Below are positions 1-64,000 of a stretch of 64,000 nucleotides of DNA, piece by piece. The position numbers and the translations under genes were made by a program. Origin of the DNA: an uncultured Actinomycetota bacterium (GTDB lineage: Bacteria > Actinomycetota > Actinomycetes > Propionibacteriales > Nocardioidaceae); the NCBI GenBank assembly GCA_963726525.1, contig CAVSCS010000007.1, positions 69,410 to 133,409 of the forward strand. Reading direction: 5' to 3'. The stretch's first letter is position 1. Every line of letters begins with the position of its first letter. The notes beneath the pieces were generated by a model that was given only the letters and a program-made list of their open reading frames with translations, was not told the DNA's origin and made no database searches.

Positions 1-965
1 ACCAGCCGGATGTGGCGCTCGGTCTCGCCGACGTACTTGTTGAGCAGCTCGGGGCCCTTGATGTTGAGGAAGTACGACTTGCCGGACGCGCCCGTCCTCT
101 CGGCCACCTTCTTGGCCAGCGAGTTGGCCACGGCCTTGGCGATGAGCGTCTTGCCGCACCCGGGCGGGCCGTAGAGGAGCACGCCCTTGGGCGGCTTGAG
201 CTCGTGGTCCCGGAACAGCTCGGGGTGGAGGTAGGGCAGCTCGACGGCGTCGCGGATCGCGTCGATCTGGGTGGTGAGGCCGCCGATCTGCGTGTAGTCG
301 ATGTCAGGCACCTCCTCGAGCACCAGCTCCTCGACCTCGGACTTCGGCACGACCTCGTAGACGTAGCCCGCGCGGGTGTCGAGCAGCAGCGAGTCGCCGG
401 CGCGGATGGTGACGTCCTCGGCGAGCAAGGGCTCGGCCAGGCGCACCACGCGCTCCTCGTCGGCGTTCGCGATCACCAGGGCGCGCTCGCCGTCGGCGAG
501 GATCTCCTTGAGCATCACGACCTCGCCGACCTGCTCGAAGTCGAGGGCGGCAACCACGTTGAGCGCCTCGTTGAGCATGACCTCCTGGCCGCGCACGAGG
601 TCGTCCATCTCGACGGCCGGGCTCACGCTGACGCGCAGCTTGCGCCCGCCGGTGAACACGTCGACGGAGTCGTCGTCGTTGCGGCCCAGGAAGGTGCCGA
701 AGCCGGCCGGCGGCTGCGCGAGCCGGTCGACCTCCTCCTTGAGCGTGGTGATCTGGTCGCGCGCGTCACGCAGCGTCTGGGCGAGCCGCTCGTTCTGGCT
801 CGACACCGCCGCCAGGGACCGCTGCGCGTCGGCGAGCCGGCTGTCCAGCCCGCGGGACTGGCCCGGGACGTCGTCCAGTCGGCGGCGCAGGTCGGTGACC
901 TCCGCCTCCAGGTAGCGCACCTGGGTGGCCAGCTGCTCGCGGGTGGGCTCGGACATCTCGGTCAT
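1..965 (-). CDS. arc: Proteasome-associated AAA ATPase ARC/Mpa, N-terminal ~321 codons (3' end lies beyond window start)
   Basis: Absent from the ORF track because there is no stop codon in the window. My reverse-complement translation from the ATG at 965 (AGGAGG ~7 nt upstream) gives [23 protein letters not shown]... (coiled coil) and ends in Walker [21 protein letters not shown]. The plus-strand ORF 12..1142 is its antisense shadow. Confidence 0.85.
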
Positions 966-1033
966 CTCGCACCTCCTGTTCCACGACACTACCCATTTCC
1001 CGGTGGGACGGAAGCAGTTGTCCGGAGTGTCGA

Positions 1034-1582
1034 TCACCCTTCGGGATCGTTGAGCCTCCGGATGGTCGCGAGCTCCTCGTCGGTGAACTCCCCGGAGGCC
1101 TCCAGCACCTGCTGCAGGACGGCCGACTTGCCCGCGAGGTAGGTGTCGATGTCCATGTCCGGGTCGTCGGCCAGCGCACGCTTCACCGCGGCGTACGCCT
1201 CGCGCAGCCCGGCGTCGCTGCGCAGCACGTCACGCACCGCGAGGTGGTTGCGCAGGTTCGTGGTGCCGGCGGTGCAGACGTAGACGTTGCGGCGCGGCGG
1301 TCCCGGCGCGTGGAACGCCTCGCGCCCGCTGACCCCGAGGTCGCCGCGGTGCTCGTAGCCGACCGACTCGAGGGCGGCGACCGCGGCCGTGACGTCCTCG
1401 GCGTCGACGACCACGTCGATGTCGAGGACCGGCTTGGCGGCGAGCGCCGGCACCGACGTCGAGCCGACGTGCTCGACCCGTGCCGATGCGATGTCGGCCA
1501 GAGCCACGCGCAGGTCGGCGGCCACGACCTGGAACTGCTCCGCCCAGCGTGCCGAGTGCTCGACGACCTCGATGCCGCTCAC
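1034..1582 (-). CDS. GrpB family protein
   Basis: This is the C-terminal 182 aa of ORF 1034..2497 ([17 protein letters not shown]...[22 protein letters not shown]...), which is GrpB/UPF0157-like. The GTG start at 1582 overlaps the trmI stop (GTGA). The upstream part of that ORF is Arg/Pro-rich noise. Confidence 0.75.
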
Positions 1583-2580
1583 GCCTCGTCGGTCTCCGCG
1601 ACCTCGGCAGGCTCGAGCGGCTCCACAGCCTCGGCGGGCGGGATGTCGGCGGGGCGCGGGCCGGTGTAGTCGGGACCGTAGGCACCCGGCGCGGGGCGCC
1701 GGGTCTTGCGGGGCGGCGCCTCGCCGGGCGCCATGCGGCGCGCGGTGACCAGGAACGCGGTGTGGCCGATCATCTTGTGGCCCGGGCGCACCGCGAGGCC
1801 CTCGACGTGCCAGTCGCGCACCAGGGACTCCCACGGCTGCGGCTCGGTGAAGCCGCCGTGCACGCGCAGCGTCTCGACCACGCGGGAGAGCTGCGTGGTG
1901 GTGGCGACGTAGGCGCACACGATGCCGCCGGGCACGAGCGCGTCGGCGACGACGTCGATGCAGTTCCACGGGTCGAGCATGTCGAGGATGACCCGGTCGA
2001 CCTGCCCGTCGAGCTGCGGGAGGGCTTCCTTCAGGTCGCCGAGCCGCAGGTCCCACGCGGGGTGCGACCGGCCCTCGGGGGCGGAGAAGAACTGGTCGAC
2101 GTTGCGGCGCGCGACCTCGGCGAACTCCTCGCGCAGCTCGAACGACGTCACCCGGCCCCACGGGCCGACCGCCCGCAGCAGCGAGCAGGTGAGGGCACCG
2201 GACCCCGCGCCCGCCTCCACGACCCGGGCGCCCGGGTAGATGTCGGCCAGCGCGACGATCTGGGCGGCGTCCTTCGGGTAGACCACCGCGGCGCCGCGCG
2301 GCATCGACACCACGAACTCGTTGAGGAGCGGGCGGAAGACGAGGTACTGGCCGCCGGCCGAGGAGGTGAGCGTGAAGCCCTCCTCGCGACCGATCATGTC
2401 GTCGTGGTCGAGGTGGCCCTTGTTGGAGAAGAACCGCTTGCCCGCGACCAGCTCGAAGTTGTGCTTGCGGCCCTTGTTGTCGACCAGGCGCACCCACTCG
2501 CCCTCGCGCAGGGGCCCCCGGTGGACGCCGGACCAGGCCTCGGCGGGGACGTCGGGGGCATCGGCGGGGCGCTCTGGCAT
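1579..2580 (-). CDS. trmI: tRNA (adenine58-N1)-methyltransferase TrmI
   Basis: 333 aa. It has the SAM-binding motif VVEAGAGSGALT and the Gcd14/TrmI-like core DRVILDMLDPW. Its position next to arc matches the Rv2118c neighbourhood. Confidence 0.85.
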   Translation of the reverse strand: MPERPADAPDVPAEAWSGVHRGPLREGEWVRLVDNKGRKHNFELVAGKRFFSNKGHLDHDDMIGREEGFTLTSSAGGQYLVFRPLLNEFVVSMPRGAAVVYPKDAAQIVALADIYPGARVVEAGAGSGALTCSLLRAVGPWGRVTSFELREEFAEVARRNVDQFFSAPEGRSHPAWDLRLGDLKEALPQLDGQVDRVILDMLDPWNCIDVVADALVPGGIVCAYVATTTQLSRVVETLRVHGGFTEPQPWESLVRDWHVEGLAVRPGHKMIGHTAFLVTARRMAPGEAPPRKTRRPAPGAYGPDYTGPRPADIPPAEAVEPLEPAEVAETDEA

Positions 2581-2614
2581 GGCGCAGACCCTAGTGGCCG
2601 CGACGGCGATCCGC

Positions 2615-3748
2615 TCAGCCGGCGGCGTTCTCCCGGAAGGCGCGGTCGACGTCGGCGGTGGACAGCACGCCGTAGATGCGCCCGTCCTCCTCGATCAGCA
2701 GGTACTCCTCGGCGGGCCGCCGGCTGATGGCGAGGATGAGCTCCTCGCCGGCGACGGTCGCGGGCAGGGTGAGCCCCTCCTCGATCGACCGGGTCACGGC
2801 CGACACCGTGACCCACGGGCGGCGCTCGGGCGGCATCGCGGAGACGGCGGCCTCGCTCACGATGCCGAGCGGCGTGCCGTCGGGGGCGACGGTGACGATG
2901 CTGCCGGCCTGCGCCTCCTGCGCGCGGCGCACGGCCTCGGCGAGCGGGAGGTCCTCCGGGACGGTGAGCGTGCGGCGGGCGAGCGGGCGCGCGACCAGGC
3001 GCGGCAGCCGCTGGCGCACGCGGGCGTGGGCGAGCTGGGCGCTCGCGCCGGTCCAGAGGAAGAGGCCGAGGATGAAGACGAGGACCAGGTCGATCACGCT
3101 GGGCGGGCTGCCGATGACCCGGTCCTGGACCAGCGGCCAGGCCAGCAGGGCGAGCGCGACCACGCGGCCACCCCACGCGGCCACGACCGTGGCGCGGTGC
3201 TCCTGGCCCGACGCGCCCCACACCAGCGCCTTGAGGACCCGGCCACCGTCGAGCGGCAGTCCGGGGACGAGGTTGAGCACGCCGATGAGGAGGTTGGCGC
3301 CGGCGAGTCCCTCCACCGCCACCCTGACGAGCCCGTCGGGGACCACGAACCACAACCCGACCGCGGCCACGCCGATCGCGATCGAGGTGAGCGGTCCGAC
3401 CACCGCGATCCAGAACTCGTGGCGCGGGCGGCGCGACTGGCCGTCGATCTCGGTCATGCCGCCGAGGAAGTGGAGCGTGATCGAGGTGACGCCGTAGCCC
3501 AGGCGCTTGGCGGTGACCGCGTGCGAGGCCTCGTGGAGCAGGACGGAGAGGTAGAGCACGACGGCGAAGACGAAGCCGGCGACGTACTTGAAGAACCCGA
3601 GTCCGGGCTCCACCTGCTCGATCCGGGGGGCGAACGTCACGGAGATCAGCACCGCGACCACGATCCACGAGGTCGTGATCAGCACGTCGATCCCCGCGAT
3701 CGAGCCGATCCGGAGGGTGCCGGGAGGGCGCGGCGCGGGGGTGGACAC
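2615..3748 (-). CDS. Site-2 (M50) membrane metalloprotease with C-terminal CBS pair
   Basis: 377 aa with multiple hydrophobic helices, the HExxH motif LLHEASHAV, a later NLVPGLPLDGG motif and a CBS-like tail. Confidence 0.85.
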   Translation of the reverse strand: MSTPAPRPPGTLRIGSIAGIDVLITTSWIVVAVLISVTFAPRIEQVEPGLGFFKYVAGFVFAVVLYLSVLLHEASHAVTAKRLGYGVTSITLHFLGGMTEIDGQSRRPRHEFWIAVVGPLTSIAIGVAAVGLWFVVPDGLVRVAVEGLAGANLLIGVLNLVPGLPLDGGRVLKALVWGASGQEHRATVVAAWGGRVVALALLAWPLVQDRVIGSPPSVIDLVLVFILGLFLWTGASAQLAHARVRQRLPRLVARPLARRTLTVPEDLPLAEAVRRAQEAQAGSIVTVAPDGTPLGIVSEAAVSAMPPERRPWVTVSAVTRSIEEGLTLPATVAGEELILAISRRPAEEYLLIEEDGRIYGVLSTADVDRAFRENAAG

Positions 3749-3827
3749 GCCACGACCCTAACCAACGCCGCCCACGGTCCCCGGACGCGAGACGACTGTC
3801 GGTGGGGCCGCCTAGGGTGACCGCGAC

Positions 3828-4751
3828 ATGACGACCTCACTGCCCGACCCGACGGCCGACCCCGCGCCCGTGCCGGCGGCCTCCCCCGCCGAGCGGCTCT
3901 CCACGCCGGTCGACGGCGTCGAGGTGGTCGGGGCGCTGTCCCCGAGCCGCGCGGGCGACTTCCTGGCCTGTCCCCTGCTCTACCGCTTCCGCACCATCGA
4001 CCGGCTGCCGGAGGAGCCCTCGCCCGACGCGGCGCGCGGCACCCTCGTGCACAAGGTCCTCGAGGACCTCTTCGACCTCCCCGCCGTCGACCGCACGCCC
4101 GAGCGGGCCGCCGCCATGCTCGACCCGAGCTGGGACGCGCTGGTGGCGCTCGAGCCCGAGCTCGCCACGATGTTCGGCGACGAGGGACCCGACGTCGGGG
4201 CCTGGATGGCCTCCTGTCGCACCGTGCTCCAGCGGTACTTCGACCTGGAGGACCCCACGCGGCTCGAGCCGGCCGACCGGGAGCTCTACGTCGAGACCCT
4301 GCTCGACTCCCGGCTGCTGCTGCGCGGCTTCGTCGACCGCATCGACGTGGCACCCGACGGTCGGATCAGGTTGGTCGACTACAAGACCGGTCGCTCGCCC
4401 CGGGAGGGCTTCGAGGCCAAGGCGCTGTTCCAGATGAAGTTCTACGCCCTTGTCGTCTGGCGGCTCCGGGGCGTGGTCCCCTCGTCGCTGCAGCTGGTGT
4501 ACCTCGGCAACGGCGAGATCCTGCGCCACGAGCCCGACGAGGACGACCTGCGCGCCACCGAGCGCAAGGTGGAGGCCATCTTCCGCGCGATCACGCTCGC
4601 TCGCGAGACCGGTGACTGGCAGCCGAACCCGTCGCGGCTGTGCGACTGGTGCTCGTTCCACCAGTACTGCCCCGCCAAGGGCGGCACCGTGCCGCCGCTG
4701 CCCGAGAGCGCTCCAGCGCCGGTCCCGGCGGGTCCTGCCCTGCCGGACTGA
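3828..4751 (+). CDS. RecB-family / PD-(D/E)XK (Cas4-like) exonuclease
   Basis: 307 aa. Nuclease core GFVDRIDV...RLVDYKTG and terminal Cys cluster CDWCSFHQYC (one early Cys, CPLLYRF), typical of Fe-S PD-(D/E)XK nucleases. Confidence 0.8.
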   Translation: MTTSLPDPTADPAPVPAASPAERLSTPVDGVEVVGALSPSRAGDFLACPLLYRFRTIDRLPEEPSPDAARGTLVHKVLEDLFDLPAVDRTPERAAAMLDPSWDALVALEPELATMFGDEGPDVGAWMASCRTVLQRYFDLEDPTRLEPADRELYVETLLDSRLLLRGFVDRIDVAPDGRIRLVDYKTGRSPREGFEAKALFQMKFYALVVWRLRGVVPSSLQLVYLGNGEILRHEPDEDDLRATERKVEAIFRAITLARETGDWQPNPSRLCDWCSFHQYCPAKGGTVPPLPESAPAPVPAGPALPD

Positions 4752-4834
4752 GCGGGTGCGCGCGGTGGCGGCGGGACTGGGTAGCGTGCGCCCTGTGAAC
4801 ACCGAGACCTGCACGAGCGTGCTGCGGTTCCTGC

Positions 4835-5320
4835 GTGGGGCGAGCCGTGACCGGGGCTGAGCTCCTCGACGAGCTGGCGGCCCAGGAGTCGCGCCTGGTC
4901 TTCGACAGCTTCGACGACGAGACCGCGTGGGCTCTCGGCGTCGCTCTGCGGGAGGCCGCGGTCGCTGCCTCGCTGCCGCTGGCCATCTCGATCCGGCGCA
5001 ACGGTCAGCGTCTCTTCCACGCAGCGCTCCCGGGCGCGTCGGCGGACAACGACGGCTGGCTCGAGCGCAAGAGCGCCGTGGTCGACCGCTACGGGCGCTC
5101 CTCCCTGCGCGTGGGCGAGCAGTTCAGGGTCGGTGGCGGGTCCTTCGAGGCGAGCTCGCGCCTGGACCCCTCCGACTACGCCGCCCACGGTGGGGCGTTC
5201 CCCGTCCTGGTCAGGGGCACCGGCTGCGTCGGCACGATCGCGGTCTCCGGGCTGCCGCAGCTGGAGGACCACGAGTTCGTCGTCACCACGATCGAGCGGT
5301 TCCTCGCTGCCCGACGGTGA
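4835..5320 (+). CDS. UPF0303 / heme-degrading (GlcG-HbpS-like) domain protein
   Basis: 161 aa with motifs SIRRNGQRLFHAALPG and GGAFPV...GTIAVSGLPQLEDHE. The start could instead be the GTG at 4847. Confidence 0.7.
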   Translation: MGRAVTGAELLDELAAQESRLVFDSFDDETAWALGVALREAAVAASLPLAISIRRNGQRLFHAALPGASADNDGWLERKSAVVDRYGRSSLRVGEQFRVGGGSFEASSRLDPSDYAAHGGAFPVLVRGTGCVGTIAVSGLPQLEDHEFVVTTIERFLAARR

Positions 5321-5375
5321 GGCAGTCCCTGGTTCGGGACCACGCGTTCCGGTGCTGAGACCTAGGCTGCGATCC

Positions 5376-5663
5376 GTGAGGGACGACACGACGACGCCGA
5401 CGGGGTGGGACCAGCCTGAGGACCCCGCGCTCGACACTGCCGCGCTCGGCGCGATCGCACTCGTCGTCGCCGTCCTGAGCGCCCTGTGCGCTCTCTCGTA
5501 CTTCTACAGCGTCCTCGCGTACGTGGGCGCTGCGGTGGCCCTCCCCCTGGCAGTCGTCTCTCGTGGGGTTCCCCGGAGCCGTGCGCTGGGCACGGTCGCG
5601 CTGGTCGTGGCCGTAGCAGCGTGCCTCGCCGCGACCGCGGTCCTGGCCTCGGTGGGCCGCTGA
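5376..5663 (+). CDS. Small membrane protein (DUF4190-like), two predicted TM helices
   Basis: This is the 3' part of ORF 5133..5663 from an in-frame GTG. It has strong G/C bias at third codon positions and two hydrophobic stretches (LGAIALVVAVLSALCALSYF and ALGTVALVVAVAACLAATAVLA). Confidence 0.5.
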   Translation: MRDDTTTPTGWDQPEDPALDTAALGAIALVVAVLSALCALSYFYSVLAYVGAAVALPLAVVSRGVPRSRALGTVALVVAVAACLAATAVLASVGR

Positions 5664-5686
5664 CCGCGCTGCCCGGGCGAGCACGG

Positions 5687-6847
5687 CTAGGGGGCGATGT
5701 AGGCCTCGGGCGGCACGGCGGGACCGTCGCCGGCGCCGAAACCCTCGGTCACGAGCTCGGGGGCGACCTCGTGACGGGTCAGCTCGCCGGCCGCGATCTG
5801 CTCGGCGAAGTGGCAGGCGACGCGGTGCCCCGAGGTCGCTCCCTCGACCTCGACGACCCGCAGCAGGGGCCGCTCGGTGTCGCAGCGCGTCTCCTGCCGC
5901 CAGGGGCAGCGGGTGTGGAAGCGGCACCCGGTGGGCGGGTTGGCAGGCGAGGGGAGGTCACCGGTCAGCAGGATCTGCTCACGGGAGTCCTCGACGACCG
6001 GGTCCGGGACGGGCACCGCTGACATCAGGGCGCGCGTGTAGGGGTGCAGCGGCAGGTCGTAGAGCTCCGCGGCGCCCGACTCCTCGACGAGCCCGCCGAG
6101 GTACATCACGCCGATCCGGTCGCTGATGTGGCGCACGACGGCCAGGTCGTGGGCGACCACGAGGTAGGTCAGCCCGAGCTCGTCCTGGAGGTCCTGGAGC
6201 AGGTTGATGACCTGCGCCTGGATGGAGACGTCGAGGGCGCTGACCGGCTCGTCGGCGACGATGAGGTCCGGGCCCACCGAGAGCGCCCGCGCGATGCCGA
6301 TGCGCTGGCGCTGGCCGCCGGAGAACTCGTGCGGGTACTTGCTGAGCGCGGCCGGCGGCAGGCCCACCGACGACATCAGCTCGCGCAGCCGGGTGTGGGT
6401 GGCGGCCTTGTCTCCGGCGAGCCCGTGGGCGCGCATGCCCTCCAGCAGCAGCGCCTCCACCGTCTGGCGCGGGTCGAGGCTGGACAGCGGGTCCTGGAAG
6501 ACCATCTGGAACCGCTTGCGCTCGCGGCGCAGGTCCTCGCCCTTGAGCGAGGCGACGTCGGTGCCGTCGAACACCACCGAGCCGGCCGTCGGCGGCTCGA
6601 GGTTGAGGATCGCCTTGCCCAGGGTCGACTTGCCGCAGCCCGACTCCCCCACCAGGCCGTAGGTCTCGCCGCGGTGGATGGTGAGGTCGACGCCGTCGAC
6701 CGCACGCACGTGGCCGACGGTGCGGTCGAAGACGATCCCGCTCTTGATCGGGAAGTGCACCTCGAGACCGGTGACCTCGACGAGCACGTCGTGCTCCCCC
6801 GCCTGCTGCCCCGGCTGCCCGGGTGCCTGGTCCTGCACCGTGCTCAC
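5687..6847 (-). CDS. Oligopeptide/dipeptide ABC transporter ATP-binding protein (OppF/DppF type)
   Basis: Walker [10 protein letters not shown], signature FSGGQRQRIGIARAL, Walker B LIVADEPVSALD and a C-terminal oligopeptide_F-like Cys region (CRFHTRCP). The GTG start at 6847 overlaps the upstream stop (GTGA). Confidence 0.9.
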   Translation of the reverse strand: MSTVQDQAPGQPGQQAGEHDVLVEVTGLEVHFPIKSGIVFDRTVGHVRAVDGVDLTIHRGETYGLVGESGCGKSTLGKAILNLEPPTAGSVVFDGTDVASLKGEDLRRERKRFQMVFQDPLSSLDPRQTVEALLLEGMRAHGLAGDKAATHTRLRELMSSVGLPPAALSKYPHEFSGGQRQRIGIARALSVGPDLIVADEPVSALDVSIQAQVINLLQDLQDELGLTYLVVAHDLAVVRHISDRIGVMYLGGLVEESGAAELYDLPLHPYTRALMSAVPVPDPVVEDSREQILLTGDLPSPANPPTGCRFHTRCPWRQETRCDTERPLLRVVEVEGATSGHRVACHFAEQIAAGELTRHEVAPELVTEGFGAGDGPAVPPEAYIAP

Positions 6848-7845
6848 CGCACGTCCTCCGTCGGGTTGAAGCAGCGGAAGCCGACCACCTGGTCGCCCTC
6901 CCACTGCGGGGTGTGGCTCGTGCACGCGTCGATCTCCCGCGAGCAGCGCGGCGCGAAGGCGCACGCCGAGTCCCACGGCAGGTTGTCGGCGACCGAGCCC
7001 GGGACGGGCGAGAGCTTCTCGCCGCGCGGCGCGTCGAGCCGCGGGATCGAGTCGAGGAGCCCCGTCGTGTAGGGGTGGCGCGGCCGGCGGAACAGCCCGT
7101 GCCGCCCGCCCCGCTCGACGATCTTGCCGCCGTAGAGCACGTTGACCTCGTCGCACAGGCCGGCGACCACGCCCAGGTCGTGGGTGATCATCACCAGCGC
7201 CGTCCCGGTGTCGACGACGAGCTCCTTGAGCAGCGCCAGGATCTGCGCCTGGATCGTCACGTCGAGCGCGGTGGTGGGCTCGTCGGCGATCAGCAGGCGC
7301 GGGTTGCAGGCCAGCGCCATCGCGATCAGCGCGCGCTGGCGCATCCCCCCGCTGAGCTGGTGGGGGTAGTTGATCAGGCGGGCCTTCGGGTCGGGGATGC
7401 CGACGCGCTCGAGGAGGTCGGCCGCCTTGGGCGTCGCCTCCTTGCGGCTGAGCCCCTGGTGGCGCTCCATCACCTCGGTGACCTGGCGCCCGATCGTGAC
7501 GACCGGGTTCAGCGAGGACAGCGGGTCCTGGAAGATCATCGCGATGTCGGCGCCGCGCCGGTCGCGCATCGCCGAGGGCGACAGGGCGAGCAGGTCCTCG
7601 CCGTCGTAGACCGCCCGGCCCGAGACCGTGTTGCCGCGACCGGGAAGGAGGCCCATCACGGCAAGGGACGTCACCGACTTGCCGCAGCCGGACTCGCCGA
7701 CCAGGCCGACCGTCTGGCCGGGACGTACGTCGAAGCTGACGCCGTCGACGGCGTGGAACGGCTCCTGGCCCTGGCGCTGGAAGGTGACGCGCAGGTCCTG
7801 GACCGAGAGCAGGGGCTCGTGGGAGCCCATCGGGTGGCGGGTCAT
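6844..7845 (-). CDS. Oligopeptide/dipeptide ABC transporter ATP-binding protein (OppD/DppD type)
   Basis: 333 aa with [37 protein letters not shown] and a C-terminal Cys-containing tail. Confidence 0.9.
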
Positions 7846-7849
7846 GCGG

Positions 7850-8886
<1,037 letters not shown>

Positions 8887-8890
<4 letters not shown>

Positions 8891-9897
8891 CTCGTCCTGA
8901 TTCGGGGGTCGATGACGGCGTAGGCGATGTCGACGAGCAGGTTGACCAGGACGTAGATGGCGGCGGCGGCCAGGATCAGCACCTGCAGCACGGCGTAGTC
9001 CTTGTCGCGGAACGCCGTGGCCAGGGCCGCCCCGACCCCCTGGTAGGAGAAGACGGTCTCGGTCAGCACCGCGCCGGCCAGCAGCCCGCCCACCTGGAGG
9101 CCGATGGTGGTCACCACGGGGAGCATCGCGTTGCGCAGCACGTGGCGCCCGCGGATGACCCGGGAGGTGAGGCCCTTGGCCTCGGCGGTGCGGACGTAGT
9201 CCTCGTCGAGGACGTCGAGGACCGAGGCACGGGTGATCCGGAAGATCACCGCGAACGGGATGGTCGACAGCGCGACCGCCGGCAGGATCAGGTGCTTCAG
9301 GGCGTCCCAGGCGGCGTCCCACTCGCGGGTGAGGATGCCGTCGAGGACGAACATGCCGGTGATGCGGGTGGCGTCGAGGCCCGTGCTCTGGCGTCCGGAG
9401 ACGGGCAGCAGGTTCCACTCGACGGCGAAGAAGTACTTCAGCAGGAAGGCGGTGAAGAACACCGGCACGGCGACGCCGACCAGCGAGAAGACGACGGCTC
9501 CGGTGTCGGCGGCGGACCCGTGGCGTCGCGCCGCCATGTAGCCGAGCGGGATGCCGAGGGCGATCGCCAGCAGCATCGCCAGGAGGGAGAGCTCGATGGT
9601 CGCCGGGAGCCGGTCGAGGAAGATCTGGAGCGCGTCCTCGCCGGGGAGCACCTTGGTGGAGACACCGAAGTTGCCGTGGACGGCGCGCTCGAGGAACTTG
9701 AGGTACTGCACCGGCAGCGGCTGGTCGAGGCCGAGGGCGGCCTCCAGCGCCGCCCGGCGCTCGGGGGTCTGCCGCTCACCGAGGATCGCGGACACGGGGC
9801 CGCCCGGCAGCGAGCGCAGCCAGGCGAAGACGAGCACGGACAGCACGACGACCACCAGCACCATCTGCAGGAGTCGGCGTACGACGAAGCGAAGCAC
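8887..9897 (-). CDS. Peptide ABC transporter permease (OppB/DppB type)
   Basis: 336 aa with the N-terminus MLRFVVRRLLQMV, typical of OppB/DppB, and the EAA-like motif YVRTAEAKGL. GTG start with GAGGAGA upstream. Confidence 0.9.
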
Positions 9898-9990
9898 GGG
9901 GTGTTCTCCTCACACGCCTGCGTGGGCCGGCGGTCGTCGCGCACGACGACCGCCGGACCTCACGCAGATCGGTCGGTCAACGGGTGGGCG

Positions 9991-11658
9991 TCACTTCCCG
10001 CCCTCGACGGAGACCGAGGCGAACTCCTCGGCGGTCAGCGGGCTCGGGACGACCCCGTCGACACCGGGGCCCACGACCAGGGCCGGCGGCGAGTGGCTGA
10101 TCGGCAGACCGGGGAGGTAGTCCTCCATGATCTGCTGGTTGATCTTCTCGAAGGCCGCGGAGCGCTGCTCGTCGTCGACGATGGCGTCGGCCGACTTCAG
10201 GTCCTCGGACAGCTGCTGGCCCCACGGGTAGGCCTCGGTGCCGAAGTCGTTCTCCTTGAGGTTGCCGAAGAACGTGCCGACGAAGTTGAACGGCGAGTCG
10301 TAGTCGCCGGTCCAGCCGAGGATGTAGGCGTCGTAGCGGCCGGCCGTGACGTTGTCGAGGTAGCCACCGTTCCAGGAGGCGGTCTTGACGTTGACCTTCA
10401 CGCCGATGGCCTCGAGGTCGGTGCGCAGGGCCTCGTAGATCTTCTGCGGGTCCGGCATGTAGGGGCGGCTGACCTCGGTCGGGTAGGCGAAGGTGAGCTC
10501 CATGCCCTCGGCGCCGGCCTCCTTGAGCAGGCGCTTGGCCTCCTCGACGTCGTAGGAGTACGGCTCGAGGTCGGTGGCGTAGCCGCTCACGGTGTCGGGC
10601 ATGAACTGCGTGGCGACGGTGGCACCCTCGGGCAGCTGCGTCTGGACGAGCTGCTCGCGGTTGAGGGCGTGGTAGAGCGCCTGGCGGACCTTGAGGTCCT
10701 TCAGCTGCGGGTTCGCCTCGGGGTTCAGGCCGAGGTAGAGGATGTTGAAGGCGTCGCGGATCTCGACGCTGTTGCCCGCGTCCTCCAGCCCGGACCAGTC
10801 GACCGGGTTGGGCAGGTCGTAGCCGTTGATGCTGCCGGCCTCGAGCTCCTGGCGGCGCGTGCTCTCGTCGGGGATGACCCGGAAGACCAGCTCGCTGGTC
10901 TTGGCGGGGTCGCCCCAGTAGTCGTCGTTGCGCTCGAGGGTGATGGTGCCGTTGGCCTGGTCGTACTCACCGAAGGTGAAGGGCCCGGTGCCGACCGGGT
11001 TGTCGGCGTAGTCGGGGAAGCTGAAGCCCTCGCCCTCGGCGGCGATGCCGTTGGCGTCGCCCTCCTCCATGGCGGTCGGCGACTGCATCGCCAGCGCGGC
11101 GAGCGACAGCATGGTCGGGAAGCCCGACGTGGGGCCGCTGATCGAGATCGTGGCCTCGTAGTCGCCGGTGGCCTCGCAGCCCTGGTAGAGGGAGTTGGCG
11201 GCGTCGTTCTTGAACGAGCCCATGACGTAGCCCCAGTACTCGCCGGCGGTCTGGCCGGCCTCGTTCTGGTCGAACATCCGCTCGAAGTTCGCGCAGACGG
11301 CGTCGGCGTTGAAGTCGGTGCCGTCGTGGAACTTCACGTCGTCGCGCAGCTCGAAGGCCCACTCCGTGCCGTCGTCGTTGGGCGTCCACTTCGTGGCGAG
11401 CTCCGGGACCACCTCGGCCGTGCCGGGCTCGATGCCGACCAGGCCCTGGAACATCTGGCGGGTGACGCGGAACGTCTCGCCGTCGGTGGCGTAGAACGGG
11501 TCGAACATCTCGGGGGCGCCGGCCGCACCGAACACGAAGGTCCCGTCGTCGCCACCCCCGCTGCTGCTGTCGTCGCGGTCGCTCTCAGCACAGCTGGCGA
11601 GGGTGGCGGCCGCCAGCACTGCTGCTGTGAGCGCGGCTGCGGTACGTCGAGGGGACAT
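9991..11658 (-). CDS. ABC transporter substrate-binding lipoprotein, family 5 (peptide/nickel)
   Basis: The ATG at 11658 has GGAAGGA upstream. The signal peptide ends in the lipobox LASC, followed by an SBP_bac_5-like body (GTGPFTF..., DYNQ-like segments). Confidence 0.85.
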   Translation of the reverse strand: MSPRRTAAALTAAVLAAATLASCAESDRDDSSSGGGDDGTFVFGAAGAPEMFDPFYATDGETFRVTRQMFQGLVGIEPGTAEVVPELATKWTPNDDGTEWAFELRDDVKFHDGTDFNADAVCANFERMFDQNEAGQTAGEYWGYVMGSFKNDAANSLYQGCEATGDYEATISISGPTSGFPTMLSLAALAMQSPTAMEEGDANGIAAEGEGFSFPDYADNPVGTGPFTFGEYDQANGTITLERNDDYWGDPAKTSELVFRVIPDESTRRQELEAGSINGYDLPNPVDWSGLEDAGNSVEIRDAFNILYLGLNPEANPQLKDLKVRQALYHALNREQLVQTQLPEGATVATQFMPDTVSGYATDLEPYSYDVEEAKRLLKEAGAEGMELTFAYPTEVSRPYMPDPQKIYEALRTDLEAIGVKVNVKTASWNGGYLDNVTAGRYDAYILGWTGDYDSPFNFVGTFFGNLKENDFGTEAYPWGQQLSEDLKSADAIVDDEQRSAAFEKINQQIMEDYLPGLPISHSPPALVVGPGVDGVVPSPLTAEEFASVSVEGGK

Positions 11659-11757
11659 CCGAGATCCTTCCGTCCGGTATCCGGTCCAAGTTGTCCCGAA
11701 CCCTAGACGCATCGGCGTGATCCGGGCCACAACCGAAGGTCACGGTCAGGTCACGTG

Positions 11758-12426
11758 TCAGGCGCGGCCTGGCCGCGTGAGCTCGCGCAGCGCCGCGGTG
11801 TCGATGCCCGCGAGGGTGTCGGCGAAGACCCGACCCTCCCCCTCGAGGATCGGCACGTGGTGCGGCACGCACAGCACGGTGCACCCCGCGGCGACCGCGG
11901 ACTTGGCGCCCGTGTTGGAGTCCTCGATCGCCACGCAGTCCTGAGGCGCGACTCCGAGCTCGGCGGCCGCGGTGAGGTACGGCTCGGGGTGCGGCTTGCC
12001 GAACTCGACCCGGTCGCCGGTCACGACGCTGGCGAAGACGTCGTCGGGCAGCCGGCGCAGGATCGGGGCCACGAAGCGCTGCCACGACATCGTCACCAGC
12101 GCGCACGGCACGCCCTGGGCGTGCAGGTCGTCCAGCAGCTCGCGGGCGCCGGGCCGCCACGGCACCTCGACCTCGACCCGGGCGACGACGCCGTCGAGCA
12201 GCTCGTCGACGATCTGCTGGGGCGTGCGGTCGATGCCCATGTGGACCCGGATGTAGTCACCGGAGTCGAGCAGCGCGTTGCCGACGAGGTTCATCGCGTG
12301 CTCCTGCGACCACGTGCCGCCGTACTTCTCGGCCATCGCGTACTCGGTCTCGATCCAGTACGGCTCGGTGTCGACGAGCGTCCCGTCCATGTCCCACAGC
12401 ACCGCGGCCGGAAGTCCAGTCTCCAC
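11758..12426 (-). CDS. HAD-IA family hydrolase (phosphatase)
   Basis: Motif I AVLWDMDGTLVDTE, motif II LVTMS and motif IV AIEDSNTGAKSA. Confidence 0.8.
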   Translation of the reverse strand: METGLPAAVLWDMDGTLVDTEPYWIETEYAMAEKYGGTWSQEHAMNLVGNALLDSGDYIRVHMGIDRTPQQIVDELLDGVVARVEVEVPWRPGARELLDDLHAQGVPCALVTMSWQRFVAPILRRLPDDVFASVVTGDRVEFGKPHPEPYLTAAAELGVAPQDCVAIEDSNTGAKSAVAAGCTVLCVPHHVPILEGEGRVFADTLAGIDTAALRELTRPGRA

Positions 12427-12456
12427 GGCCTGCAGCCTAGACGGGCCCGGGACCGA

Positions 12457-14400
12457 TCAGTGCTTCGCGGCAGCCACGGGGAGGACCAGCCGGAAGGTCG
12501 TGGGCCGCTCGCCGTCCGGCGGCTCGTAGACGACCTCGCCCCCGTGACCCCTCACGATCTCGCGCACGAGGTAGAGGCCCAGGCCCGTGCCGCCGGCGGA
12601 GCCTCCCGTGGCGAACCGGTCGAAGAGCCGCGGGGTGAGCGTGTCGGGCACACCGGGACCTGCGTCGGTGACCTCCACGAGCACCTCGTCGCCACGCGCC
12701 TGCGCACGCACCCTGATCGGTGCGGCGCCGTGGCGAACGGCGTTGTCCACGAGGTTGTCGAGTGCCTGCGCCAGGCGCACCTCGTCCCCGTGGACGATGG
12801 CCTGGCTGTCGGCGTCGACCTCGACGTGGGCGTCCGGGGCGACCGCGGCGCGCCGCGCGGCGGCGCTGCGGACCAGCTCGTCGACGGGCACCGGAGCCAG
12901 CTCGACGTGCATGCCCCCGCCCTGCAGCTGCGACGCGGCCGCCAGGTCGGCGCCGAGGCGGCGCAGACGGTCGACGCTGCTGCGGATGCCGCGGAAGAAC
13001 TGGTCGCGCTCGTGGAGGGTCATCCGGGCGCCGGAGCGCTCGAGGACGTGCGCGCTGCCGTCGATCACGGCGGTCGGGTTGCGCAGCTCGTGGGCGGTGA
13101 CCGCCAGGAGCCGGGCCTGCTGGGCCATGGCGTCGAGCCGTTCCTGGGCGTGGCGCTGCTGCTCGGTCTGGTCGCGGGTGATCTTGGCGAAGCCGACGTG
13201 TCGCCCTGCCTCGTCGCGCAGGGCGGTGATGACCACACCCGCCCAGAACCGGCTGCCGTCGCGCCGCACGCGCCAGCCCTCCTCCGAGTGCGAGCCCGTG
13301 CGGAGGGCAGCCTCGAGGTTGTGCTCGGGATGACCGACCAGCTGCTCGCCGACGGGGTAGAAGACGCGGAAGTGCCGTCCGACGATCTCGTGGGACTCGT
13401 AGCCCTTGATGCGGCGGGCGCCGGCGTTCCAGCTCATCACCATGCCGTCGGTGTCGAGCATGTAGATCGCGTACTCCTCGACCGCGGCCACGAGCAGGCT
13501 GAAGTGCTGCTCGGTGAGGTGCAGCTCGTCCCGGGCAGCCAGCTGCGCGGTGATCTCCTGGACCTGCGCGAAGGCGTAGAGCACGTGCCCTGCGGAGTCA
13601 CGGACCGGGACGAGGGTCACGAGGGCGGTGCGGGCGCCCGTGGTGCCGGGCCGGTCCGGGATCCGGTGCTCGAAGGTCGCGACGTTGGTGCCGGCGGACC
13701 TGAAGTCCGCCAGCCGCTGGTCGAGGACGTCGCCGGCACCGCCGGTGAGCACCCCGTAGTCGATGCCGACCAGGTCGCGGGGCTCGCAGGACATGATGTC
13801 GGCGAGCGCCTGGTTGGCCCGCACGATGCTGGCGTCGACGGTGAGGGTGGCCATGCCGATCGCGGCCCGGTCGAACAGTGCCCGGAAGCCCTCGAGGTGC
13901 TCCTCGAGCACCGCCTGCTCGGCACTCCTCGGGTCGTCGACCGGTTCCGACGGGAGGGCGGTCGTCTCGGTGGTGGGTCGGTGGCCCGGCCCGCGCACGG
14001 CCCGCAGCAGCCGGTCGGGCAGCTCGTCCAGCGGGAGCGACTTCTCGATGACGTCCCGCGCGCCGAGTGCGCGCAGCTCCCGGACGAGGTCGGCGCCGCC
14101 GAATCCGCTGAACATCACCACCGTGGTCTCCGGCCGGACCGCGAGGATCGCCGGCAGGGTCTCGAGCCCGTCCATCGCGGGGATGGACACGTCGAGGAGC
14201 ACCAGCTCGGGCTGGTGACGCAGGACGAGGTCGACCGCGTGCTCGCCGTCCGCTGCCTCACCCACGACCTCGAACAGGCCCGACGACTCCAGTCGCGCCC
14301 GCACCAGCGCCCGTACGTCGGTGGAGTCGTCGACCAGCACCACGGTCGGCCTGGGCGACGAATCGACAGCGCCGACGAGGGACAGGCGTCCGGCTCCCAT
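12457..14400 (-). CDS. Hybrid signalling protein: N-terminal receiver (REC) - PAS - PAS - HisKA - HATPase_c histidine kinase
   Basis: The ATG at 14400 has GAGAGGAG upstream. REC: VVLVDDS...LVLLDVSIPAMDG. PAS: MSWNAGARRIKGYESHEIVGRHF. H-box: AVTAHELRNP. G-boxes: DAGPGV and GGTGLGLYL. Confidence 0.8.
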   Translation of the reverse strand: MGAGRLSLVGAVDSSPRPTVVLVDDSTDVRALVRARLESSGLFEVVGEAADGEHAVDLVLRHQPELVLLDVSIPAMDGLETLPAILAVRPETTVVMFSGFGGADLVRELRALGARDVIEKSLPLDELPDRLLRAVRGPGHRPTTETTALPSEPVDDPRSAEQAVLEEHLEGFRALFDRAAIGMATLTVDASIVRANQALADIMSCEPRDLVGIDYGVLTGGAGDVLDQRLADFRSAGTNVATFEHRIPDRPGTTGARTALVTLVPVRDSAGHVLYAFAQVQEITAQLAARDELHLTEQHFSLLVAAVEEYAIYMLDTDGMVMSWNAGARRIKGYESHEIVGRHFRVFYPVGEQLVGHPEHNLEAALRTGSHSEEGWRVRRDGSRFWAGVVITALRDEAGRHVGFAKITRDQTEQQRHAQERLDAMAQQARLLAVTAHELRNPTAVIDGSAHVLERSGARMTLHERDQFFRGIRSSVDRLRRLGADLAAASQLQGGGMHVELAPVPVDELVRSAAARRAAVAPDAHVEVDADSQAIVHGDEVRLAQALDNLVDNAVRHGAAPIRVRAQARGDEVLVEVTDAGPGVPDTLTPRLFDRFATGGSAGGTGLGLYLVREIVRGHGGEVVYEPPDGERPTTFRLVLPVAAAKH

Positions 14401-14527
14401 CGCAGCTCCTCTCGGGTCGTCGACCTCGCGGGACCGGGCCCCGGTCGACTCCGGGGCCCGCCGGGTTGGTGCCCCGGTCGCGTCCGGTCCATACCGCCAC
14501 CGCCCCGAGGGGGTGGGCGGTCTGCGG

Positions 14528-18305
<3,778 letters not shown>

Positions 18306-18450
18306 GGGCGGGGAGGTCCTCTCAGGCGGCGGTGACTGCCAGCCTAGGAACGCTGTCCGACACCCGGACTGGTTTCCCACATGGTGGCACCCGTCGAGAC
18401 GCGGGAGAAATCTCCGCGGGTCTGCTGGGAGTGCGCCCTAGGCTGGGTGG

Positions 18451-19296
18451 GTGATCGAGTTCGACGACGTCAAGGACCTGACCTCCCCCGTGGTGATCGC
18501 CGCCTTCGAGGGCTGGAACGACGCAGCGGACGCGGCCTCGGGCCTGGTCGACCACCTCATGGAGCAGTGGGACGCGCAGGTGATCGGCGCGATCGACCCC
18601 GAGGAGTTCTACGACTTCCAGGTCAACCGCCCCATGGTCGGCACCGACCAGCACGGCCACCGCCGCCTGACCTGGCCCACGACCCGCATCGCCGTCGCCC
18701 GCCCGGCCGAGCTCGAGCGCGACGTCATCCTGGTGCGCGGCATCGAGCCCAACATGCGCTGGCGCCAGTTCTGCGCCGAGCTGCTCGCCGCCTGCGACGA
18801 CCTCGGCGCCGAGCTGGTCGTGACGCTCGGGGCGCTGCTCGCCGACACCCCGCACACCCGTCCGATCCCGGTGACCGGCACCGCCAGCGAGCCCGAGCTC
18901 GTCGACCGCCTCGACCTCGAGCAGTCGACGTACGAGGGCCCCACCGGGATCCTCGGCGTCTTCAACGACGCCTGCACCCAGCTCGACATCCCGTCGGTCT
19001 CCTACTGGGCCGCGGTCCCCCACTACGTCGCCCAGCCGCCGTGCCCCAAGGCCACACTCGCCCTGCTCGGCCGGCTCGAGGAGCTCCTGCAGGCCCCCAT
19101 GCCGCTCGGCGACCTCATCGACGACGCCAAGGCGTGGGAGCGCGGGGTCGACGAGCTCGCCGCCGAGGACGAGGACGTCGCCGACTACGTCCGCGCCCTC
19201 GAGGAGACCCGCGACACCGCCGACCTCCCCGAGGCCAGCGGCGAGGCGATCGCCCGGGAGTTCGAGCGGTACCTGAAGCGCCGCGACACCGACTGA
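18451..19296 (+). CDS. PAC2 (proteasome assembly chaperone 2-like) family protein
   Basis: 281 aa. The N-terminus LTSPVVIAAFEGWNDAADAAS is typical of actinobacterial PAC2 proteins, and its position next to metH matches Rv2125. Confidence 0.8.
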   Translation: MIEFDDVKDLTSPVVIAAFEGWNDAADAASGLVDHLMEQWDAQVIGAIDPEEFYDFQVNRPMVGTDQHGHRRLTWPTTRIAVARPAELERDVILVRGIEPNMRWRQFCAELLAACDDLGAELVVTLGALLADTPHTRPIPVTGTASEPELVDRLDLEQSTYEGPTGILGVFNDACTQLDIPSVSYWAAVPHYVAQPPCPKATLALLGRLEELLQAPMPLGDLIDDAKAWERGVDELAAEDEDVADYVRALEETRDTADLPEASGEAIAREFERYLKRRDTD

Positions 19297-19302
19297 CCGC
19301 GG

Positions 19303-19580
19303 GGTGACTCGAGCGGACCTATGGCCGCTCGACGCACGCCATGGCGTGCGTCCAGCGTCAACGACGGGCGTCCAGTCCGCGTCCGGCGTCCCCAGGTGGG
19401 CTCGAGCGGACTAGTGTCCGCTCGACTCCCGGCATACCGGGCGTCAGGCGACCACAACGGGCGTCCAGTCCGCATTCGGCGTCCCTAGGTGGGCTCGAGC
19501 GGACTAGTGTCCGCTCGACTCCCGGCATACCGGGCGCTAGGCGACCACAACGGGCGTCCAGTCCGCATCCCGTCGGCTCG
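19303..19580. repeat. Three tandem ~92-93 bp intergenic repeat units, each carrying two hairpins
   Basis: Units start at 19303, 19395 and 19488. Units 2 and 3 are near-identical: GGTGGGCTCGAGCGGACTAGTGTCCGCTCGACTCCCGGCATACCGGGCG..CAACGGGCGTCCAGTCCGCAT. Unit 1 is diverged but keeps both hairpins through paired changes. Confidence 0.85.
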
Positions 19581-19623
19581 CGTCCAGGTCCGCGTCCGGG
19601 CGAGCCGCACCGGACGGCGTACG

Positions 19624-20862
19624 TCAGAGCCCGAGGCCGAGCGCGGCGTCGAGGAGCCGGTGGAGCGTGGCGGCGGCGTCGGGGTCGGAGGTGTCGGCCA
19701 GGCCGGTGGTGCCGACGGTGGCGTCGACCCACTCCTGGACGGCGGCGACCGCGGTCGGGGCGTCGAGGTCGTCGGCCAGCGCGGCCAGGACGCGCTCGAC
19801 GACGGGGGCCGCAGGGGCGCCGGCGCCGAGGGAGAGGGCACGGCGCCAGGCGGCGAGGGTGTCGACGGCGTCCCAGAGCTGGTCGTCGGTCCACTCCCAG
19901 TCGCTGCGGTAGTGGTGGCGCAGCAGGACCAGGCGGATCGCCATCGGGTCGACGTCGCTCATCCGGAGCGCGGAGACGAAGACCAGGTTGCCCTTGGACT
20001 TCGACATCTTCTCGCCGTCGTAGGCGACCATGCCGGCGTGGGCGTAGGCGCGCGCGAAGCGCTCACCGGGGTGGGCGACCTGGGCGTGGCCGGCCGACAT
20101 CTCGTGGTGCGGGAAGACCAGGTCGCTGCCACCGCCCTGCACGTCGAAGGACGTGCCGAGGTGGTCGAGCGCGATCGCGGAGCACTCGATGTGCCAGCCG
20201 GGGCGTCCGGGGCCCCACGGGCTCTCCCACGCCGGCTCGCCGGGACGCTCGGCGCGCCACAGCAGGCAGTCGAGCGGGTCCTTCTTGCCCTCCCGGTCGG
20301 GGTCTCCCCCGCGCTCCGGGAAGACCTGCAGCATCAGCTCGCGGTCCCAGCCCGAGACGGTGCCGAAGGCGTCGTCGGCACCGACGGAGAAGTAGAGGTC
20401 GTCGTCGACGCGGTAGACCGAGCCGGTCTCCTCGAGGCGCTGGATGAGCGCGATGACCTGCGGGATCGACTCCACGGCGCCGGTGTAGTGGTGGGGTGCG
20501 AGGACGCGCAGGGCCTCCATGTCCTCACGGAAGAGCTGGGTCTCGCGCTCGGCCAGCTCGACCCAGTCGACCTTCACCTTCGCGGCCCGCTCGAGCAGCG
20601 GGTCGTCGACGTCGGTGACGTTCTGCACGTAGGTCACCTCGTGACCGGCGTTGCGCCACGCGCGGTGGAGCAGGTCGAAGGCGACGTAGGTGGCGGCGTG
20701 GCCCATGTGGGTCGCGTCGTAGGGCGTGATGCCGCAGACGTAGAGCCGTGCCGGGCCCTCGGGCCGGGTCTCGACCAGCGCCGTCGTGGACGTGTCGTGC
20801 ACCCGGACGGCGGGGCCGGTCACGGGGAGCTCGGGAACCTCGGGGGACGTCCAGGCGCGCAT
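19624..20862 (-). CDS. mshC: L-cysteine:1D-myo-inositol 2-amino-2-deoxy-alpha-D-glucopyranoside ligase (mycothiol ligase)
   Basis: 412 aa and CysRS-like: [19 protein letters not shown] (HIGH region) and KMSKSKGN (KMSKS). It lacks an anticodon-binding extension, and the Rv2130c-like neighbourhood follows. Confidence 0.85.
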
Positions 20863-20896
20863 GACGCGCAGCCTATCGACCGCCCGCCAGCGCGGG

Positions 20897-21727
20897 TCAG
20901 AAGGGCGGCCAGGGAATGACGGGGTACGCCGAGGAGGCGGGGGCCGGGAACTCGCCGCGCGCCAGCAGCCGGGTGACCCGGCGCACCGTGGTGGCGACCT
21001 CGTCCTCGGTCAGCAGGCCGGCCAGGGTGGCGCCCAGGTCGCCGTCGAGGGCAGCGCGCAGGCGCTGCAGGCCGGCGACCTCGTCGGCGACGAGCGGCTC
21101 CCCCACCCAGCCCCACAGGACGGTGCGGAGCTTGTTCTCGACGTGGAAGGTGAGTCCGTGGTCGACACCGTGGCGGTGCCCGTCCGGCATCGGCAGCACG
21201 TGGCCGCCCTTGCGGTCGGCGTTGTTGACCACCACGTCGAACACCGCCATCCGGCGCAGCGGCGACGAGTCCTCGTGGACCAGCGAGACGGGCTGGTCGT
21301 GGGCGTCGAGGCCGTCGAAGACGTGGCGGAAGCCGTCGGGCACGCGTGCCTCGCGGACGATGTCGACCGGGTCCTGGTCGTCGTCCTCGTCGCGCCACAG
21401 CTGCACCATGCCGATGCCGTGGGGCCCGTCGCGCAGGACCGTCGGGGGGACGACGTCCCAGCCGAGCGCCTCCGAGACGGCGTGGGCCGCGACCTCGCGC
21501 GCGGCGAGGGTGCCGTCGGGGAAGTCCCACAGGGGGCGCTCGCCGGCGACCGGCTTGTAGACCACCCGCACCCCGTCGATCTCGCCGACGAAGGTGGCGT
21601 TGGACGCCGGCAGGACCCGACCGTGCAGGGTCAGCTCGCCCTCGGGGATCTGGCGGGCGGCCTCGGAATCACGACCGGAGCCAGGACCGGAGCCAGGACC
21701 CGGGTCAGGGCTGGCGTCAGGGCTCAC
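20897..21727 (-). CDS. SCO1664 family protein (PI3/4-kinase-like fold, function unknown)
   Basis: 276 aa with the motifs [15 protein letters not shown] and [11 protein letters not shown]. It is the first member of the conserved trio downstream of mshC. Confidence 0.7.
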
Positions 21728-22301
21728 GGCGGCGGAAGCCGTTGGCGCGGACGCACAGGTGGCCGTCGGGGTCGACCGGCTCCCCGCAGAACGGGCAGTC
21801 GGGCCGTCCGGCCCCGATCACGCTGCGCGAGCGCTCGACGAAGGAGCGGGCGGCGGCCGCGGTGAGCCGGACCAGGAAGATCTCGTCGGGCTCGGGCTCG
21901 AGGAGGTCCTCGAGGTCCTCCTGGAGCTGCTCGGGCGAGACGACGGCGGCCTCGGTGAAGGGGAAGACCTCGATCACGACGCGCTCGTCGGCGGCGTCCC
22001 ACGACAGCGTCATCGTCCCGGCGCGGAACTGCTCGTCGATCGGCTGCTCGAGCGGGCGGTTGTCGAGCATGTCGCGCGGCGCGATCGCCGGGATCAGCAG
22101 GTCGTCGGGGGCCGCGGCCATCAGCTCGTCGAGCAGCTCGTCGACGCGCTCGGCCAGCGCGGACACCTGCTGCTTCTCCAGGGACACGCTGACCAGGCGG
22201 GTGCCCTCGCGGGCCTGGAGGAAGAAGGTGCGCTGGCCGGGTTCGCCGACGGTGCCGGAGACGAAGCGCTCGGGCGGGTCGAAGCGGTGCACGACGGGCA
22301 T
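21717..22301 (-). CDS. DUF3090 family protein
   Basis: From the ATG at 22301: MPVVHRFDPPERFVSGTVGEPGQRTFFLQA... with a C-terminal CPFCGEPVDPDGHLC zinc-ribbon-like motif. Confidence 0.7.
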   Translation of the reverse strand: MPVVHRFDPPERFVSGTVGEPGQRTFFLQAREGTRLVSVSLEKQQVSALAERVDELLDELMAAAPDDLLIPAIAPRDMLDNRPLEQPIDEQFRAGTMTLSWDAADERVVIEVFPFTEAAVVSPEQLQEDLEDLLEPEPDEIFLVRLTAAAARSFVERSRSVIGAGRPDCPFCGEPVDPDGHLCVRANGFRRREP

Positions 22302-22311
22302 GTCACTCACC

Positions 22312-23043
22312 CTAGGACCTCCCTGTCTGCGCAGCGGGAGGGGTGCCGGGCCCGGCACCGCCGCCGACCTCGGCGTCGGCCCGGCGCCGGCTGCGGGTCT
22401 TGCGCGGCGGGGTGAGCCAGGTCAGGTCGCCGGCGTGGGTGTTGGTGCCCAGGACGTAGGGGCGCGCCTCGGTGTAGCGCACGACCGACACGGAGGCCGG
22501 GTCGACGTGGATGCGCTGGAAGAGGTCGAGGTGGGTGCCCAGGGCGTCGGCGAGGATCGACTTGATGAGGTCGCCGTGGCTGACCGCGAGCCACACCGCG
22601 TCGTCGCCGTGCTCGGCGGCGATGCGGGCGTCGTGGCGCCGGATCGCGGCGACCGCGCGGTCCTGCATGGCGCGCATCGACTCACCGCCGGGGAAGGTCG
22701 CGGCCGAGGGCTGGGACTGCACCACCTTCCACAGCTTCTCCTTCGCCAGGTCCTTGAGCGCCTGGCCCTGCCAGTCGCCGTAGTCGCACTCGGTGAGCTG
22801 CTTGTCGGTGGTCGCCCGCATCGCCTGCGGCTGGTGGCGCAGGACCTCGCGGGCGGTCTCGCGGCAGCGCTCGAGGGGGCTGCTGACGGCCGCGGCGATG
22901 CGGACGCCGGAGAGCCGCTCGCCGACGGCGGAGGCCTGGGCGACGCCGGTGTCGTCGAGGTGGACCCCGGGGGTCCGACCCGCCAGCACGCCGGTCGCGT
23001 TGGCCGTCGAGCGGCCGTGCCGGACGAGGATCACGGTTGCCAT
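22312..23043 (-). CDS. Histidine phosphatase family protein (MSMEG_4193-type putative phosphomutase)
   Basis: It has the RHG catalytic motif (ILVRHGRSTAN), a second His (VSHGD) and a basic C-terminal tail. Confidence 0.8.
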   Translation of the reverse strand: MATVILVRHGRSTANATGVLAGRTPGVHLDDTGVAQASAVGERLSGVRIAAAVSSPLERCRETAREVLRHQPQAMRATTDKQLTECDYGDWQGQALKDLAKEKLWKVVQSQPSAATFPGGESMRAMQDRAVAAIRRHDARIAAEHGDDAVWLAVSHGDLIKSILADALGTHLDLFQRIHVDPASVSVVRYTEARPYVLGTNTHAGDLTWLTPPRKTRSRRRADAEVGGGAGPGTPPAAQTGRS

Positions 23044-23086
23044 GTCCCGACCCTAGTGCGGCCACCCGAGCGACTAGCCTGACGAG

Positions 23087-24067
23087 GTGATCGTGGACAA
23101 CGCCCTCTACCACCGCGGGTCCCGCGTCCCGCTGGGCAAGGAGGGGCACGAGAGCCTCGGGCACGCCCGGGTGCCGTGCGACCCGGGCGACTTCCAGTGG
23201 ATCGGCCTGCACGACCCCACGTCCGACGAGCTCGACCTCATCGCCCGTACCTTCGACCTGCACCCGCTCGCGGTCGAGGACGCCGGCGACTCCCACCAGC
23301 GGCCCAAGCTCGAGCGCTACGGCGACACGCTCTTCCTCGTGCTCAAGACGCTCTGGTACGTCGACGAGGAGGACGCCGTCGAGACCGGCGAGATCAACAT
23401 CTTCGTCGGCCGCGACTTCGTCGTGACGGTGCGCCACGGCCACGGCATCGACCTGGCCTCCGCGCGCCGCGACCTCGAGCTGCGCGCCCAGGTGCTCGAG
23501 CACGGTCCGATGGCGGTGCTCTACGCGATCTGCGACCGCGTCGTCGACGAGTACGAGAAGGTCGGCGCCGCGCTCGAAGAGGACGTCGACGAGGTCGAGG
23601 CCTCGGTCTTCTCCCCCGCGCGGACCAACGACGCCGACCGCATCTACGTCCTCAAGCGCGAGATCGCGGAGGTCCGCCGCGCGGTGCAGCCGCTGCGTGA
23701 GCCGATGCGGAAGTTCGCCCTGGGGGTGCACCCGGCCATCTCCGCCGAGACCGCGACCTACTTCCGCGACGTCGCCGACCACCTCCAGCGGGTCTCCGAG
23801 GTCGTCGACAACCTCGACCAGCTGCTGTCGACCGCCTTCGACGCCCACGTCGCGCGCATCTCGATGCAGCAGAACGAGGACATGCGCAAGATCTCCGCGG
23901 GTGCCGCGCTGGTCGTGGTGCCCACGCTGGTGGCCGGTGTCTACGGCATGAACTTCGACCACATGCCCGAGCTGCACTGGACCTACGGCTACCCCTACGC
24001 CCTCGTGCTGATGGCCTCGATGGTCACGGTCCTGTGGTTCTGGTTCAAGAGGTCCGGGTGGCTGTGA
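23087..24067 (+). CDS. corA: CorA family magnesium/cobalt transporter
   Basis: 326 aa with two C-terminal TM helices and the signature YGMNF (GVYGMNFDHMPE). Confidence 0.85.
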   Translation: MIVDNALYHRGSRVPLGKEGHESLGHARVPCDPGDFQWIGLHDPTSDELDLIARTFDLHPLAVEDAGDSHQRPKLERYGDTLFLVLKTLWYVDEEDAVETGEINIFVGRDFVVTVRHGHGIDLASARRDLELRAQVLEHGPMAVLYAICDRVVDEYEKVGAALEEDVDEVEASVFSPARTNDADRIYVLKREIAEVRRAVQPLREPMRKFALGVHPAISAETATYFRDVADHLQRVSEVVDNLDQLLSTAFDAHVARISMQQNEDMRKISAGAALVVVPTLVAGVYGMNFDHMPELHWTYGYPYALVLMASMVTVLWFWFKRSGWL

Positions 24068-25329
24068 GCCCCTCTCCCCCGCCCGCGTGGCGCGTGGTCT
24101 GGTGGTTCGGCTTCGTGAGCCTCTCGGCCGACATGGTCTACGAGGGCGCGCGGTCGGTCTACGGCCCGCTCCTCGCCGCGCTGGGAGCCTCCGCGGTGGT
24201 CGTCGGCCTGGTCACCGGGGCGGGCGAGGCGGTCGCGCTGGTCGCCCGGCTGGCGTTCGGACCGCTCGCCGACCGCACCGGCCGCTACTGGAGCCTGACG
24301 ATCGTGGGGTACGCGATGACGGCCGTGTGCGTGCCGCTGCTGGCCGTCTCGCCGCGCCTGGGATCGGCGGGCCTGGCCTTCGCCACGACCATGATCCTGC
24401 TCGAGCGGCTGGGCAAGGCGGTGCGCTCGCCGTCGAAGTCCGCACTGCTCGCCCACGCCGCCGCCGGTGTCGGGCGCGGGCGCGGCTTCGGCGTGCACAA
24501 GGCGCTCGACCAGGTCGGGGCCTTCGCCGGCCCGCTGGTCGTCGCGGGCGTGGTGGCGGTGGGCTCGCTCTGGTGGGGCATGGCCGTCCTGGCGGTGCCG
24601 GGAGCCGTCGCGATGCTGCTGCTCGTGGCCCTGCGCCGCCGGGTCCCCGATCCGTCGGTCTACGACGCCGCCGCGAGCGCCGCCCCGACGACCGCCCCTG
24701 GACCGGCCGCCACGACGGACCCCGTGCCGGCCCCGCGCGCCGGCTGGTGGTCGCAGGCGGTCGGCGTGGGCCTGCCCGCCCACTTCTTCCGCTACGCCGT
24801 CGCCGCGTCGCTGACCACCGGCGGGCTCGTCACCTTCGGCATCATCGGCTACCACCTCGTGGTCGAGGGCCTGGTCCCGGTCGCCTCGGTGCCGCTCGTC
24901 TACGCCGCTGCGATGGCCGTCGAGGCGGTCGCGGCGCTCGGCGTGGGCGCGGTCTACGACCGCACCGGGCCCCGCGTGCTGCTCCTGGTCCCCGTGCTGG
25001 TCGCGGTCGTGCCGGCCCTGGCCCTCGGCTCGACCCTCGCCGTGGTCCTCGTCGGGGTGGTCGCGTGGGGCTTCGCCCAGGGCGTGCAGGACTCCACCGT
25101 CAAGGCGGTCGTCGCCGACCTCGTCGAGCCGTTCCGTCGAGCGACGGCGTACGGCGTCTTCGCGGGCGTGCAGGGCCTGCTCGCCGTGGTCGGTGGCGTG
25201 GGTGCGGGCTGGCTCTACGAGCGCTCGCTGGTCGCGCTGGTCGTCGTCGTCGCGCTCACCCAGGTGGTGGCGCTGGTGCTGCTGGCGAGCACCCTCAGGC
25301 GCTCAGCACCCCGGCGCCCAGCAGGATGA
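24064..25329 (+). CDS. MFS transporter
   Basis: About 12 hydrophobic helices and an MFS loop motif, GPLADRTGR. The start is ambiguous: GTG at 24034, 24058 or 24064. I chose 24064, which overlaps the corA stop (GTGA). Confidence 0.7.
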   Translation: MSPSPPPAWRVVWWFGFVSLSADMVYEGARSVYGPLLAALGASAVVVGLVTGAGEAVALVARLAFGPLADRTGRYWSLTIVGYAMTAVCVPLLAVSPRLGSAGLAFATTMILLERLGKAVRSPSKSALLAHAAAGVGRGRGFGVHKALDQVGAFAGPLVVAGVVAVGSLWWGMAVLAVPGAVAMLLLVALRRRVPDPSVYDAAASAAPTTAPGPAATTDPVPAPRAGWWSQAVGVGLPAHFFRYAVAASLTTGGLVTFGIIGYHLVVEGLVPVASVPLVYAAAMAVEAVAALGVGAVYDRTGPRVLLLVPVLVAVVPALALGSTLAVVLVGVVAWGFAQGVQDSTVKAVVADLVEPFRRATAYGVFAGVQGLLAVVGGVGAGWLYERSLVALVVVVALTQVVALVLLASTLRRSAPRRPAG

Positions 25330-26119
25330 GGGTGGCCGCGCCGAGGGCGATGCGGTAGAGCACGAAGGGCGTGTAGGACCGGGTGCTGACGTAGCGCAGC
25401 AGCCACGCTATGGCGGCGTACCCGACGACGAAGGACACGACCGTGCCGACGAGCGTGGGGCCCCACCCGAAGTCGTTGTGGCCGTCGGGGATGTCCTTGA
25501 GCTCGAAGAGCCCGGCGCCCACCACGGCGGGGATCGCGAGCAGGAACGCGAACCGGGTCGCGGCCTCGCGCCCGAGGCCGAGCACGCGGCCCATCGAGAT
25601 CGTCGCGCCGGAGCGGGACACGCCGGGGATCAGCGCGAGCGCCTGGGCCGCACCCATCAGGACGGCGTCCTTGAGGGTGATCTTGCCCAGCGTGCGGTCG
25701 GTGCGGCCGACCCGGTCGGCGACGCCGAGCACGACGCCCATCACGATCAGCGTGGTGCCGATGATCCACAGGTTGCGGAAGTCGCGCTCGATGACGTCCT
25801 TGAGCAGTACGCCCAGCACCACGATCGGCAGGGAGCCGACGATGATGTACCAGCCCATCCGGGCGTCGATGCCGCCGCGGAGCTCGGGCCGGAACAGCGA
25901 GCGCACCCACGCGCTGCCGATGCGCCAGATGTCCTTGCGGAAGTAGATGAGCACGGCCAGCTCGGTGCCGATCTGGATGACGGCGGTGAAGGCCGCGCCG
26001 GGGTCGCCCCAGCCGAAGAGCTCGGGGAAGATCCGCAGGTGCGCGCTGCTGGAGATCGGCAGGAACTCGGTCAGGCCCTGGATGATGCCGAGCACGACCG
26101 CTTTGAGGAGATCCGTCAC
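25295..26119 (-). CDS. uppP: Undecaprenyl-diphosphate phosphatase
   Basis: From the GTG at 26119: VTDLLKAVVLGIIQGLTEFLPISSSAHL... and PGVSRSGATI, the BacA/UppP signature motifs. 274 aa. Confidence 0.9.
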   Translation of the reverse strand: MTDLLKAVVLGIIQGLTEFLPISSSAHLRIFPELFGWGDPGAAFTAVIQIGTELAVLIYFRKDIWRIGSAWVRSLFRPELRGGIDARMGWYIIVGSLPIVVLGVLLKDVIERDFRNLWIIGTTLIVMGVVLGVADRVGRTDRTLGKITLKDAVLMGAAQALALIPGVSRSGATISMGRVLGLGREAATRFAFLLAIPAVVGAGLFELKDIPDGHNDFGWGPTLVGTVVSFVVGYAAIAWLLRYVSTRSYTPFVLYRIALGAATLILLGAGVLSA

Positions 26120-26182
26120 GGGGCGTGAGCCTACGGGCGAGTCACTGCGGACGCGCGCACGACCCGTGGCTACCCTCACCCC

Positions 26183-27130
26183 ATGCAGCAGCGTTCGCTC
26201 GGCGCCACCGGCCTCAAGGTCTCCCGCCTCGGCCTCGGCACGATGACCTGGGGCCGCGACACCGACGAGCACGAGGCCCGCGACCAGCTCGTCGCCTTCG
26301 CCGAGGCGGGCGGCACGCTGGTCGACACGGCCGCCGGCTACGGCGACGGTGCGAGCGAGGAGCTGATCGGCCGGCTCGTCGGCGACGTCGTGCCGCGCGA
26401 CGACGTCGTGCTCGCCACCAAGGCCGGGATCTCCCGGCGCAGCGGCGAGCGCGTCACCGACACCTCGCGCGGCCACCTCCTGCGCGCCCTCGACGCGTCG
26501 TTGCAGCGCCTTCGCGTCGACCACGTCGACCTCTGGCAGGTGCACGTGTGGACCGACGAGACCCCGGTGGAGGAGACGCTCGCCGCGCTCGACCACGCCG
26601 TCACCTCAGGGCGCGTGTCCTACGTCGGCATCTCCAACTACACCGGCTGGCAGACCGCGCAGGCCGCGACCTGGCAGCGCGCGGTCCCGGGACGTACGCC
26701 GCTCGCCTCCACGCAGGTCGAGTATTCCCTGCTCAACCGCACCGTCGAGCACGAGGTGCTGCCGGCCGCCGCGGCGCTCGGGCTCGGCGTGCTGCCGTGG
26801 TCGCCCCTGGGCCGCGGGGTGCTGACCGGCAAGTACCGCACCGGCACCCCGTCGGACTCGCGTGCCGCCTCCGAGCACTTCGGCCGCTTCGTGGGCGCCT
26901 ACCTCGACGACCGGGGCCGTGGCATCGTGGAGGCCGTCGCACGCGCCGCCGACGGACTGGGCTGGAGTCCCCTCGAGGTCTCCCTCGTCTGGGTCCGCGA
27001 CCGGCCGGGCGTCACCGCACCGATCGTCGGTGCGCGCACCGCGGCCCAGCTCGACGGCGCCCTCGGGATCGAGGACCTCGTGCTGCCGCCCGAGATCGTC
27101 GACGCGCTCGACGACGTCTCGGCCGACTGA
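26183..27130 (+). CDS. Aldo/keto reductase
   Basis: 315 aa with MQQRSLGATGLKVSRLGLGTMTWG, DTAAGYGDG and GISNY, the typical AKR family motifs. Confidence 0.85.
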   Translation: MQQRSLGATGLKVSRLGLGTMTWGRDTDEHEARDQLVAFAEAGGTLVDTAAGYGDGASEELIGRLVGDVVPRDDVVLATKAGISRRSGERVTDTSRGHLLRALDASLQRLRVDHVDLWQVHVWTDETPVEETLAALDHAVTSGRVSYVGISNYTGWQTAQAATWQRAVPGRTPLASTQVEYSLLNRTVEHEVLPAAAALGLGVLPWSPLGRGVLTGKYRTGTPSDSRAASEHFGRFVGAYLDDRGRGIVEAVARAADGLGWSPLEVSLVWVRDRPGVTAPIVGARTAAQLDGALGIEDLVLPPEIVDALDDVSAD

Positions 27131-27170
27131 ACGACCGACACCAGCACACACCAGCCCGAGGGGAGAGCAG

Positions 27171-27398
27171 ATGGCCAGGGCACACCGCCGTCCGCCGGGA
27201 CGCGGCATCGAGTGGGAGTTCGAGACGCTCGTGCTCCCGCAGGACTTCTCGCGCAACGTCGTGACCCGCATGCTCGTCGAGCGCGCCGAGCACGGCGGCT
27301 GGGAGCTCGACCGGCTGCGCATCGGCACCGACGGCAAGCGCCGCGTCGTGCTGCGCCGCAAGATCATCCGCCAGCGGCTGACGCTGTTCGCCGGCTGA
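27171..27398 (+). CDS. DUF5703-like small conserved actinobacterial protein
   Basis: The ATG at 27171 has GAGGGGAGAG upstream. 75 aa: MARAHRRPPGRGIEWEFETLVLP...GGWELDRLRI...GKRRVVLRRKIIR. Confidence 0.55.
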   Translation: MARAHRRPPGRGIEWEFETLVLPQDFSRNVVTRMLVERAEHGGWELDRLRIGTDGKRRVVLRRKIIRQRLTLFAG

Positions 27399-27407
27399 CG
27401 CTCGCGG

Positions 27408-27872
27408 TCACCAGCCGGAGGTGCCGGGGGCTCCCTTGAACGGCCCGGTGACCCGCGAGGTGATCCAGCCGCCGTAGAAGCTCCCGGGCTGCGGTTCGAC
27501 GACCTCACCGTCGACGGTGCAGCGGTCGACGCGACCGGGGTACAGCGCGACGTGGTCGAGGAGCTGCTCGAAGCCCTTCGACGGGGTCGGGTACGTCCAT
27601 GCGATCGCGCGCAGCACCTCCCCACCCACCACGAGGTCGAGGTAGTCGGCCTGCCCCTTCCACTCGCACCACGACGCCCCCTCGCCCGGGCGCAGCACGC
27701 CGTCGGCGAAGGCGGTGCGGGGCAGGTAGTACGTCGGCGGGTGGCTGGTCTCCAGCACCCGCAGGCTGGCGGTCGTGTCGGCCACGACGACGCCGCCGTG
27801 GGTCACCACGACCCGCTCGTTGCTCGGGTCGACGCGCGGCGGGCGCGGGTAGTCCCACACGTTCTCGGTCAT
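27408..27872 (-). CDS. DUF427 domain protein
   Basis: From the ATG at 27872: MTENVWDYPRPPRV...YYLPR...CEWKGQADY, characteristic DUF427 strings. Confidence 0.7.
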   Translation of the reverse strand: MTENVWDYPRPPRVDPSNERVVVTHGGVVVADTTASLRVLETSHPPTYYLPRTAFADGVLRPGEGASWCEWKGQADYLDLVVGGEVLRAIAWTYPTPSKGFEQLLDHVALYPGRVDRCTVDGEVVEPQPGSFYGGWITSRVTGPFKGAPGTSGW

Positions 27873-27915
27873 GGCGCCATCCAAGCACCCGGCCCCAGCA
27901 GCAGCCGGCGAGCGC

Positions 27916-28578
27916 TCAGCCGGCGGCGCGCGCCGCCGTCGCCCGCAACGCCTCGACCATGGCGTCGGGGTCGTCGGCGGAGTAGACGGCCGAGCCGGCG
28001 ACGAAGACATCGGCCCCGGCCTCCGCGCACCGTTCGATGGTCTCCAGCGACACGCCGCCGTCGACCTGCAGCCAGGTCTCGACGCCGTGCCTGTCCATCA
28101 GCGCGCGGGCGGTGCGGATCTTGGGCAGGCACAGGTCGAGGAACTTCTGGCCGCCGAACCCCGGCTCCACGGTCATGATGAGCACCATGTCCAGCTCGGG
28201 CAGCAGCGCCTCGTAGGGCTCGATCGGCGTGGCCGGCTTGAGCGCCATCGACGCCCGCGCACCCTGCGCGCGGATCTCACGGGCCAGGCGCACGGGAGCC
28301 GCGGCGGCCTCGACGTGGAAGGTGACCGAGCCGCAGCCGGCCTCGGCGTACGCCGGTGCCCACCGGTCGGGGTCCTCGATCATCAGGTGGACGTCGATCG
28401 GCTGGGAGGCGCGCGCGGCGAGCGACTCGACCACCGGCAGCCCGAGGGTCAGGTTGGGCACGAAGTGGTTGTCCATCACGTCGACGTGCACCCAGTCGGC
28501 GCTCGGGATCCGGGCCACCTCGTCGGCGAGGCGGGACAGGTCGGCGTTGAGGATGCTCGGAGTGATCTGGATGCCCAC
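27916..28578 (-). CDS. rpe: Ribulose-phosphate 3-epimerase
   Basis: 220 aa with [39 protein letters not shown] and QVDGG. Confidence 0.9.
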
Positions 28579-28638
28579 GCCCCCGATCCTAGGGAGTCAC
28601 GTCGCCGTCCGTCCCGACCGGGCGGCGGGTGACCGCGC

Positions 28639-29349
28639 TCAGTCGTCCTCGGACGAGGAGGCGTCGGGCCGCCAGGCGCCGCGGTCGTCGACGAGCTCCT
28701 GGGCGATCACCCGCAGCTTGGTGTTGCGGTTGCTCGAGAGCCGCGCGAGGAAGGCGAAGGCACGGTCCTCGGTGAGGTCGAAGCGCTCCATCACGATCCC
28801 GACGGCCTGCCCGACGAGCTGTCGTGCCGTGATGGCCTCGCGGAGCCCGTCGATCTGCGAGGCGTACTCGAGGGCGGCGCGGGAGTGCTGCGAGAACAGC
28901 TGCGTCAGGAAAGCCACGTCGGCCAGCGCCCCGACCGAGCCGGAGTAGATGTTGAGCCCGCCGATCGTGCGACGGGACTCGAAGATCCGCATGCCGGCCT
29001 GGGAACGGACCCCCGCGGCCGCCGCACGCGGCCCGTACACCGGGTACCGGGGGTCGTTGCGGAGGTCCCCGCAGACGGTGAAGGCGTTGTTCGTCACCCC
29101 GTCGTAGCAGGGACCCTCCGAGTTCTCGAACTGCCAGCTGTCGAGCTCAGGCAGGTGCTCCGCGGTGAAGCCGTAGGAGCGCAGCGAGCCGTCGGCGTGG
29201 CGGATGCTGATGGTGGCGTCGTCGACGCCCGGGAGCGTCTCGACGGCGGCTCGGGTGAGGGCCTGGAGGGTGTCGTCGAGGTCCTGGCCGGACACCGAGT
29301 CGGCGATCCGTGCTGCCATGGCCAGGGCACGACCGGGAACGTCGTCCAC
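28639..29349 (-). CDS. GAF and ANTAR domain-containing RNA-binding regulator
   Basis: 236 aa. An N-terminal GAF-like half is followed by a C-terminal ANTAR motif (AITARQLVGQAVGIVMERFDLTEDRAFAFLARLSSNRNTKL). Confidence 0.8.
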   Translation of the reverse strand: MDDVPGRALAMAARIADSVSGQDLDDTLQALTRAAVETLPGVDDATISIRHADGSLRSYGFTAEHLPELDSWQFENSEGPCYDGVTNNAFTVCGDLRNDPRYPVYGPRAAAAGVRSQAGMRIFESRRTIGGLNIYSGSVGALADVAFLTQLFSQHSRAALEYASQIDGLREAITARQLVGQAVGIVMERFDLTEDRAFAFLARLSSNRNTKLRVIAQELVDDRGAWRPDASSSEDD

Positions 29350-29448
29350 GAGAGGTCCTTCCGTCGGGGCGCAGCCCAGCGGGGGTGGCTGGGTGACCCC
29401 TGCCCGTTCCCCGTCCCTCCGTCGAGGATGCGTCGCCGGGCGCGTGGC

Positions 29449-30423
29449 TCAGACCTCGTCGGGCTCCGGCGGCGTCTGCGCACCCTCGGCCTCGTCACGC
29501 TCGGCCCACGCGAGCAGCGGTGCGATGTCGAACGGGTGGGCGTCGATGTCGGCGTGCAGGTCGCCGACCTCGGCGAATCGCGCCGGCATGGTGAAGATCG
29601 TGAAGTCGTCGGGCTCGCACGCGTCGACCTCCTCCCAGCGCACCGGTGCGGACACGCGGGCCTCGGGCACGCCGCGCACGGAGTACGCCGCGGCGATGGT
29701 GTGGTCACGTGCGTTCTGGTTGTAGTCGACGAAGAGCTGCGCGGGGTCGCGGTCCTTGCGCCACCAGGCCGTGGTGACCTCGCCGTCGGCCCGTCGCTCG
29801 ACCTCCCGGGCGAAGGCGAGGGCGCCACGGCGCACGTCGCCGAAGCCGTGGTCGGGCGGGATCCGGACGTAGACGTGCAGGCCGGAGCCGCCGCTGGTCT
29901 TGGGGTGGCCGACCGCGCCGAGCTCGTCGAGGACCTCGTGGACGACGTGGGAGACCCGCTGGACGGTGGCCCAGTCGCAGTCCGGGCCGGGGTCGAGGTC
30001 GATGCGCCACTCGTCGGGCTTCTCCGTGTCGGCGCGACGGCTGTTCCACGGGTGGAACTCCACCGTCGACATCTGCACCGCCCAGATGACGCTCGCCAGC
30101 TCGGTCACGCACAGCTCGTCGGCCGTGCGCTTCCACCGCGGGAAGAACAGCTGCACCGTCTCGACCCAGTTGGGCGCGCCGGCGGGCAGCCGCTTCTGGT
30201 GGACCTTGTCGCCGGCCAGGCCCTTGGGGAAGCGGTGCAGCATGCACGGCCGCTCGAACAGGGCGTTGACGATGCCGTCGCCGACCGAGAGGTAGTACTC
30301 GACGAGGTCGAGCTTGGTCGTGCCCGGACGGCCCGACGCGGTGGGAGGGAAGTACTCACGGTCGGGGTTGGTGACCTTGACGACACGGTCGTCGACCTCG
30401 ACCTCGATGAAGGGTGACGCCAC
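29449..30423 (-). CDS. Stand-alone LigD polymerase/primase domain (NHEJ PolDom)
   Basis: 324 aa with LHRFPKG, KTSGGSGLHVYV and DYNQNARDHTIAAAYSVR, AEP-primase-type LigD Pol motifs. No ligase or Ku gene is adjacent. Confidence 0.8.
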   Translation of the reverse strand: MASPFIEVEVDDRVVKVTNPDREYFPPTASGRPGTTKLDLVEYYLSVGDGIVNALFERPCMLHRFPKGLAGDKVHQKRLPAGAPNWVETVQLFFPRWKRTADELCVTELASVIWAVQMSTVEFHPWNSRRADTEKPDEWRIDLDPGPDCDWATVQRVSHVVHEVLDELGAVGHPKTSGGSGLHVYVRIPPDHGFGDVRRGALAFAREVERRADGEVTTAWWRKDRDPAQLFVDYNQNARDHTIAAAYSVRGVPEARVSAPVRWEEVDACEPDDFTIFTMPARFAEVGDLHADIDAHPFDIAPLLAWAERDEAEGAQTPPEPDEV

Positions 30424-30445
30424 AGGTGGACCCTAGCGCCGGGCC

Positions 30446-31432
30446 CTACTCGTGTGCGGCAGGCGAGGGCTGCTGGCCGGCGGGTGCCGGGTCGACGGTG
30501 ACGGTCACGGGGTCGGACCAGCCCTCGTCGGCGTACTGGCTCTGTGGACGGTGCCAGCGGAGCTCGGTGGTCTCGGTGACCCGGACGACGGCTCGGGCGA
30601 CGCCGTCGGGGTCGGCCAGCACGGCAGGCCCCTCGGCGGTCCACTCGCCTCCCGGCACCCGTCGCTCCAGCACGAGGGGGTCACCGGTCAGTCGTCCGGT
30701 CGGGTCGACCACTCGACCGGTGACGGTGACCTGGTCGTCCGCGCGCGGACCCGCGAGGGCCGCGGTGGTCGCCAGCGCGACGCCCTCGAAGTCGAAGGTC
30801 GACGCGCCCGACCGGACGGCGTCGAGGTTGAACGCGTGGCCGTCGCAGCCGAATCCGGTGACCACGAAGCCAGCGCCGTCACCGTGCTCGGCGGCGAACG
30901 CCGCGGGGGTGGCGGACCCCTCGGACGACACGCGGGCGCCGGATGCCAGGTCGACCAGCGACCAGGCGTAGGTCAGGTCGGCGGGCGACACCGCGGACCA
31001 CGCGCCGGGGGTCACCGCGAGGTCGGCGCGGCCGGCCCACGCCGTGCCGGGAGGGCTGGACGGGGTGACGGCGAGCAGGTGGGAGACGCCGGTGGCGCCG
31101 CTGGTCGAGGCGACCGACACCGACGCGTCGAGCGAGGCGAGGGAGTCGAAGCGTGCGTAGGGGCCCGAGGCGGTGCCGGGGGCGGCCGGGACGATGCCGA
31201 GCGAGCGGCGTCCGATGGGGGCGGCATAGGGGCCGAGGTTGATCCGCGTGACGGGCGCCGCGGCCTGTCCGAAGACCCCCTCGCAGGCGACATAGGTCAG
31301 GAAGAGACCCGGGTCGCCGGTCGCGGGGCCGGTCACCGTCCGGGTGTCCTGCGCGTGCGCCGGTGACACCGCGAGAGCCATCGCGGCCAACAGGCCGGTG
31401 GCCGCGGCCACGCTGCGCGTCAACGCCCTCAT
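30446..31432 (-). CDS. Secreted hypothetical protein
   Basis: 328 aa. It has a signal peptide MRALTRSVAAATGLLAAMALAVSPAHA|QD, good third-position GC bias and no motif I recognise. Confidence 0.55.
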   Translation of the reverse strand: MRALTRSVAAATGLLAAMALAVSPAHAQDTRTVTGPATGDPGLFLTYVACEGVFGQAAAPVTRINLGPYAAPIGRRSLGIVPAAPGTASGPYARFDSLASLDASVSVASTSGATGVSHLLAVTPSSPPGTAWAGRADLAVTPGAWSAVSPADLTYAWSLVDLASGARVSSEGSATPAAFAAEHGDGAGFVVTGFGCDGHAFNLDAVRSGASTFDFEGVALATTAALAGPRADDQVTVTGRVVDPTGRLTGDPLVLERRVPGGEWTAEGPAVLADPDGVARAVVRVTETTELRWHRPQSQYADEGWSDPVTVTVDPAPAGQQPSPAAHE

Positions 31433-31601
31433 CCCTCAGCCATCCTTCGTCCTGCTCCCCGTGCGCGCCGCGCACCCCGATGGCGCACCCCGCCCTGCCA
31501 TCATGCTCGACCACTCCCAGCATGGGAACAGCGGGCGCGCAGCAGAACCCCCAACTTTGGGTGACCGGTGGGTGTCGGGACGCAGCGCTAGGTTGGCCCG
31601 C

Positions 31602-32357
31602 GTGCCGTCGAGGAGCCAGCCCGTGCCCCGGCACCCGGTGCGTCGCGTCGAGGCGCTGCCCGACCACGGCCTCGGCCCGGAGTCGTACCCCGGGTCGATC
31701 CCCGCGGTGCAGCAGGTCCTCGCCGACGGGCTCGACCTCGGGCCTGGCGTCACGTTCCTGGTCGGCGAGAACGGGTCGGGCAAGTCCACGCTGGTCGAGG
31801 CCGTGGCGGCGGCCTACGGCCTCTCACCCGAGGGCGGCAGCACCGGCAGCCGGCACTCCACGCGTCCGACCGAGTCCCCGCTGGGCGAGGCGCTGCGTCT
31901 GGTCCGCGGCGTGGGGTCGAGCAGGTGGGGCTTCTTCCTGCGCGCGGAGACCATGCACGGGTGGTACTCCTACCTCGAGGACAACCCGTCCCGCAGCCAC
32001 GACCCGGAGCCGGAGCCGCTCTTCCACGAGATGAGCCACGGCGAGTCGTTCCTCAAGGTGCTCGAGTGGCGCTTCAGCGGGCCCGGGTTCTTCTGCCTCG
32101 ACGAGCCGGAGGCCGCGCTGTCGTTCTCCTCCACGCTCGGACTGCTCGCCGTGCTCCAGCGGGTGGTCGCGGGTCGCGGGCAGGTGCTGTGCGCGACCCA
32201 CTCCCCCGTGCTGGCAGCCATGCCCGGCGCCCGCGTCCTGGAGGCGGGGCCGTGGGGGCTGCGGGAGACCGCCTGGGCCGACCTCGAGCTGGTCGACCAC
32301 TGGCGCCACTACCTGGCCGACCCCCAGCTCTACCTCCGGCACCTCCTCGACGACTGA
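31602..32357 (+). CDS. AAA/ABC-like ATPase (COG3910-type, no transmembrane partner)
   Basis: Walker A VGENGSGKSTL, an SHGES Q/signature-like segment, Walker B FFCLDEPEAALS and H-loop ATHSP. The start is uncertain (GTG at 31602 chosen; the ORF is open from 31344). Confidence 0.65.
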   Translation: MPSRSQPVPRHPVRRVEALPDHGLGPESYPGSIPAVQQVLADGLDLGPGVTFLVGENGSGKSTLVEAVAAAYGLSPEGGSTGSRHSTRPTESPLGEALRLVRGVGSSRWGFFLRAETMHGWYSYLEDNPSRSHDPEPEPLFHEMSHGESFLKVLEWRFSGPGFFCLDEPEAALSFSSTLGLLAVLQRVVAGRGQVLCATHSPVLAAMPGARVLEAGPWGLRETAWADLELVDHWRHYLADPQLYLRHLLDD

Positions 32358-32374
32358 GGACCCCGGGCGCGACG

Positions 32375-33688
32375 TCAGGTACGACGACGCAGGGTGGCGG
32401 CGTACATCGCGTCGGTGCCCTCGCGGTGCGGCCACAGCTGGAACGAGCCGACCTCGTCGGTGTCACCGCGGCGCCCCAGCACGGCCTGCACCACGGCGGT
32501 GGTCTCGGCGACGACGGGCGAGCAGGTGGCGTAGACGACGACGCCCCCGGGACGCACCGACTCGAGCGCCACGTCGAGCAGCACCTGCTGCAGACCGACC
32601 AGGACGTCGACGTCGTCGAGCGAGCGCCGCCAGCGCGACTCGGGGCGTCGCCGGAGCGCGCCGAGGCCGGAGCACGGCGCGTCGACCAGGACGCGGTCGA
32701 AGGTGCCGGGCGTCCAGGCCGGACGGGTGCCGTCGCCGGCGAGCACGTCGACCGAGCCGGCAGGCAGTGCCGACATCGCCGAGGCGACGAGCGCGGCGCG
32801 GTGCGGCTGCCGCTCGTTGGCGACGAGCCGGGCACCCCGCTGGGCGGCGAGCGCCCCCAGCAGCGCGGCCTTCCCGCCGGGACCGGCGCAGAGGTCGAGC
32901 CAGCGCTCGTCGCGTCCCTCCAGCGGGGCGTCGGCCATCGCGAGCGCCACCAGCTGGGAGCCCTCGTCCTGCACGCCCGCCCGTCCCTCGGCGACGGCCG
33001 GGACGCTGCCCGGGTCGCCGCCGGTGAGCACGGCTCCGAAGGGCGAGCGCTCGGTCGCGACCGCTCCGGCCGCCTCGAGCTCGGCGACGTCGGCCAGCCC
33101 GGGGCGGGCGACCAGCGTGACGCGGGGGGCGGCGTTGTCGGACGCGAGCAGCTCCTCGAGCTCCTCGTCGGAGCCGAGCGCCTGCGCGAGCAGGTCGACC
33201 ACCCAGCGGGGGTGCGACTGCGCCACCGCGAGGTGGCCGTGCAGGTCGGTGTCGCGGGACGGGGCGACCTCGGCCACCCACGCGTCCAGCGGGCGACGGC
33301 TGACCTTGCGCAGGACGGCGTTGACCAGCCCGGCGGGTCCCTGGCCGACGGACGCGCGGACCAGGTCGACGCTCGTCGAGATCGCGGCGTGGTCGGGCAC
33401 CCGCATGGCGAGCAGCTGGTGGACCCCCAGGCGCAGCACGTCGCGGACCTCCGGCTGCAGGCGGGGCTTGGTCAGGCAGGCGTCGATGACCGCGTCGTAG
33501 AGGCCCTGCATCCGGATCGCGCCGGACGCCAGCTCGGTCGCCAGCCCGGCGTCGCGGCCCTCGAGCCGGTGCTTGCGCAGGACCTGGGGCAGGACGAGGT
33601 TGGCGTAGGCCCGGTCGACGCGGACGGCGGTGAGCACGTCGAGAGCCGCGCGGCGCGGCCGGTCGACCGGACGGCGGCGCTCACTCAC
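32375..33688 (-). CDS. rsmB: 16S rRNA (cytosine967-C5)-methyltransferase RsmB/Fmu
   Basis: 437 aa. A NusB-like N-terminus is followed by DLCAGPGGK, DAPCSGLG and the ATCS catalytic Cys motifs. It lies downstream of fmt, as in Rv1407. Confidence 0.85.
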   Translation of the reverse strand: MSERRRPVDRPRRAALDVLTAVRVDRAYANLVLPQVLRKHRLEGRDAGLATELASGAIRMQGLYDAVIDACLTKPRLQPEVRDVLRLGVHQLLAMRVPDHAAISTSVDLVRASVGQGPAGLVNAVLRKVSRRPLDAWVAEVAPSRDTDLHGHLAVAQSHPRWVVDLLAQALGSDEELEELLASDNAAPRVTLVARPGLADVAELEAAGAVATERSPFGAVLTGGDPGSVPAVAEGRAGVQDEGSQLVALAMADAPLEGRDERWLDLCAGPGGKAALLGALAAQRGARLVANERQPHRAALVASAMSALPAGSVDVLAGDGTRPAWTPGTFDRVLVDAPCSGLGALRRRPESRWRRSLDDVDVLVGLQQVLLDVALESVRPGGVVVYATCSPVVAETTAVVQAVLGRRGDTDEVGSFQLWPHREGTDAMYAATLRRRT

Positions 33689-34121
33689 CGAAGTGCTCCC
33701 GCACCAGCTTCCGGGGAGCCGAGGCGGCCCACGCCTCGGTGATCACCTCGGCGAGCTCGGCGCGACTGATCTCGCCGAGACGCGACTGCTGGACCAGCAC
33801 TGCGGCATGTCCCTTGAAGTGGTCGATGGTGAAGAACGGCGTGGACTCGTCCTCGACGAGCGCGAACTTCTCGACCTCGGTGGGCGTCGAGATGACGACG
33901 AGGTCGTCGTAGCGCTCGCCGGTCTCGGGGTCGACCGCGGTGGGGCTCGGGGCCCGGTGGAGCAGGAACCCCTTGCCCTTCGGACCGCGGGGCACCTTCC
34001 AGGTCGGCCGGTCACCCCAGGAGGTGCCCAGCTCGGTCTCGGGGAGGGCGGCGCAGATCTCGTCGATGTCCTCCGGCCGCGCCGGGCGGTCGGGGTCGGC
34101 GTCGTCGTGGGAGGTGCTCAC
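33681..34121 (-). CDS. MmcQ/YjbR family DNA-binding protein
   Basis: 146 aa. YjbR-like segments: WGDRPTWKV and FTIDHFKGHAAVLV. Confidence 0.6.
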   Translation of the reverse strand: MSTSHDDADPDRPARPEDIDEICAALPETELGTSWGDRPTWKVPRGPKGKGFLLHRAPSPTAVDPETGERYDDLVVISTPTEVEKFALVEDESTPFFTIDHFKGHAAVLVQQSRLGEISRAELAEVITEAWAASAPRKLVREHFGE

Positions 34122-34130
34122 CGGACGAGA

Positions 34131-35057
34131 CTAGTCACCGAGGCGCGCGCCCGACTCCAGGCGCACCCCGCGCGCCCAGTCGGCGGCACGCATCTGCTTC
34201 TTGCCGAACGCCTTGACCTCGCCCAGCTCGACCGGCGTGGTGGAGGTCCCGACGTGCACCGCGTTCTTGGTGACCTCCAGGACTCCCGGCTCCAGGCGGT
34301 CGCGGTCGACCGGACGGACCGGACCGACCTTGATCCGCTCGCCCTCGAAGAGGCTCCACGCACCGGGCGCGGGGGTGCAGGCGCGGACCTGGCGGTCGAT
34401 CGCCACGGCCGGGTGCGCCCAGTCGATGCGGGCGTCGTCGACGGCGATCTTCGGGGCGAAGGTGACACCGTCCTCCGGCTGCTCGCGCGCCTCCAGGGTG
34501 CCGTCCTCGATCCCGTCGAGAGTCTGGACGAGCAGGCCGGCGCCGCCCTCGGCGAGGCGGGTCAGCAGGTCGCCGGCGGTGTCGTCGGGACGGATCCGCT
34601 CGGTCATCACGCCGAAGACGGGTCCGGCGTCGAGGGCCTTGACGATGCGGAACGTGCTGGCGCCGGTGAGCTCGTCGCCGGCCCAGACCGCGTGCTGCAC
34701 CGGGGCCGCCCCGCGCCAGGCGGGCAGGACGGAGAAGTGGAGGTTGATCCAGCCGTGCGGCACCAGGTCGAGGGCCGACTGCGGCAGCAGCGCGCCGTAG
34801 GCCACGACCGGGCACGCGTCGGGCCGCAGCGCGGTGAGCTCGGCCTGGAACGCGGGGTCGCGCGGGTGCTCCGGCTTGAGGACGGGGACGCCGAGCTCGT
34901 CGGCGCGCTGGGCGACCGGGCTGGCGACCAGCTTGCGCCCGCGCCCGCTGGGGGCGTCGGGGCGGGTGACGACCCCGACCAGCTCGTGGCGGCTGGCCGC
35001 GATCGCGTCGAGGGCGGGCACGGCGACCTCGGGGGTGCCGGCGAAGACGACGCGCAT
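34131..35057 (-). CDS. fmt: Methionyl-tRNA formyltransferase
   Basis: 308 aa with [32 protein letters not shown] and a C-terminal OB-like domain. Confidence 0.9.
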
Positions 35058-35070
35058 CAGCTCTGCTCCC

Positions 35071-35616
35071 TCATCGGGCGGACCCGAACGTGGCGTGGGG
35101 GCTCAGCCGCACCGTCGGCCTCTCGAGCCCGAACCACTCCGACTCCCGGATCTCCTTCATCGCGGCCTTGCGGGCCGCGGTGTCGAGCTTGTCGATGAAG
35201 AGGATCCCGTCGAGGTGGTCGGTCTCGTGCTGCATGGCCCGGGCGAGCAGCTCGGAGGCCTCGATGCGCAGGGGCTCGCCGTGCATGTCGAACCCGGTCG
35301 CGACCACCGACAGCGCCCTCAAGCAGTCGTAGGTGAGCTCGGGCAGCGACAGGCAGCCCTCCGCACCGTCCTGGGTCTCGTCGGAGAGCGCGAGCGAGGG
35401 GTTGACCAGGTGGCCCACCTCGCCCTGGACGTTCCAGGTGAACACCCGCAGGCCGACCCCGATCTGGGGAGCGGCCAGGCCGGCTCCCGGGGCCGCGAGC
35501 ATCGTGTCGGTGAGGTCGGTGACCAGCTGGCGGACCTCCTTGTCGAAGTCGTCGACCTCGACCGCGCGCTGGCGCAGCACGGGGTCTCCGAAGAGTCGGA
35601 TGGGCTGGACGGCCAC
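35071..35616 (-). CDS. def: Peptide deformylase
   Basis: 181 aa with the three PDF motifs [15 protein letters not shown] and QHETDHLDG. Confidence 0.9.
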
Positions 35617-35652
35617 GGAGCTCCTTCACTGGGCGGGTGCGAGCGCCCCAGT

Positions 35653-38600
35653 CTAGGGACGGGTCAGTCCCGTCGCGTGGCCCACCTCCTCGCCCTTCTC
35701 CTGGATGCACCCGCCGATGTCGCCCACCGAGCCCCAGGCGTCCTCCGGTGAACGGAGCCAGCCGTCGGCCCCGGTGAGGAACAGGTCGGTGACGCTGACC
35801 AGGTCGGCGGCGTTTCCGAGGGCGCCGGCAGCCCCGGCCTGGTCGGCCCACTCGAGGGCGTAGCCGGCCGCACCGACCCCGACGTCGAGACCCCGCTGTC
35901 CGGTCGCGTTCGGCACCGCCAGGGTGGACCCGCCCCCCGTGACGTGCTCGGCGGCGCAGGTGCCCAGGGACTTCGCCAGGTCGGAGGAGGCCTGGATCGT
36001 GGCGCCGGCCGTGCGCAGCCCGTCGACCACCGCGCCGTCGAGGCCGACCTTGTCCAGCACCCACGCGAGCCCGTCGACGGCGAAGGCCAGGGCGTCCATG
36101 ACGAACAGCACGGTGCCGGCGATCGAGGCGGCGAAGCCGAGGAGCGCCGCGGCGGCCCGCTGGACGAAGTTGGAGGCGACCGTGACGACGATCTCGAGGA
36201 CGGACGGATCGCGGTAGTCGGTCGTCACGGCGCGGTCACCGTGCATGACGACGACGGCCTGGAAACCCTGGCTCGCCGCGACTCCGCCCCACGAGTGGGT
36301 GTCGGCCTGGGCGTACTCCTGGACCGTCATGCCGACCTGCGTGCCGGCGATGTAGCGGCCCGCCTCGCCCGGGCAGTTGGGCGCGATGGTCACCCGCACC
36401 GACTTCGGGGTGGACAGCGAGAAGCACCGCGGCGCCACCGTCACCACGACCCGCGGGGTGTTGGCCCTTCCGTCGGCGTCGACGCCTGCCCACGGCCGCT
36501 CGCCGGCGGACAGGACGCGGCCGCCCACCTCGCTGCGCACCATGCGCCAGTAGGTGGCGCCCGCCGAGCTCAGCCCGATCTGCGCACGCGCGCCGGGGAT
36601 CGCCATGAGCGGGGCCAGGCAGCTGTCGCCGTCGGTCAGTACCCGGTCCGCGGACCGGGGCAGGCCGTTGGCCCACGGCTGCCAGGTGTCGAGCCACGAC
36701 CCGTCGGCCTTCTCGAAGCGGAGCTCGACGTCGAGCCGTGCGCAGTAGTCGATGCGCACCTGCGATCCCTCGGAGCGGCCCTCCCAGTCCAGCCGGTCGG
36801 TCTGGACCGTCAGCGTGCGCCGGGACGCCGCGTCGGAGATGTTCGCGTCCCAGGGGCGCCGCGACTCGGGGAACATTTCATCGATCCGGGTCGCATCGTC
36901 GGTCACCGAGATGAAGGGCAGCAGGCCGTCCTTGTTGGGATAGCCCCGGCCGCCGCCGCCGTCGGCCTGCACGCCGCTGATCCCGCCGCCGATGACCAGC
37001 CCGGCCGGGCACCGCGCGTCCTCCCCGCCCAGCACCGTGAAGGGGTAGCGCGCCGGGCGGGAGACCACGTTGGCCGGTCGGCAGGAGACGCCGCGGTAGC
37101 GCACGGTCATCTGCGTGTCCTGGGTGAGGAGCTCGCTGACGTAGAAGGGGTTGTAGGTCCCGCCGAAGACCCTCGCACCCGTGAGGTAGAACTCGCCGGG
37201 GTGGTACTGGTCCATGGCGTGGGTGGGCGCTTCGCTCGTGAGGCGCGTACCGCGCACGAACCAGCGACGACCGGTGCGGGTGAGGTTGGTGTAGGCGGTG
37301 CCCTTCAGCGCGACCTGGTCGGACTGGGTGGACGGCCGGATCGGGCAGTTGCCGGGCTGCAGCAGGGCGTCGACTCCCGGCATGCCGTCGGGGAGCGGGC
37401 CGCCCCCCACACGCTGGGTGCCGAGGAAGCGGGGAGTCCCGTCGGACTGGACCGGGATCCAGAAGTTGTAGTCGACGCTGACACAGTCCACGAAGGCGAA
37501 CTCGGCCGTCGAGGCACCCGACCTGCCCACGGTGACCGACCGCCGTGCGTCGACCGGCAGGGAGCCTGCTCCCACGAGGGGCTGCGGCTGGTTGCCGTCG
37601 ACCCAGGCGTGGACGTAGTTGCCGGGTCCCGCGACGGCCTGCAGCTCGAGGTTGGTCCCGCGCAGGAAGCCCGGCGCACCACCGGGCTGGCGGCAGCGCC
37701 CCAGGCGGTCCTCGAACGCGTGGTCAGGACCGGCCGGCACGCTGGCCGACCGCACCTGGATGGTGCCGCCGGCCCCGGCGCTGAGCGGGAGGGGCAGGCA
37801 CATGGTCGAGGTCATCCGGAACTGGGGACGCAGGGTCGTCTGGTCGTCGGTCAGGACGGTCGACCAGACGACGCGCTCCTCCGGCACCTTCGTGGCGCCG
37901 ACGACCCCCACCGCCTCGTACTCGTAGGCCGCCGGGTCGGGCGCACCGCTCGGGAGATGGCGCGGGTATGCCGCCCGGGGCACGACCCGGATCGTCGTGC
38001 CGCGCGCGTAGCGGCCGTAGCCCTGGGTCCGCAGCTGCTCGGACTCCGCGGCGCTGGTGCGCCGCGGGTCGGTGCAGTTGGGCTCGGTGAGCACGTCCAG
38101 GAGCCCGCGCGTGCGCACCGAGCGGCGGTAGGGCTCACCGTCGTTGGGGCGCAGGAAGTCCTCGGTCGCGGTGTAGAGCGTGACGCAGTCCGGCGCCCAC
38201 TCGACCTCGGAGAAGACCGCGACGTAGCCGTCGACGCGCATCGTGAGGGTCTCCTCGCGGCGCAGCGCGGAGCCGCCGGCCGTCTGGACGTAGAAGCCGA
38301 CGAACCGGTAGTTGGCGGGTGCGGGGCCGCCGGCCGAGATGTCCACGTCGGTGCCCTCCACGAACCCGTCGGTCCCACCGACACGGCACGAGCGACCCGC
38401 GAGGCGAGGTGCGGGGACGCGCTCGCCGGTCGGCGTGCCGTCCGTGCGGGCGTTCACCTGCAGGCAGCGCGGGGTGGCGACGAGGCCGAGGTCCTCGCTC
38501 GAGACGAGCGCGTCGCTGGTCGGGACGTAGGTCGCGACCACCCGTCGGCGCTGCTGGGCCAGCGGCTCGCGCGAGCCAGGGACCTCGAACGCGCACCGGC

Positions 38601-41600
38601 CGGCGGCGGCCGGGCCCTGGCACAGCGTGCGGGTGCCCTCCCCGTCGGACTGCAGGTCGACGCGGACGGTGCCGGTCGGCGCACCGGCGGACCCGAGCGG
38701 GTCGGAGACGGTCCAGCTCGCGACCTGGTCGGAGCCGACCAGCCACGACCCGCGCGAGGTGAGGGTGGTGCGGAGGCTGCTGCCGACCGCGGCCACCTGC
38801 AGGGTGCCGCGCTGCGACGACACCGGCTGGAAGCGGTCGTCACCGGAGTACTCCACGACCGTGAGGTAGGAGCCGGCCGGCATGCTGCGGGCCGGCAGGT
38901 CGCAGGAGCCGTCGGCGGCACGCTCGGCACGCACCGTGCACGACGCCCGCTCGAAGCCGTAGGGGTCGAGCACGCGCAGCGTGACGGTGCCGGTCGGCGC
39001 TGCGACGTGGTTCGGCCCGGCGAGGGAGAACCGGGCACGCCACGTGTCGCCGTAGGAGATGGATCCCGACGGCGCGGCCGAGACGGTCGGGACCAGCGGG
39101 TCGGCCCAGACGCTGAGGCCGGTGCGGCCCGCGCGGTAGTCGCGGCCGTCCCCTGTGGTGACCACCTCGTACGTCGTGCTGGTCCGGGTGGCCTGGAGCA
39201 GCCATGACGCGCGCCGCACCCCCGGGAGGAGCTGCTGCGGCGGACCCTGCACGACCCCGTCGGCCAGCAGCTGGAGCTCCATCCCCGCGTGCGGCCGCAG
39301 CACCTCGGGGGTCTGCAGGTCGAGCGTGAGGTCCACCGGGCCGCCGACCGTCGGCGTCCGGGTCGTGGAGAGCCGCATGAGGGTCGGGAAGGAGGCCACC
39401 GTGGTCGCGAACGGGGCGGACGTGGCCTCGAACAGCTGACCGCCGGGGTCTGCGTAGAGGTACTCGGCGGTGAACGTGGTCGCTCCCGCGTGGGAGGGGG
39501 TGACCTTGACCATGAGGTCCCAGCCGTAGGTGGGCCACGACGCGACGCCCACCTCGACGCCGAGGTCGTCGCGGATCACCACGGCGCTCGGGTACGGGCG
39601 ACGCGACGGCATCGAGCTGAGCTGCAGGTAGCCGGAGCTGCCGAAGGCCAGCGGTGCCACCTCGCGGATCGTGACCACCGGCCCGGGCTGCGGAGTGACG
39701 GTCACGGTGCCGGACACCGTGCTCGCCGCGACGTCGGACGACGACGGACGGAAGTCCGCACGCACCGCTCGGGGGCCGGGGCCGGCCACCGGCACGTCAG
39801 CGGAGGCCCGGCCCTGCTGCACCGGGCGGGTGGCGACCACGTCGCCGTTGACCCGGAACACGACCTCGCCGTCGGTGCCCCCGGCCGAGGAGACGGCCGC
39901 AGTCAGGCGCAACGCGGTGCCGGACTCGACCTGCTCGGGCAGGTCGAGCCATGCCGTCGAGGACGGGAACGGCCCGAGCTCGAGGTCGGGTGCGATCCAC
40001 TCCGCGGGTCGGTGCAGGTCGTCGCCGGAGTAGCGCACCTCGAGGCGGTTGCAGAAGCAGGCGTGGGCCAGCGGCAGGTCGAGGGAGGCGTCACCGCTCG
40101 ACAGGGTCGCGGAGTCGAGCACCCGTCCGGTCTGGCGGTCGTGGAGCTCGACGACGCCCGACGGGACGGGGTCGGTGTCGGGGAGGTGCACGGACAGGAA
40201 GGCGGCGCCGGGCCGGGCGTCCGGCGACCACTGCAGGAGCGGCGCTGCCGGGACGAGTCGCTCGACGACCACCCGGACCACGGCGGACGTGCCCTCGTGG
40301 TTGCCGTCGGTGGGCGAGAAGTGGACCCGCAGGTCGAGCGCACCCGGCGCCTCGGCCGTGAAGGTCACGGTGCCGGCGCCGTCGGTCATGGTGCCGGTGC
40401 CGACCACCGTGTCGTCACGGTCGCGCAGCACGAGCAGGCCCGTCCGTGCCCCGGCGACGCTGGTCACCACGACGGTCGCCGCCTCACGCCACGCGACGGG
40501 CTCCGCGGTCGCCGAGACCTCCGAGCGGGCGCGGGCCACGACGAGCCGGGTGAGGTCCGAGCGGACCGACTCGGTGGAGGCGGAGCCGACGACCTCGGCG
40601 CGGAGCGCGTGCTCACCGGCGTCGAGGACCGTCTGCCCGACGCGCCACTCGACGTCGCCGCCGGCGTCGGTCGTGCGGGAGTCGAGGACGGTCGTGCCGT
40701 CCAGCAGGCGCACCTCGGCGCCCGCGCGACCGGCGCCGCCGACGTGTGCGGACACCATGAAGTCGGGGTCGTCCCAGGTGCGGGCGGTCGGTGCGTCGAG
40801 GGTGACGGTGGTCGCGGCCGGGGCGACCTCCACCGAGACCTCCTCGGACGTCGACGACGCCCACCCGTTGTCCGGGCGCAGCACCGCGGAGAGGCGGTGG
40901 CTCCCGACGCCGAGCGGCACCTCGAGCCGCGCACGCCCGTCCACGAGCCGGGCCTGCACGAGCCTGCCGTCGTAGGTCACCTGCACGGTGCCCTGGGCGG
41001 GCCAGCGCTCGCCGCGGGACTCCACGTCGACCACGGCGGGCTCCCCGAGCCGGACGCGGGAGTCGACGACGGTCGCAGTCGTGGTGGTGGGCAGGTCCTG
41101 GGTCGTCACGTACTCCTCCCAGCGCGAGTCCTCGTGGAAGTCGTCCCCGAGGTAGGTCAGTCGCACGAAGGAGGCAGGCAGGTCGTCGACGTGCCACTGC
41201 GCGATGCCGTCGACCACGTCGACCTCGTGCGTCACGCCGCCGTTCTCGAACCGCATGGTGCCGGTGGGGAGCGGGACGTCGGGCTCGTCGTCGATGACCA
41301 GCGAGGCGGTGAGGACCGTCGGGGCGTGGAGCACCGTGGGGCGCGGCGCGCTCAGCTGCGGCAGCACCTGCTGGCGCACCCGGACCGTCAGGTCCTGCGA
41401 CGTGACCGGGGTCGAGGACCCGTCGACGGTGAGCCTGGCCCGGACCAGGTGGGGCCCTTGCGCGAGCCCGAAGACCCGGAAGCGGGCCGTCTGGTCGGCG
41501 TCGAGCCGCACCGGGTCGCCGAGGCTGCCGTCCGGGCCGAGGAACTCGACCCAGCCGCCCCCGACCGGGGTGTCGGGGGACACCGCGAGGACCAGGTCGA

Positions 41601-43689
41601 CCGCGTCCCCGGGCCGCACGACCTCGGGGGTGGAGGTGAGGGTCAGCTCCAGCTCGGGCGCCGTCTCGGTCGAGACCTGCACGGCCCCGGCGTCGCAGAC
41701 CGACGCCACCCGGCCCACGCCGCGCTGGTCGGCGTACTCGCACCGGTCGGCGGTGGCCGCGAGCAGCACGCCGGCCTCCGGGCCGGGGACCAGCACGGGC
41801 GTCAGGTCGCCGTCCGCCAGCTCGAGGGGCCCGAACGGGCCCGGGGCCGCGGTGGTGCCCTCGCAGGTGCCGTCGGGGTCGACGTTGCCCGTCTCCCCGG
41901 GGGTCATCGCCTCCGAGAGGCGTGCGCAGGCGACGTCGGAGTCGTTCACGGAGACGGCCGAGTTGACCACCGAGAGCCCGAAGCCGTCGGCCGAGCCCGC
42001 GACACCGCCGCCGACGACGGTGACGTGCACGAGCTCGCCGTCACCGAGGACCGCACCACCGGCCCGGGTCGAGGCGGTGTTGCCCACCAGGGTCGAGTTG
42101 ACCAGGACGACCTGGCGCGCGGCCACGGCGCCACCGGAGCCCGCCGGCGCGTGGTTGTCATGGAACGTCGAGGTGGTGGCGCGCACGCTGCGACCGGCGA
42201 CCGCGCCGCCGTCGCCGCCCGTGGTGACGTTGTCGACGAACACCATGTCCTCGAGCGACACCGACGGTCCGTCGCTGCTCAGGCCCGCACCGCCGGCCGC
42301 GCTCCGTCCACCCGTGACCTCCAGGCCACGCAGGACGACCTGGCCGCCCTCGGCCTCCGGGTCGCCCTCGGCGCGCACCGCCCGGAACGCACCATGGGCG
42401 TCGAGGACGACACCGTCGCGGGTGCCGTCCAGGACGACCCCCGGGGCGAGCACGAGCGTGTCGAGGAGGTCGATGGTGCCGGTCACGTCGAAGTCGACGA
42501 CGTCACCGCCGCGGGAGGCGGCCTCGGCGACCGCGGCGCGGACGCCGCAGGACGACCCGGCGTCGACGCACTCGCCCGGGACGGGCAGGGTGTCGGCGAG
42601 CGTGGTCACGACCAGGCCGGCGTCACCCGGCCCCTGCACCGAGGTCGGCAGCCCGCCGGGGAGCACCGGTGCGACCGCGGACGCCGCGCCCCCGGCGAGG
42701 ACCAGCAGTCCCGGAGCCATCGGCGCGACGAGAGCCACGACCGTGACCGTGGCGACCGACGCGAGCCGGGCAGGTGTCCACAGGCCGCGTCGGCCACCTG
42801 CCTGACGCCGGTCGGGCGTCGCGGCCGGCAGGGGCGTGTCCTCGCCCCGGCGGTGCGCCAGCCACCCGAGTGCGGCACCGGCCACGGCGAGCGCGGCTGC
42901 GAGGCAGCCCATCAGCCCGAGGAGGCCGAGCCCGGTGCGTCCCAGGGTGGCGTCGGGACCAGCGAGCAACGAACGACCCGTGCGCCCGAGCAGCCACCCG
43001 GCGCCGAGGACCGGCGCGGTCCCCAGCAGGACAGCGCCCCGCGCGACCAGGCGCTGGTGGACGGCACGGCGCGCGACGTCGCGGACGGGGGCTCCGCAGA
43101 CGAGGCCGGCCCACATGACCGGGATCGCCACCAGGAGTGCTGCCGGGACCGCGAACGGCACCGCCAGCCACAGGGCGCGCAGGCCCGCGGACCTGCCCCC
43201 ACGACGCGCGCGCACGCCCGCCCAGAGCAGCGCGACGACGGCGGTGGCCCACCAGAGCCTGCCGCTCGCCCCCGCACCGACCACGGCGAGCGCGGCCAGG
43301 CCCACCATCGCGGGCAGGGCGCGCCACGCACGCCTCCAGGCCGACGTGAGGGACGACCGGGACCCGGAGAGCCGCTGGCGCACCAGGACCGCGGCCGAGG
43401 CGATGGCGAGCAGGGAGCCGACCGTGCCCGCCAGGGCGAGCACCGCGGTGGGCAGGAGCGCGAGGCCGACGACCGCGTGGCCACCGGGCTCGTCGACGAG
43501 CAGGACGGGGACCCGGACCAGCAGGAGGCCCGCCCACCCGAGCACGACCGCGACGACGAGGGCGCCGCTCACCGTGACGGCGACCCGGGCGAGCGTCGAC
43601 GGCACGCTCCCGGGCTGCGGCAGGGACCGGGCGGGCTGCATCGTCACGACGTACTTCTTCCGAGTCGTGGGAGCCGCGCGCGACCGCAC
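35653..43689 (-). CDS. Giant (2678-codon) membrane-anchored surface protein: N-terminal multi-TM region, CSLREA/beta-helix-like region, ~11 Ig-like modules, 7 Cys-pair modules, C-terminal TM hairpin and tail
   Basis: This is a single uninterrupted ORF with consistent G/C at third codon positions. Residue ranges from my own count: hydrophobic helices 33-340; CGVRAAVAEA plus GGAV/GGAG-type repeats 355-670; ~95-aa beta-rich repeats 675-1738; Cys-pair modules 1739-2490; hydrophobic 2498-2546. The start is uncertain (GTG at 43689 or ATG at 43641). Confidence 0.75.
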   Translation of the reverse strand: MRSRAAPTTRKKYVVTMQPARSLPQPGSVPSTLARVAVTVSGALVVAVVLGWAGLLLVRVPVLLVDEPGGHAVVGLALLPTAVLALAGTVGSLLAIASAAVLVRQRLSGSRSSLTSAWRRAWRALPAMVGLAALAVVGAGASGRLWWATAVVALLWAGVRARRGGRSAGLRALWLAVPFAVPAALLVAIPVMWAGLVCGAPVRDVARRAVHQRLVARGAVLLGTAPVLGAGWLLGRTGRSLLAGPDATLGRTGLGLLGLMGCLAAALAVAGAALGWLAHRRGEDTPLPAATPDRRQAGGRRGLWTPARLASVATVTVVALVAPMAPGLLVLAGGAASAVAPVLPGGLPTSVQGPGDAGLVVTTLADTLPVPGECVDAGSSCGVRAAVAEAASRGGDVVDFDVTGTIDLLDTLVLAPGVVLDGTRDGVVLDAHGAFRAVRAEGDPEAEGGQVVLRGLEVTGGRSAAGGAGLSSDGPSVSLEDMVFVDNVTTGGDGGAVAGRSVRATTSTFHDNHAPAGSGGAVAARQVVLVNSTLVGNTASTRAGGAVLGDGELVHVTVVGGGVAGSADGFGLSVVNSAVSVNDSDVACARLSEAMTPGETGNVDPDGTCEGTTAAPGPFGPLELADGDLTPVLVPGPEAGVLLAATADRCEYADQRGVGRVASVCDAGAVQVSTETAPELELTLTSTPEVVRPGDAVDLVLAVSPDTPVGGGWVEFLGPDGSLGDPVRLDADQTARFRVFGLAQGPHLVRARLTVDGSSTPVTSQDLTVRVRQQVLPQLSAPRPTVLHAPTVLTASLVIDDEPDVPLPTGTMRFENGGVTHEVDVVDGIAQWHVDDLPASFVRLTYLGDDFHEDSRWEEYVTTQDLPTTTTATVVDSRVRLGEPAVVDVESRGERWPAQGTVQVTYDGRLVQARLVDGRARLEVPLGVGSHRLSAVLRPDNGWASSTSEEVSVEVAPAATTVTLDAPTARTWDDPDFMVSAHVGGAGRAGAEVRLLDGTTVLDSRTTDAGGDVEWRVGQTVLDAGEHALRAEVVGSASTESVRSDLTRLVVARARSEVSATAEPVAWREAATVVVTSVAGARTGLLVLRDRDDTVVGTGTMTDGAGTVTFTAEAPGALDLRVHFSPTDGNHEGTSAVVRVVVERLVPAAPLLQWSPDARPGAAFLSVHLPDTDPVPSGVVELHDRQTGRVLDSATLSSGDASLDLPLAHACFCNRLEVRYSGDDLHRPAEWIAPDLELGPFPSSTAWLDLPEQVESGTALRLTAAVSSAGGTDGEVVFRVNGDVVATRPVQQGRASADVPVAGPGPRAVRADFRPSSSDVAASTVSGTVTVTPQPGPVVTIREVAPLAFGSSGYLQLSSMPSRRPYPSAVVIRDDLGVEVGVASWPTYGWDLMVKVTPSHAGATTFTAEYLYADPGGQLFEATSAPFATTVASFPTLMRLSTTRTPTVGGPVDLTLDLQTPEVLRPHAGMELQLLADGVVQGPPQQLLPGVRRASWLLQATRTSTTYEVVTTGDGRDYRAGRTGLSVWADPLVPTVSAAPSGSISYGDTWRARFSLAGPNHVAAPTGTVTLRVLDPYGFERASCTVRAERAADGSCDLPARSMPAGSYLTVVEYSGDDRFQPVSSQRGTLQVAAVGSSLRTTLTSRGSWLVGSDQVASWTVSDPLGSAGAPTGTVRVDLQSDGEGTRTLCQGPAAAGRCAFEVPGSREPLAQQRRRVVATYVPTSDALVSSEDLGLVATPRCLQVNARTDGTPTGERVPAPRLAGRSCRVGGTDGFVEGTDVDISAGGPAPANYRFVGFYVQTAGGSALRREETLTMRVDGYVAVFSEVEWAPDCVTLYTATEDFLRPNDGEPYRRSVRTRGLLDVLTEPNCTDPRRTSAAESEQLRTQGYGRYARGTTIRVVPRAAYPRHLPSGAPDPAAYEYEAVGVVGATKVPEERVVWSTVLTDDQTTLRPQFRMTSTMCLPLPLSAGAGGTIQVRSASVPAGPDHAFEDRLGRCRQPGGAPGFLRGTNLELQAVAGPGNYVHAWVDGNQPQPLVGAGSLPVDARRSVTVGRSGASTAEFAFVDCVSVDYNFWIPVQSDGTPRFLGTQRVGGGPLPDGMPGVDALLQPGNCPIRPSTQSDQVALKGTAYTNLTRTGRRWFVRGTRLTSEAPTHAMDQYHPGEFYLTGARVFGGTYNPFYVSELLTQDTQMTVRYRGVSCRPANVVSRPARYPFTVLGGEDARCPAGLVIGGGISGVQADGGGGRGYPNKDGLLPFISVTDDATRIDEMFPESRRPWDANISDAASRRTLTVQTDRLDWEGRSEGSQVRIDYCARLDVELRFEKADGSWLDTWQPWANGLPRSADRVLTDGDSCLAPLMAIPGARAQIGLSSAGATYWRMVRSEVGGRVLSAGERPWAGVDADGRANTPRVVVTVAPRCFSLSTPKSVRVTIAPNCPGEAGRYIAGTQVGMTVQEYAQADTHSWGGVAASQGFQAVVVMHGDRAVTTDYRDPSVLEIVVTVASNFVQRAAAALLGFAASIAGTVLFVMDALAFAVDGLAWVLDKVGLDGAVVDGLRTAGATIQASSDLAKSLGTCAAEHVTGGGSTLAVPNATGQRGLDVGVGAAGYALEWADQAGAAGALGNAADLVSVTDLFLTGADGWLRSPEDAWGSVGDIGGCIQEKGEEVGHATGLTRP

Positions 43690-43798
43690 GCCCCCAGCGG
43701 TGTGTGGGGGCCTGGACGACCCGCCTGCCCATCCTCTCCCGGACCGGGCGTCCGCCGTGGCGCTTCGCGAGATCCCGCGACGTCCGGTGACCGGTGCG

Positions 43799-45829
43799 TC
43801 AGATCGACAACGGGTCGACCTGCACGCGGACCGGATCGAGCTTGCGGGCCGAGCGCATCCGCTGCAGGTCGCCGAGCGAGCGGGACAGGGCCGGGCCGCG
43901 GGCCCACGGCACCCGCAGCACGACGCGGTGCTCGTCGCCGGACGGCACCGGGCCCAGCACCTCGCCGCCCTCCGGCAGGTCGAGGAGGTGGAGGGCGTCG
44001 TCGAGCGCGCCGAGGTCGCCGGTGAGGGTCGCGATGCGGGCGGCCGGCGGCAGGTGCGCGGCCGCGCGCTCCTCGACCTCGCGCTGCGCGAAGCCCGCGG
44101 GGTCCCAGCTCACCAGCGCCTGGAGCACCGGGTGGGCGGGGTCGCCGACCGCGACGACGTGCCCGCCGCGGCGGGCCAGGGCGGCGGCGTTGAGCCACCG
44201 GCGCAGCGCCTCCTCCGTGGCCCGCATGTCCTCGCGGGCCAGGCTGAGCCACGTGTCGAGGACGACCACGGCGGCGTAGCCCCCCTCGGCCACCGGTTCG
44301 GCGCCGACCGTCGCGACGACCAGGTCGGGGTGGTCGGAGACGCTGGCCAGCACGCGGTCCCCGCTGGAGCTGCGCACCGTCGTGCCGGGGAACATCCGGC
44401 CGAGCTCCTCGGCGGTGCGCGCCTCGCCGCGCACCGGGGCCCGCAGGCCGCGACCGCCGCAGGTCGGGCACGACCACGCCTCCTCGCGGTGGCCGCACCA
44501 CCGGCACTGCGGCGGGTCGGCGGGGCGGGGGATGGTGAGCGGGCCGGTGCAGACGGTGCAGCGCGCCGGGGTGCGGCACGTGTCGCAGGCGAGGGCGGCG
44601 GCGTAGCCGGCCCGCGGCGTCTGGACGAGGACCGGCCCGGCCTGCAGTCCGCGGCGGATCGCGTCGTAGGCCGCGCGGGGCACGCGGGTGCCGACCGAGC
44701 GGTCCTCGGCCGCCACGGCCTCCACGCGGACGCGCTGACGCAGCGCGGCCCGGGGCGTGACGAGCTCGTGCGCCCACCCGGAGGCGAGCAGGTGCTGCGC
44801 CTCGGGGGTGCGGGCCACGCCGCCGACGAGCACGGCGGTGCCCTGCTGCTCGGCGCGGGTGAGAAGCACCTCGCGGGTGTGGGGGTAGGGCGCTCGCGGC
44901 TCGGCGTGCAGGTCGTCGCCGTCGTCCCACACCACCACGAGCCCGAGGTCGTGGACGGGGGCGAAGGCCGCCGAACGGGTGCCGACCACCACCCGCCGCG
45001 CGCCGCGGGACACGGCGAGGAAGTGGCGGTAGCGCGCCGCCGGTCCGTCGTCGGCCGTCAGGCACACGTGGTGCCCCTCCCCCAGCCGCGCCAGCAACGC
45101 CGCGTCGACCCGGTCGACGTCGCGCCGGTCGGGCACGCAGACGACCGATCCCCGGCCCGAGGCGTACGCCGCCGCCACCGCGTCGGCGACCATGGCGGGC
45201 CAGTCGTCGGCCGGGGCGGCCGACCACACCGCACGGGGCGACCCGCCGTCGGCCAGACGTCGCAGGAAGGGCTCGGCGTGCTCGACCTCCGCCCAGGTCG
45301 TGGGCCTCGCCTCGCCCGGCGTCGGCGGTCGGCGGGCGGGGGATGGGTCCGTGACGGTCTTCTCGGCGGCCGCGTGGCGCGGAGGGACCGCGAGCCTGAG
45401 CACGTCGGACCGGGCGCCGGCGTAGCGCCGGGCGAGGGTCTCGGTCAGCAGCGCGACCTCGGGCGAGAGCACCGGCTCCGCGCTCACCACCCGCCGCAGG
45501 GGCTGGAGCCGTCCGGTGTGGTCGGTGGTGGACGCCCGCTCGACGACGAACCCGTCGACGTCCTGGCCCGCGAAGCGCACCTTGACCCGCGCCCCGGGCA
45601 CGGCCGTGCCCGCCATCGCCGTCGGCACGGCGTAGTCGAAGGGGCGGTCGAGGTGCGCCAGCGCGATGTCGACGAGCACCCGAGCGACGGGGTCGGCCTC
45701 CGCGGGCTCCCACGCCGCGGCAGTGCGCCGGCGGGTCGCCGCCGCCTTGGCGCGGGCATCGTCCACGGCAGCACGAAGCCCCGGGAGCATGTCTGCTTCC
45801 GGGGCCTCGTGCTCGCTCATGGGGCGCAT
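43799..45829 (-). CDS. priA: Primosomal protein N' (replication restart helicase PriA, actinobacterial type)
   Basis: 676 aa with the N-terminal HLDRPFDYAVP motif, the Cys4 zinc-binding CDTCRTPARCTVCTGPL...CRWCG and a degenerate helicase core, as in Rv1402. Alternative starts at 45820 and 45790. Confidence 0.85.
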   Translation of the reverse strand: MRPMSEHEAPEADMLPGLRAAVDDARAKAAATRRRTAAAWEPAEADPVARVLVDIALAHLDRPFDYAVPTAMAGTAVPGARVKVRFAGQDVDGFVVERASTTDHTGRLQPLRRVVSAEPVLSPEVALLTETLARRYAGARSDVLRLAVPPRHAAAEKTVTDPSPARRPPTPGEARPTTWAEVEHAEPFLRRLADGGSPRAVWSAAPADDWPAMVADAVAAAYASGRGSVVCVPDRRDVDRVDAALLARLGEGHHVCLTADDGPAARYRHFLAVSRGARRVVVGTRSAAFAPVHDLGLVVVWDDGDDLHAEPRAPYPHTREVLLTRAEQQGTAVLVGGVARTPEAQHLLASGWAHELVTPRAALRQRVRVEAVAAEDRSVGTRVPRAAYDAIRRGLQAGPVLVQTPRAGYAAALACDTCRTPARCTVCTGPLTIPRPADPPQCRWCGHREEAWSCPTCGGRGLRAPVRGEARTAEELGRMFPGTTVRSSSGDRVLASVSDHPDLVVATVGAEPVAEGGYAAVVVLDTWLSLAREDMRATEEALRRWLNAAALARRGGHVVAVGDPAHPVLQALVSWDPAGFAQREVEERAAAHLPPAARIATLTGDLGALDDALHLLDLPEGGEVLGPVPSGDEHRVVLRVPWARGPALSRSLGDLQRMRSARKLDPVRVQVDPLSI

Positions 45830-45897
45830 TCAACCAGCGCCCTCCGACGGACCGTGCAGCCGTCCGTCAGGGCTGTGGACGGGGTCACCCCGACGTC

Positions 45898-45932
45898 GAA
45901 GGACCCCCTCCCGGTGTGGGAGGGGGTCCTTC
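45898..45932 (-). terminator. Putative intrinsic terminator hairpin downstream of metK
   Basis: A perfect 15-bp stem, GAAGGACCCCCTCCC / GGGAGGGGGTCCTTC, with a 5-nt loop lies 27 nt after the metK stop. There is no U-tract, as in many actinobacterial terminators. Confidence 0.55.
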
Positions 45933-45958
45933 GGTGGAGCAGGTCGGGCGGGTGCCTC

Positions 45959-47161
45959 TCAGACGCCGGCGGCGGCCTTCAGCTTCTCGGCGCGGTCGGT
46001 GCTCTCCCAGGTGAACTCGGGCAGCTCGCGACCGAAGTGGCCGTAGGCCGAGGTCTTCGCGTAGATCGGGCGCAGGAGGTCGAGGTCGCGGATGATCGCG
46101 GCCGGACGCAGGTCGAAGACCTCGAGCACGGCCTCCTGGATCTTCTCGTCGGACACGACGCCGGTGCCGAAGGTCTCGATGAAGACACCGACCGGGGCGG
46201 CCTTGCCGATGGCGTAGGCGACCTGGGCCTCGCAGCGACGGGCGAGCCCGGCCGCGACGACGTTCTTGGCGACCCAGCGCATGGCGTAGGCGGCCGAGCG
46301 GTCGACCTTCGACGGGTCCTTGCCGGAGAAGGCGCCGCCGCCGTGACGCGCCATGCCGCCGTAGGTGTCGACGATGATCTTGCGGCCGGTCAGCCCGGCG
46401 TCGCCCATCGGACCGCCGATGACGAAGGTGCCGGTGGGGTTGACCAGCATCCGGTAGCTCTCGGAGGGCAGGTCGAACGTCGAGAGCACGGGGTCGATCA
46501 CGTGCTGCTTGATGTCGGCCTCGAGCGTGGCGTGGTCGACGTGGGCGTCGTGCTGGGTCGACAGCACGACGGTGTCGATGCGCACCGGGCGGTCGTCCTC
46601 GTCGTACTCGATGGTGACCTGGGTCTTGCCGTCGGGACGGAGGTAGTCGAGCGTGCCGTCCTTGCGCACCTCGGAGAGGCGCTGGGCCAGGCGCTGGGCG
46701 ATCGTGATCGGGAGCGGCATCAGCTCGGGGGTGTCGTCGCAGGCGTAGCCGAACATGAGGCCCTGGTCGCCGGCGCCGCGCTTGTCGAGCTCGTCCTCGC
46801 TGGAGCCCACACGCGACTCGTGGCCGGCGTCGACACCGGCGGCGATGTCGCTGGACTGGGCGCCGATGGCGACCTGCACGCCGCACGTGGTGCCGTCGAA
46901 GCCCTTCTCCGAGGAGTCGTAGCCGATGTCGAGGATCGCCTTGCGGACGATGTCGGCGACCGGGGCGTACGCCGTGGTGCGGACCTCGCCCGCGACGACG
47001 ACCAGACCGGTCGTCAGCAGGGTCTCGACCGCCACGCGCAGGTTGGCGCGGTCGGGATCCTCGGACATGAGGTGGTCGAGGACCGAGTCGCTGATGCGGT
47101 CGGCGATCTTGTCCGGGTGACCCTCGGTCACGGACTCCGAGGTGAACAGGCGTCCTGCCAC
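45959..47161 (-). CDS. metK: S-adenosylmethionine synthase
   Basis: 400 aa with [26 protein letters not shown] and [19 protein letters not shown]. Confidence 0.95.
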
Positions 47162-47233
47162 GGTGCTCTCAATTCTGGTGTGGGGCGGTGGAGTTTCAAA
47201 CGTACCTGCTGACCAGCATCCGGGACGCCGATC

Positions 47234-48487
47234 TCAGTCGGCGAATCGCCGGACGACCTCGTCCCAGATCACGTGAGCCAGGGCCGTCTTGCTGCCGTGG
47301 GGCACCTCGACCGCGTCGCCGTCGGCGCCGAGGATCACCGCCTCGTTGTCGGCACTGCCGAAGACCGCACCCCCGCTGACGTCGTTGACGACGAGGAGGT
47401 CGCAGCCCTTGCGGGCCAGCTTGGCGCGGGCGAGGTCGAGCACCGACCCGGTGGCGTCACCGGTCTCGGCGGCGAAGCCGACGATGACGGCGCCGTCACG
47501 GGCGCGGTCGTGGGAGATCTCGGCGAGGACGTCGGGGTTCTGCGCCAGCTCGATCGCGGGCGCGGAGCCGTCGTCGGACTTCTTGATCTTGGCCTCGGAC
47601 ACCGCGGTGGGGCGGAAGTCCGCCGGTGCGGCGGCCATCACCACGGCGTCGGCGGTGGCGGTGGCGGCGATCACGGCCTCCCGCAGCTGCGCGGTCGTCT
47701 CGACGCGCACGACGCTGGCACCGGCCGGGTCGGGCAGGGACACGTTGGCGCTGACGAGGGTCACGTGGGCTCCGCGCGCCACCGCGGCGCGGGCGAGGGC
47801 GTAGCCCTGCAGTCCCGAGGAGCGGTTGCCGAGGAAGCGCACCGGGTCGAGGTACTCCCGGGTTCCTCCGGCCGAGACCACGACCTTTGTCCCGGCGAGG
47901 TCCTGGGGCGCGCTCGCACCGCGCTCGAGCACGCCCGTGGCGAGCTCGAAGATCTCCGCCGGCTCGGGGAGGCGGCCCTTGCCGGTGTCGGCGCCGGTGA
48001 GCCGGCCCTCGGCCGGCTCGATGACGACGACCCCGCGGCGGCGCAGCGTCTCGACGTTGGCCTGGGTGGCGGGGTGCTCCCACATCTCGGTGTGCATCGC
48101 CGGGGCGAGCACGACCGGGCAGCGGGCGGTGAGCAGGGTGTTGGTGAGCAGGTCGTCGGCCAGGCCGTGCGCTGCTCGTGCGAGCAGGTCGGCGGTCGCC
48201 GGGGCGACCACGACCAGGTCGGCCTCCTGGCCGATCCGGACGTGGGGCACCAGGTGCACGTCGTCCCACACCACGGTCGAGACGGGCTTGCCCGACAGGG
48301 CCGCCCACGTGGGCGCGCCCACGAACTCCAGCGCCGACGCGGTGGGGACCACCGTGACGTCGTGGCCGGACTCGGTGAAGCGGCGCAGGAGCTCGCACGC
48401 CTTGTAGGCGGCGATGCCGCCCCCGACGCCGAGGACGACCTTGCGAGGCGGTTGCGGGGCAACCGCCTCGTGGCGCCTGTCGGTCAC
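47234..48487 (-). CDS. coaBC: Bifunctional phosphopantothenoylcysteine decarboxylase / phosphopantothenate-cysteine ligase
   Basis: 417 aa. The N-terminal flavoprotein half has VVLGVGGGIAAYK and PAMHTEMW. The C-terminal CoaB half has SAGGTREYLDPVRFLGNRSSG. Confidence 0.9.
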   Translation of the reverse strand: MTDRRHEAVAPQPPRKVVLGVGGGIAAYKACELLRRFTESGHDVTVVPTASALEFVGAPTWAALSGKPVSTVVWDDVHLVPHVRIGQEADLVVVAPATADLLARAAHGLADDLLTNTLLTARCPVVLAPAMHTEMWEHPATQANVETLRRRGVVVIEPAEGRLTGADTGKGRLPEPAEIFELATGVLERGASAPQDLAGTKVVVSAGGTREYLDPVRFLGNRSSGLQGYALARAAVARGAHVTLVSANVSLPDPAGASVVRVETTAQLREAVIAATATADAVVMAAAPADFRPTAVSEAKIKKSDDGSAPAIELAQNPDVLAEISHDRARDGAVIVGFAAETGDATGSVLDLARAKLARKGCDLLVVNDVSGGAVFGSADNEAVILGADGDAVEVPHGSKTALAHVIWDEVVRRFAD

Positions 48488-48500
48488 CGGAGGACTCGCG

Positions 48501-48812
48501 TCACTCCGTCGCGTCGCCGGCGGCAGCCTCGGCAGCGGCGGCCTCGGCGGCGGGGTCGATGTCCTCGCAGGTCAGGAGGTCGTCGTTGATCTCGCGCAGC
48601 GCGATCGACAGCGGCTTCTCCTGGACGTGGGTGTCGACGAGCGGGCCGACGTACTCGAGCAGGCCCTCGCCGAGCTGGGAGTAGTAGGCGTTGATCTGAC
48701 GGGCGCGCTGGGCGCTGTAGAGCACCAGCTTGTACTTGCTGTCGGTCTTGGTGAGCAGGTCATCGATCGAGGGGTTGGTCACGCCCTCGGCGGCGATGGT
48801 GGGAGAAGCCAC
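48501..48812 (-). CDS. rpoZ: DNA-directed RNA polymerase subunit omega
   Basis: 103 aa with [20 protein letters not shown] and an acidic tail. It sits in the gmk-rpoZ-coaBC order. Confidence 0.9.
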
Positions 48813-48827
48813 GGTGCAGGTGCCTCG

Positions 48828-49430
48828 CTAGTCAGAAGGGGGTGATGCAGGTCCAACCATCAAGGCTACCAACTCGTCGGCTGCAGCGTGAACTTCGTGG
48901 TTGACGATGGTCACGTCGAACTCGCTCTCGGCGGCCAGCTCGTCGCGGGCGGTCTCGAGCCGGCGCTCCCGCTCGGCCTCGGTCTCGGTGCCACGCCCGA
49001 CCAGGCGGCGGACCAACTCGTCCCACGACGGCGGCTTGAGAAAGACGAAGAGAGCCTCCGGCATGGTCTCGCGCACCTGGCGGGCGCCCTGGAGGTCGAT
49101 CTCCAGCATCGCGGGCTTGCCGGAGGCCAGGGCGAGGTCGACGGGACCGCGCGGCGTGCCGTAGCGGGCGGCCTTGTGGACCACGGCCCACTCCAGCAGG
49201 TCGCCCTGGTCGACCATCGCGTCGAACTCCGCGTCGGAGACGAACCAGTAGTGGACGCCGTTCTCCTCGCCGGGGCGCGGGGCGCGGGTGGTGGCCGAGA
49301 CGGAGAGCCACACCTCGGGGTGCGTCTCGCGCACGGCCGCGGCCACGGTGCCCTTGCCGACCGCGGTGGGTCCGGCGAGCACGATCAGCCGCGAACGACC
49401 CGGAGCGCTGTCTGCTGCGGGTCCGGTCAC
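48828..49430 (-). CDS. gmk: Guanylate kinase
   Basis: P-loop [12 protein letters not shown], followed by [19 protein letters not shown]. The GTG at 49430 overlaps the mihF stop (GTGA). Confidence 0.9.
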
Positions 49431-49750
49431 GACGCGTCGGGGCCGAACTCGCGCTCGAGCGCGGCGACCTGCTTGACGCCCAGGCCACGCACGCGCCGGC
49501 TCTCGGCGATGCCGAGGCGCTGCATGGTCTGCCGGGCGCGGACCCGCCCCAGCCCGGGGACCGACTGGAGCAGCTCCACGACGCGCATCTTGCCGATGAC
49601 CTCGTTGGTGCGGCCCTCCTCGAGGACGTCGAGGATCGAGCCCCCGGAGTTCTTCAGGCGGTTCTTGACCTCGGCACGCTCGCGGCGCGAGGCCGCGGCC
49701 TTGTCGAGGGCTGCCTGGCGCTGCTCGGGCGTCAGAGGGGGCAAGGCCAC
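49427..49750 (-). CDS. mihF: Actinobacterial integration host factor mIHF
   Basis: 107 aa: [32 protein letters not shown]...[16 protein letters not shown] start with GAAGGA 9 nt upstream. Confidence 0.85.
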
Positions 49751-49808
49751 GAAAGCTGTCCTTCAGGTCGGTTCAGGGTGGGGCTCGGTGGGGCGTGGGG
49801 TGCGGGTC

Positions 49809-49838
49809 AATCTAGTCAGGTCCCGCGTCGGCAGGCAA
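49809..49838 (-). promoter_or_regulatory. Candidate sigma-70-type promoter of mihF (TTGCCT-N18-TAGATT)
   Basis: Reading the minus strand, the -35 element TTGCCT is at 49838..49833 and the -10 element TAGATT at 49814..49809, about 55-60 nt upstream of the mihF GTG. This is pattern match only. Confidence 0.35.
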
Positions 49839-49891
49839 TCGGGCGCCGCGGTGCACGGTGCCGGCGTGATGTTCGCCATGACGGCGGTGCG

Positions 49892-50347
49892 TCAGCGTGC
49901 CAGCGGGGTCCCGCAGACGTCGAGCGCGTGCTGCTCCACCGACGCCATCGCGCTCACCGTCTGCTCCGAGCCGACCTCGCGGGCGGCGGCCTCGATCGCG
50001 CGCCGGTCGTCGTCCGCGAGCCCGTCGGGCGGGTCGTCGGCGGAGTACGTCGAGGGGTCCACGCCGGCCGCCTCGACCGCCTCCTGGAGGTCGCGCAGCG
50101 GGCCGACGACCGCGGCCCAGTCGTCGGCGACGTCGCGGGGCGCGCGGTCGGCGAGGTCGGCGTAGGCGTCGAGGACGTCGAACAACGCTCCGGGGTCCTC
50201 CGAGCTCGCGACGTCGCTCAGCGCCGCCTGGTGCGCGCGGACCGCGTCGCAGTAGTCGTCCTGCGGGTCGCCGGAGCACCCGGTGGTCACCGTCAGGACC
50301 AGCGGCACGACCAGCCCGGCGGCGAGGAGCGCGCGGGCTCGGGTCAC
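49892..50347 (-). CDS. Small lipoprotein of unknown function
   Basis: The GTG at 50347 overlaps the pyrF stop (GTGA). It begins VTRARALLAAGLVVPLVLTVTTGC|SG (lipobox-like) and is 151 aa. Confidence 0.55.
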   Translation of the reverse strand: MTRARALLAAGLVVPLVLTVTTGCSGDPQDDYCDAVRAHQAALSDVASSEDPGALFDVLDAYADLADRAPRDVADDWAAVVGPLRDLQEAVEAAGVDPSTYSADDPPDGLADDDRRAIEAAAREVGSEQTVSAMASVEQHALDVCGTPLAR

Positions 50348-51168
50348 GCCCCGAGTCCTCGCACGGCGTCGTTGCCGCGCAGGGCCGCGTCGCGCAGCGC
50401 CGTCACGTCGGGCCCGGCGCGCAGCACCTCGCGGCTCGAGCTCGGCAGGGCCCAGCGCGCGGCGCGTCCGAAGATCCGCTCGAGGTCGGCCACCGTGCCG
50501 CCCTGGGCACCGAACCCGGGCACCAGGAGGGGACCGTTGACGTCGAGGTCCTCCCCCGTCTCCCCGATGGTCGCCCCGACGACCGCGCCGAACGACCCGA
50601 CCGGCGCGGCGCCGTCGTTGGCGCGGCGGAGGTGGTCGAGCACGGCTCCGGCCACCGTGGTGTCGCCCGAGCGCGCGTGCTGGACCTCCGGGCCCTCCTT
50701 GTTGGACGTCAGTGCGAGCACGAAGAGTCCGCCCCCGTGGCGCCGGCAGCCTTCCAGCATCGGGTCGAGGGAGCCGAAGCCCAGGAAGGGGCTGGCGGTG
50801 ATGGCGTCGGAGGCGAGCGGGGAGGTCGGGTCGAGGTAGGCGTCGGCGTAGGCCTGGCTGGTCGAGCCGATGTCGCCGCGCTTGACGTCCATCAGCACGA
50901 GTGCGCCCGCGGCGCGGGACTCGGCCACGACCCGCTCGAGCACCGCGATCCCGCGGCTGCCGAAGCGCTCGTAGAAGGCGCTCTGCGGCTTCACCACGCC
51001 GACGACGGGCGCGACGGCCTCGACGACGGTGAGCGCGAAGCGCTCCAGCGACGCGACGTCGTCGGACAGGCCCCACTCCCGGAGCAGGCCGGCGTGGGGG
51101 TCGATGCCGACGCAGAACCGGCCGCGCTCGTCGATGGCGCGGGCGAGGCGGGTGCCGAAGGGGGTCAT
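50344..51168 (-). CDS. pyrF: Orotidine 5'-phosphate decarboxylase (type 2)
   Basis: The ATG at 51168 has GGGAGGA upstream. Motifs: CVGIDPH, VKPQSAFYE, LMDVKRGDIGST and PGFGAQGG. Confidence 0.9.
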   Translation of the reverse strand: MTPFGTRLARAIDERGRFCVGIDPHAGLLREWGLSDDVASLERFALTVVEAVAPVVGVVKPQSAFYERFGSRGIAVLERVVAESRAAGALVLMDVKRGDIGSTSQAYADAYLDPTSPLASDAITASPFLGFGSLDPMLEGCRRHGGGLFVLALTSNKEGPEVQHARSGDTTVAGAVLDHLRRANDGAAPVGSFGAVVGATIGETGEDLDVNGPLLVPGFGAQGGTVADLERIFGRAARWALPSSSREVLRAGPDVTALRDAALRGNDAVRGLGA

Positions 51169-51999
51169 GCGTCCTCCCGGAGGGGTGCGAGGTCGGCCCG
51201 GAGACGGGCGACGGTGGTGGGGTCGTGCAGGAGCGCGGTGCCGACCTGGACCGCGCGGGCGCCGGCGTCGAGGTAGGTGCGCGCGGAGGCGACGTCGTGG
51301 ACGCCGCCGCAGGCGATGACGGGGACGTCGGGCAGCGCGCGGGCCACGGCCACCACGCACCGCAGCGAGACGGCCCCGGCGGCCGGTCCGCTGAGGCCAC
51401 CGGAGCGGCCGTCGGCGAAGGCCGCCGGCACGGCGTTGCCCAGGACCACCGCCGTGGCACCGGCCTCGTGGCACGCGCGGGCGCCCTCGACCACGCGGGA
51501 AGGCGTCGGGCCGCAGCTTGGCCAGCACCGGCCGGTCGCTCGGGAACTCGCGGCGCACGGCCGCGACCACGCTGGCGGCGTGGAAGGGCTCGCGGGTCTC
51601 GAAGAGCCCGGCGCCGACGTCGTCGGGCGACCCGACGTTGACCTCCAGGCCGGCCACGCCGGGGGCCAGGGCCAGGCGACGGGCGAGGTCGGCGTACTCC
51701 CCCATCGTCGCGCCGGCGACCGACACGTGGACCTCGACGCCGGCACGCACCAGCCACGGCAGCTCGGTGGCCAGGAAGTGCTCGAGACCGGGGTTCGGGA
51801 GCCCGACGGCGTTGACCAGCCCGCCCGGCACCTCGGCGATCCGGCGTCCGGTCGTGCCGGTGCGCGCGTCGAGGGTGATGGACCGGGTGACGAACGCCAG
51901 CCCGGCCAGGCCGTCGGGGCCGGAGTACGCCGCGAGCTCGCGCCCGGTGCCACCGCAGCCGGACGCGACCATGACCGGCCCGGGCAGCGCGGCGCTCAC
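51165..51999 (-). pseudogene. pyrD: Dihydroorotate dehydrogenase class 1B catalytic subunit, reading frame broken by one extra base
   Basis: The N-terminal 165 codons ([19 protein letters not shown]...NVGSPD...RPVLAKLRPDA) are in the frame of ORF 50344..52635. The C-terminal part (RVVEGARACHEAGATAVVLGN...GGLSGPA...PVIACGGV...) is in the frame of ORF 51165..51953. The switch lies between 51495 and 51505. The span is 835 nt, which is 3n+1. Confidence 0.8.
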
Positions 52000-52802
52000 A
52001 GGGCGTCCCAGCGGACCCGGTCGCCGCGGACGACGGGGCCCTCGGCGCAGGCACGCACCACGCGGTCGATGCCGTCCTCGCCCACGACCGGCAGCGGGCA
52101 GCCGTGGCACAGGCCGGTGCCGCAGGGGGTGGGCCGCTCCACCGCGACCTGGCACCAGGCGCCGTGGCGCTCGGCGGCCGCTGCGGCAGCGCGCAGGACC
52201 GCGGTGGGCCCGGCGGCGTAGACCACGTCCACGTCCCGGCCGACCAGCTCGTCGACGTGGTCGGGCACCGTGCCGCGACGCCCGACCGAGCCGTCGGCGG
52301 TCAGGACCGTCACCGAGCGGGCGGAGCGGCGCGCCTCGAGGGCCGACAGCAGCTGCGACTCCTCCGGGGCGGAGGCGACCAGCGACACCGCGCAGCCCCG
52401 CTCGCGCAGCCGCTCGGCGAGCGGGAAGAGCGGCGCCGCGGCGTACGCCTCCCCCACCAGCAGGCAGGAGACGGGGTCCTTGGGCAGCGCGAAGGGACGT
52501 CCCAGCGGCCCGGTGATCTCGACGGGGGCGCCGACCGGCTGGGCGGCCAGCCAGCGGGTGCCGACGCCGACGGGGTCGACGACCACGTCGAGAGTCGGGC
52601 CGAACGCGCTCGACGCCCGCACCCGGTGGATCCACAGCGCCCGGCGGGCGACGTGCCCGGCGACGCTGACCGCGACGAAGGTGCCGGCACGGAACCGCTC
52701 CGGGACGCCGGGCGCGGCGAGGGTGAGGTGGCGGTGCGCACCGACCCGCTTCGACGCCACGATCTCGCCGTGGACGTGGACCGGCTCGCGGGACTCAGCC
52801 AC
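51996..52802 (-). CDS. pyrK: Dihydroorotate dehydrogenase electron-transfer subunit (PyrK-like, FAD / 2Fe-2S)
   Basis: 268 aa. It has a ferredoxin-reductase-like fold and a C-terminal Cys cluster, CGTGLCHGC...RACAEGPV. Confidence 0.75.
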
Positions 52803-53863
52803 CGGCGACCAGCCCGCGCACGAGCCGGCGCGGCCACAGCGGACCCTCGTAGACGAACGCGGTGTAGCCCTGCAGCAGGTCGGCGCCGGCGGCCAGGCGG
52901 CGCCGGGCGTCGTCGACGGTGGTGATCCCGCCGACCCCGACCAGCGTCAGGTCGGGGCCCACCCGGTCGCGCAGCATCCGCACCACGTCCTCCGAGCGGG
53001 AGGTCAGCGGTCGCCCGCTCAGTCCGCCGGCACCGATCCGCTCGACCTCGGCGCCGGTCGTGGCCAGGCCGTCGCGGCGGATCGTGGTGTTCGTGGCGAT
53101 GATGCCGTCGAGGCCGCTGGCCAGGGCGAGGTCGGCGACCGCGAGCACGTCGTCGTCGCTGAGGTCGGGCGCGATCTTCACCAGCAGCGGCACCCGGTGG
53201 TCGGGGCGCACCTCGTCGGCGCGACGGCGCACGGCGGCCAGGAGGGGCTCGAGCTTCTCGACCGCCTGGAGGTCGCGCAGCCCCGGGGTGTTGGGCGAGG
53301 AGACGTTGACCACGAGGTAGTCGGCGTGGGGCGCGAGCAGGCCGGCCGACTTCTCGTAGTCGCCGACCGCCTCGTCCTCGGGGACGAGCTTGGTCTTGCC
53401 GATGTTGACGCCGAGGATCGTCGGGCTGCCCGTGCGCCCGTGCCCGGCACGCCAGGCCGCGAGCCGCCGGGCGACGACCTCGGCGCCGTCGTTGTTGAAG
53501 CCCATGCGGTTGACGATCGCGCCGTCGGCGGTGAGGCGGAACAGGCGCGGGCGCGGGTTGCCGGGCTGCGCCTCTCCCGTGACGGTGCCGACCTCGACGT
53601 GGCCGAAGCCGAGCGCGGCGAGGCCGTCGATGCCGACGGCGTTCTTGTCGAAGCCGGCCGCCAGGCCGAGCGGGTGCGGGAACCTCAGCCCGAGGGCCTC
53701 GACCGGCGCGGCGGGCAGCCGCACCGCTCGCGAGGTCAGCGGGGCGGCCCCGCGGATCGCGCGGAACGCCGCGTGGTGGATCCGCTCGGGGTCGAACCGC
53801 GCGAGACCGTGCGCGAACAGGACGTCGTAGGGGCGTGGCGTCGAGGCCCGCTGCGCTCGCACG

Positions 53864-53871
<8 letters not shown>
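52795..53871 (-). CDS. pyrD: Quinone-dependent (class 2) dihydroorotate dehydrogenase
   Basis: 358 aa with [36 protein letters not shown] and GVGGI. Confidence 0.85.
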
Positions 53872-57226
<3,355 letters not shown>

Positions 57227-57227
57227 G

Positions 57228-58424
57228 TCAGGCCTCCGTCGTCTCGGTGGTCGAGGTGCGAGCGGAGCGAGCCTCGACACCGCCCATCAGGTCGCTGAAC
57301 CGGTCGAACAGGTACGCCGCGTCGTGCGGCCCTGCGGCGGCCTCCGGGTGGTACTGGACGGAGAACGAGCGCAGCCGACCGTCGCCGGCGCGCAGCTCGA
57401 GGCCCTCGACGACGTCGTCGTTGAGGCACACGTGGCTGACGGTGACCTTGCCGAACTCGGTCGTCGTGGAGCCCTCGAGCGGGGCGTCGACGGCGAACCC
57501 GTGGTTGTGCGCGGTGACCTCGACCTTGCCGGTGGTGCGGTCCATCACCGGCTGGTTGATGCCGCGGTGGCCGTACTTCAGCTTGTAGGTGTCGAAGCCG
57601 AGCGCGCGGCCGAAGAGCTGGTTGCCGAAGCAGATCCCGAAGTAGGGGATCCCGTCGCGCAGCGCGTCCTGGAGCAGGGCGACCTGGGCGGTCGTCGCCG
57701 CCGGGTCGCCGGGACCGTTGGAGAAGAAGAGCCCGTCGGCGCCGGTCGCGCGGACCTCGTCGAGCGTCGCGGTGGCGGGCAGGACGTGCACCTCGATGCC
57801 GCGCTCGCTCATCATCCGCGGCGTGTTGGCCTTGATGCCGAGGTCGACCGCCGCGACGGTGAAGCGCTTCTCCCCCACGGCCGGGACGACGTAGGCCTCG
57901 GAGGTGCTGACGGCCTCGCTGAGGTTGGCGCCGGTCATCTCGCCGGACTCGCGCACCCGCGCCAGCAGGCGCTCAGCATCGGTCTCGGTCGTGGAGATGC
58001 CCACGCGCATCGCGCCGCGCTCGCGCAGGTGGCGGGTCAGCGCACGCGTGTCGACGCCGCTGATCCCCACCACGCCCTGCTCGCGCAGCGCGTCGTCGAG
58101 GGTGCGGGTGCTGCGCCAGCTGCTCGGCACGCGGGCGGGATCGCGCACGACGTAGCCGGCCACCCAGATGCGCGAGGACTCGGGGTCCTCGTCGTTCATG
58201 CCGGTGTTGCCGACGTGCGGGGCCGTCATCACCACCACCTGGCGGTGGTAGCTCGGGTCGGTCAACGTCTCCTGGTAGCCGGACATGCCGGTGGAGAAGA
58301 CCGCTTCGCCGAAGGTCTCACCCTCGGCGCCGAAGGACTCGCCGCGGAAGGCGCGGCCGTCCTCGAGGACCAGCAGGGCCGGTCGGGTGCCAGATCGGGT
58401 CTGGGCAGGGGCAGGCAGAGCCAT
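57228..58424 (-). CDS. carA: Carbamoyl-phosphate synthase small (glutaminase) subunit
   Basis: The ATG at 58424 has a perfect GAAGGAGG upstream. Motifs: [25 protein letters not shown] (catalytic Cys) and QYHPEA. Confidence 0.9.
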
Positions 58425-58512
58425 GCCGTACCTCCTTCTCCGCCTCACGGGACGGATCGTTAAAGGATGTTCGAGCCGACGGCGACACTACCAGCGCCGG
58501 GCTCGGCCCGCG

Positions 58513-60165
58513 TCATCGCGTCCAGGCGTCGAGCGCGAGCTCCGGACCGTCCCAGCGACGTCGCAACCAGCGGTCGTGGGAGGCGAGGGCGACTCCCCCG
58601 GGCGCCGTCGACAACGCCTCCTCCAGCTCCCCGGCGAGTGCCAGCGACAGGTGGTTGGTCGGCTCGTCCAGCAGAAGCAGGTCGGGCGCGGCGGCCACCG
58701 CGACCGCGAGCAGGAGGCGCCGACGCTGCCCCACCGACAGGCTCCGGACCGCCGTGCGGTGGTCGCGCGGGTGCAGCAGGCCGAGGTCGCGGAGCGCGGG
58801 CGCGTCGGGCAGGTCGCGCACCGCGTCGGCGTACGTCGCCAGCGCCGAGCGCGTCGGGTCGTCCACCTCCGGGTCCTGGGTGAGCTCGCGGACGGTGCGG
58901 GCGGTGACCTCCACCGTCCCCGAGGTCGGAGTCAGGCGCGACGACAGCACGCCGAGCAGGGTCGACTTGCCGGCTCCGTTCGCGCCGGTGACGAGCAGGT
59001 GCTCGCCTGCCGCGAGGTCGAGCCGGTCGAGCCGCAGCCGGCCCTCGACGCGGACGTCGCGGGCCTGCACCAGGCGCCCAGCGCCCGGGCCGGCACCGGT
59101 CAGGTCGGCGCGGAGGCGCAGCGGCGCGGGCGGCTTGCGCGCCTGCTCGCGCTCGGCGACCTCGAGACGGCGCTGCGCGTCCTTCTTGCGTCGCGAGAGG
59201 GTCTGCTCGACCCGCGCGCCCTTGAAGCCGTAGATGTACTTGTCGCCGTCGGTGGGCCCGCGGTCGTGCGCGATCGCCGAGGTCCCGATGCGGGTGGCGG
59301 CCCGCAGCCGGGCGAGCTCCTCCTGCTGCTCGGCGTAGGCCTGCTCCCAGCGACGGCGGGCGTCGGCCCGGGCAGCCTCGTAGTCGCTCCACCCGCCGCC
59401 GAAGCGGCGCCCGCCGCTGCCGTCGGTGCCGAGCTCGCCCGCGTCGAGGTCGACCAGGTCGGTGCACACGTCGTCGAGGAGCACCCGGTCGTGGCTGGCC
59501 AGCAGCACCACGCCCGGCAGCTCGCGCAGGAAGCCGGTGAGGACCTCGATCGCGGCGTCGTCGAGGTGGTTGGTCGGCTCGTCCAGCAGCAGGCACGCGG
59601 GCCGGGTCGTCATGATGGTGGCGAGCGCCAGCCGCGTGCGCTGCCCGCCCGACAGCGTGCCGACACGTCGGTCGGGGTCGAGGCCGTCGAGGCCCAGCCG
59701 GGCTGCGGCCACCTCGGCGCGGCGGTCGGCGTCCCAGGCGTCGTGCGTCACGGCGAGCTCCAGCGCGCGCTCGTAGGCCGTCGCGCCCGCCGGGGTGTCC
59801 AGGTGGGCGGCGAGCCGCTCGACGTCGGCGACCGCGGTGCGCAGCGGGGCGAGCGTCAGGGCCAGCACCTCCGCGATCGAGGCGCGGTCGTGGAACGGCG
59901 GCTCCTGGCCGAGCAGGACGAGCTCGCCCGGAGCGTCGATGCGACCCGACCAGCGCGCCCGCTCGGGCAGCCGGCCGGCGACCGCGCGCAGCAGGGTGGA
60001 CTTGCCCGAGCCGTTCTCCCCCACCAGGCCGATGCGCCGCCCGGGCTGGGCGACCAGGTCAAAGGCGGTGAGCACGACGCGGTCGGGGTAGGCGACCGAG
60101 AGGCCGGAGACGACGAGCGGCGCGAGCGCCGACGGGTCCGTGGCAGAGGGTGTGGACGATGACAT
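58513..60165 (-). CDS. ABC-F family ATPase (two NBDs, no TMD; possible ribosome-protection/translation factor type)
   Basis: 550 aa from the ATG at 60165. NBD1: GENGSGKST / LSGGQRTRL / LLLDEPTNHLD. A charged linker (RRKKDAQRRLEVAEREQARK) follows. NBD2: GANGAGKST / LSVGQRRRL / LLLDEPTNHL. Confidence 0.85.
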   Translation of the reverse strand: MSSSTPSATDPSALAPLVVSGLSVAYPDRVVLTAFDLVAQPGRRIGLVGENGSGKSTLLRAVAGRLPERARWSGRIDAPGELVLLGQEPPFHDRASIAEVLALTLAPLRTAVADVERLAAHLDTPAGATAYERALELAVTHDAWDADRRAEVAAARLGLDGLDPDRRVGTLSGGQRTRLALATIMTTRPACLLLDEPTNHLDDAAIEVLTGFLRELPGVVLLASHDRVLLDDVCTDLVDLDAGELGTDGSGGRRFGGGWSDYEAARADARRRWEQAYAEQQEELARLRAATRIGTSAIAHDRGPTDGDKYIYGFKGARVEQTLSRRKKDAQRRLEVAEREQARKPPAPLRLRADLTGAGPGAGRLVQARDVRVEGRLRLDRLDLAAGEHLLVTGANGAGKSTLLGVLSSRLTPTSGTVEVTARTVRELTQDPEVDDPTRSALATYADAVRDLPDAPALRDLGLLHPRDHRTAVRSLSVGQRRRLLLAVAVAAAPDLLLLDEPTNHLSLALAGELEEALSTAPGGVALASHDRWLRRRWDGPELALDAWTR

Positions 60166-60319
60166 GCGGCATCCCTGGAGGCGAGGATCGTGCAGGGACT
60201 CGCCGGGCACCGGGCGCAGGAGTGCGCGGCCGCGGACGCGAGTCGGGTCAGTCGTGGATCCACATGATGGGGCAGAGCCTACGAGCCGGCCGCACGACCG
60301 GCCCAGGGGTTTTCCTGCA

Positions 60320-60345
60320 GGACGTTTCGCTGCGGGACGTTTCGC
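60320..60345. promoter_or_regulatory. Direct repeat GGACGTTTCGC x2 (15-nt period) in the divergent ABC-F / DUF3060 intergenic region
   Basis: Exact 11-mers sit at 60320..60330 and 60335..60345 (13 of 14 identical when extended by GC[A/G]). The second ends 30 nt upstream of the DUF3060 ATG. Confidence 0.3.
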
Positions 60346-60374
60346 GGGGCCCTCGGCGGGGCAGCACCAGCAGC

Positions 60375-61019
60375 ATGAGCACCTCGACGACCGTCCTGTC
60401 CCGCGCCGCGCTGGCCGCCGCCGCCCTGCTGGCTCCGACCGCGCTGGTCGCGGCACCCGCCCACGCCGAGGTGGTCGTCGACTGCGCCGGCGGCGCGGTG
60501 ACCCTCGACCAGAGCGTCGAGACCATCACCCTCACCGGCACCTGCACCGACGTGGTCGTCTCGGGCAGCAACACCGTCGTCACCATGCCGGCCGCCACCA
60601 CCCTGACCGTGACCGGGTCCAACACCGCGGTGGCCGCCACGGCGGCCCTGGGCACCGTCGTGGTCGCGGGCGGCAACAGCAGCGTGACGGCCCCCTCGAC
60701 GGGAGACCTGACGCTCTCGGCGGGCAACGCGTCGGCGAAGGTGGCCGGCAGCGTCGGCCGGGTCCGCCTCACCGAGGGCAACACCGGTCTGGTGGCCGGG
60801 TCCACCGAGGCCGTGCTCATCCGGACGGCCAACGCCAGCCTGCGCACCACCCGGGCGAGCAAGGTCGTCGTCCGCGGTGCCAACAACACCGTCCGCGCCA
60901 CCCGCCTGCCGACGCTGCGGATCGTCGGACCCAACAACCGCGTCACCGTCACCCGGGGCCGGACGGACGTCTCGGTCAAGGGCGCGAACAACATCGTGCG
61001 GGTGCACCGCACGGCGTAG
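60375..61019 (+). CDS. Secreted DUF3060-like repeat protein
   Basis: The ATG at 60375 begins a signal peptide, MSTSTTVLSRAALAAAALLAPTALVAAPAHA|E. Iterated G(S/N)N(T/S)V..V segments follow (VVSGSNTVVTM, VTGSNTAVAA, VRGANNTVRA, VKGANNIVRV). Confidence 0.65.
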   Translation: MSTSTTVLSRAALAAAALLAPTALVAAPAHAEVVVDCAGGAVTLDQSVETITLTGTCTDVVVSGSNTVVTMPAATTLTVTGSNTAVAATAALGTVVVAGGNSSVTAPSTGDLTLSAGNASAKVAGSVGRVRLTEGNTGLVAGSTEAVLIRTANASLRTTRASKVVVRGANNTVRATRLPTLRIVGPNNRVTVTRGRTDVSVKGANNIVRVHRTA

Positions 61020-61053
61020 GCCCCGACGTCGCCCCTGCTGGCAGGCTGGGGCC

Positions 61054-62289
61054 ATGCGCGTCGTCGACCTCGACCAGGCCGTCCGCGAGGTGCGCGAGCA
61101 CTGCGGGCCGGTCCCCTCGCCGCGGGTGGTCACCAGCGGCAACTTCGCCTCGCCCGTCACCGTGCTCGGGCCGCTCCTGGCCGAGCTGCCCCGGGCGCGG
61201 CTCCACGCCCTCAACGCCCAGGCCGACCTCCCGCTGCACGACGGAGTCGTGCCCGAGACCTGCTTCGTCGGGCCCGGCTTCCGCCGGCACCCCCGGCTGT
61301 CGTACGTCCCGTGCCGGCTCTCGATGGTGCCCCGGCTCTTCCACGGACCGCTGGCGCCCGACGTCGTCGTCGTGCACACCACCCTGCCGCGCGACGGCCA
61401 GGTCTCCCTCGGGCTCGAGGTCAACGTGCTGCCCGCCGCCGTCGAGGCGGCCCGGGCGCGCGGGGCGCTGGTGGTCGCCCAGCTCAACCCGCGGATGCCG
61501 TGGACCTTCGGCGACTCCGAGCTGCCGCTGGACGCGATCGACCTCGGCGTGGAGGTCGACGCGCCCATGGCGGCCCACCTCGCGGCCGTCCCCGGCGACG
61601 ACGCGCGACTCATCGGCTCCCGGGTGGCGGCCGAGATCGGCGACGGGGCCACCCTCCAGGCCGGGATCGGCGAGGTCCCCGACGCCACGATCGCGGGAGT
61701 GCTCGAACGGCGCGGGCTGCGGGTGTGGACCGAGATGTTCAGCGACGGCGTCCTGACGCTGGAGAAGGCGGGGGCGCTGGACCGCGGCACGCCGGTGCGT
61801 ACGTCGTTCGTGTTCGGCAGCCACGAGCTCTACGACTGGGTCGACGACAACCCCCGGGTCCGGATGCTGCGCACCGAGACCACCAACGCGCCGGCGGAGA
61901 TCGCCCGCCAGCCGGGGATGACCTCGATCAACACCGCGCTCCAGGTCGACCTGTTCGACCAGGCCAACGCCTCGCGGATCGGCGCGCGGATCCACAGCGG
62001 GTTCGGCGGGCAGACCGACTTCACCGTCGGCGCCAGCCACTCCCCCGGCGGCCGCGCCTTCATGGCGCTGCGCAGCTGGCACCCGAAGGCCGACGTGTCC
62101 ACGATCGTCCCGCTCGTCGACGAGCCGGTGACGTCGTTCCAGCACGGCGCGGTGGTGACCGAGCAGGGCGTGGCGTGGATGTGGGGCCGCGACGAGCGCG
62201 AGCAGGCGCGCAACCTCATCGAGCACGCCGCCCATCCCAGCGTCCGCGACGACCTGTGGGAGGAGGCGCGGGAGCTCGGTCTCGCCTGA
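61054..62289 (+). CDS. Acetyl-CoA hydrolase/transferase family protein (4-hydroxybutyrate CoA-transferase-like)
   Basis: 411 aa from the ATG at 61054, with LQAGIGEVPDA, SGFGGQTDF and VVTEQGVA. Confidence 0.75.
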   Translation: MRVVDLDQAVREVREHCGPVPSPRVVTSGNFASPVTVLGPLLAELPRARLHALNAQADLPLHDGVVPETCFVGPGFRRHPRLSYVPCRLSMVPRLFHGPLAPDVVVVHTTLPRDGQVSLGLEVNVLPAAVEAARARGALVVAQLNPRMPWTFGDSELPLDAIDLGVEVDAPMAAHLAAVPGDDARLIGSRVAAEIGDGATLQAGIGEVPDATIAGVLERRGLRVWTEMFSDGVLTLEKAGALDRGTPVRTSFVFGSHELYDWVDDNPRVRMLRTETTNAPAEIARQPGMTSINTALQVDLFDQANASRIGARIHSGFGGQTDFTVGASHSPGGRAFMALRSWHPKADVSTIVPLVDEPVTSFQHGAVVTEQGVAWMWGRDEREQARNLIEHAAHPSVRDDLWEEARELGLA

Positions 62290-62293
62290 GGGG

Positions 62294-62743
62294 TCAGGAC
62301 CAGGCGGCGCGCATGACGTCGTAGGTCGCGGCGGGACCGTCGTCGTGCTCGGGCACGATGTTGCGCATCACGAGCGCCACGCCGTCCGACACCTGCAGCT
62401 CGACCTCCCAGCGCCAGCCGGGGGCGTACTCGTAGCCGACGGTGGCGCCGCGGGCGCCGCCGGTCCCGGCCAGGTGGGCCGAATCGGGCTGGTGCCAGCT
62501 GTCGACCCACCCGGCGCTGACGGTGCCGTCCTCGCCGGGGACACCGAGGAGCAGCGTGCCGGCCTGCTCGCCGTCGTCGGGGTGCGTCCAGGTGTAGTCG
62601 AGCCGGACGGCCCGGCCGCGGGCCGCATCGGCGGCGTCGAGCCTCGACCCACCGACGGCGAGGTCGTCGGTGGCCAGCAGCCGGAAGCCGGCGGTGCCGG
62701 TCACCGTGCCGGCGGGGACGTCGTAGGGCAGCGCGGTCGTCAC
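62294..62743 (-). CDS. Hypothetical protein (possibly DUF1579-like beta-barrel)
   Basis: 149 aa with good codon bias. The only weak resemblance is GWVDSWHQ. Confidence 0.45.
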   Translation of the reverse strand: MTTALPYDVPAGTVTGTAGFRLLATDDLAVGGSRLDAADAARGRAVRLDYTWTHPDDGEQAGTLLLGVPGEDGTVSAGWVDSWHQPDSAHLAGTGGARGATVGYEYAPGWRWEVELQVSDGVALVMRNIVPEHDDGPAATYDVMRAAWS

Positions 62744-62763
62744 GTGCCCATCATGTCCTCTGC

Positions 62764-63183
62764 TCAGGCGACGAAGACGCAGAACACGTGGCCCGCCGGG
62801 CTGGCGTAGGCGCGCAGCGGCTCCTCGGGGTCGTCCGTGCGGTCCAGGCGCAGCTCACCGCCCAGCGCGAGGACGCGCTCGTGGACGGCGTCGAGCGCGC
62901 TGACCGACGGCACCGTGGTGTCGAGGTGGCTCACCGACGGGTGACCGGGCTCGGGCCAGCGGTTCCCCGGCAGCGCCTCGACCTCCTGAACCGCGAGGCA
63001 GCGGCGGCCGTCGGGATGGCTGAGGACGAGCCAGTCGGCGTCGCCCGGGGCCTCCGCGGGCTCGTCGCCCGGGCGGTAGGCGAGACCGAGGAGCTCGCGC
63101 CAGAACTCCGCCTCACCCCGCACGTCCACCGCGTCGAGCACGGTGTGCAGCAGCTGCGGGATGACGGGCGGGAAGTCGCTCAT
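62764..63183 (-). CDS. VOC (glyoxalase/bleomycin-resistance) family protein
   Basis: 139 aa. It begins HTVLDAVDVRGEAEFWRELLG and carries the metal-ligand-like HLD and a C-terminal GHVFCV. Confidence 0.65.
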   Translation of the reverse strand: MSDFPPVIPQLLHTVLDAVDVRGEAEFWRELLGLAYRPGDEPAEAPGDADWLVLSHPDGRRCLAVQEVEALPGNRWPEPGHPSVSHLDTTVPSVSALDAVHERVLALGGELRLDRTDDPEEPLRAYASPAGHVFCVFVA

Positions 63184-63215
63184 GCGAGGACAGTACGTCG
63201 TGTGAGGATCGGAGG

Positions 63216-63935
63216 GTGCTCCCCTGGATCCAGCTCTTCCTCGACACCCCGGCCGCCCACGTCGAGGACGCGGTGCGGTTCTGGTCCACCGCCACCGGGT
63301 GGCGCCCCTCCGAGCGGCGCGGGGAGGACGGGCAGTTCCTGACGCTGCTGCCCGACGACGGGCCCGCCTGGGTCAAGGTGCAGGCCGTCGACGGTCCCGC
63401 GCGGGTGCACCTCGACCTCGACTCCGACGACCGCCCTGCCGCCGTCGAACGCGCCCGATCGCTGGGGGCGACGCCCGCGTGGACCTACGACGACGTCGAG
63501 GTCGACCGCTCCCCCGGCGGCCTCCTGATCTGCCACACCCTGTCCGACGGCGACACGACGCTCGTGCGCGACGGACGGACGGTCCTCGACCAGGTCTGCA
63601 TCGACGTGCCGCCTGCGCACTGGGAGGCCGAGGTGGCGTTCTGGACCGCCCTCACCGGGCGCACGCCGGAGACCGGTGCGCTCCCCGAGTTCGTCCGGCT
63701 CGCGGAGGACGGCAAGCCGCGCATCCTGGTGCAGCGCACCGACGACCCCGAGGGACCGGTGCGCGCCCATCCCGACCTCGCCACCGCGGACCGCGCCGCC
63801 GACACCCGCCGCCACGAGCAGCTGGGGGCCGAGGTGCGCGCGGTCAACGACTTCTGGACCGTGCTCGTCGCTCCTGGCGGGCAGGTCTACTGCCTGACCG
63901 ACCGTGACCCGGCGACCGGCGGGCGGGCGGGGTGA
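63216..63935 (+). CDS. VOC family protein with two glyoxalase-like halves
   Basis: 239 aa from a GTG start. Two halves each begin like a VOC module (FLDTPAAHVEDAVRFWSTATGW and CIDVPPAHWEAEVAFWTALTG). Confidence 0.6.
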   Translation: MLPWIQLFLDTPAAHVEDAVRFWSTATGWRPSERRGEDGQFLTLLPDDGPAWVKVQAVDGPARVHLDLDSDDRPAAVERARSLGATPAWTYDDVEVDRSPGGLLICHTLSDGDTTLVRDGRTVLDQVCIDVPPAHWEAEVAFWTALTGRTPETGALPEFVRLAEDGKPRILVQRTDDPEGPVRAHPDLATADRAADTRRHEQLGAEVRAVNDFWTVLVAPGGQVYCLTDRDPATGGRAG

Positions 63936-63954
63936 GCGCTGCGGTGGACGTCCC

Positions 63955-64000
63955 GTGTGACCGCCTTGCGTGACTGATCGGTGTGACTGCTCGGTGTGAC
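63955..64000. repeat. 13-nt periodic tandem repeat with GTGAC core, cut by the window end
   Basis: The GTGAC core sits at 63957, 63970, 63983 and 63996. The last two units are exact apart from the unit boundary (TCGGTGTGAC at 63978 and 63991). Confidence 0.6.

Follow-up and report, generated by a model that had tools for sequence, protein, structure and literature searches.

The giant gene and its neighbors

The window (the whole 64,000-nucleotide stretch of DNA that was analyzed) contains a minus-strand open reading frame (ORF) at 35653..43689 that runs through 2,678 codons to a TAG stop without interruption. It lies between priA (43799..45829, minus strand) and def (35071..35616, minus strand), 109 nt beyond the priA stop codon (spacer 43690..43798, minus strand) and 36 nt from def, matching the spacing given in an earlier sequence-only reading (36 nt and about 110 nt). 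NCBIfam assigns the flanking genes as metK, priA, def, fmt and rsmB. The public gene call starts the ORF at ATG 43641, which yields a protein of 2,662 aa. Judged by eye, the GTG at 43647 has the best-spaced purine-rich stretch, and 43689 is a third candidate. Scans for consensus promoters and terminators over 35000-44200 found no site, and the gene is probably read through from priA within constitutively needed operon surroundings.

The window is about 75% G+C and has long ORFs in several frames, many of them noncoding, and the exact protein was found on a single contig across the whole collection. Both points would be expected if the giant ORF were an artefact, whether an ORF open by chance because of the high G+C content, a chimeric assembly or a pseudogene in decay. 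However, the codon-position G+C signature of the giant frame (GC1/2/3 of 0.74/0.57/0.95) is uniform across every 200-codon block and similar to that of the neighbors, so that the matching codon usage reported earlier stands. The overlapping plus-strand ORFs (1,087-1,578 aa) have a GC1 of about 0.94, which marks them as antisense shadows. The Pfam and NCBIfam matches fall in the giant frame, including Big_3_5 at 1.9e-43, and all 16 Cys residues measured (those of the C-terminal 944 residues) are conserved. Homologues collinear from end to end (2,700-2,866 aa at full length) occur in cultured Nocardioides and in several independent metagenome assemblies, and the junction on the def side is clean. 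The artefact explanation is effectively refuted; the ORF is a genuine coding gene for a real giant extracytoplasmic protein, whose modules follow the order that the earlier reading gave.

N-terminal membrane domain and possible internal export signal

Residues 1-312 (42754..43689, minus strand) form a predicted polytopic membrane domain, as delimited by hydropathy and the family consensus. The consensus has six hydrophobic helices (residues ~40-60, 75-101, 128-158, 175-194, 221-233 and 255-276) with Arg-rich loops. A 19-residue hydropathy scan of the N-terminal part of the protein detects seven segments, or eight when the long ones are split, in line with the roughly eight helices counted previously. 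The loops of the domain alternate between Lys/Arg-rich and Lys/Arg-poor, a parity consistent with an N-in/C-out topology; loop 3, which is Arg-rich on the predicted outer side, is the exception. The domain matches no family in Pfam or NCBIfam, and a Pfam scan of 21 N-terminal domains from the family gave no consistent family. Across 21 members, P178 and P288 are the only invariant residues of the domain.

The seventh hydrophobic segment (ATVTVVALVAPMAPGLLVLAGGAASAVAPVLPG, residues 313-345; 42655..42753, minus strand) follows the most Lys/Arg-rich loop of the domain (6.7 K/R). SPase I-type Sec signal peptides combine a basic n-region with an h-region of about 7-15 residues, a helix breaker and small residues at -3/-1. 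The consensus core of the seventh segment is 13 residues long, and in about 20 of 26 members a Pro and then an A-x-A motif come after it, although Ala-rich sequence often contains A-x-A by chance. Between the last basic residue and the first Pro the median spacing is 16.5 residues. The window protein and homologue P0009 have a long version of the segment, with about 30 uncharged residues split by Pro-x-Ala-Pro. The segment resembles either an internal export signal of the signal-peptide type or a signal anchor, and the A-x-A motifs are candidate SPase I sites at which cleavage is possible. Since the segment resembles a cleavable signal peptide, the N-terminal domain may be cut off. 

Beta-helix cassette and stalk

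From residue 355 to the C-terminus the protein appears to be built from extracytoplasmic module types (a POMP/CSLREA beta-helix, Big_3_5 modules and modules like the InlB B-repeat). This region holds 14 Cys pairs, and conservation was measured for the eight in the C-terminal 944 residues, whose 16 Cys residues are near-invariant across the family. Like the net acidic tail described below, these eight pairs speak for an extracytoplasmic location.

The beta-helix cassette (residues 355-675; 41665..42627, minus strand) consists of a CSLREA-like cap (ECVDAGSSCGVRAAVAEA), POMP-type GGAx turns and a choice-of-anchor-Q-like C-terminal end, in that order, and holds three Cys pairs. Residues 351-680 match POMP_repeat (TIGR01376) above the cut-off of 15 (21.5 bits, E = 1.5e-4). 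The score against choice_anch_Q (NF041518) is 18.8 bits, below the cut-off of 25, and the aligned region of homologues P0017 and P0105 reaches 65.3 and 29.6 bits, respectively. CSLREA_Nterm (TIGR04214) does not match the window protein and matches P0017, which has CSLRGAL at this position, at 17.1 bits, short of the 25 required; the likeness to the motif is visible when the window protein is aligned with its homologues. The CSLREA-like beta-helix proposed from the sequence is thus supported by the POMP_repeat match and by the matches of P0017 to the other two models. About half of the family lacks the cassette, which excludes it as a functional part common to all members.

The first part of the stalk (residues 676-1734; 38488..41664, minus strand) is predicted from Pfam to contain about 11 Ig-like Big_3_5 modules. 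Big_3_5 matches the whole protein in 8 stretches (1.9e-43) and this segment alone in 9 (3.6e-50). The stretches are spread over 1,059 residues, a length that fits about 11 modules of some 96 aa each, close to the eleven modules of about 95 aa that had been proposed. Self-BLAST of the protein revealed no internal repeats at E <= 1, and a count by iterative self-HMM was discarded after it drifted to half-domains; the module count therefore rests on the Pfam stretches and their spacing.

The second part (residues 1735-2495; 36205..38487, minus strand) is made of seven beta-rich modules, and a single invariant Cys pair occurs in every one of them (1742/1768, 1835/1872, 1964/1999, 2069/2115, 2203/2227, 2316/2357 and 2422/2439). 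The 14 Cys residues are near-invariant in 33-45 aligned homologues, in agreement with the seven Cys-pair modules noted earlier. The window sequence does not match Pfam PF18998 (Flg_new_2) directly, even at E <= 10. However, a family fragment (P0016) matches it at 5.5e-11, and a profile built from the C-terminal 944 aa recovers, through its last module, hundreds of Flg_new_2 array proteins with 7-18 repeats each at 1e-20 to 1e-68. By these profile comparisons the seven modules appear to be distant relatives of the divergent InlB B-repeat (PF18998). AlphaFold2 models the beta modules of the C-terminal 944 aa with a pLDDT of about 90 from a 51-sequence alignment; a 4-sequence alignment gave a pLDDT of 36.

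C-terminal helical domain

The protein ends in a family-specific domain of about 180 aa (residues 2496-2678; 35656..36204, minus strand) that is predicted to be helical and has no match among known families. A hydropathy scan places a hydrophobic stretch, R-AAAALLGFAASIAGTVLFVM-DALAFAVDGLAWVLD, at residues 2511-2546 (36052..36159, minus strand). A conserved Arg lies on its N-terminal side, and acidic residues with heptad spacing occur within and after its second half. The sequence-only reading had described a hydrophobic hairpin here. The hydrophobic stretch itself stands, but AlphaFold2 models it as one 51-residue helix, with a low pLDDT of 50-70, and not as a hairpin. Its length does not allow two complete membrane crossings, and no basic stop-transfer tail follows it.

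The tail is predicted to be helical and is rich in Ala (19%) and Gly (15%), as had been seen before; after the hydrophobic stretch it is net acidic in 28 of 29 members. It is among the better conserved parts of the protein. Cys2578 (codon at 35956..35958, minus strand) is Cys in all 50 aligned homologues and Cys2661 (35707..35709, minus strand) in all 49, and the two are presumed to be disulfide partners. A single-pass C-terminal stop-transfer anchor was rejected in view of the acidic tail together with this invariant Cys pair.

A PDB profile search with the tail reached no E-value better than 1.5 (3.5 for a Diphtheria_T-domain protein), and a PDB sequence search with the whole protein returned nothing significant. 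Foldseek comparison of the 944-residue multidomain model with the PDB gave only spurious low-TM matches (PitA at a TM of 0.07 and an I-BAR domain for the helices), a result that for the tail is limited by its model pLDDT of only 50-70. Neither an LPXTG-like motif nor any known surface anchor, such as an SLH, LysM or choline-binding domain, was found in the protein (Pfam and NCBIfam scans), and no enzyme or toxin family matched, as the earlier reading had stated of sortase signals and of enzymatic or toxin motifs.

Family distribution and gene mobility

About 35-45 clusters at 50% identity share the same end-to-end plan. Two cultured Nocardioides (Nocardioides houyundeii and Nocardioides sp. 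616) account for all members with an organism on record, and there the annotation is just "Ig-like domain repeat protein"; a scan of metagenome contigs gave a single match, locus L002. Homologues are named only "Ig-like domain repeat protein" or "hypothetical protein", and none has an assigned function. The family is rare and unannotated. All of the approximately 26 complete members have about seven N-terminal hydrophobic segments and match the tail-domain HMM, and all but one have, at the scan threshold, a single hydrophobic segment that lies about 135-170 residues before the C-terminus. Thus the N- and C-terminal domains always co-occur in complete members. The six-helix domain and the Cys-paired helical domain each appear to be a family new to Pfam and NCBIfam.

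The earlier reading had suggested comparing the priA-def interval in relatives. None of the 80 related priA loci has the giant gene. At these loci priA and def are separated by a median of 92 nt; the gap is 28-401 nt in the ten closest relatives versus 8,182 nt here. The gene is a lineage-specific insertion in one Nocardioides genome. A motif upstream of def that is kept in related Nocardioides (CCGTCCCTAGACTGGGGCGC; 35643..35662, minus strand) is ancestral and marks the right junction of the insertion, which is clean: the giant ORF extends into the motif and terminates at its TAG. The 109-nt spacer on the priA side does not significantly resemble the spacers between priA and def in relatives. 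A search for a target-site duplication found none, and a copy of the def-upstream motif at the left junction was rejected, as the local alignment of the flanks scored 20 versus 18.2 +/- 2.8 for shuffles.

The gene had been described as part of a housekeeping block with no mobile-element scars. This is true of the window, where there is no tRNA and where no integrase adjoins the gene, but the gene is nevertheless an insertion, and a homologue (P0002, locus L001) lies on a 14.1-kb tRNA-Tyr island that carries an integrase and an HTH_17 excisionase. The island is bounded by a 54-bp exact repeat whose copies are 14.1 kb apart. Eight homologue loci represent eight different contexts without any common neighbor, which suggests that the giant gene moves alone, as a solitary gene without partner genes. 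Relatives of the family were not found in the viral contigs, phage records and plasmid records scanned. Horizontal acquisition forms part of the reading that we favor, and it is put forward as probable at the same modest level of confidence as that reading.

Comparison with known surface and delivery proteins

Fibrillar adhesins of Gram-positive bacteria and the adhesin-like proteins of methanogens combine a repeat stalk, a display domain and an anchor (PMC8877628, PMC11532034). The giant protein resembles fibrillar adhesins in its very long, predicted extracytoplasmic rod of tandem Ig-like repeats (Big_3_5), in having a beta-helix display module beside the export signal and a hydrophobic element at the C-terminal end, and in being encoded by a strain-specific, horizontally moved gene. 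Unlike them, it has no LPXTG or other known sorting signal, its export signal follows a six-helix domain of about 310 residues rather than being N-terminal, and its C-terminal element is a helical domain of about 180 aa with a presumed disulfide and an acidic tail rather than a transmembrane helix with a basic tail.

Proteins of the CSLREA, POMP-repeat and choice-of-anchor Q types (TIGR04214, TIGR01376 and NF041518) share the cassette order, followed by variable C-terminal anchoring. The giant protein differs in lacking an autotransporter barrel and a PEP-CTERM, T9SS or LPXTG end. Additionally, the window protein is below the choice_anch_Q cut-off and lacks a CSLREA_Nterm match, and part of the family lacks the cassette entirely. 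Divergent InlB B-repeat arrays (PF18998) resemble the Cys modules in being tandem beta-rich stalk modules, about 90-130 aa each in the giant protein, and the last of the seven appears homologous at the profile level. However, every module of the giant protein has an invariant Cys pair and large insertions, and the order of modules in the family is fixed and non-interchangeable, unlike that in homogeneous repeat arrays.

The Ebh-type staphylococcal giants are rod-like envelope proteins with a C-terminal hydrophobic membrane segment and no sortase signal; their N-terminal signal is an ordinary one and their cytoplasmic tail is basic. The giant protein is likewise a giant, predicted rod-like envelope protein with a C-terminal hydrophobic segment that does without sortase, but its acidic tail has an invariant Cys pair and probably lies outside the cell. 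The C-domains of colicins A, E1 and Ia and the T domain of diphtheria toxin offer another likeness, since they are all-helical C-terminal domains of about 180 aa on a long delivery polypeptide, with a hydrophobic stretch of about 35-40 residues. The cognate protection proteins of the colicins are small polytopic membrane proteins, and in this they resemble the N-terminal domain of the giant protein. The differences are that in the family of the giant protein the hydrophobic stretch comes first in the domain and not near its end, that there is no separate immunity gene, and that no sequence or structural similarity was detected.

Function of the giant protein

The reading that we favor, as probable but well short of secure, is that the gene encodes a horizontally acquired, solitary, membrane-tethered giant surface protein of the fibrillar adhesin type. 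The first six helices would enter the cytoplasmic membrane with the N-terminus inside, and the signal-peptide-like seventh segment would launch Sec export of the remaining ~2,330 residues. The exported part would fold and be oxidized outside to give a rod of about 70 nm, as estimated from generic domain sizes. The C-terminal helical domain, with its acidic tail and invariant Cys pair, would also remain outside, while its hydrophobic stretch of about 35 residues would dip back as a re-entrant element, probably against the protein's own N-terminal helices. This would tether the fibre through its C-terminus, and through its N-terminus as well should the seventh segment stay uncleaved. The beta-helix cassette would be displayed as the likely binding part, or the first Ig domains in the subfamily without a beta-helix. 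No partner genes are needed, which fits a gene that moves alone. Searches of Pfam, NCBIfam and the PDB found no characterized adhesive domain, only the POMP/CSLREA-type beta-helix.

Alternatively, the protein may be an envelope tether with both ends in the membrane of the producer, held by a seventh helix that stays uncleaved and by a C-terminal hairpin that re-enters the membrane. The rod of about 2,100 residues would then loop through or over the wall and serve not as an adhesin but as a mechanical brace, a spacer or a scaffold. The doubly membrane-anchored model of the sequence-only reading corresponds to this alternative, which we regard as unlikely. Both hydrophobic ends are conserved, which keeps double anchoring plausible, and the long seventh segment of the window protein and P0009 could stay as an anchor; the constitutively needed operon surroundings, the probable read-through from priA and the failure to find a terminator-like site also fit. 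However, the seventh segment of most members has features typical of cleaved signals, with a core of 13-18 residues and then Pro and A-x-A, and the C-terminal stretch is too short to span the membrane twice. Additionally, the gene is sporadic and absent from all close relatives and so cannot encode a core structural element, and the display-type beta-helix suggests a binding function.

A more doubtful reading still is that of a contact-dependent membrane effector with built-in immunity, whose stalk presents the C-terminal helical domain to a neighboring cell. Equally doubtful are its two particulars: that hydrophobic helices, kept buried by a disulfide-locked bundle, enter the target membrane in the manner of pore-forming colicins or the diphtheria T domain, and that the N-terminal polytopic domain, possibly freed by signal-peptidase cleavage, shields the producer. 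The 35-aa stretch is indeed unlike a classic stop-transfer sequence, with its conserved Arg before, acidic residues after and an invariant Cys pair that would be extracytoplasmic. The strict co-occurrence of the N-terminal membrane domain and the tail, the signal-peptide-like segment that separates the two halves and the solitary, mobile gene without partners also agree with an effector. On the other hand, neither the PDB profile search nor Foldseek gave a significant match to a pore-forming or toxin family, and the tail is well conserved and not polymorphic, unlike those of polymorphic toxins. Orphan toxin or immunity modules were not seen near any homologue, nor was the family found on plasmids, phages or viral contigs. 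Least probable of the functional proposals, if only slightly so, is the strictest form of this idea, a single polypeptide that carries a warhead and its own protection, with an internal signal peptide between a six-helix immunity or docking protein and a stalk of about 2,300 residues whose disulfide-locked tip enters the neighbor's membrane. If true, it would be a single-gene, Sec-dependent device for antagonism or cell-cell coupling in monoderm Actinobacteria, mobile as one ORF.

That the terminal domains are conserved and always paired suggests that they do more than tether the protein. Most of the length of the giant protein consists of recognizable adhesin-type stalk modules, and in this respect it is unusual rather than new biology; if neither the favored reading nor the effector reading is true, the protein is one more strain-specific giant adhesin-like protein. 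An effector would represent a new contact-dependent system in Actinobacteria. If the favored reading of a membrane-tethered adhesin-like protein is true, the family would be a compact one-gene surface fibre whose own membrane tether replaces sortase, and would thus give Gram-positive surface display one more "choice of anchor". With the terminal domains strictly paired and the gene moving alone, the cultured strains N. houyundeii and Nocardioides sp. 616 offer a clean experimental system.

Coding status of the giant gene

The giant gene (minus strand, 35653-43689; 2,678 codons plus TAG) lies in the order metK-priA-[giant]-def-fmt-rsmB, the whole set of which is on the minus strand (NCBIfam). 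The def gene (35071-35616, minus) is 36 nt away on the downstream side and priA (43799-45829, minus) is 109 nt away on the upstream side, in agreement with the sequence-only reading, which had described an uninterrupted 2678-codon ORF 36 nt from def and about 110 nt from priA.

The window is approximately 75% G+C and contains very long ORFs in several frames; therefore, ORF length alone is no proof of coding. Four results show that the frame is coding. The G+C content at the three codon positions (GC1/GC2/GC3) is 0.74/0.57/0.95 in each 200-codon block, a signature shared with priA, def and fmt. Opposite the giant gene and priA, plus-strand ORFs of 1,087-1,578 aa (35944-39207, 39289-44025 and 42836-47212) have their excess G+C in the first codon position (0.88-0.95) and are thus antisense shadows rather than coding candidates. 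Additionally, Big_3_5 (Pfam) matches the giant-ORF frame at 1.9e-43, and collinear end-to-end homologues (2,700-2,866 aa, 30-33% identity) are present in independent assemblies. As far as sequence can show, these results exclude a chance ORF as well as the assembly chimera or split gene of which the earlier reading had warned, and an artefact is extremely improbable. The database gene call starts at ATG 43641 (2,662 aa); among the candidate starts, GTG 43647 has the best-spaced upstream purine-rich stretch as read from the sequence.

Family and domain architecture

A word-indexed search finds three relatives whereas an exhaustive profile search finds 44 proteins at E <= 1e-30. Approximately 26 of these are complete (2,000-2,930 aa); the shorter entries begin within Ig domains and are fragments. 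Members are annotated only as "Ig-like domain repeat protein", "Ig-like domain-containing protein" or "hypothetical protein", and their cultured hosts are Nocardioides houyundeii and Nocardioides sp. 616. All complete members have approximately seven N-terminal hydrophobic segments. A hydropathy scan also picks up one segment 135-170 residues ahead of the C-terminus in all except P0035, and the tail-domain HMM detects every complete member, P0035 included.

The N-terminal membrane domain (residues 1-312) contains six hydrophobic helices in the hydropathy averaged over 21 members. Its loops alternate between Lys/Arg-rich and Lys/Arg-poor with a parity that fits an N-terminus-in/C-terminus-out arrangement; the single exception is an Arg-rich loop bearing RRxLxxAVPF, the sole conserved motif of the domain. 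A Pfam scan of this domain gave no match in any of the 21 members, and the domain lacks a catalytic signature since its only invariant residues are two prolines.

The seventh hydrophobic segment (residues 313-345) looks like an internally placed Sec signal peptide. The family consensus has a core of only 13 residues and the preceding loop is the most basic (6.7 K/R); the first proline lies a median of 16.5 residues after the last basic residue. A proline and a small-x-small motif follow right before the first folded domain in approximately 20 of 26 members, as exemplified by homologue P0013 (RR-TAMVAVFALCATFVSTPAPASA-V). The segment of the window protein is longer, with 14 hydrophobic residues, P-M-A-P and a second hydrophobic run ending AASA. 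Cleavage here is putative, and A-x-A as its cue is frequent by chance in Ala-rich sequence.

A beta-helix cassette occupies residues 355-675. The sequence-only reading had noted a resemblance to the CSLREA motif; as a resemblance this holds. The window segment matches POMP_repeat with 21.5 bits (cut-off 15) and choice_anch_Q with 18.8 bits, below the cut-off of 25. In homologue P0017, where the aligned region reads CSLRGAL, the scores are 65 bits for choice_anch_Q and 17 bits for CSLREA_Nterm. The beta-helix is limited to the closer subfamily, and other members pass from the signal-like segment directly into Ig domains; thus, the conserved core of the family is the N-terminal domain, export signal, stalk, seven Cys modules and tail.

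The Ig-like stalk (residues 676-1734; Big_3_5) has eight to nine significant Big_3_5 stretches across 1,059 residues, consistent with approximately 11 modules of approximately 96 aa and with the earlier count of about eleven modules of ~95 aa. The seven Cys-pair modules proposed at the same time (residues 1735-2495) are borne out by conservation of 14/14 cysteines in 33-45 aligned homologues; the first strand of every module starts it with a cysteine, and AlphaFold2 models the modules at pLDDT ~90 from a 51-sequence alignment. When a profile built from the last 944 aa was searched against 1.84 billion representatives, it retrieved 1,080 proteins, most of which match the last module only, repeatedly. 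These are arrays of Pfam PF18998 (divergent InlB B-repeat), which the family fragment P0016 matches directly (5.5e-11).

The C-terminal tail domain (residues 2496-2678) is all-helical in prediction (pLDDT 50-70) and has no match in Pfam, NCBIfam, PDB sequences or PDB folds. Its first helix contains a hydrophobic stretch (2511-2546) with a conserved Arg N-terminal to it and Asp at heptad spacing in its second half. The 25 residues that follow are net acidic in 28/29 members. Cys2578 (50/50 aligned sequences) and Cys2661 (49/49) are invariant, as are Trp2652 and one Gly. The acidic tail and invariant Cys pair argue that the tail is extracellular, and a single-pass stop-transfer anchor is therefore rejected for the stretch. 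An earlier proposal of a hydrophobic hairpin is correct as to the presence of the stretch, but its ~35 residues, in which a polar residue often falls at about position 15, are few for crossing the membrane completely twice. The stretch could re-enter the membrane, pack as a helix against other helices there, or form a hydrophobic core that stays buried until triggered. The giant protein has no LPXTG motif, in line with the earlier statement that a sortase signal is absent.

Genomic context

Searching GTDB species genomes for priA gave 80 loci, nearly all from Nocardioides/Nocardioidaceae and none from the window's own genome; priA identity in the closest is 80-82%. This comparison of the priA-def interval, suggested by the earlier reading, finds the giant gene in none of the 80. 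Where both genes are intact (73 loci), priA and def are a median of 92 nt apart, and among the ten closest relatives the distance is 28-401 nt, whereas in the window it is 8,182 nt. In relatives, def is preceded by the motif CCGTCCCTAGACT(T/G)GG; the giant ORF runs into it and ends at its TAG, which marks the right junction. In L004, L006, L007, L009, L024, L025 and L057 (priA-def loci of related Nocardioides) the motif sits 40-60 nt upstream of def; the window copy (35643-35662, minus) also supplies the final codons and the stop of the giant ORF. The motif contains a -10-like TAGACT; it probably serves as the promoter of def/fmt or has another regulatory role.

No integrase, tRNA or target-site duplication was found in the window and the codon usage of the gene agrees with that of the host, as had been noted earlier (matching usage, no mobile-element scars); the usage fits a high-G+C actinobacterial donor or long residence in the present genome. 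Eight homologue loci represent eight unrelated contexts with zero shared neighbours. At one of these, L001, the homologue P0002 lies in a 14.1-kb island (7178-21330) adjoining tRNA-Tyr and bordered by a 54-bp exact direct repeat of the tRNA 3' end (7178-7231 and 21277-21330). Besides P0002, the island encodes an integrase, an HTH_17 excisionase and NmrA-like and TetR proteins. A search of plasmids, phages and viral contigs did not find the family. Absence from relatives, the unrelated contexts and the island homologue indicate a solitary, horizontally moving accessory gene with no need of dedicated partners.

Several features of these loci were also recorded. The interval exceeds 1 kb in 11/73 loci and is thus a place where accessory genes land recurrently. 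At this priA-def site two relatives (L021, 12014-17623; L040, 11996-17589) have a different 5.6-kb insertion, on the opposite strand, whose four genes encode a protein of 676-691 aa that begins with a signal-like sequence, two epimerase-like proteins and a ~160-aa hydrophobic protein. Tandem units of ~60 nt with the palindrome CATGACGTCATGGCG, which resemble a small extragenic repeat element, occupy the priA-def spacer of several relatives (four copies in L025, about 10040-10360; single or partial in L006, L009 and L057). Upstream of most giant homologues (L086, L088, L089, L001, L002, L085), 440-1,050 nt have no called gene, compared to 109 nt in the window, and may be a long leader or regulatory region; in L001, ~1 kb of this kind separates the excisionase and the giant gene. 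Between fmt and rsmB, a 146-aa ORF (33681-34121, minus; GC3 0.93) may be a conserved small gene; the gap is of similar size in relatives (about 420-470 nt).

Proposed mechanism and alternatives

The giant protein is a modular extracytoplasmic rod with conserved, paired domains at its two ends, and its gene moves alone. In the proposed mechanism, the N-terminal helices would insert in the membrane and the seventh segment would start Sec export of ~2,330 residues. Oxidation outside the cell (14 Cys pairs in the window protein) would accompany formation of a rod of roughly 70 nm, as estimated from generic sizes (~4 nm per Ig domain, ~3 nm per B-repeat module, ~6 nm for the beta-helix). The rod would be tethered by its tail: the co-encoded six-helix domain would probably keep the hydrophobic stretch in the membrane or at its surface, and the N-terminal end of the exported part would be displayed. 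Signal peptide, beta-helix, stalk and C-terminal anchoring element are the usual order in Gram-positive adhesins and choice-of-anchor proteins, and this shared polarity favors the tail as tether. A Sec-exported, tail-tethered rod with its N-terminal end displayed is, on balance, the probable reading.

Cleavage of the seventh segment would leave a single tether, and without cleavage the tether would be double. The earlier model of an architectural loop anchored in the cell's own membrane is unlikely. A contact-dependent membrane effector with fused immunity would be in keeping with the odd tail, the strict pairing of the terminal domains and the solitary mobility of the gene, but no similarity supports it and the tail is conserved and non-polymorphic, making it quite improbable.

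Relation to known families

Three of the five parts of the giant protein belong to known module families; thus, most of it is ordinary stalk. It differs from classical fibrillar adhesins and from sortase substrates in its anchor and is not a chlamydial Pmp-type autotransporter. On present evidence it is no categorically new system. What is new is that both terminal domains lack annotation and are obligatorily paired, and that the export signal comes behind a polytopic domain; the family merits a domain description.
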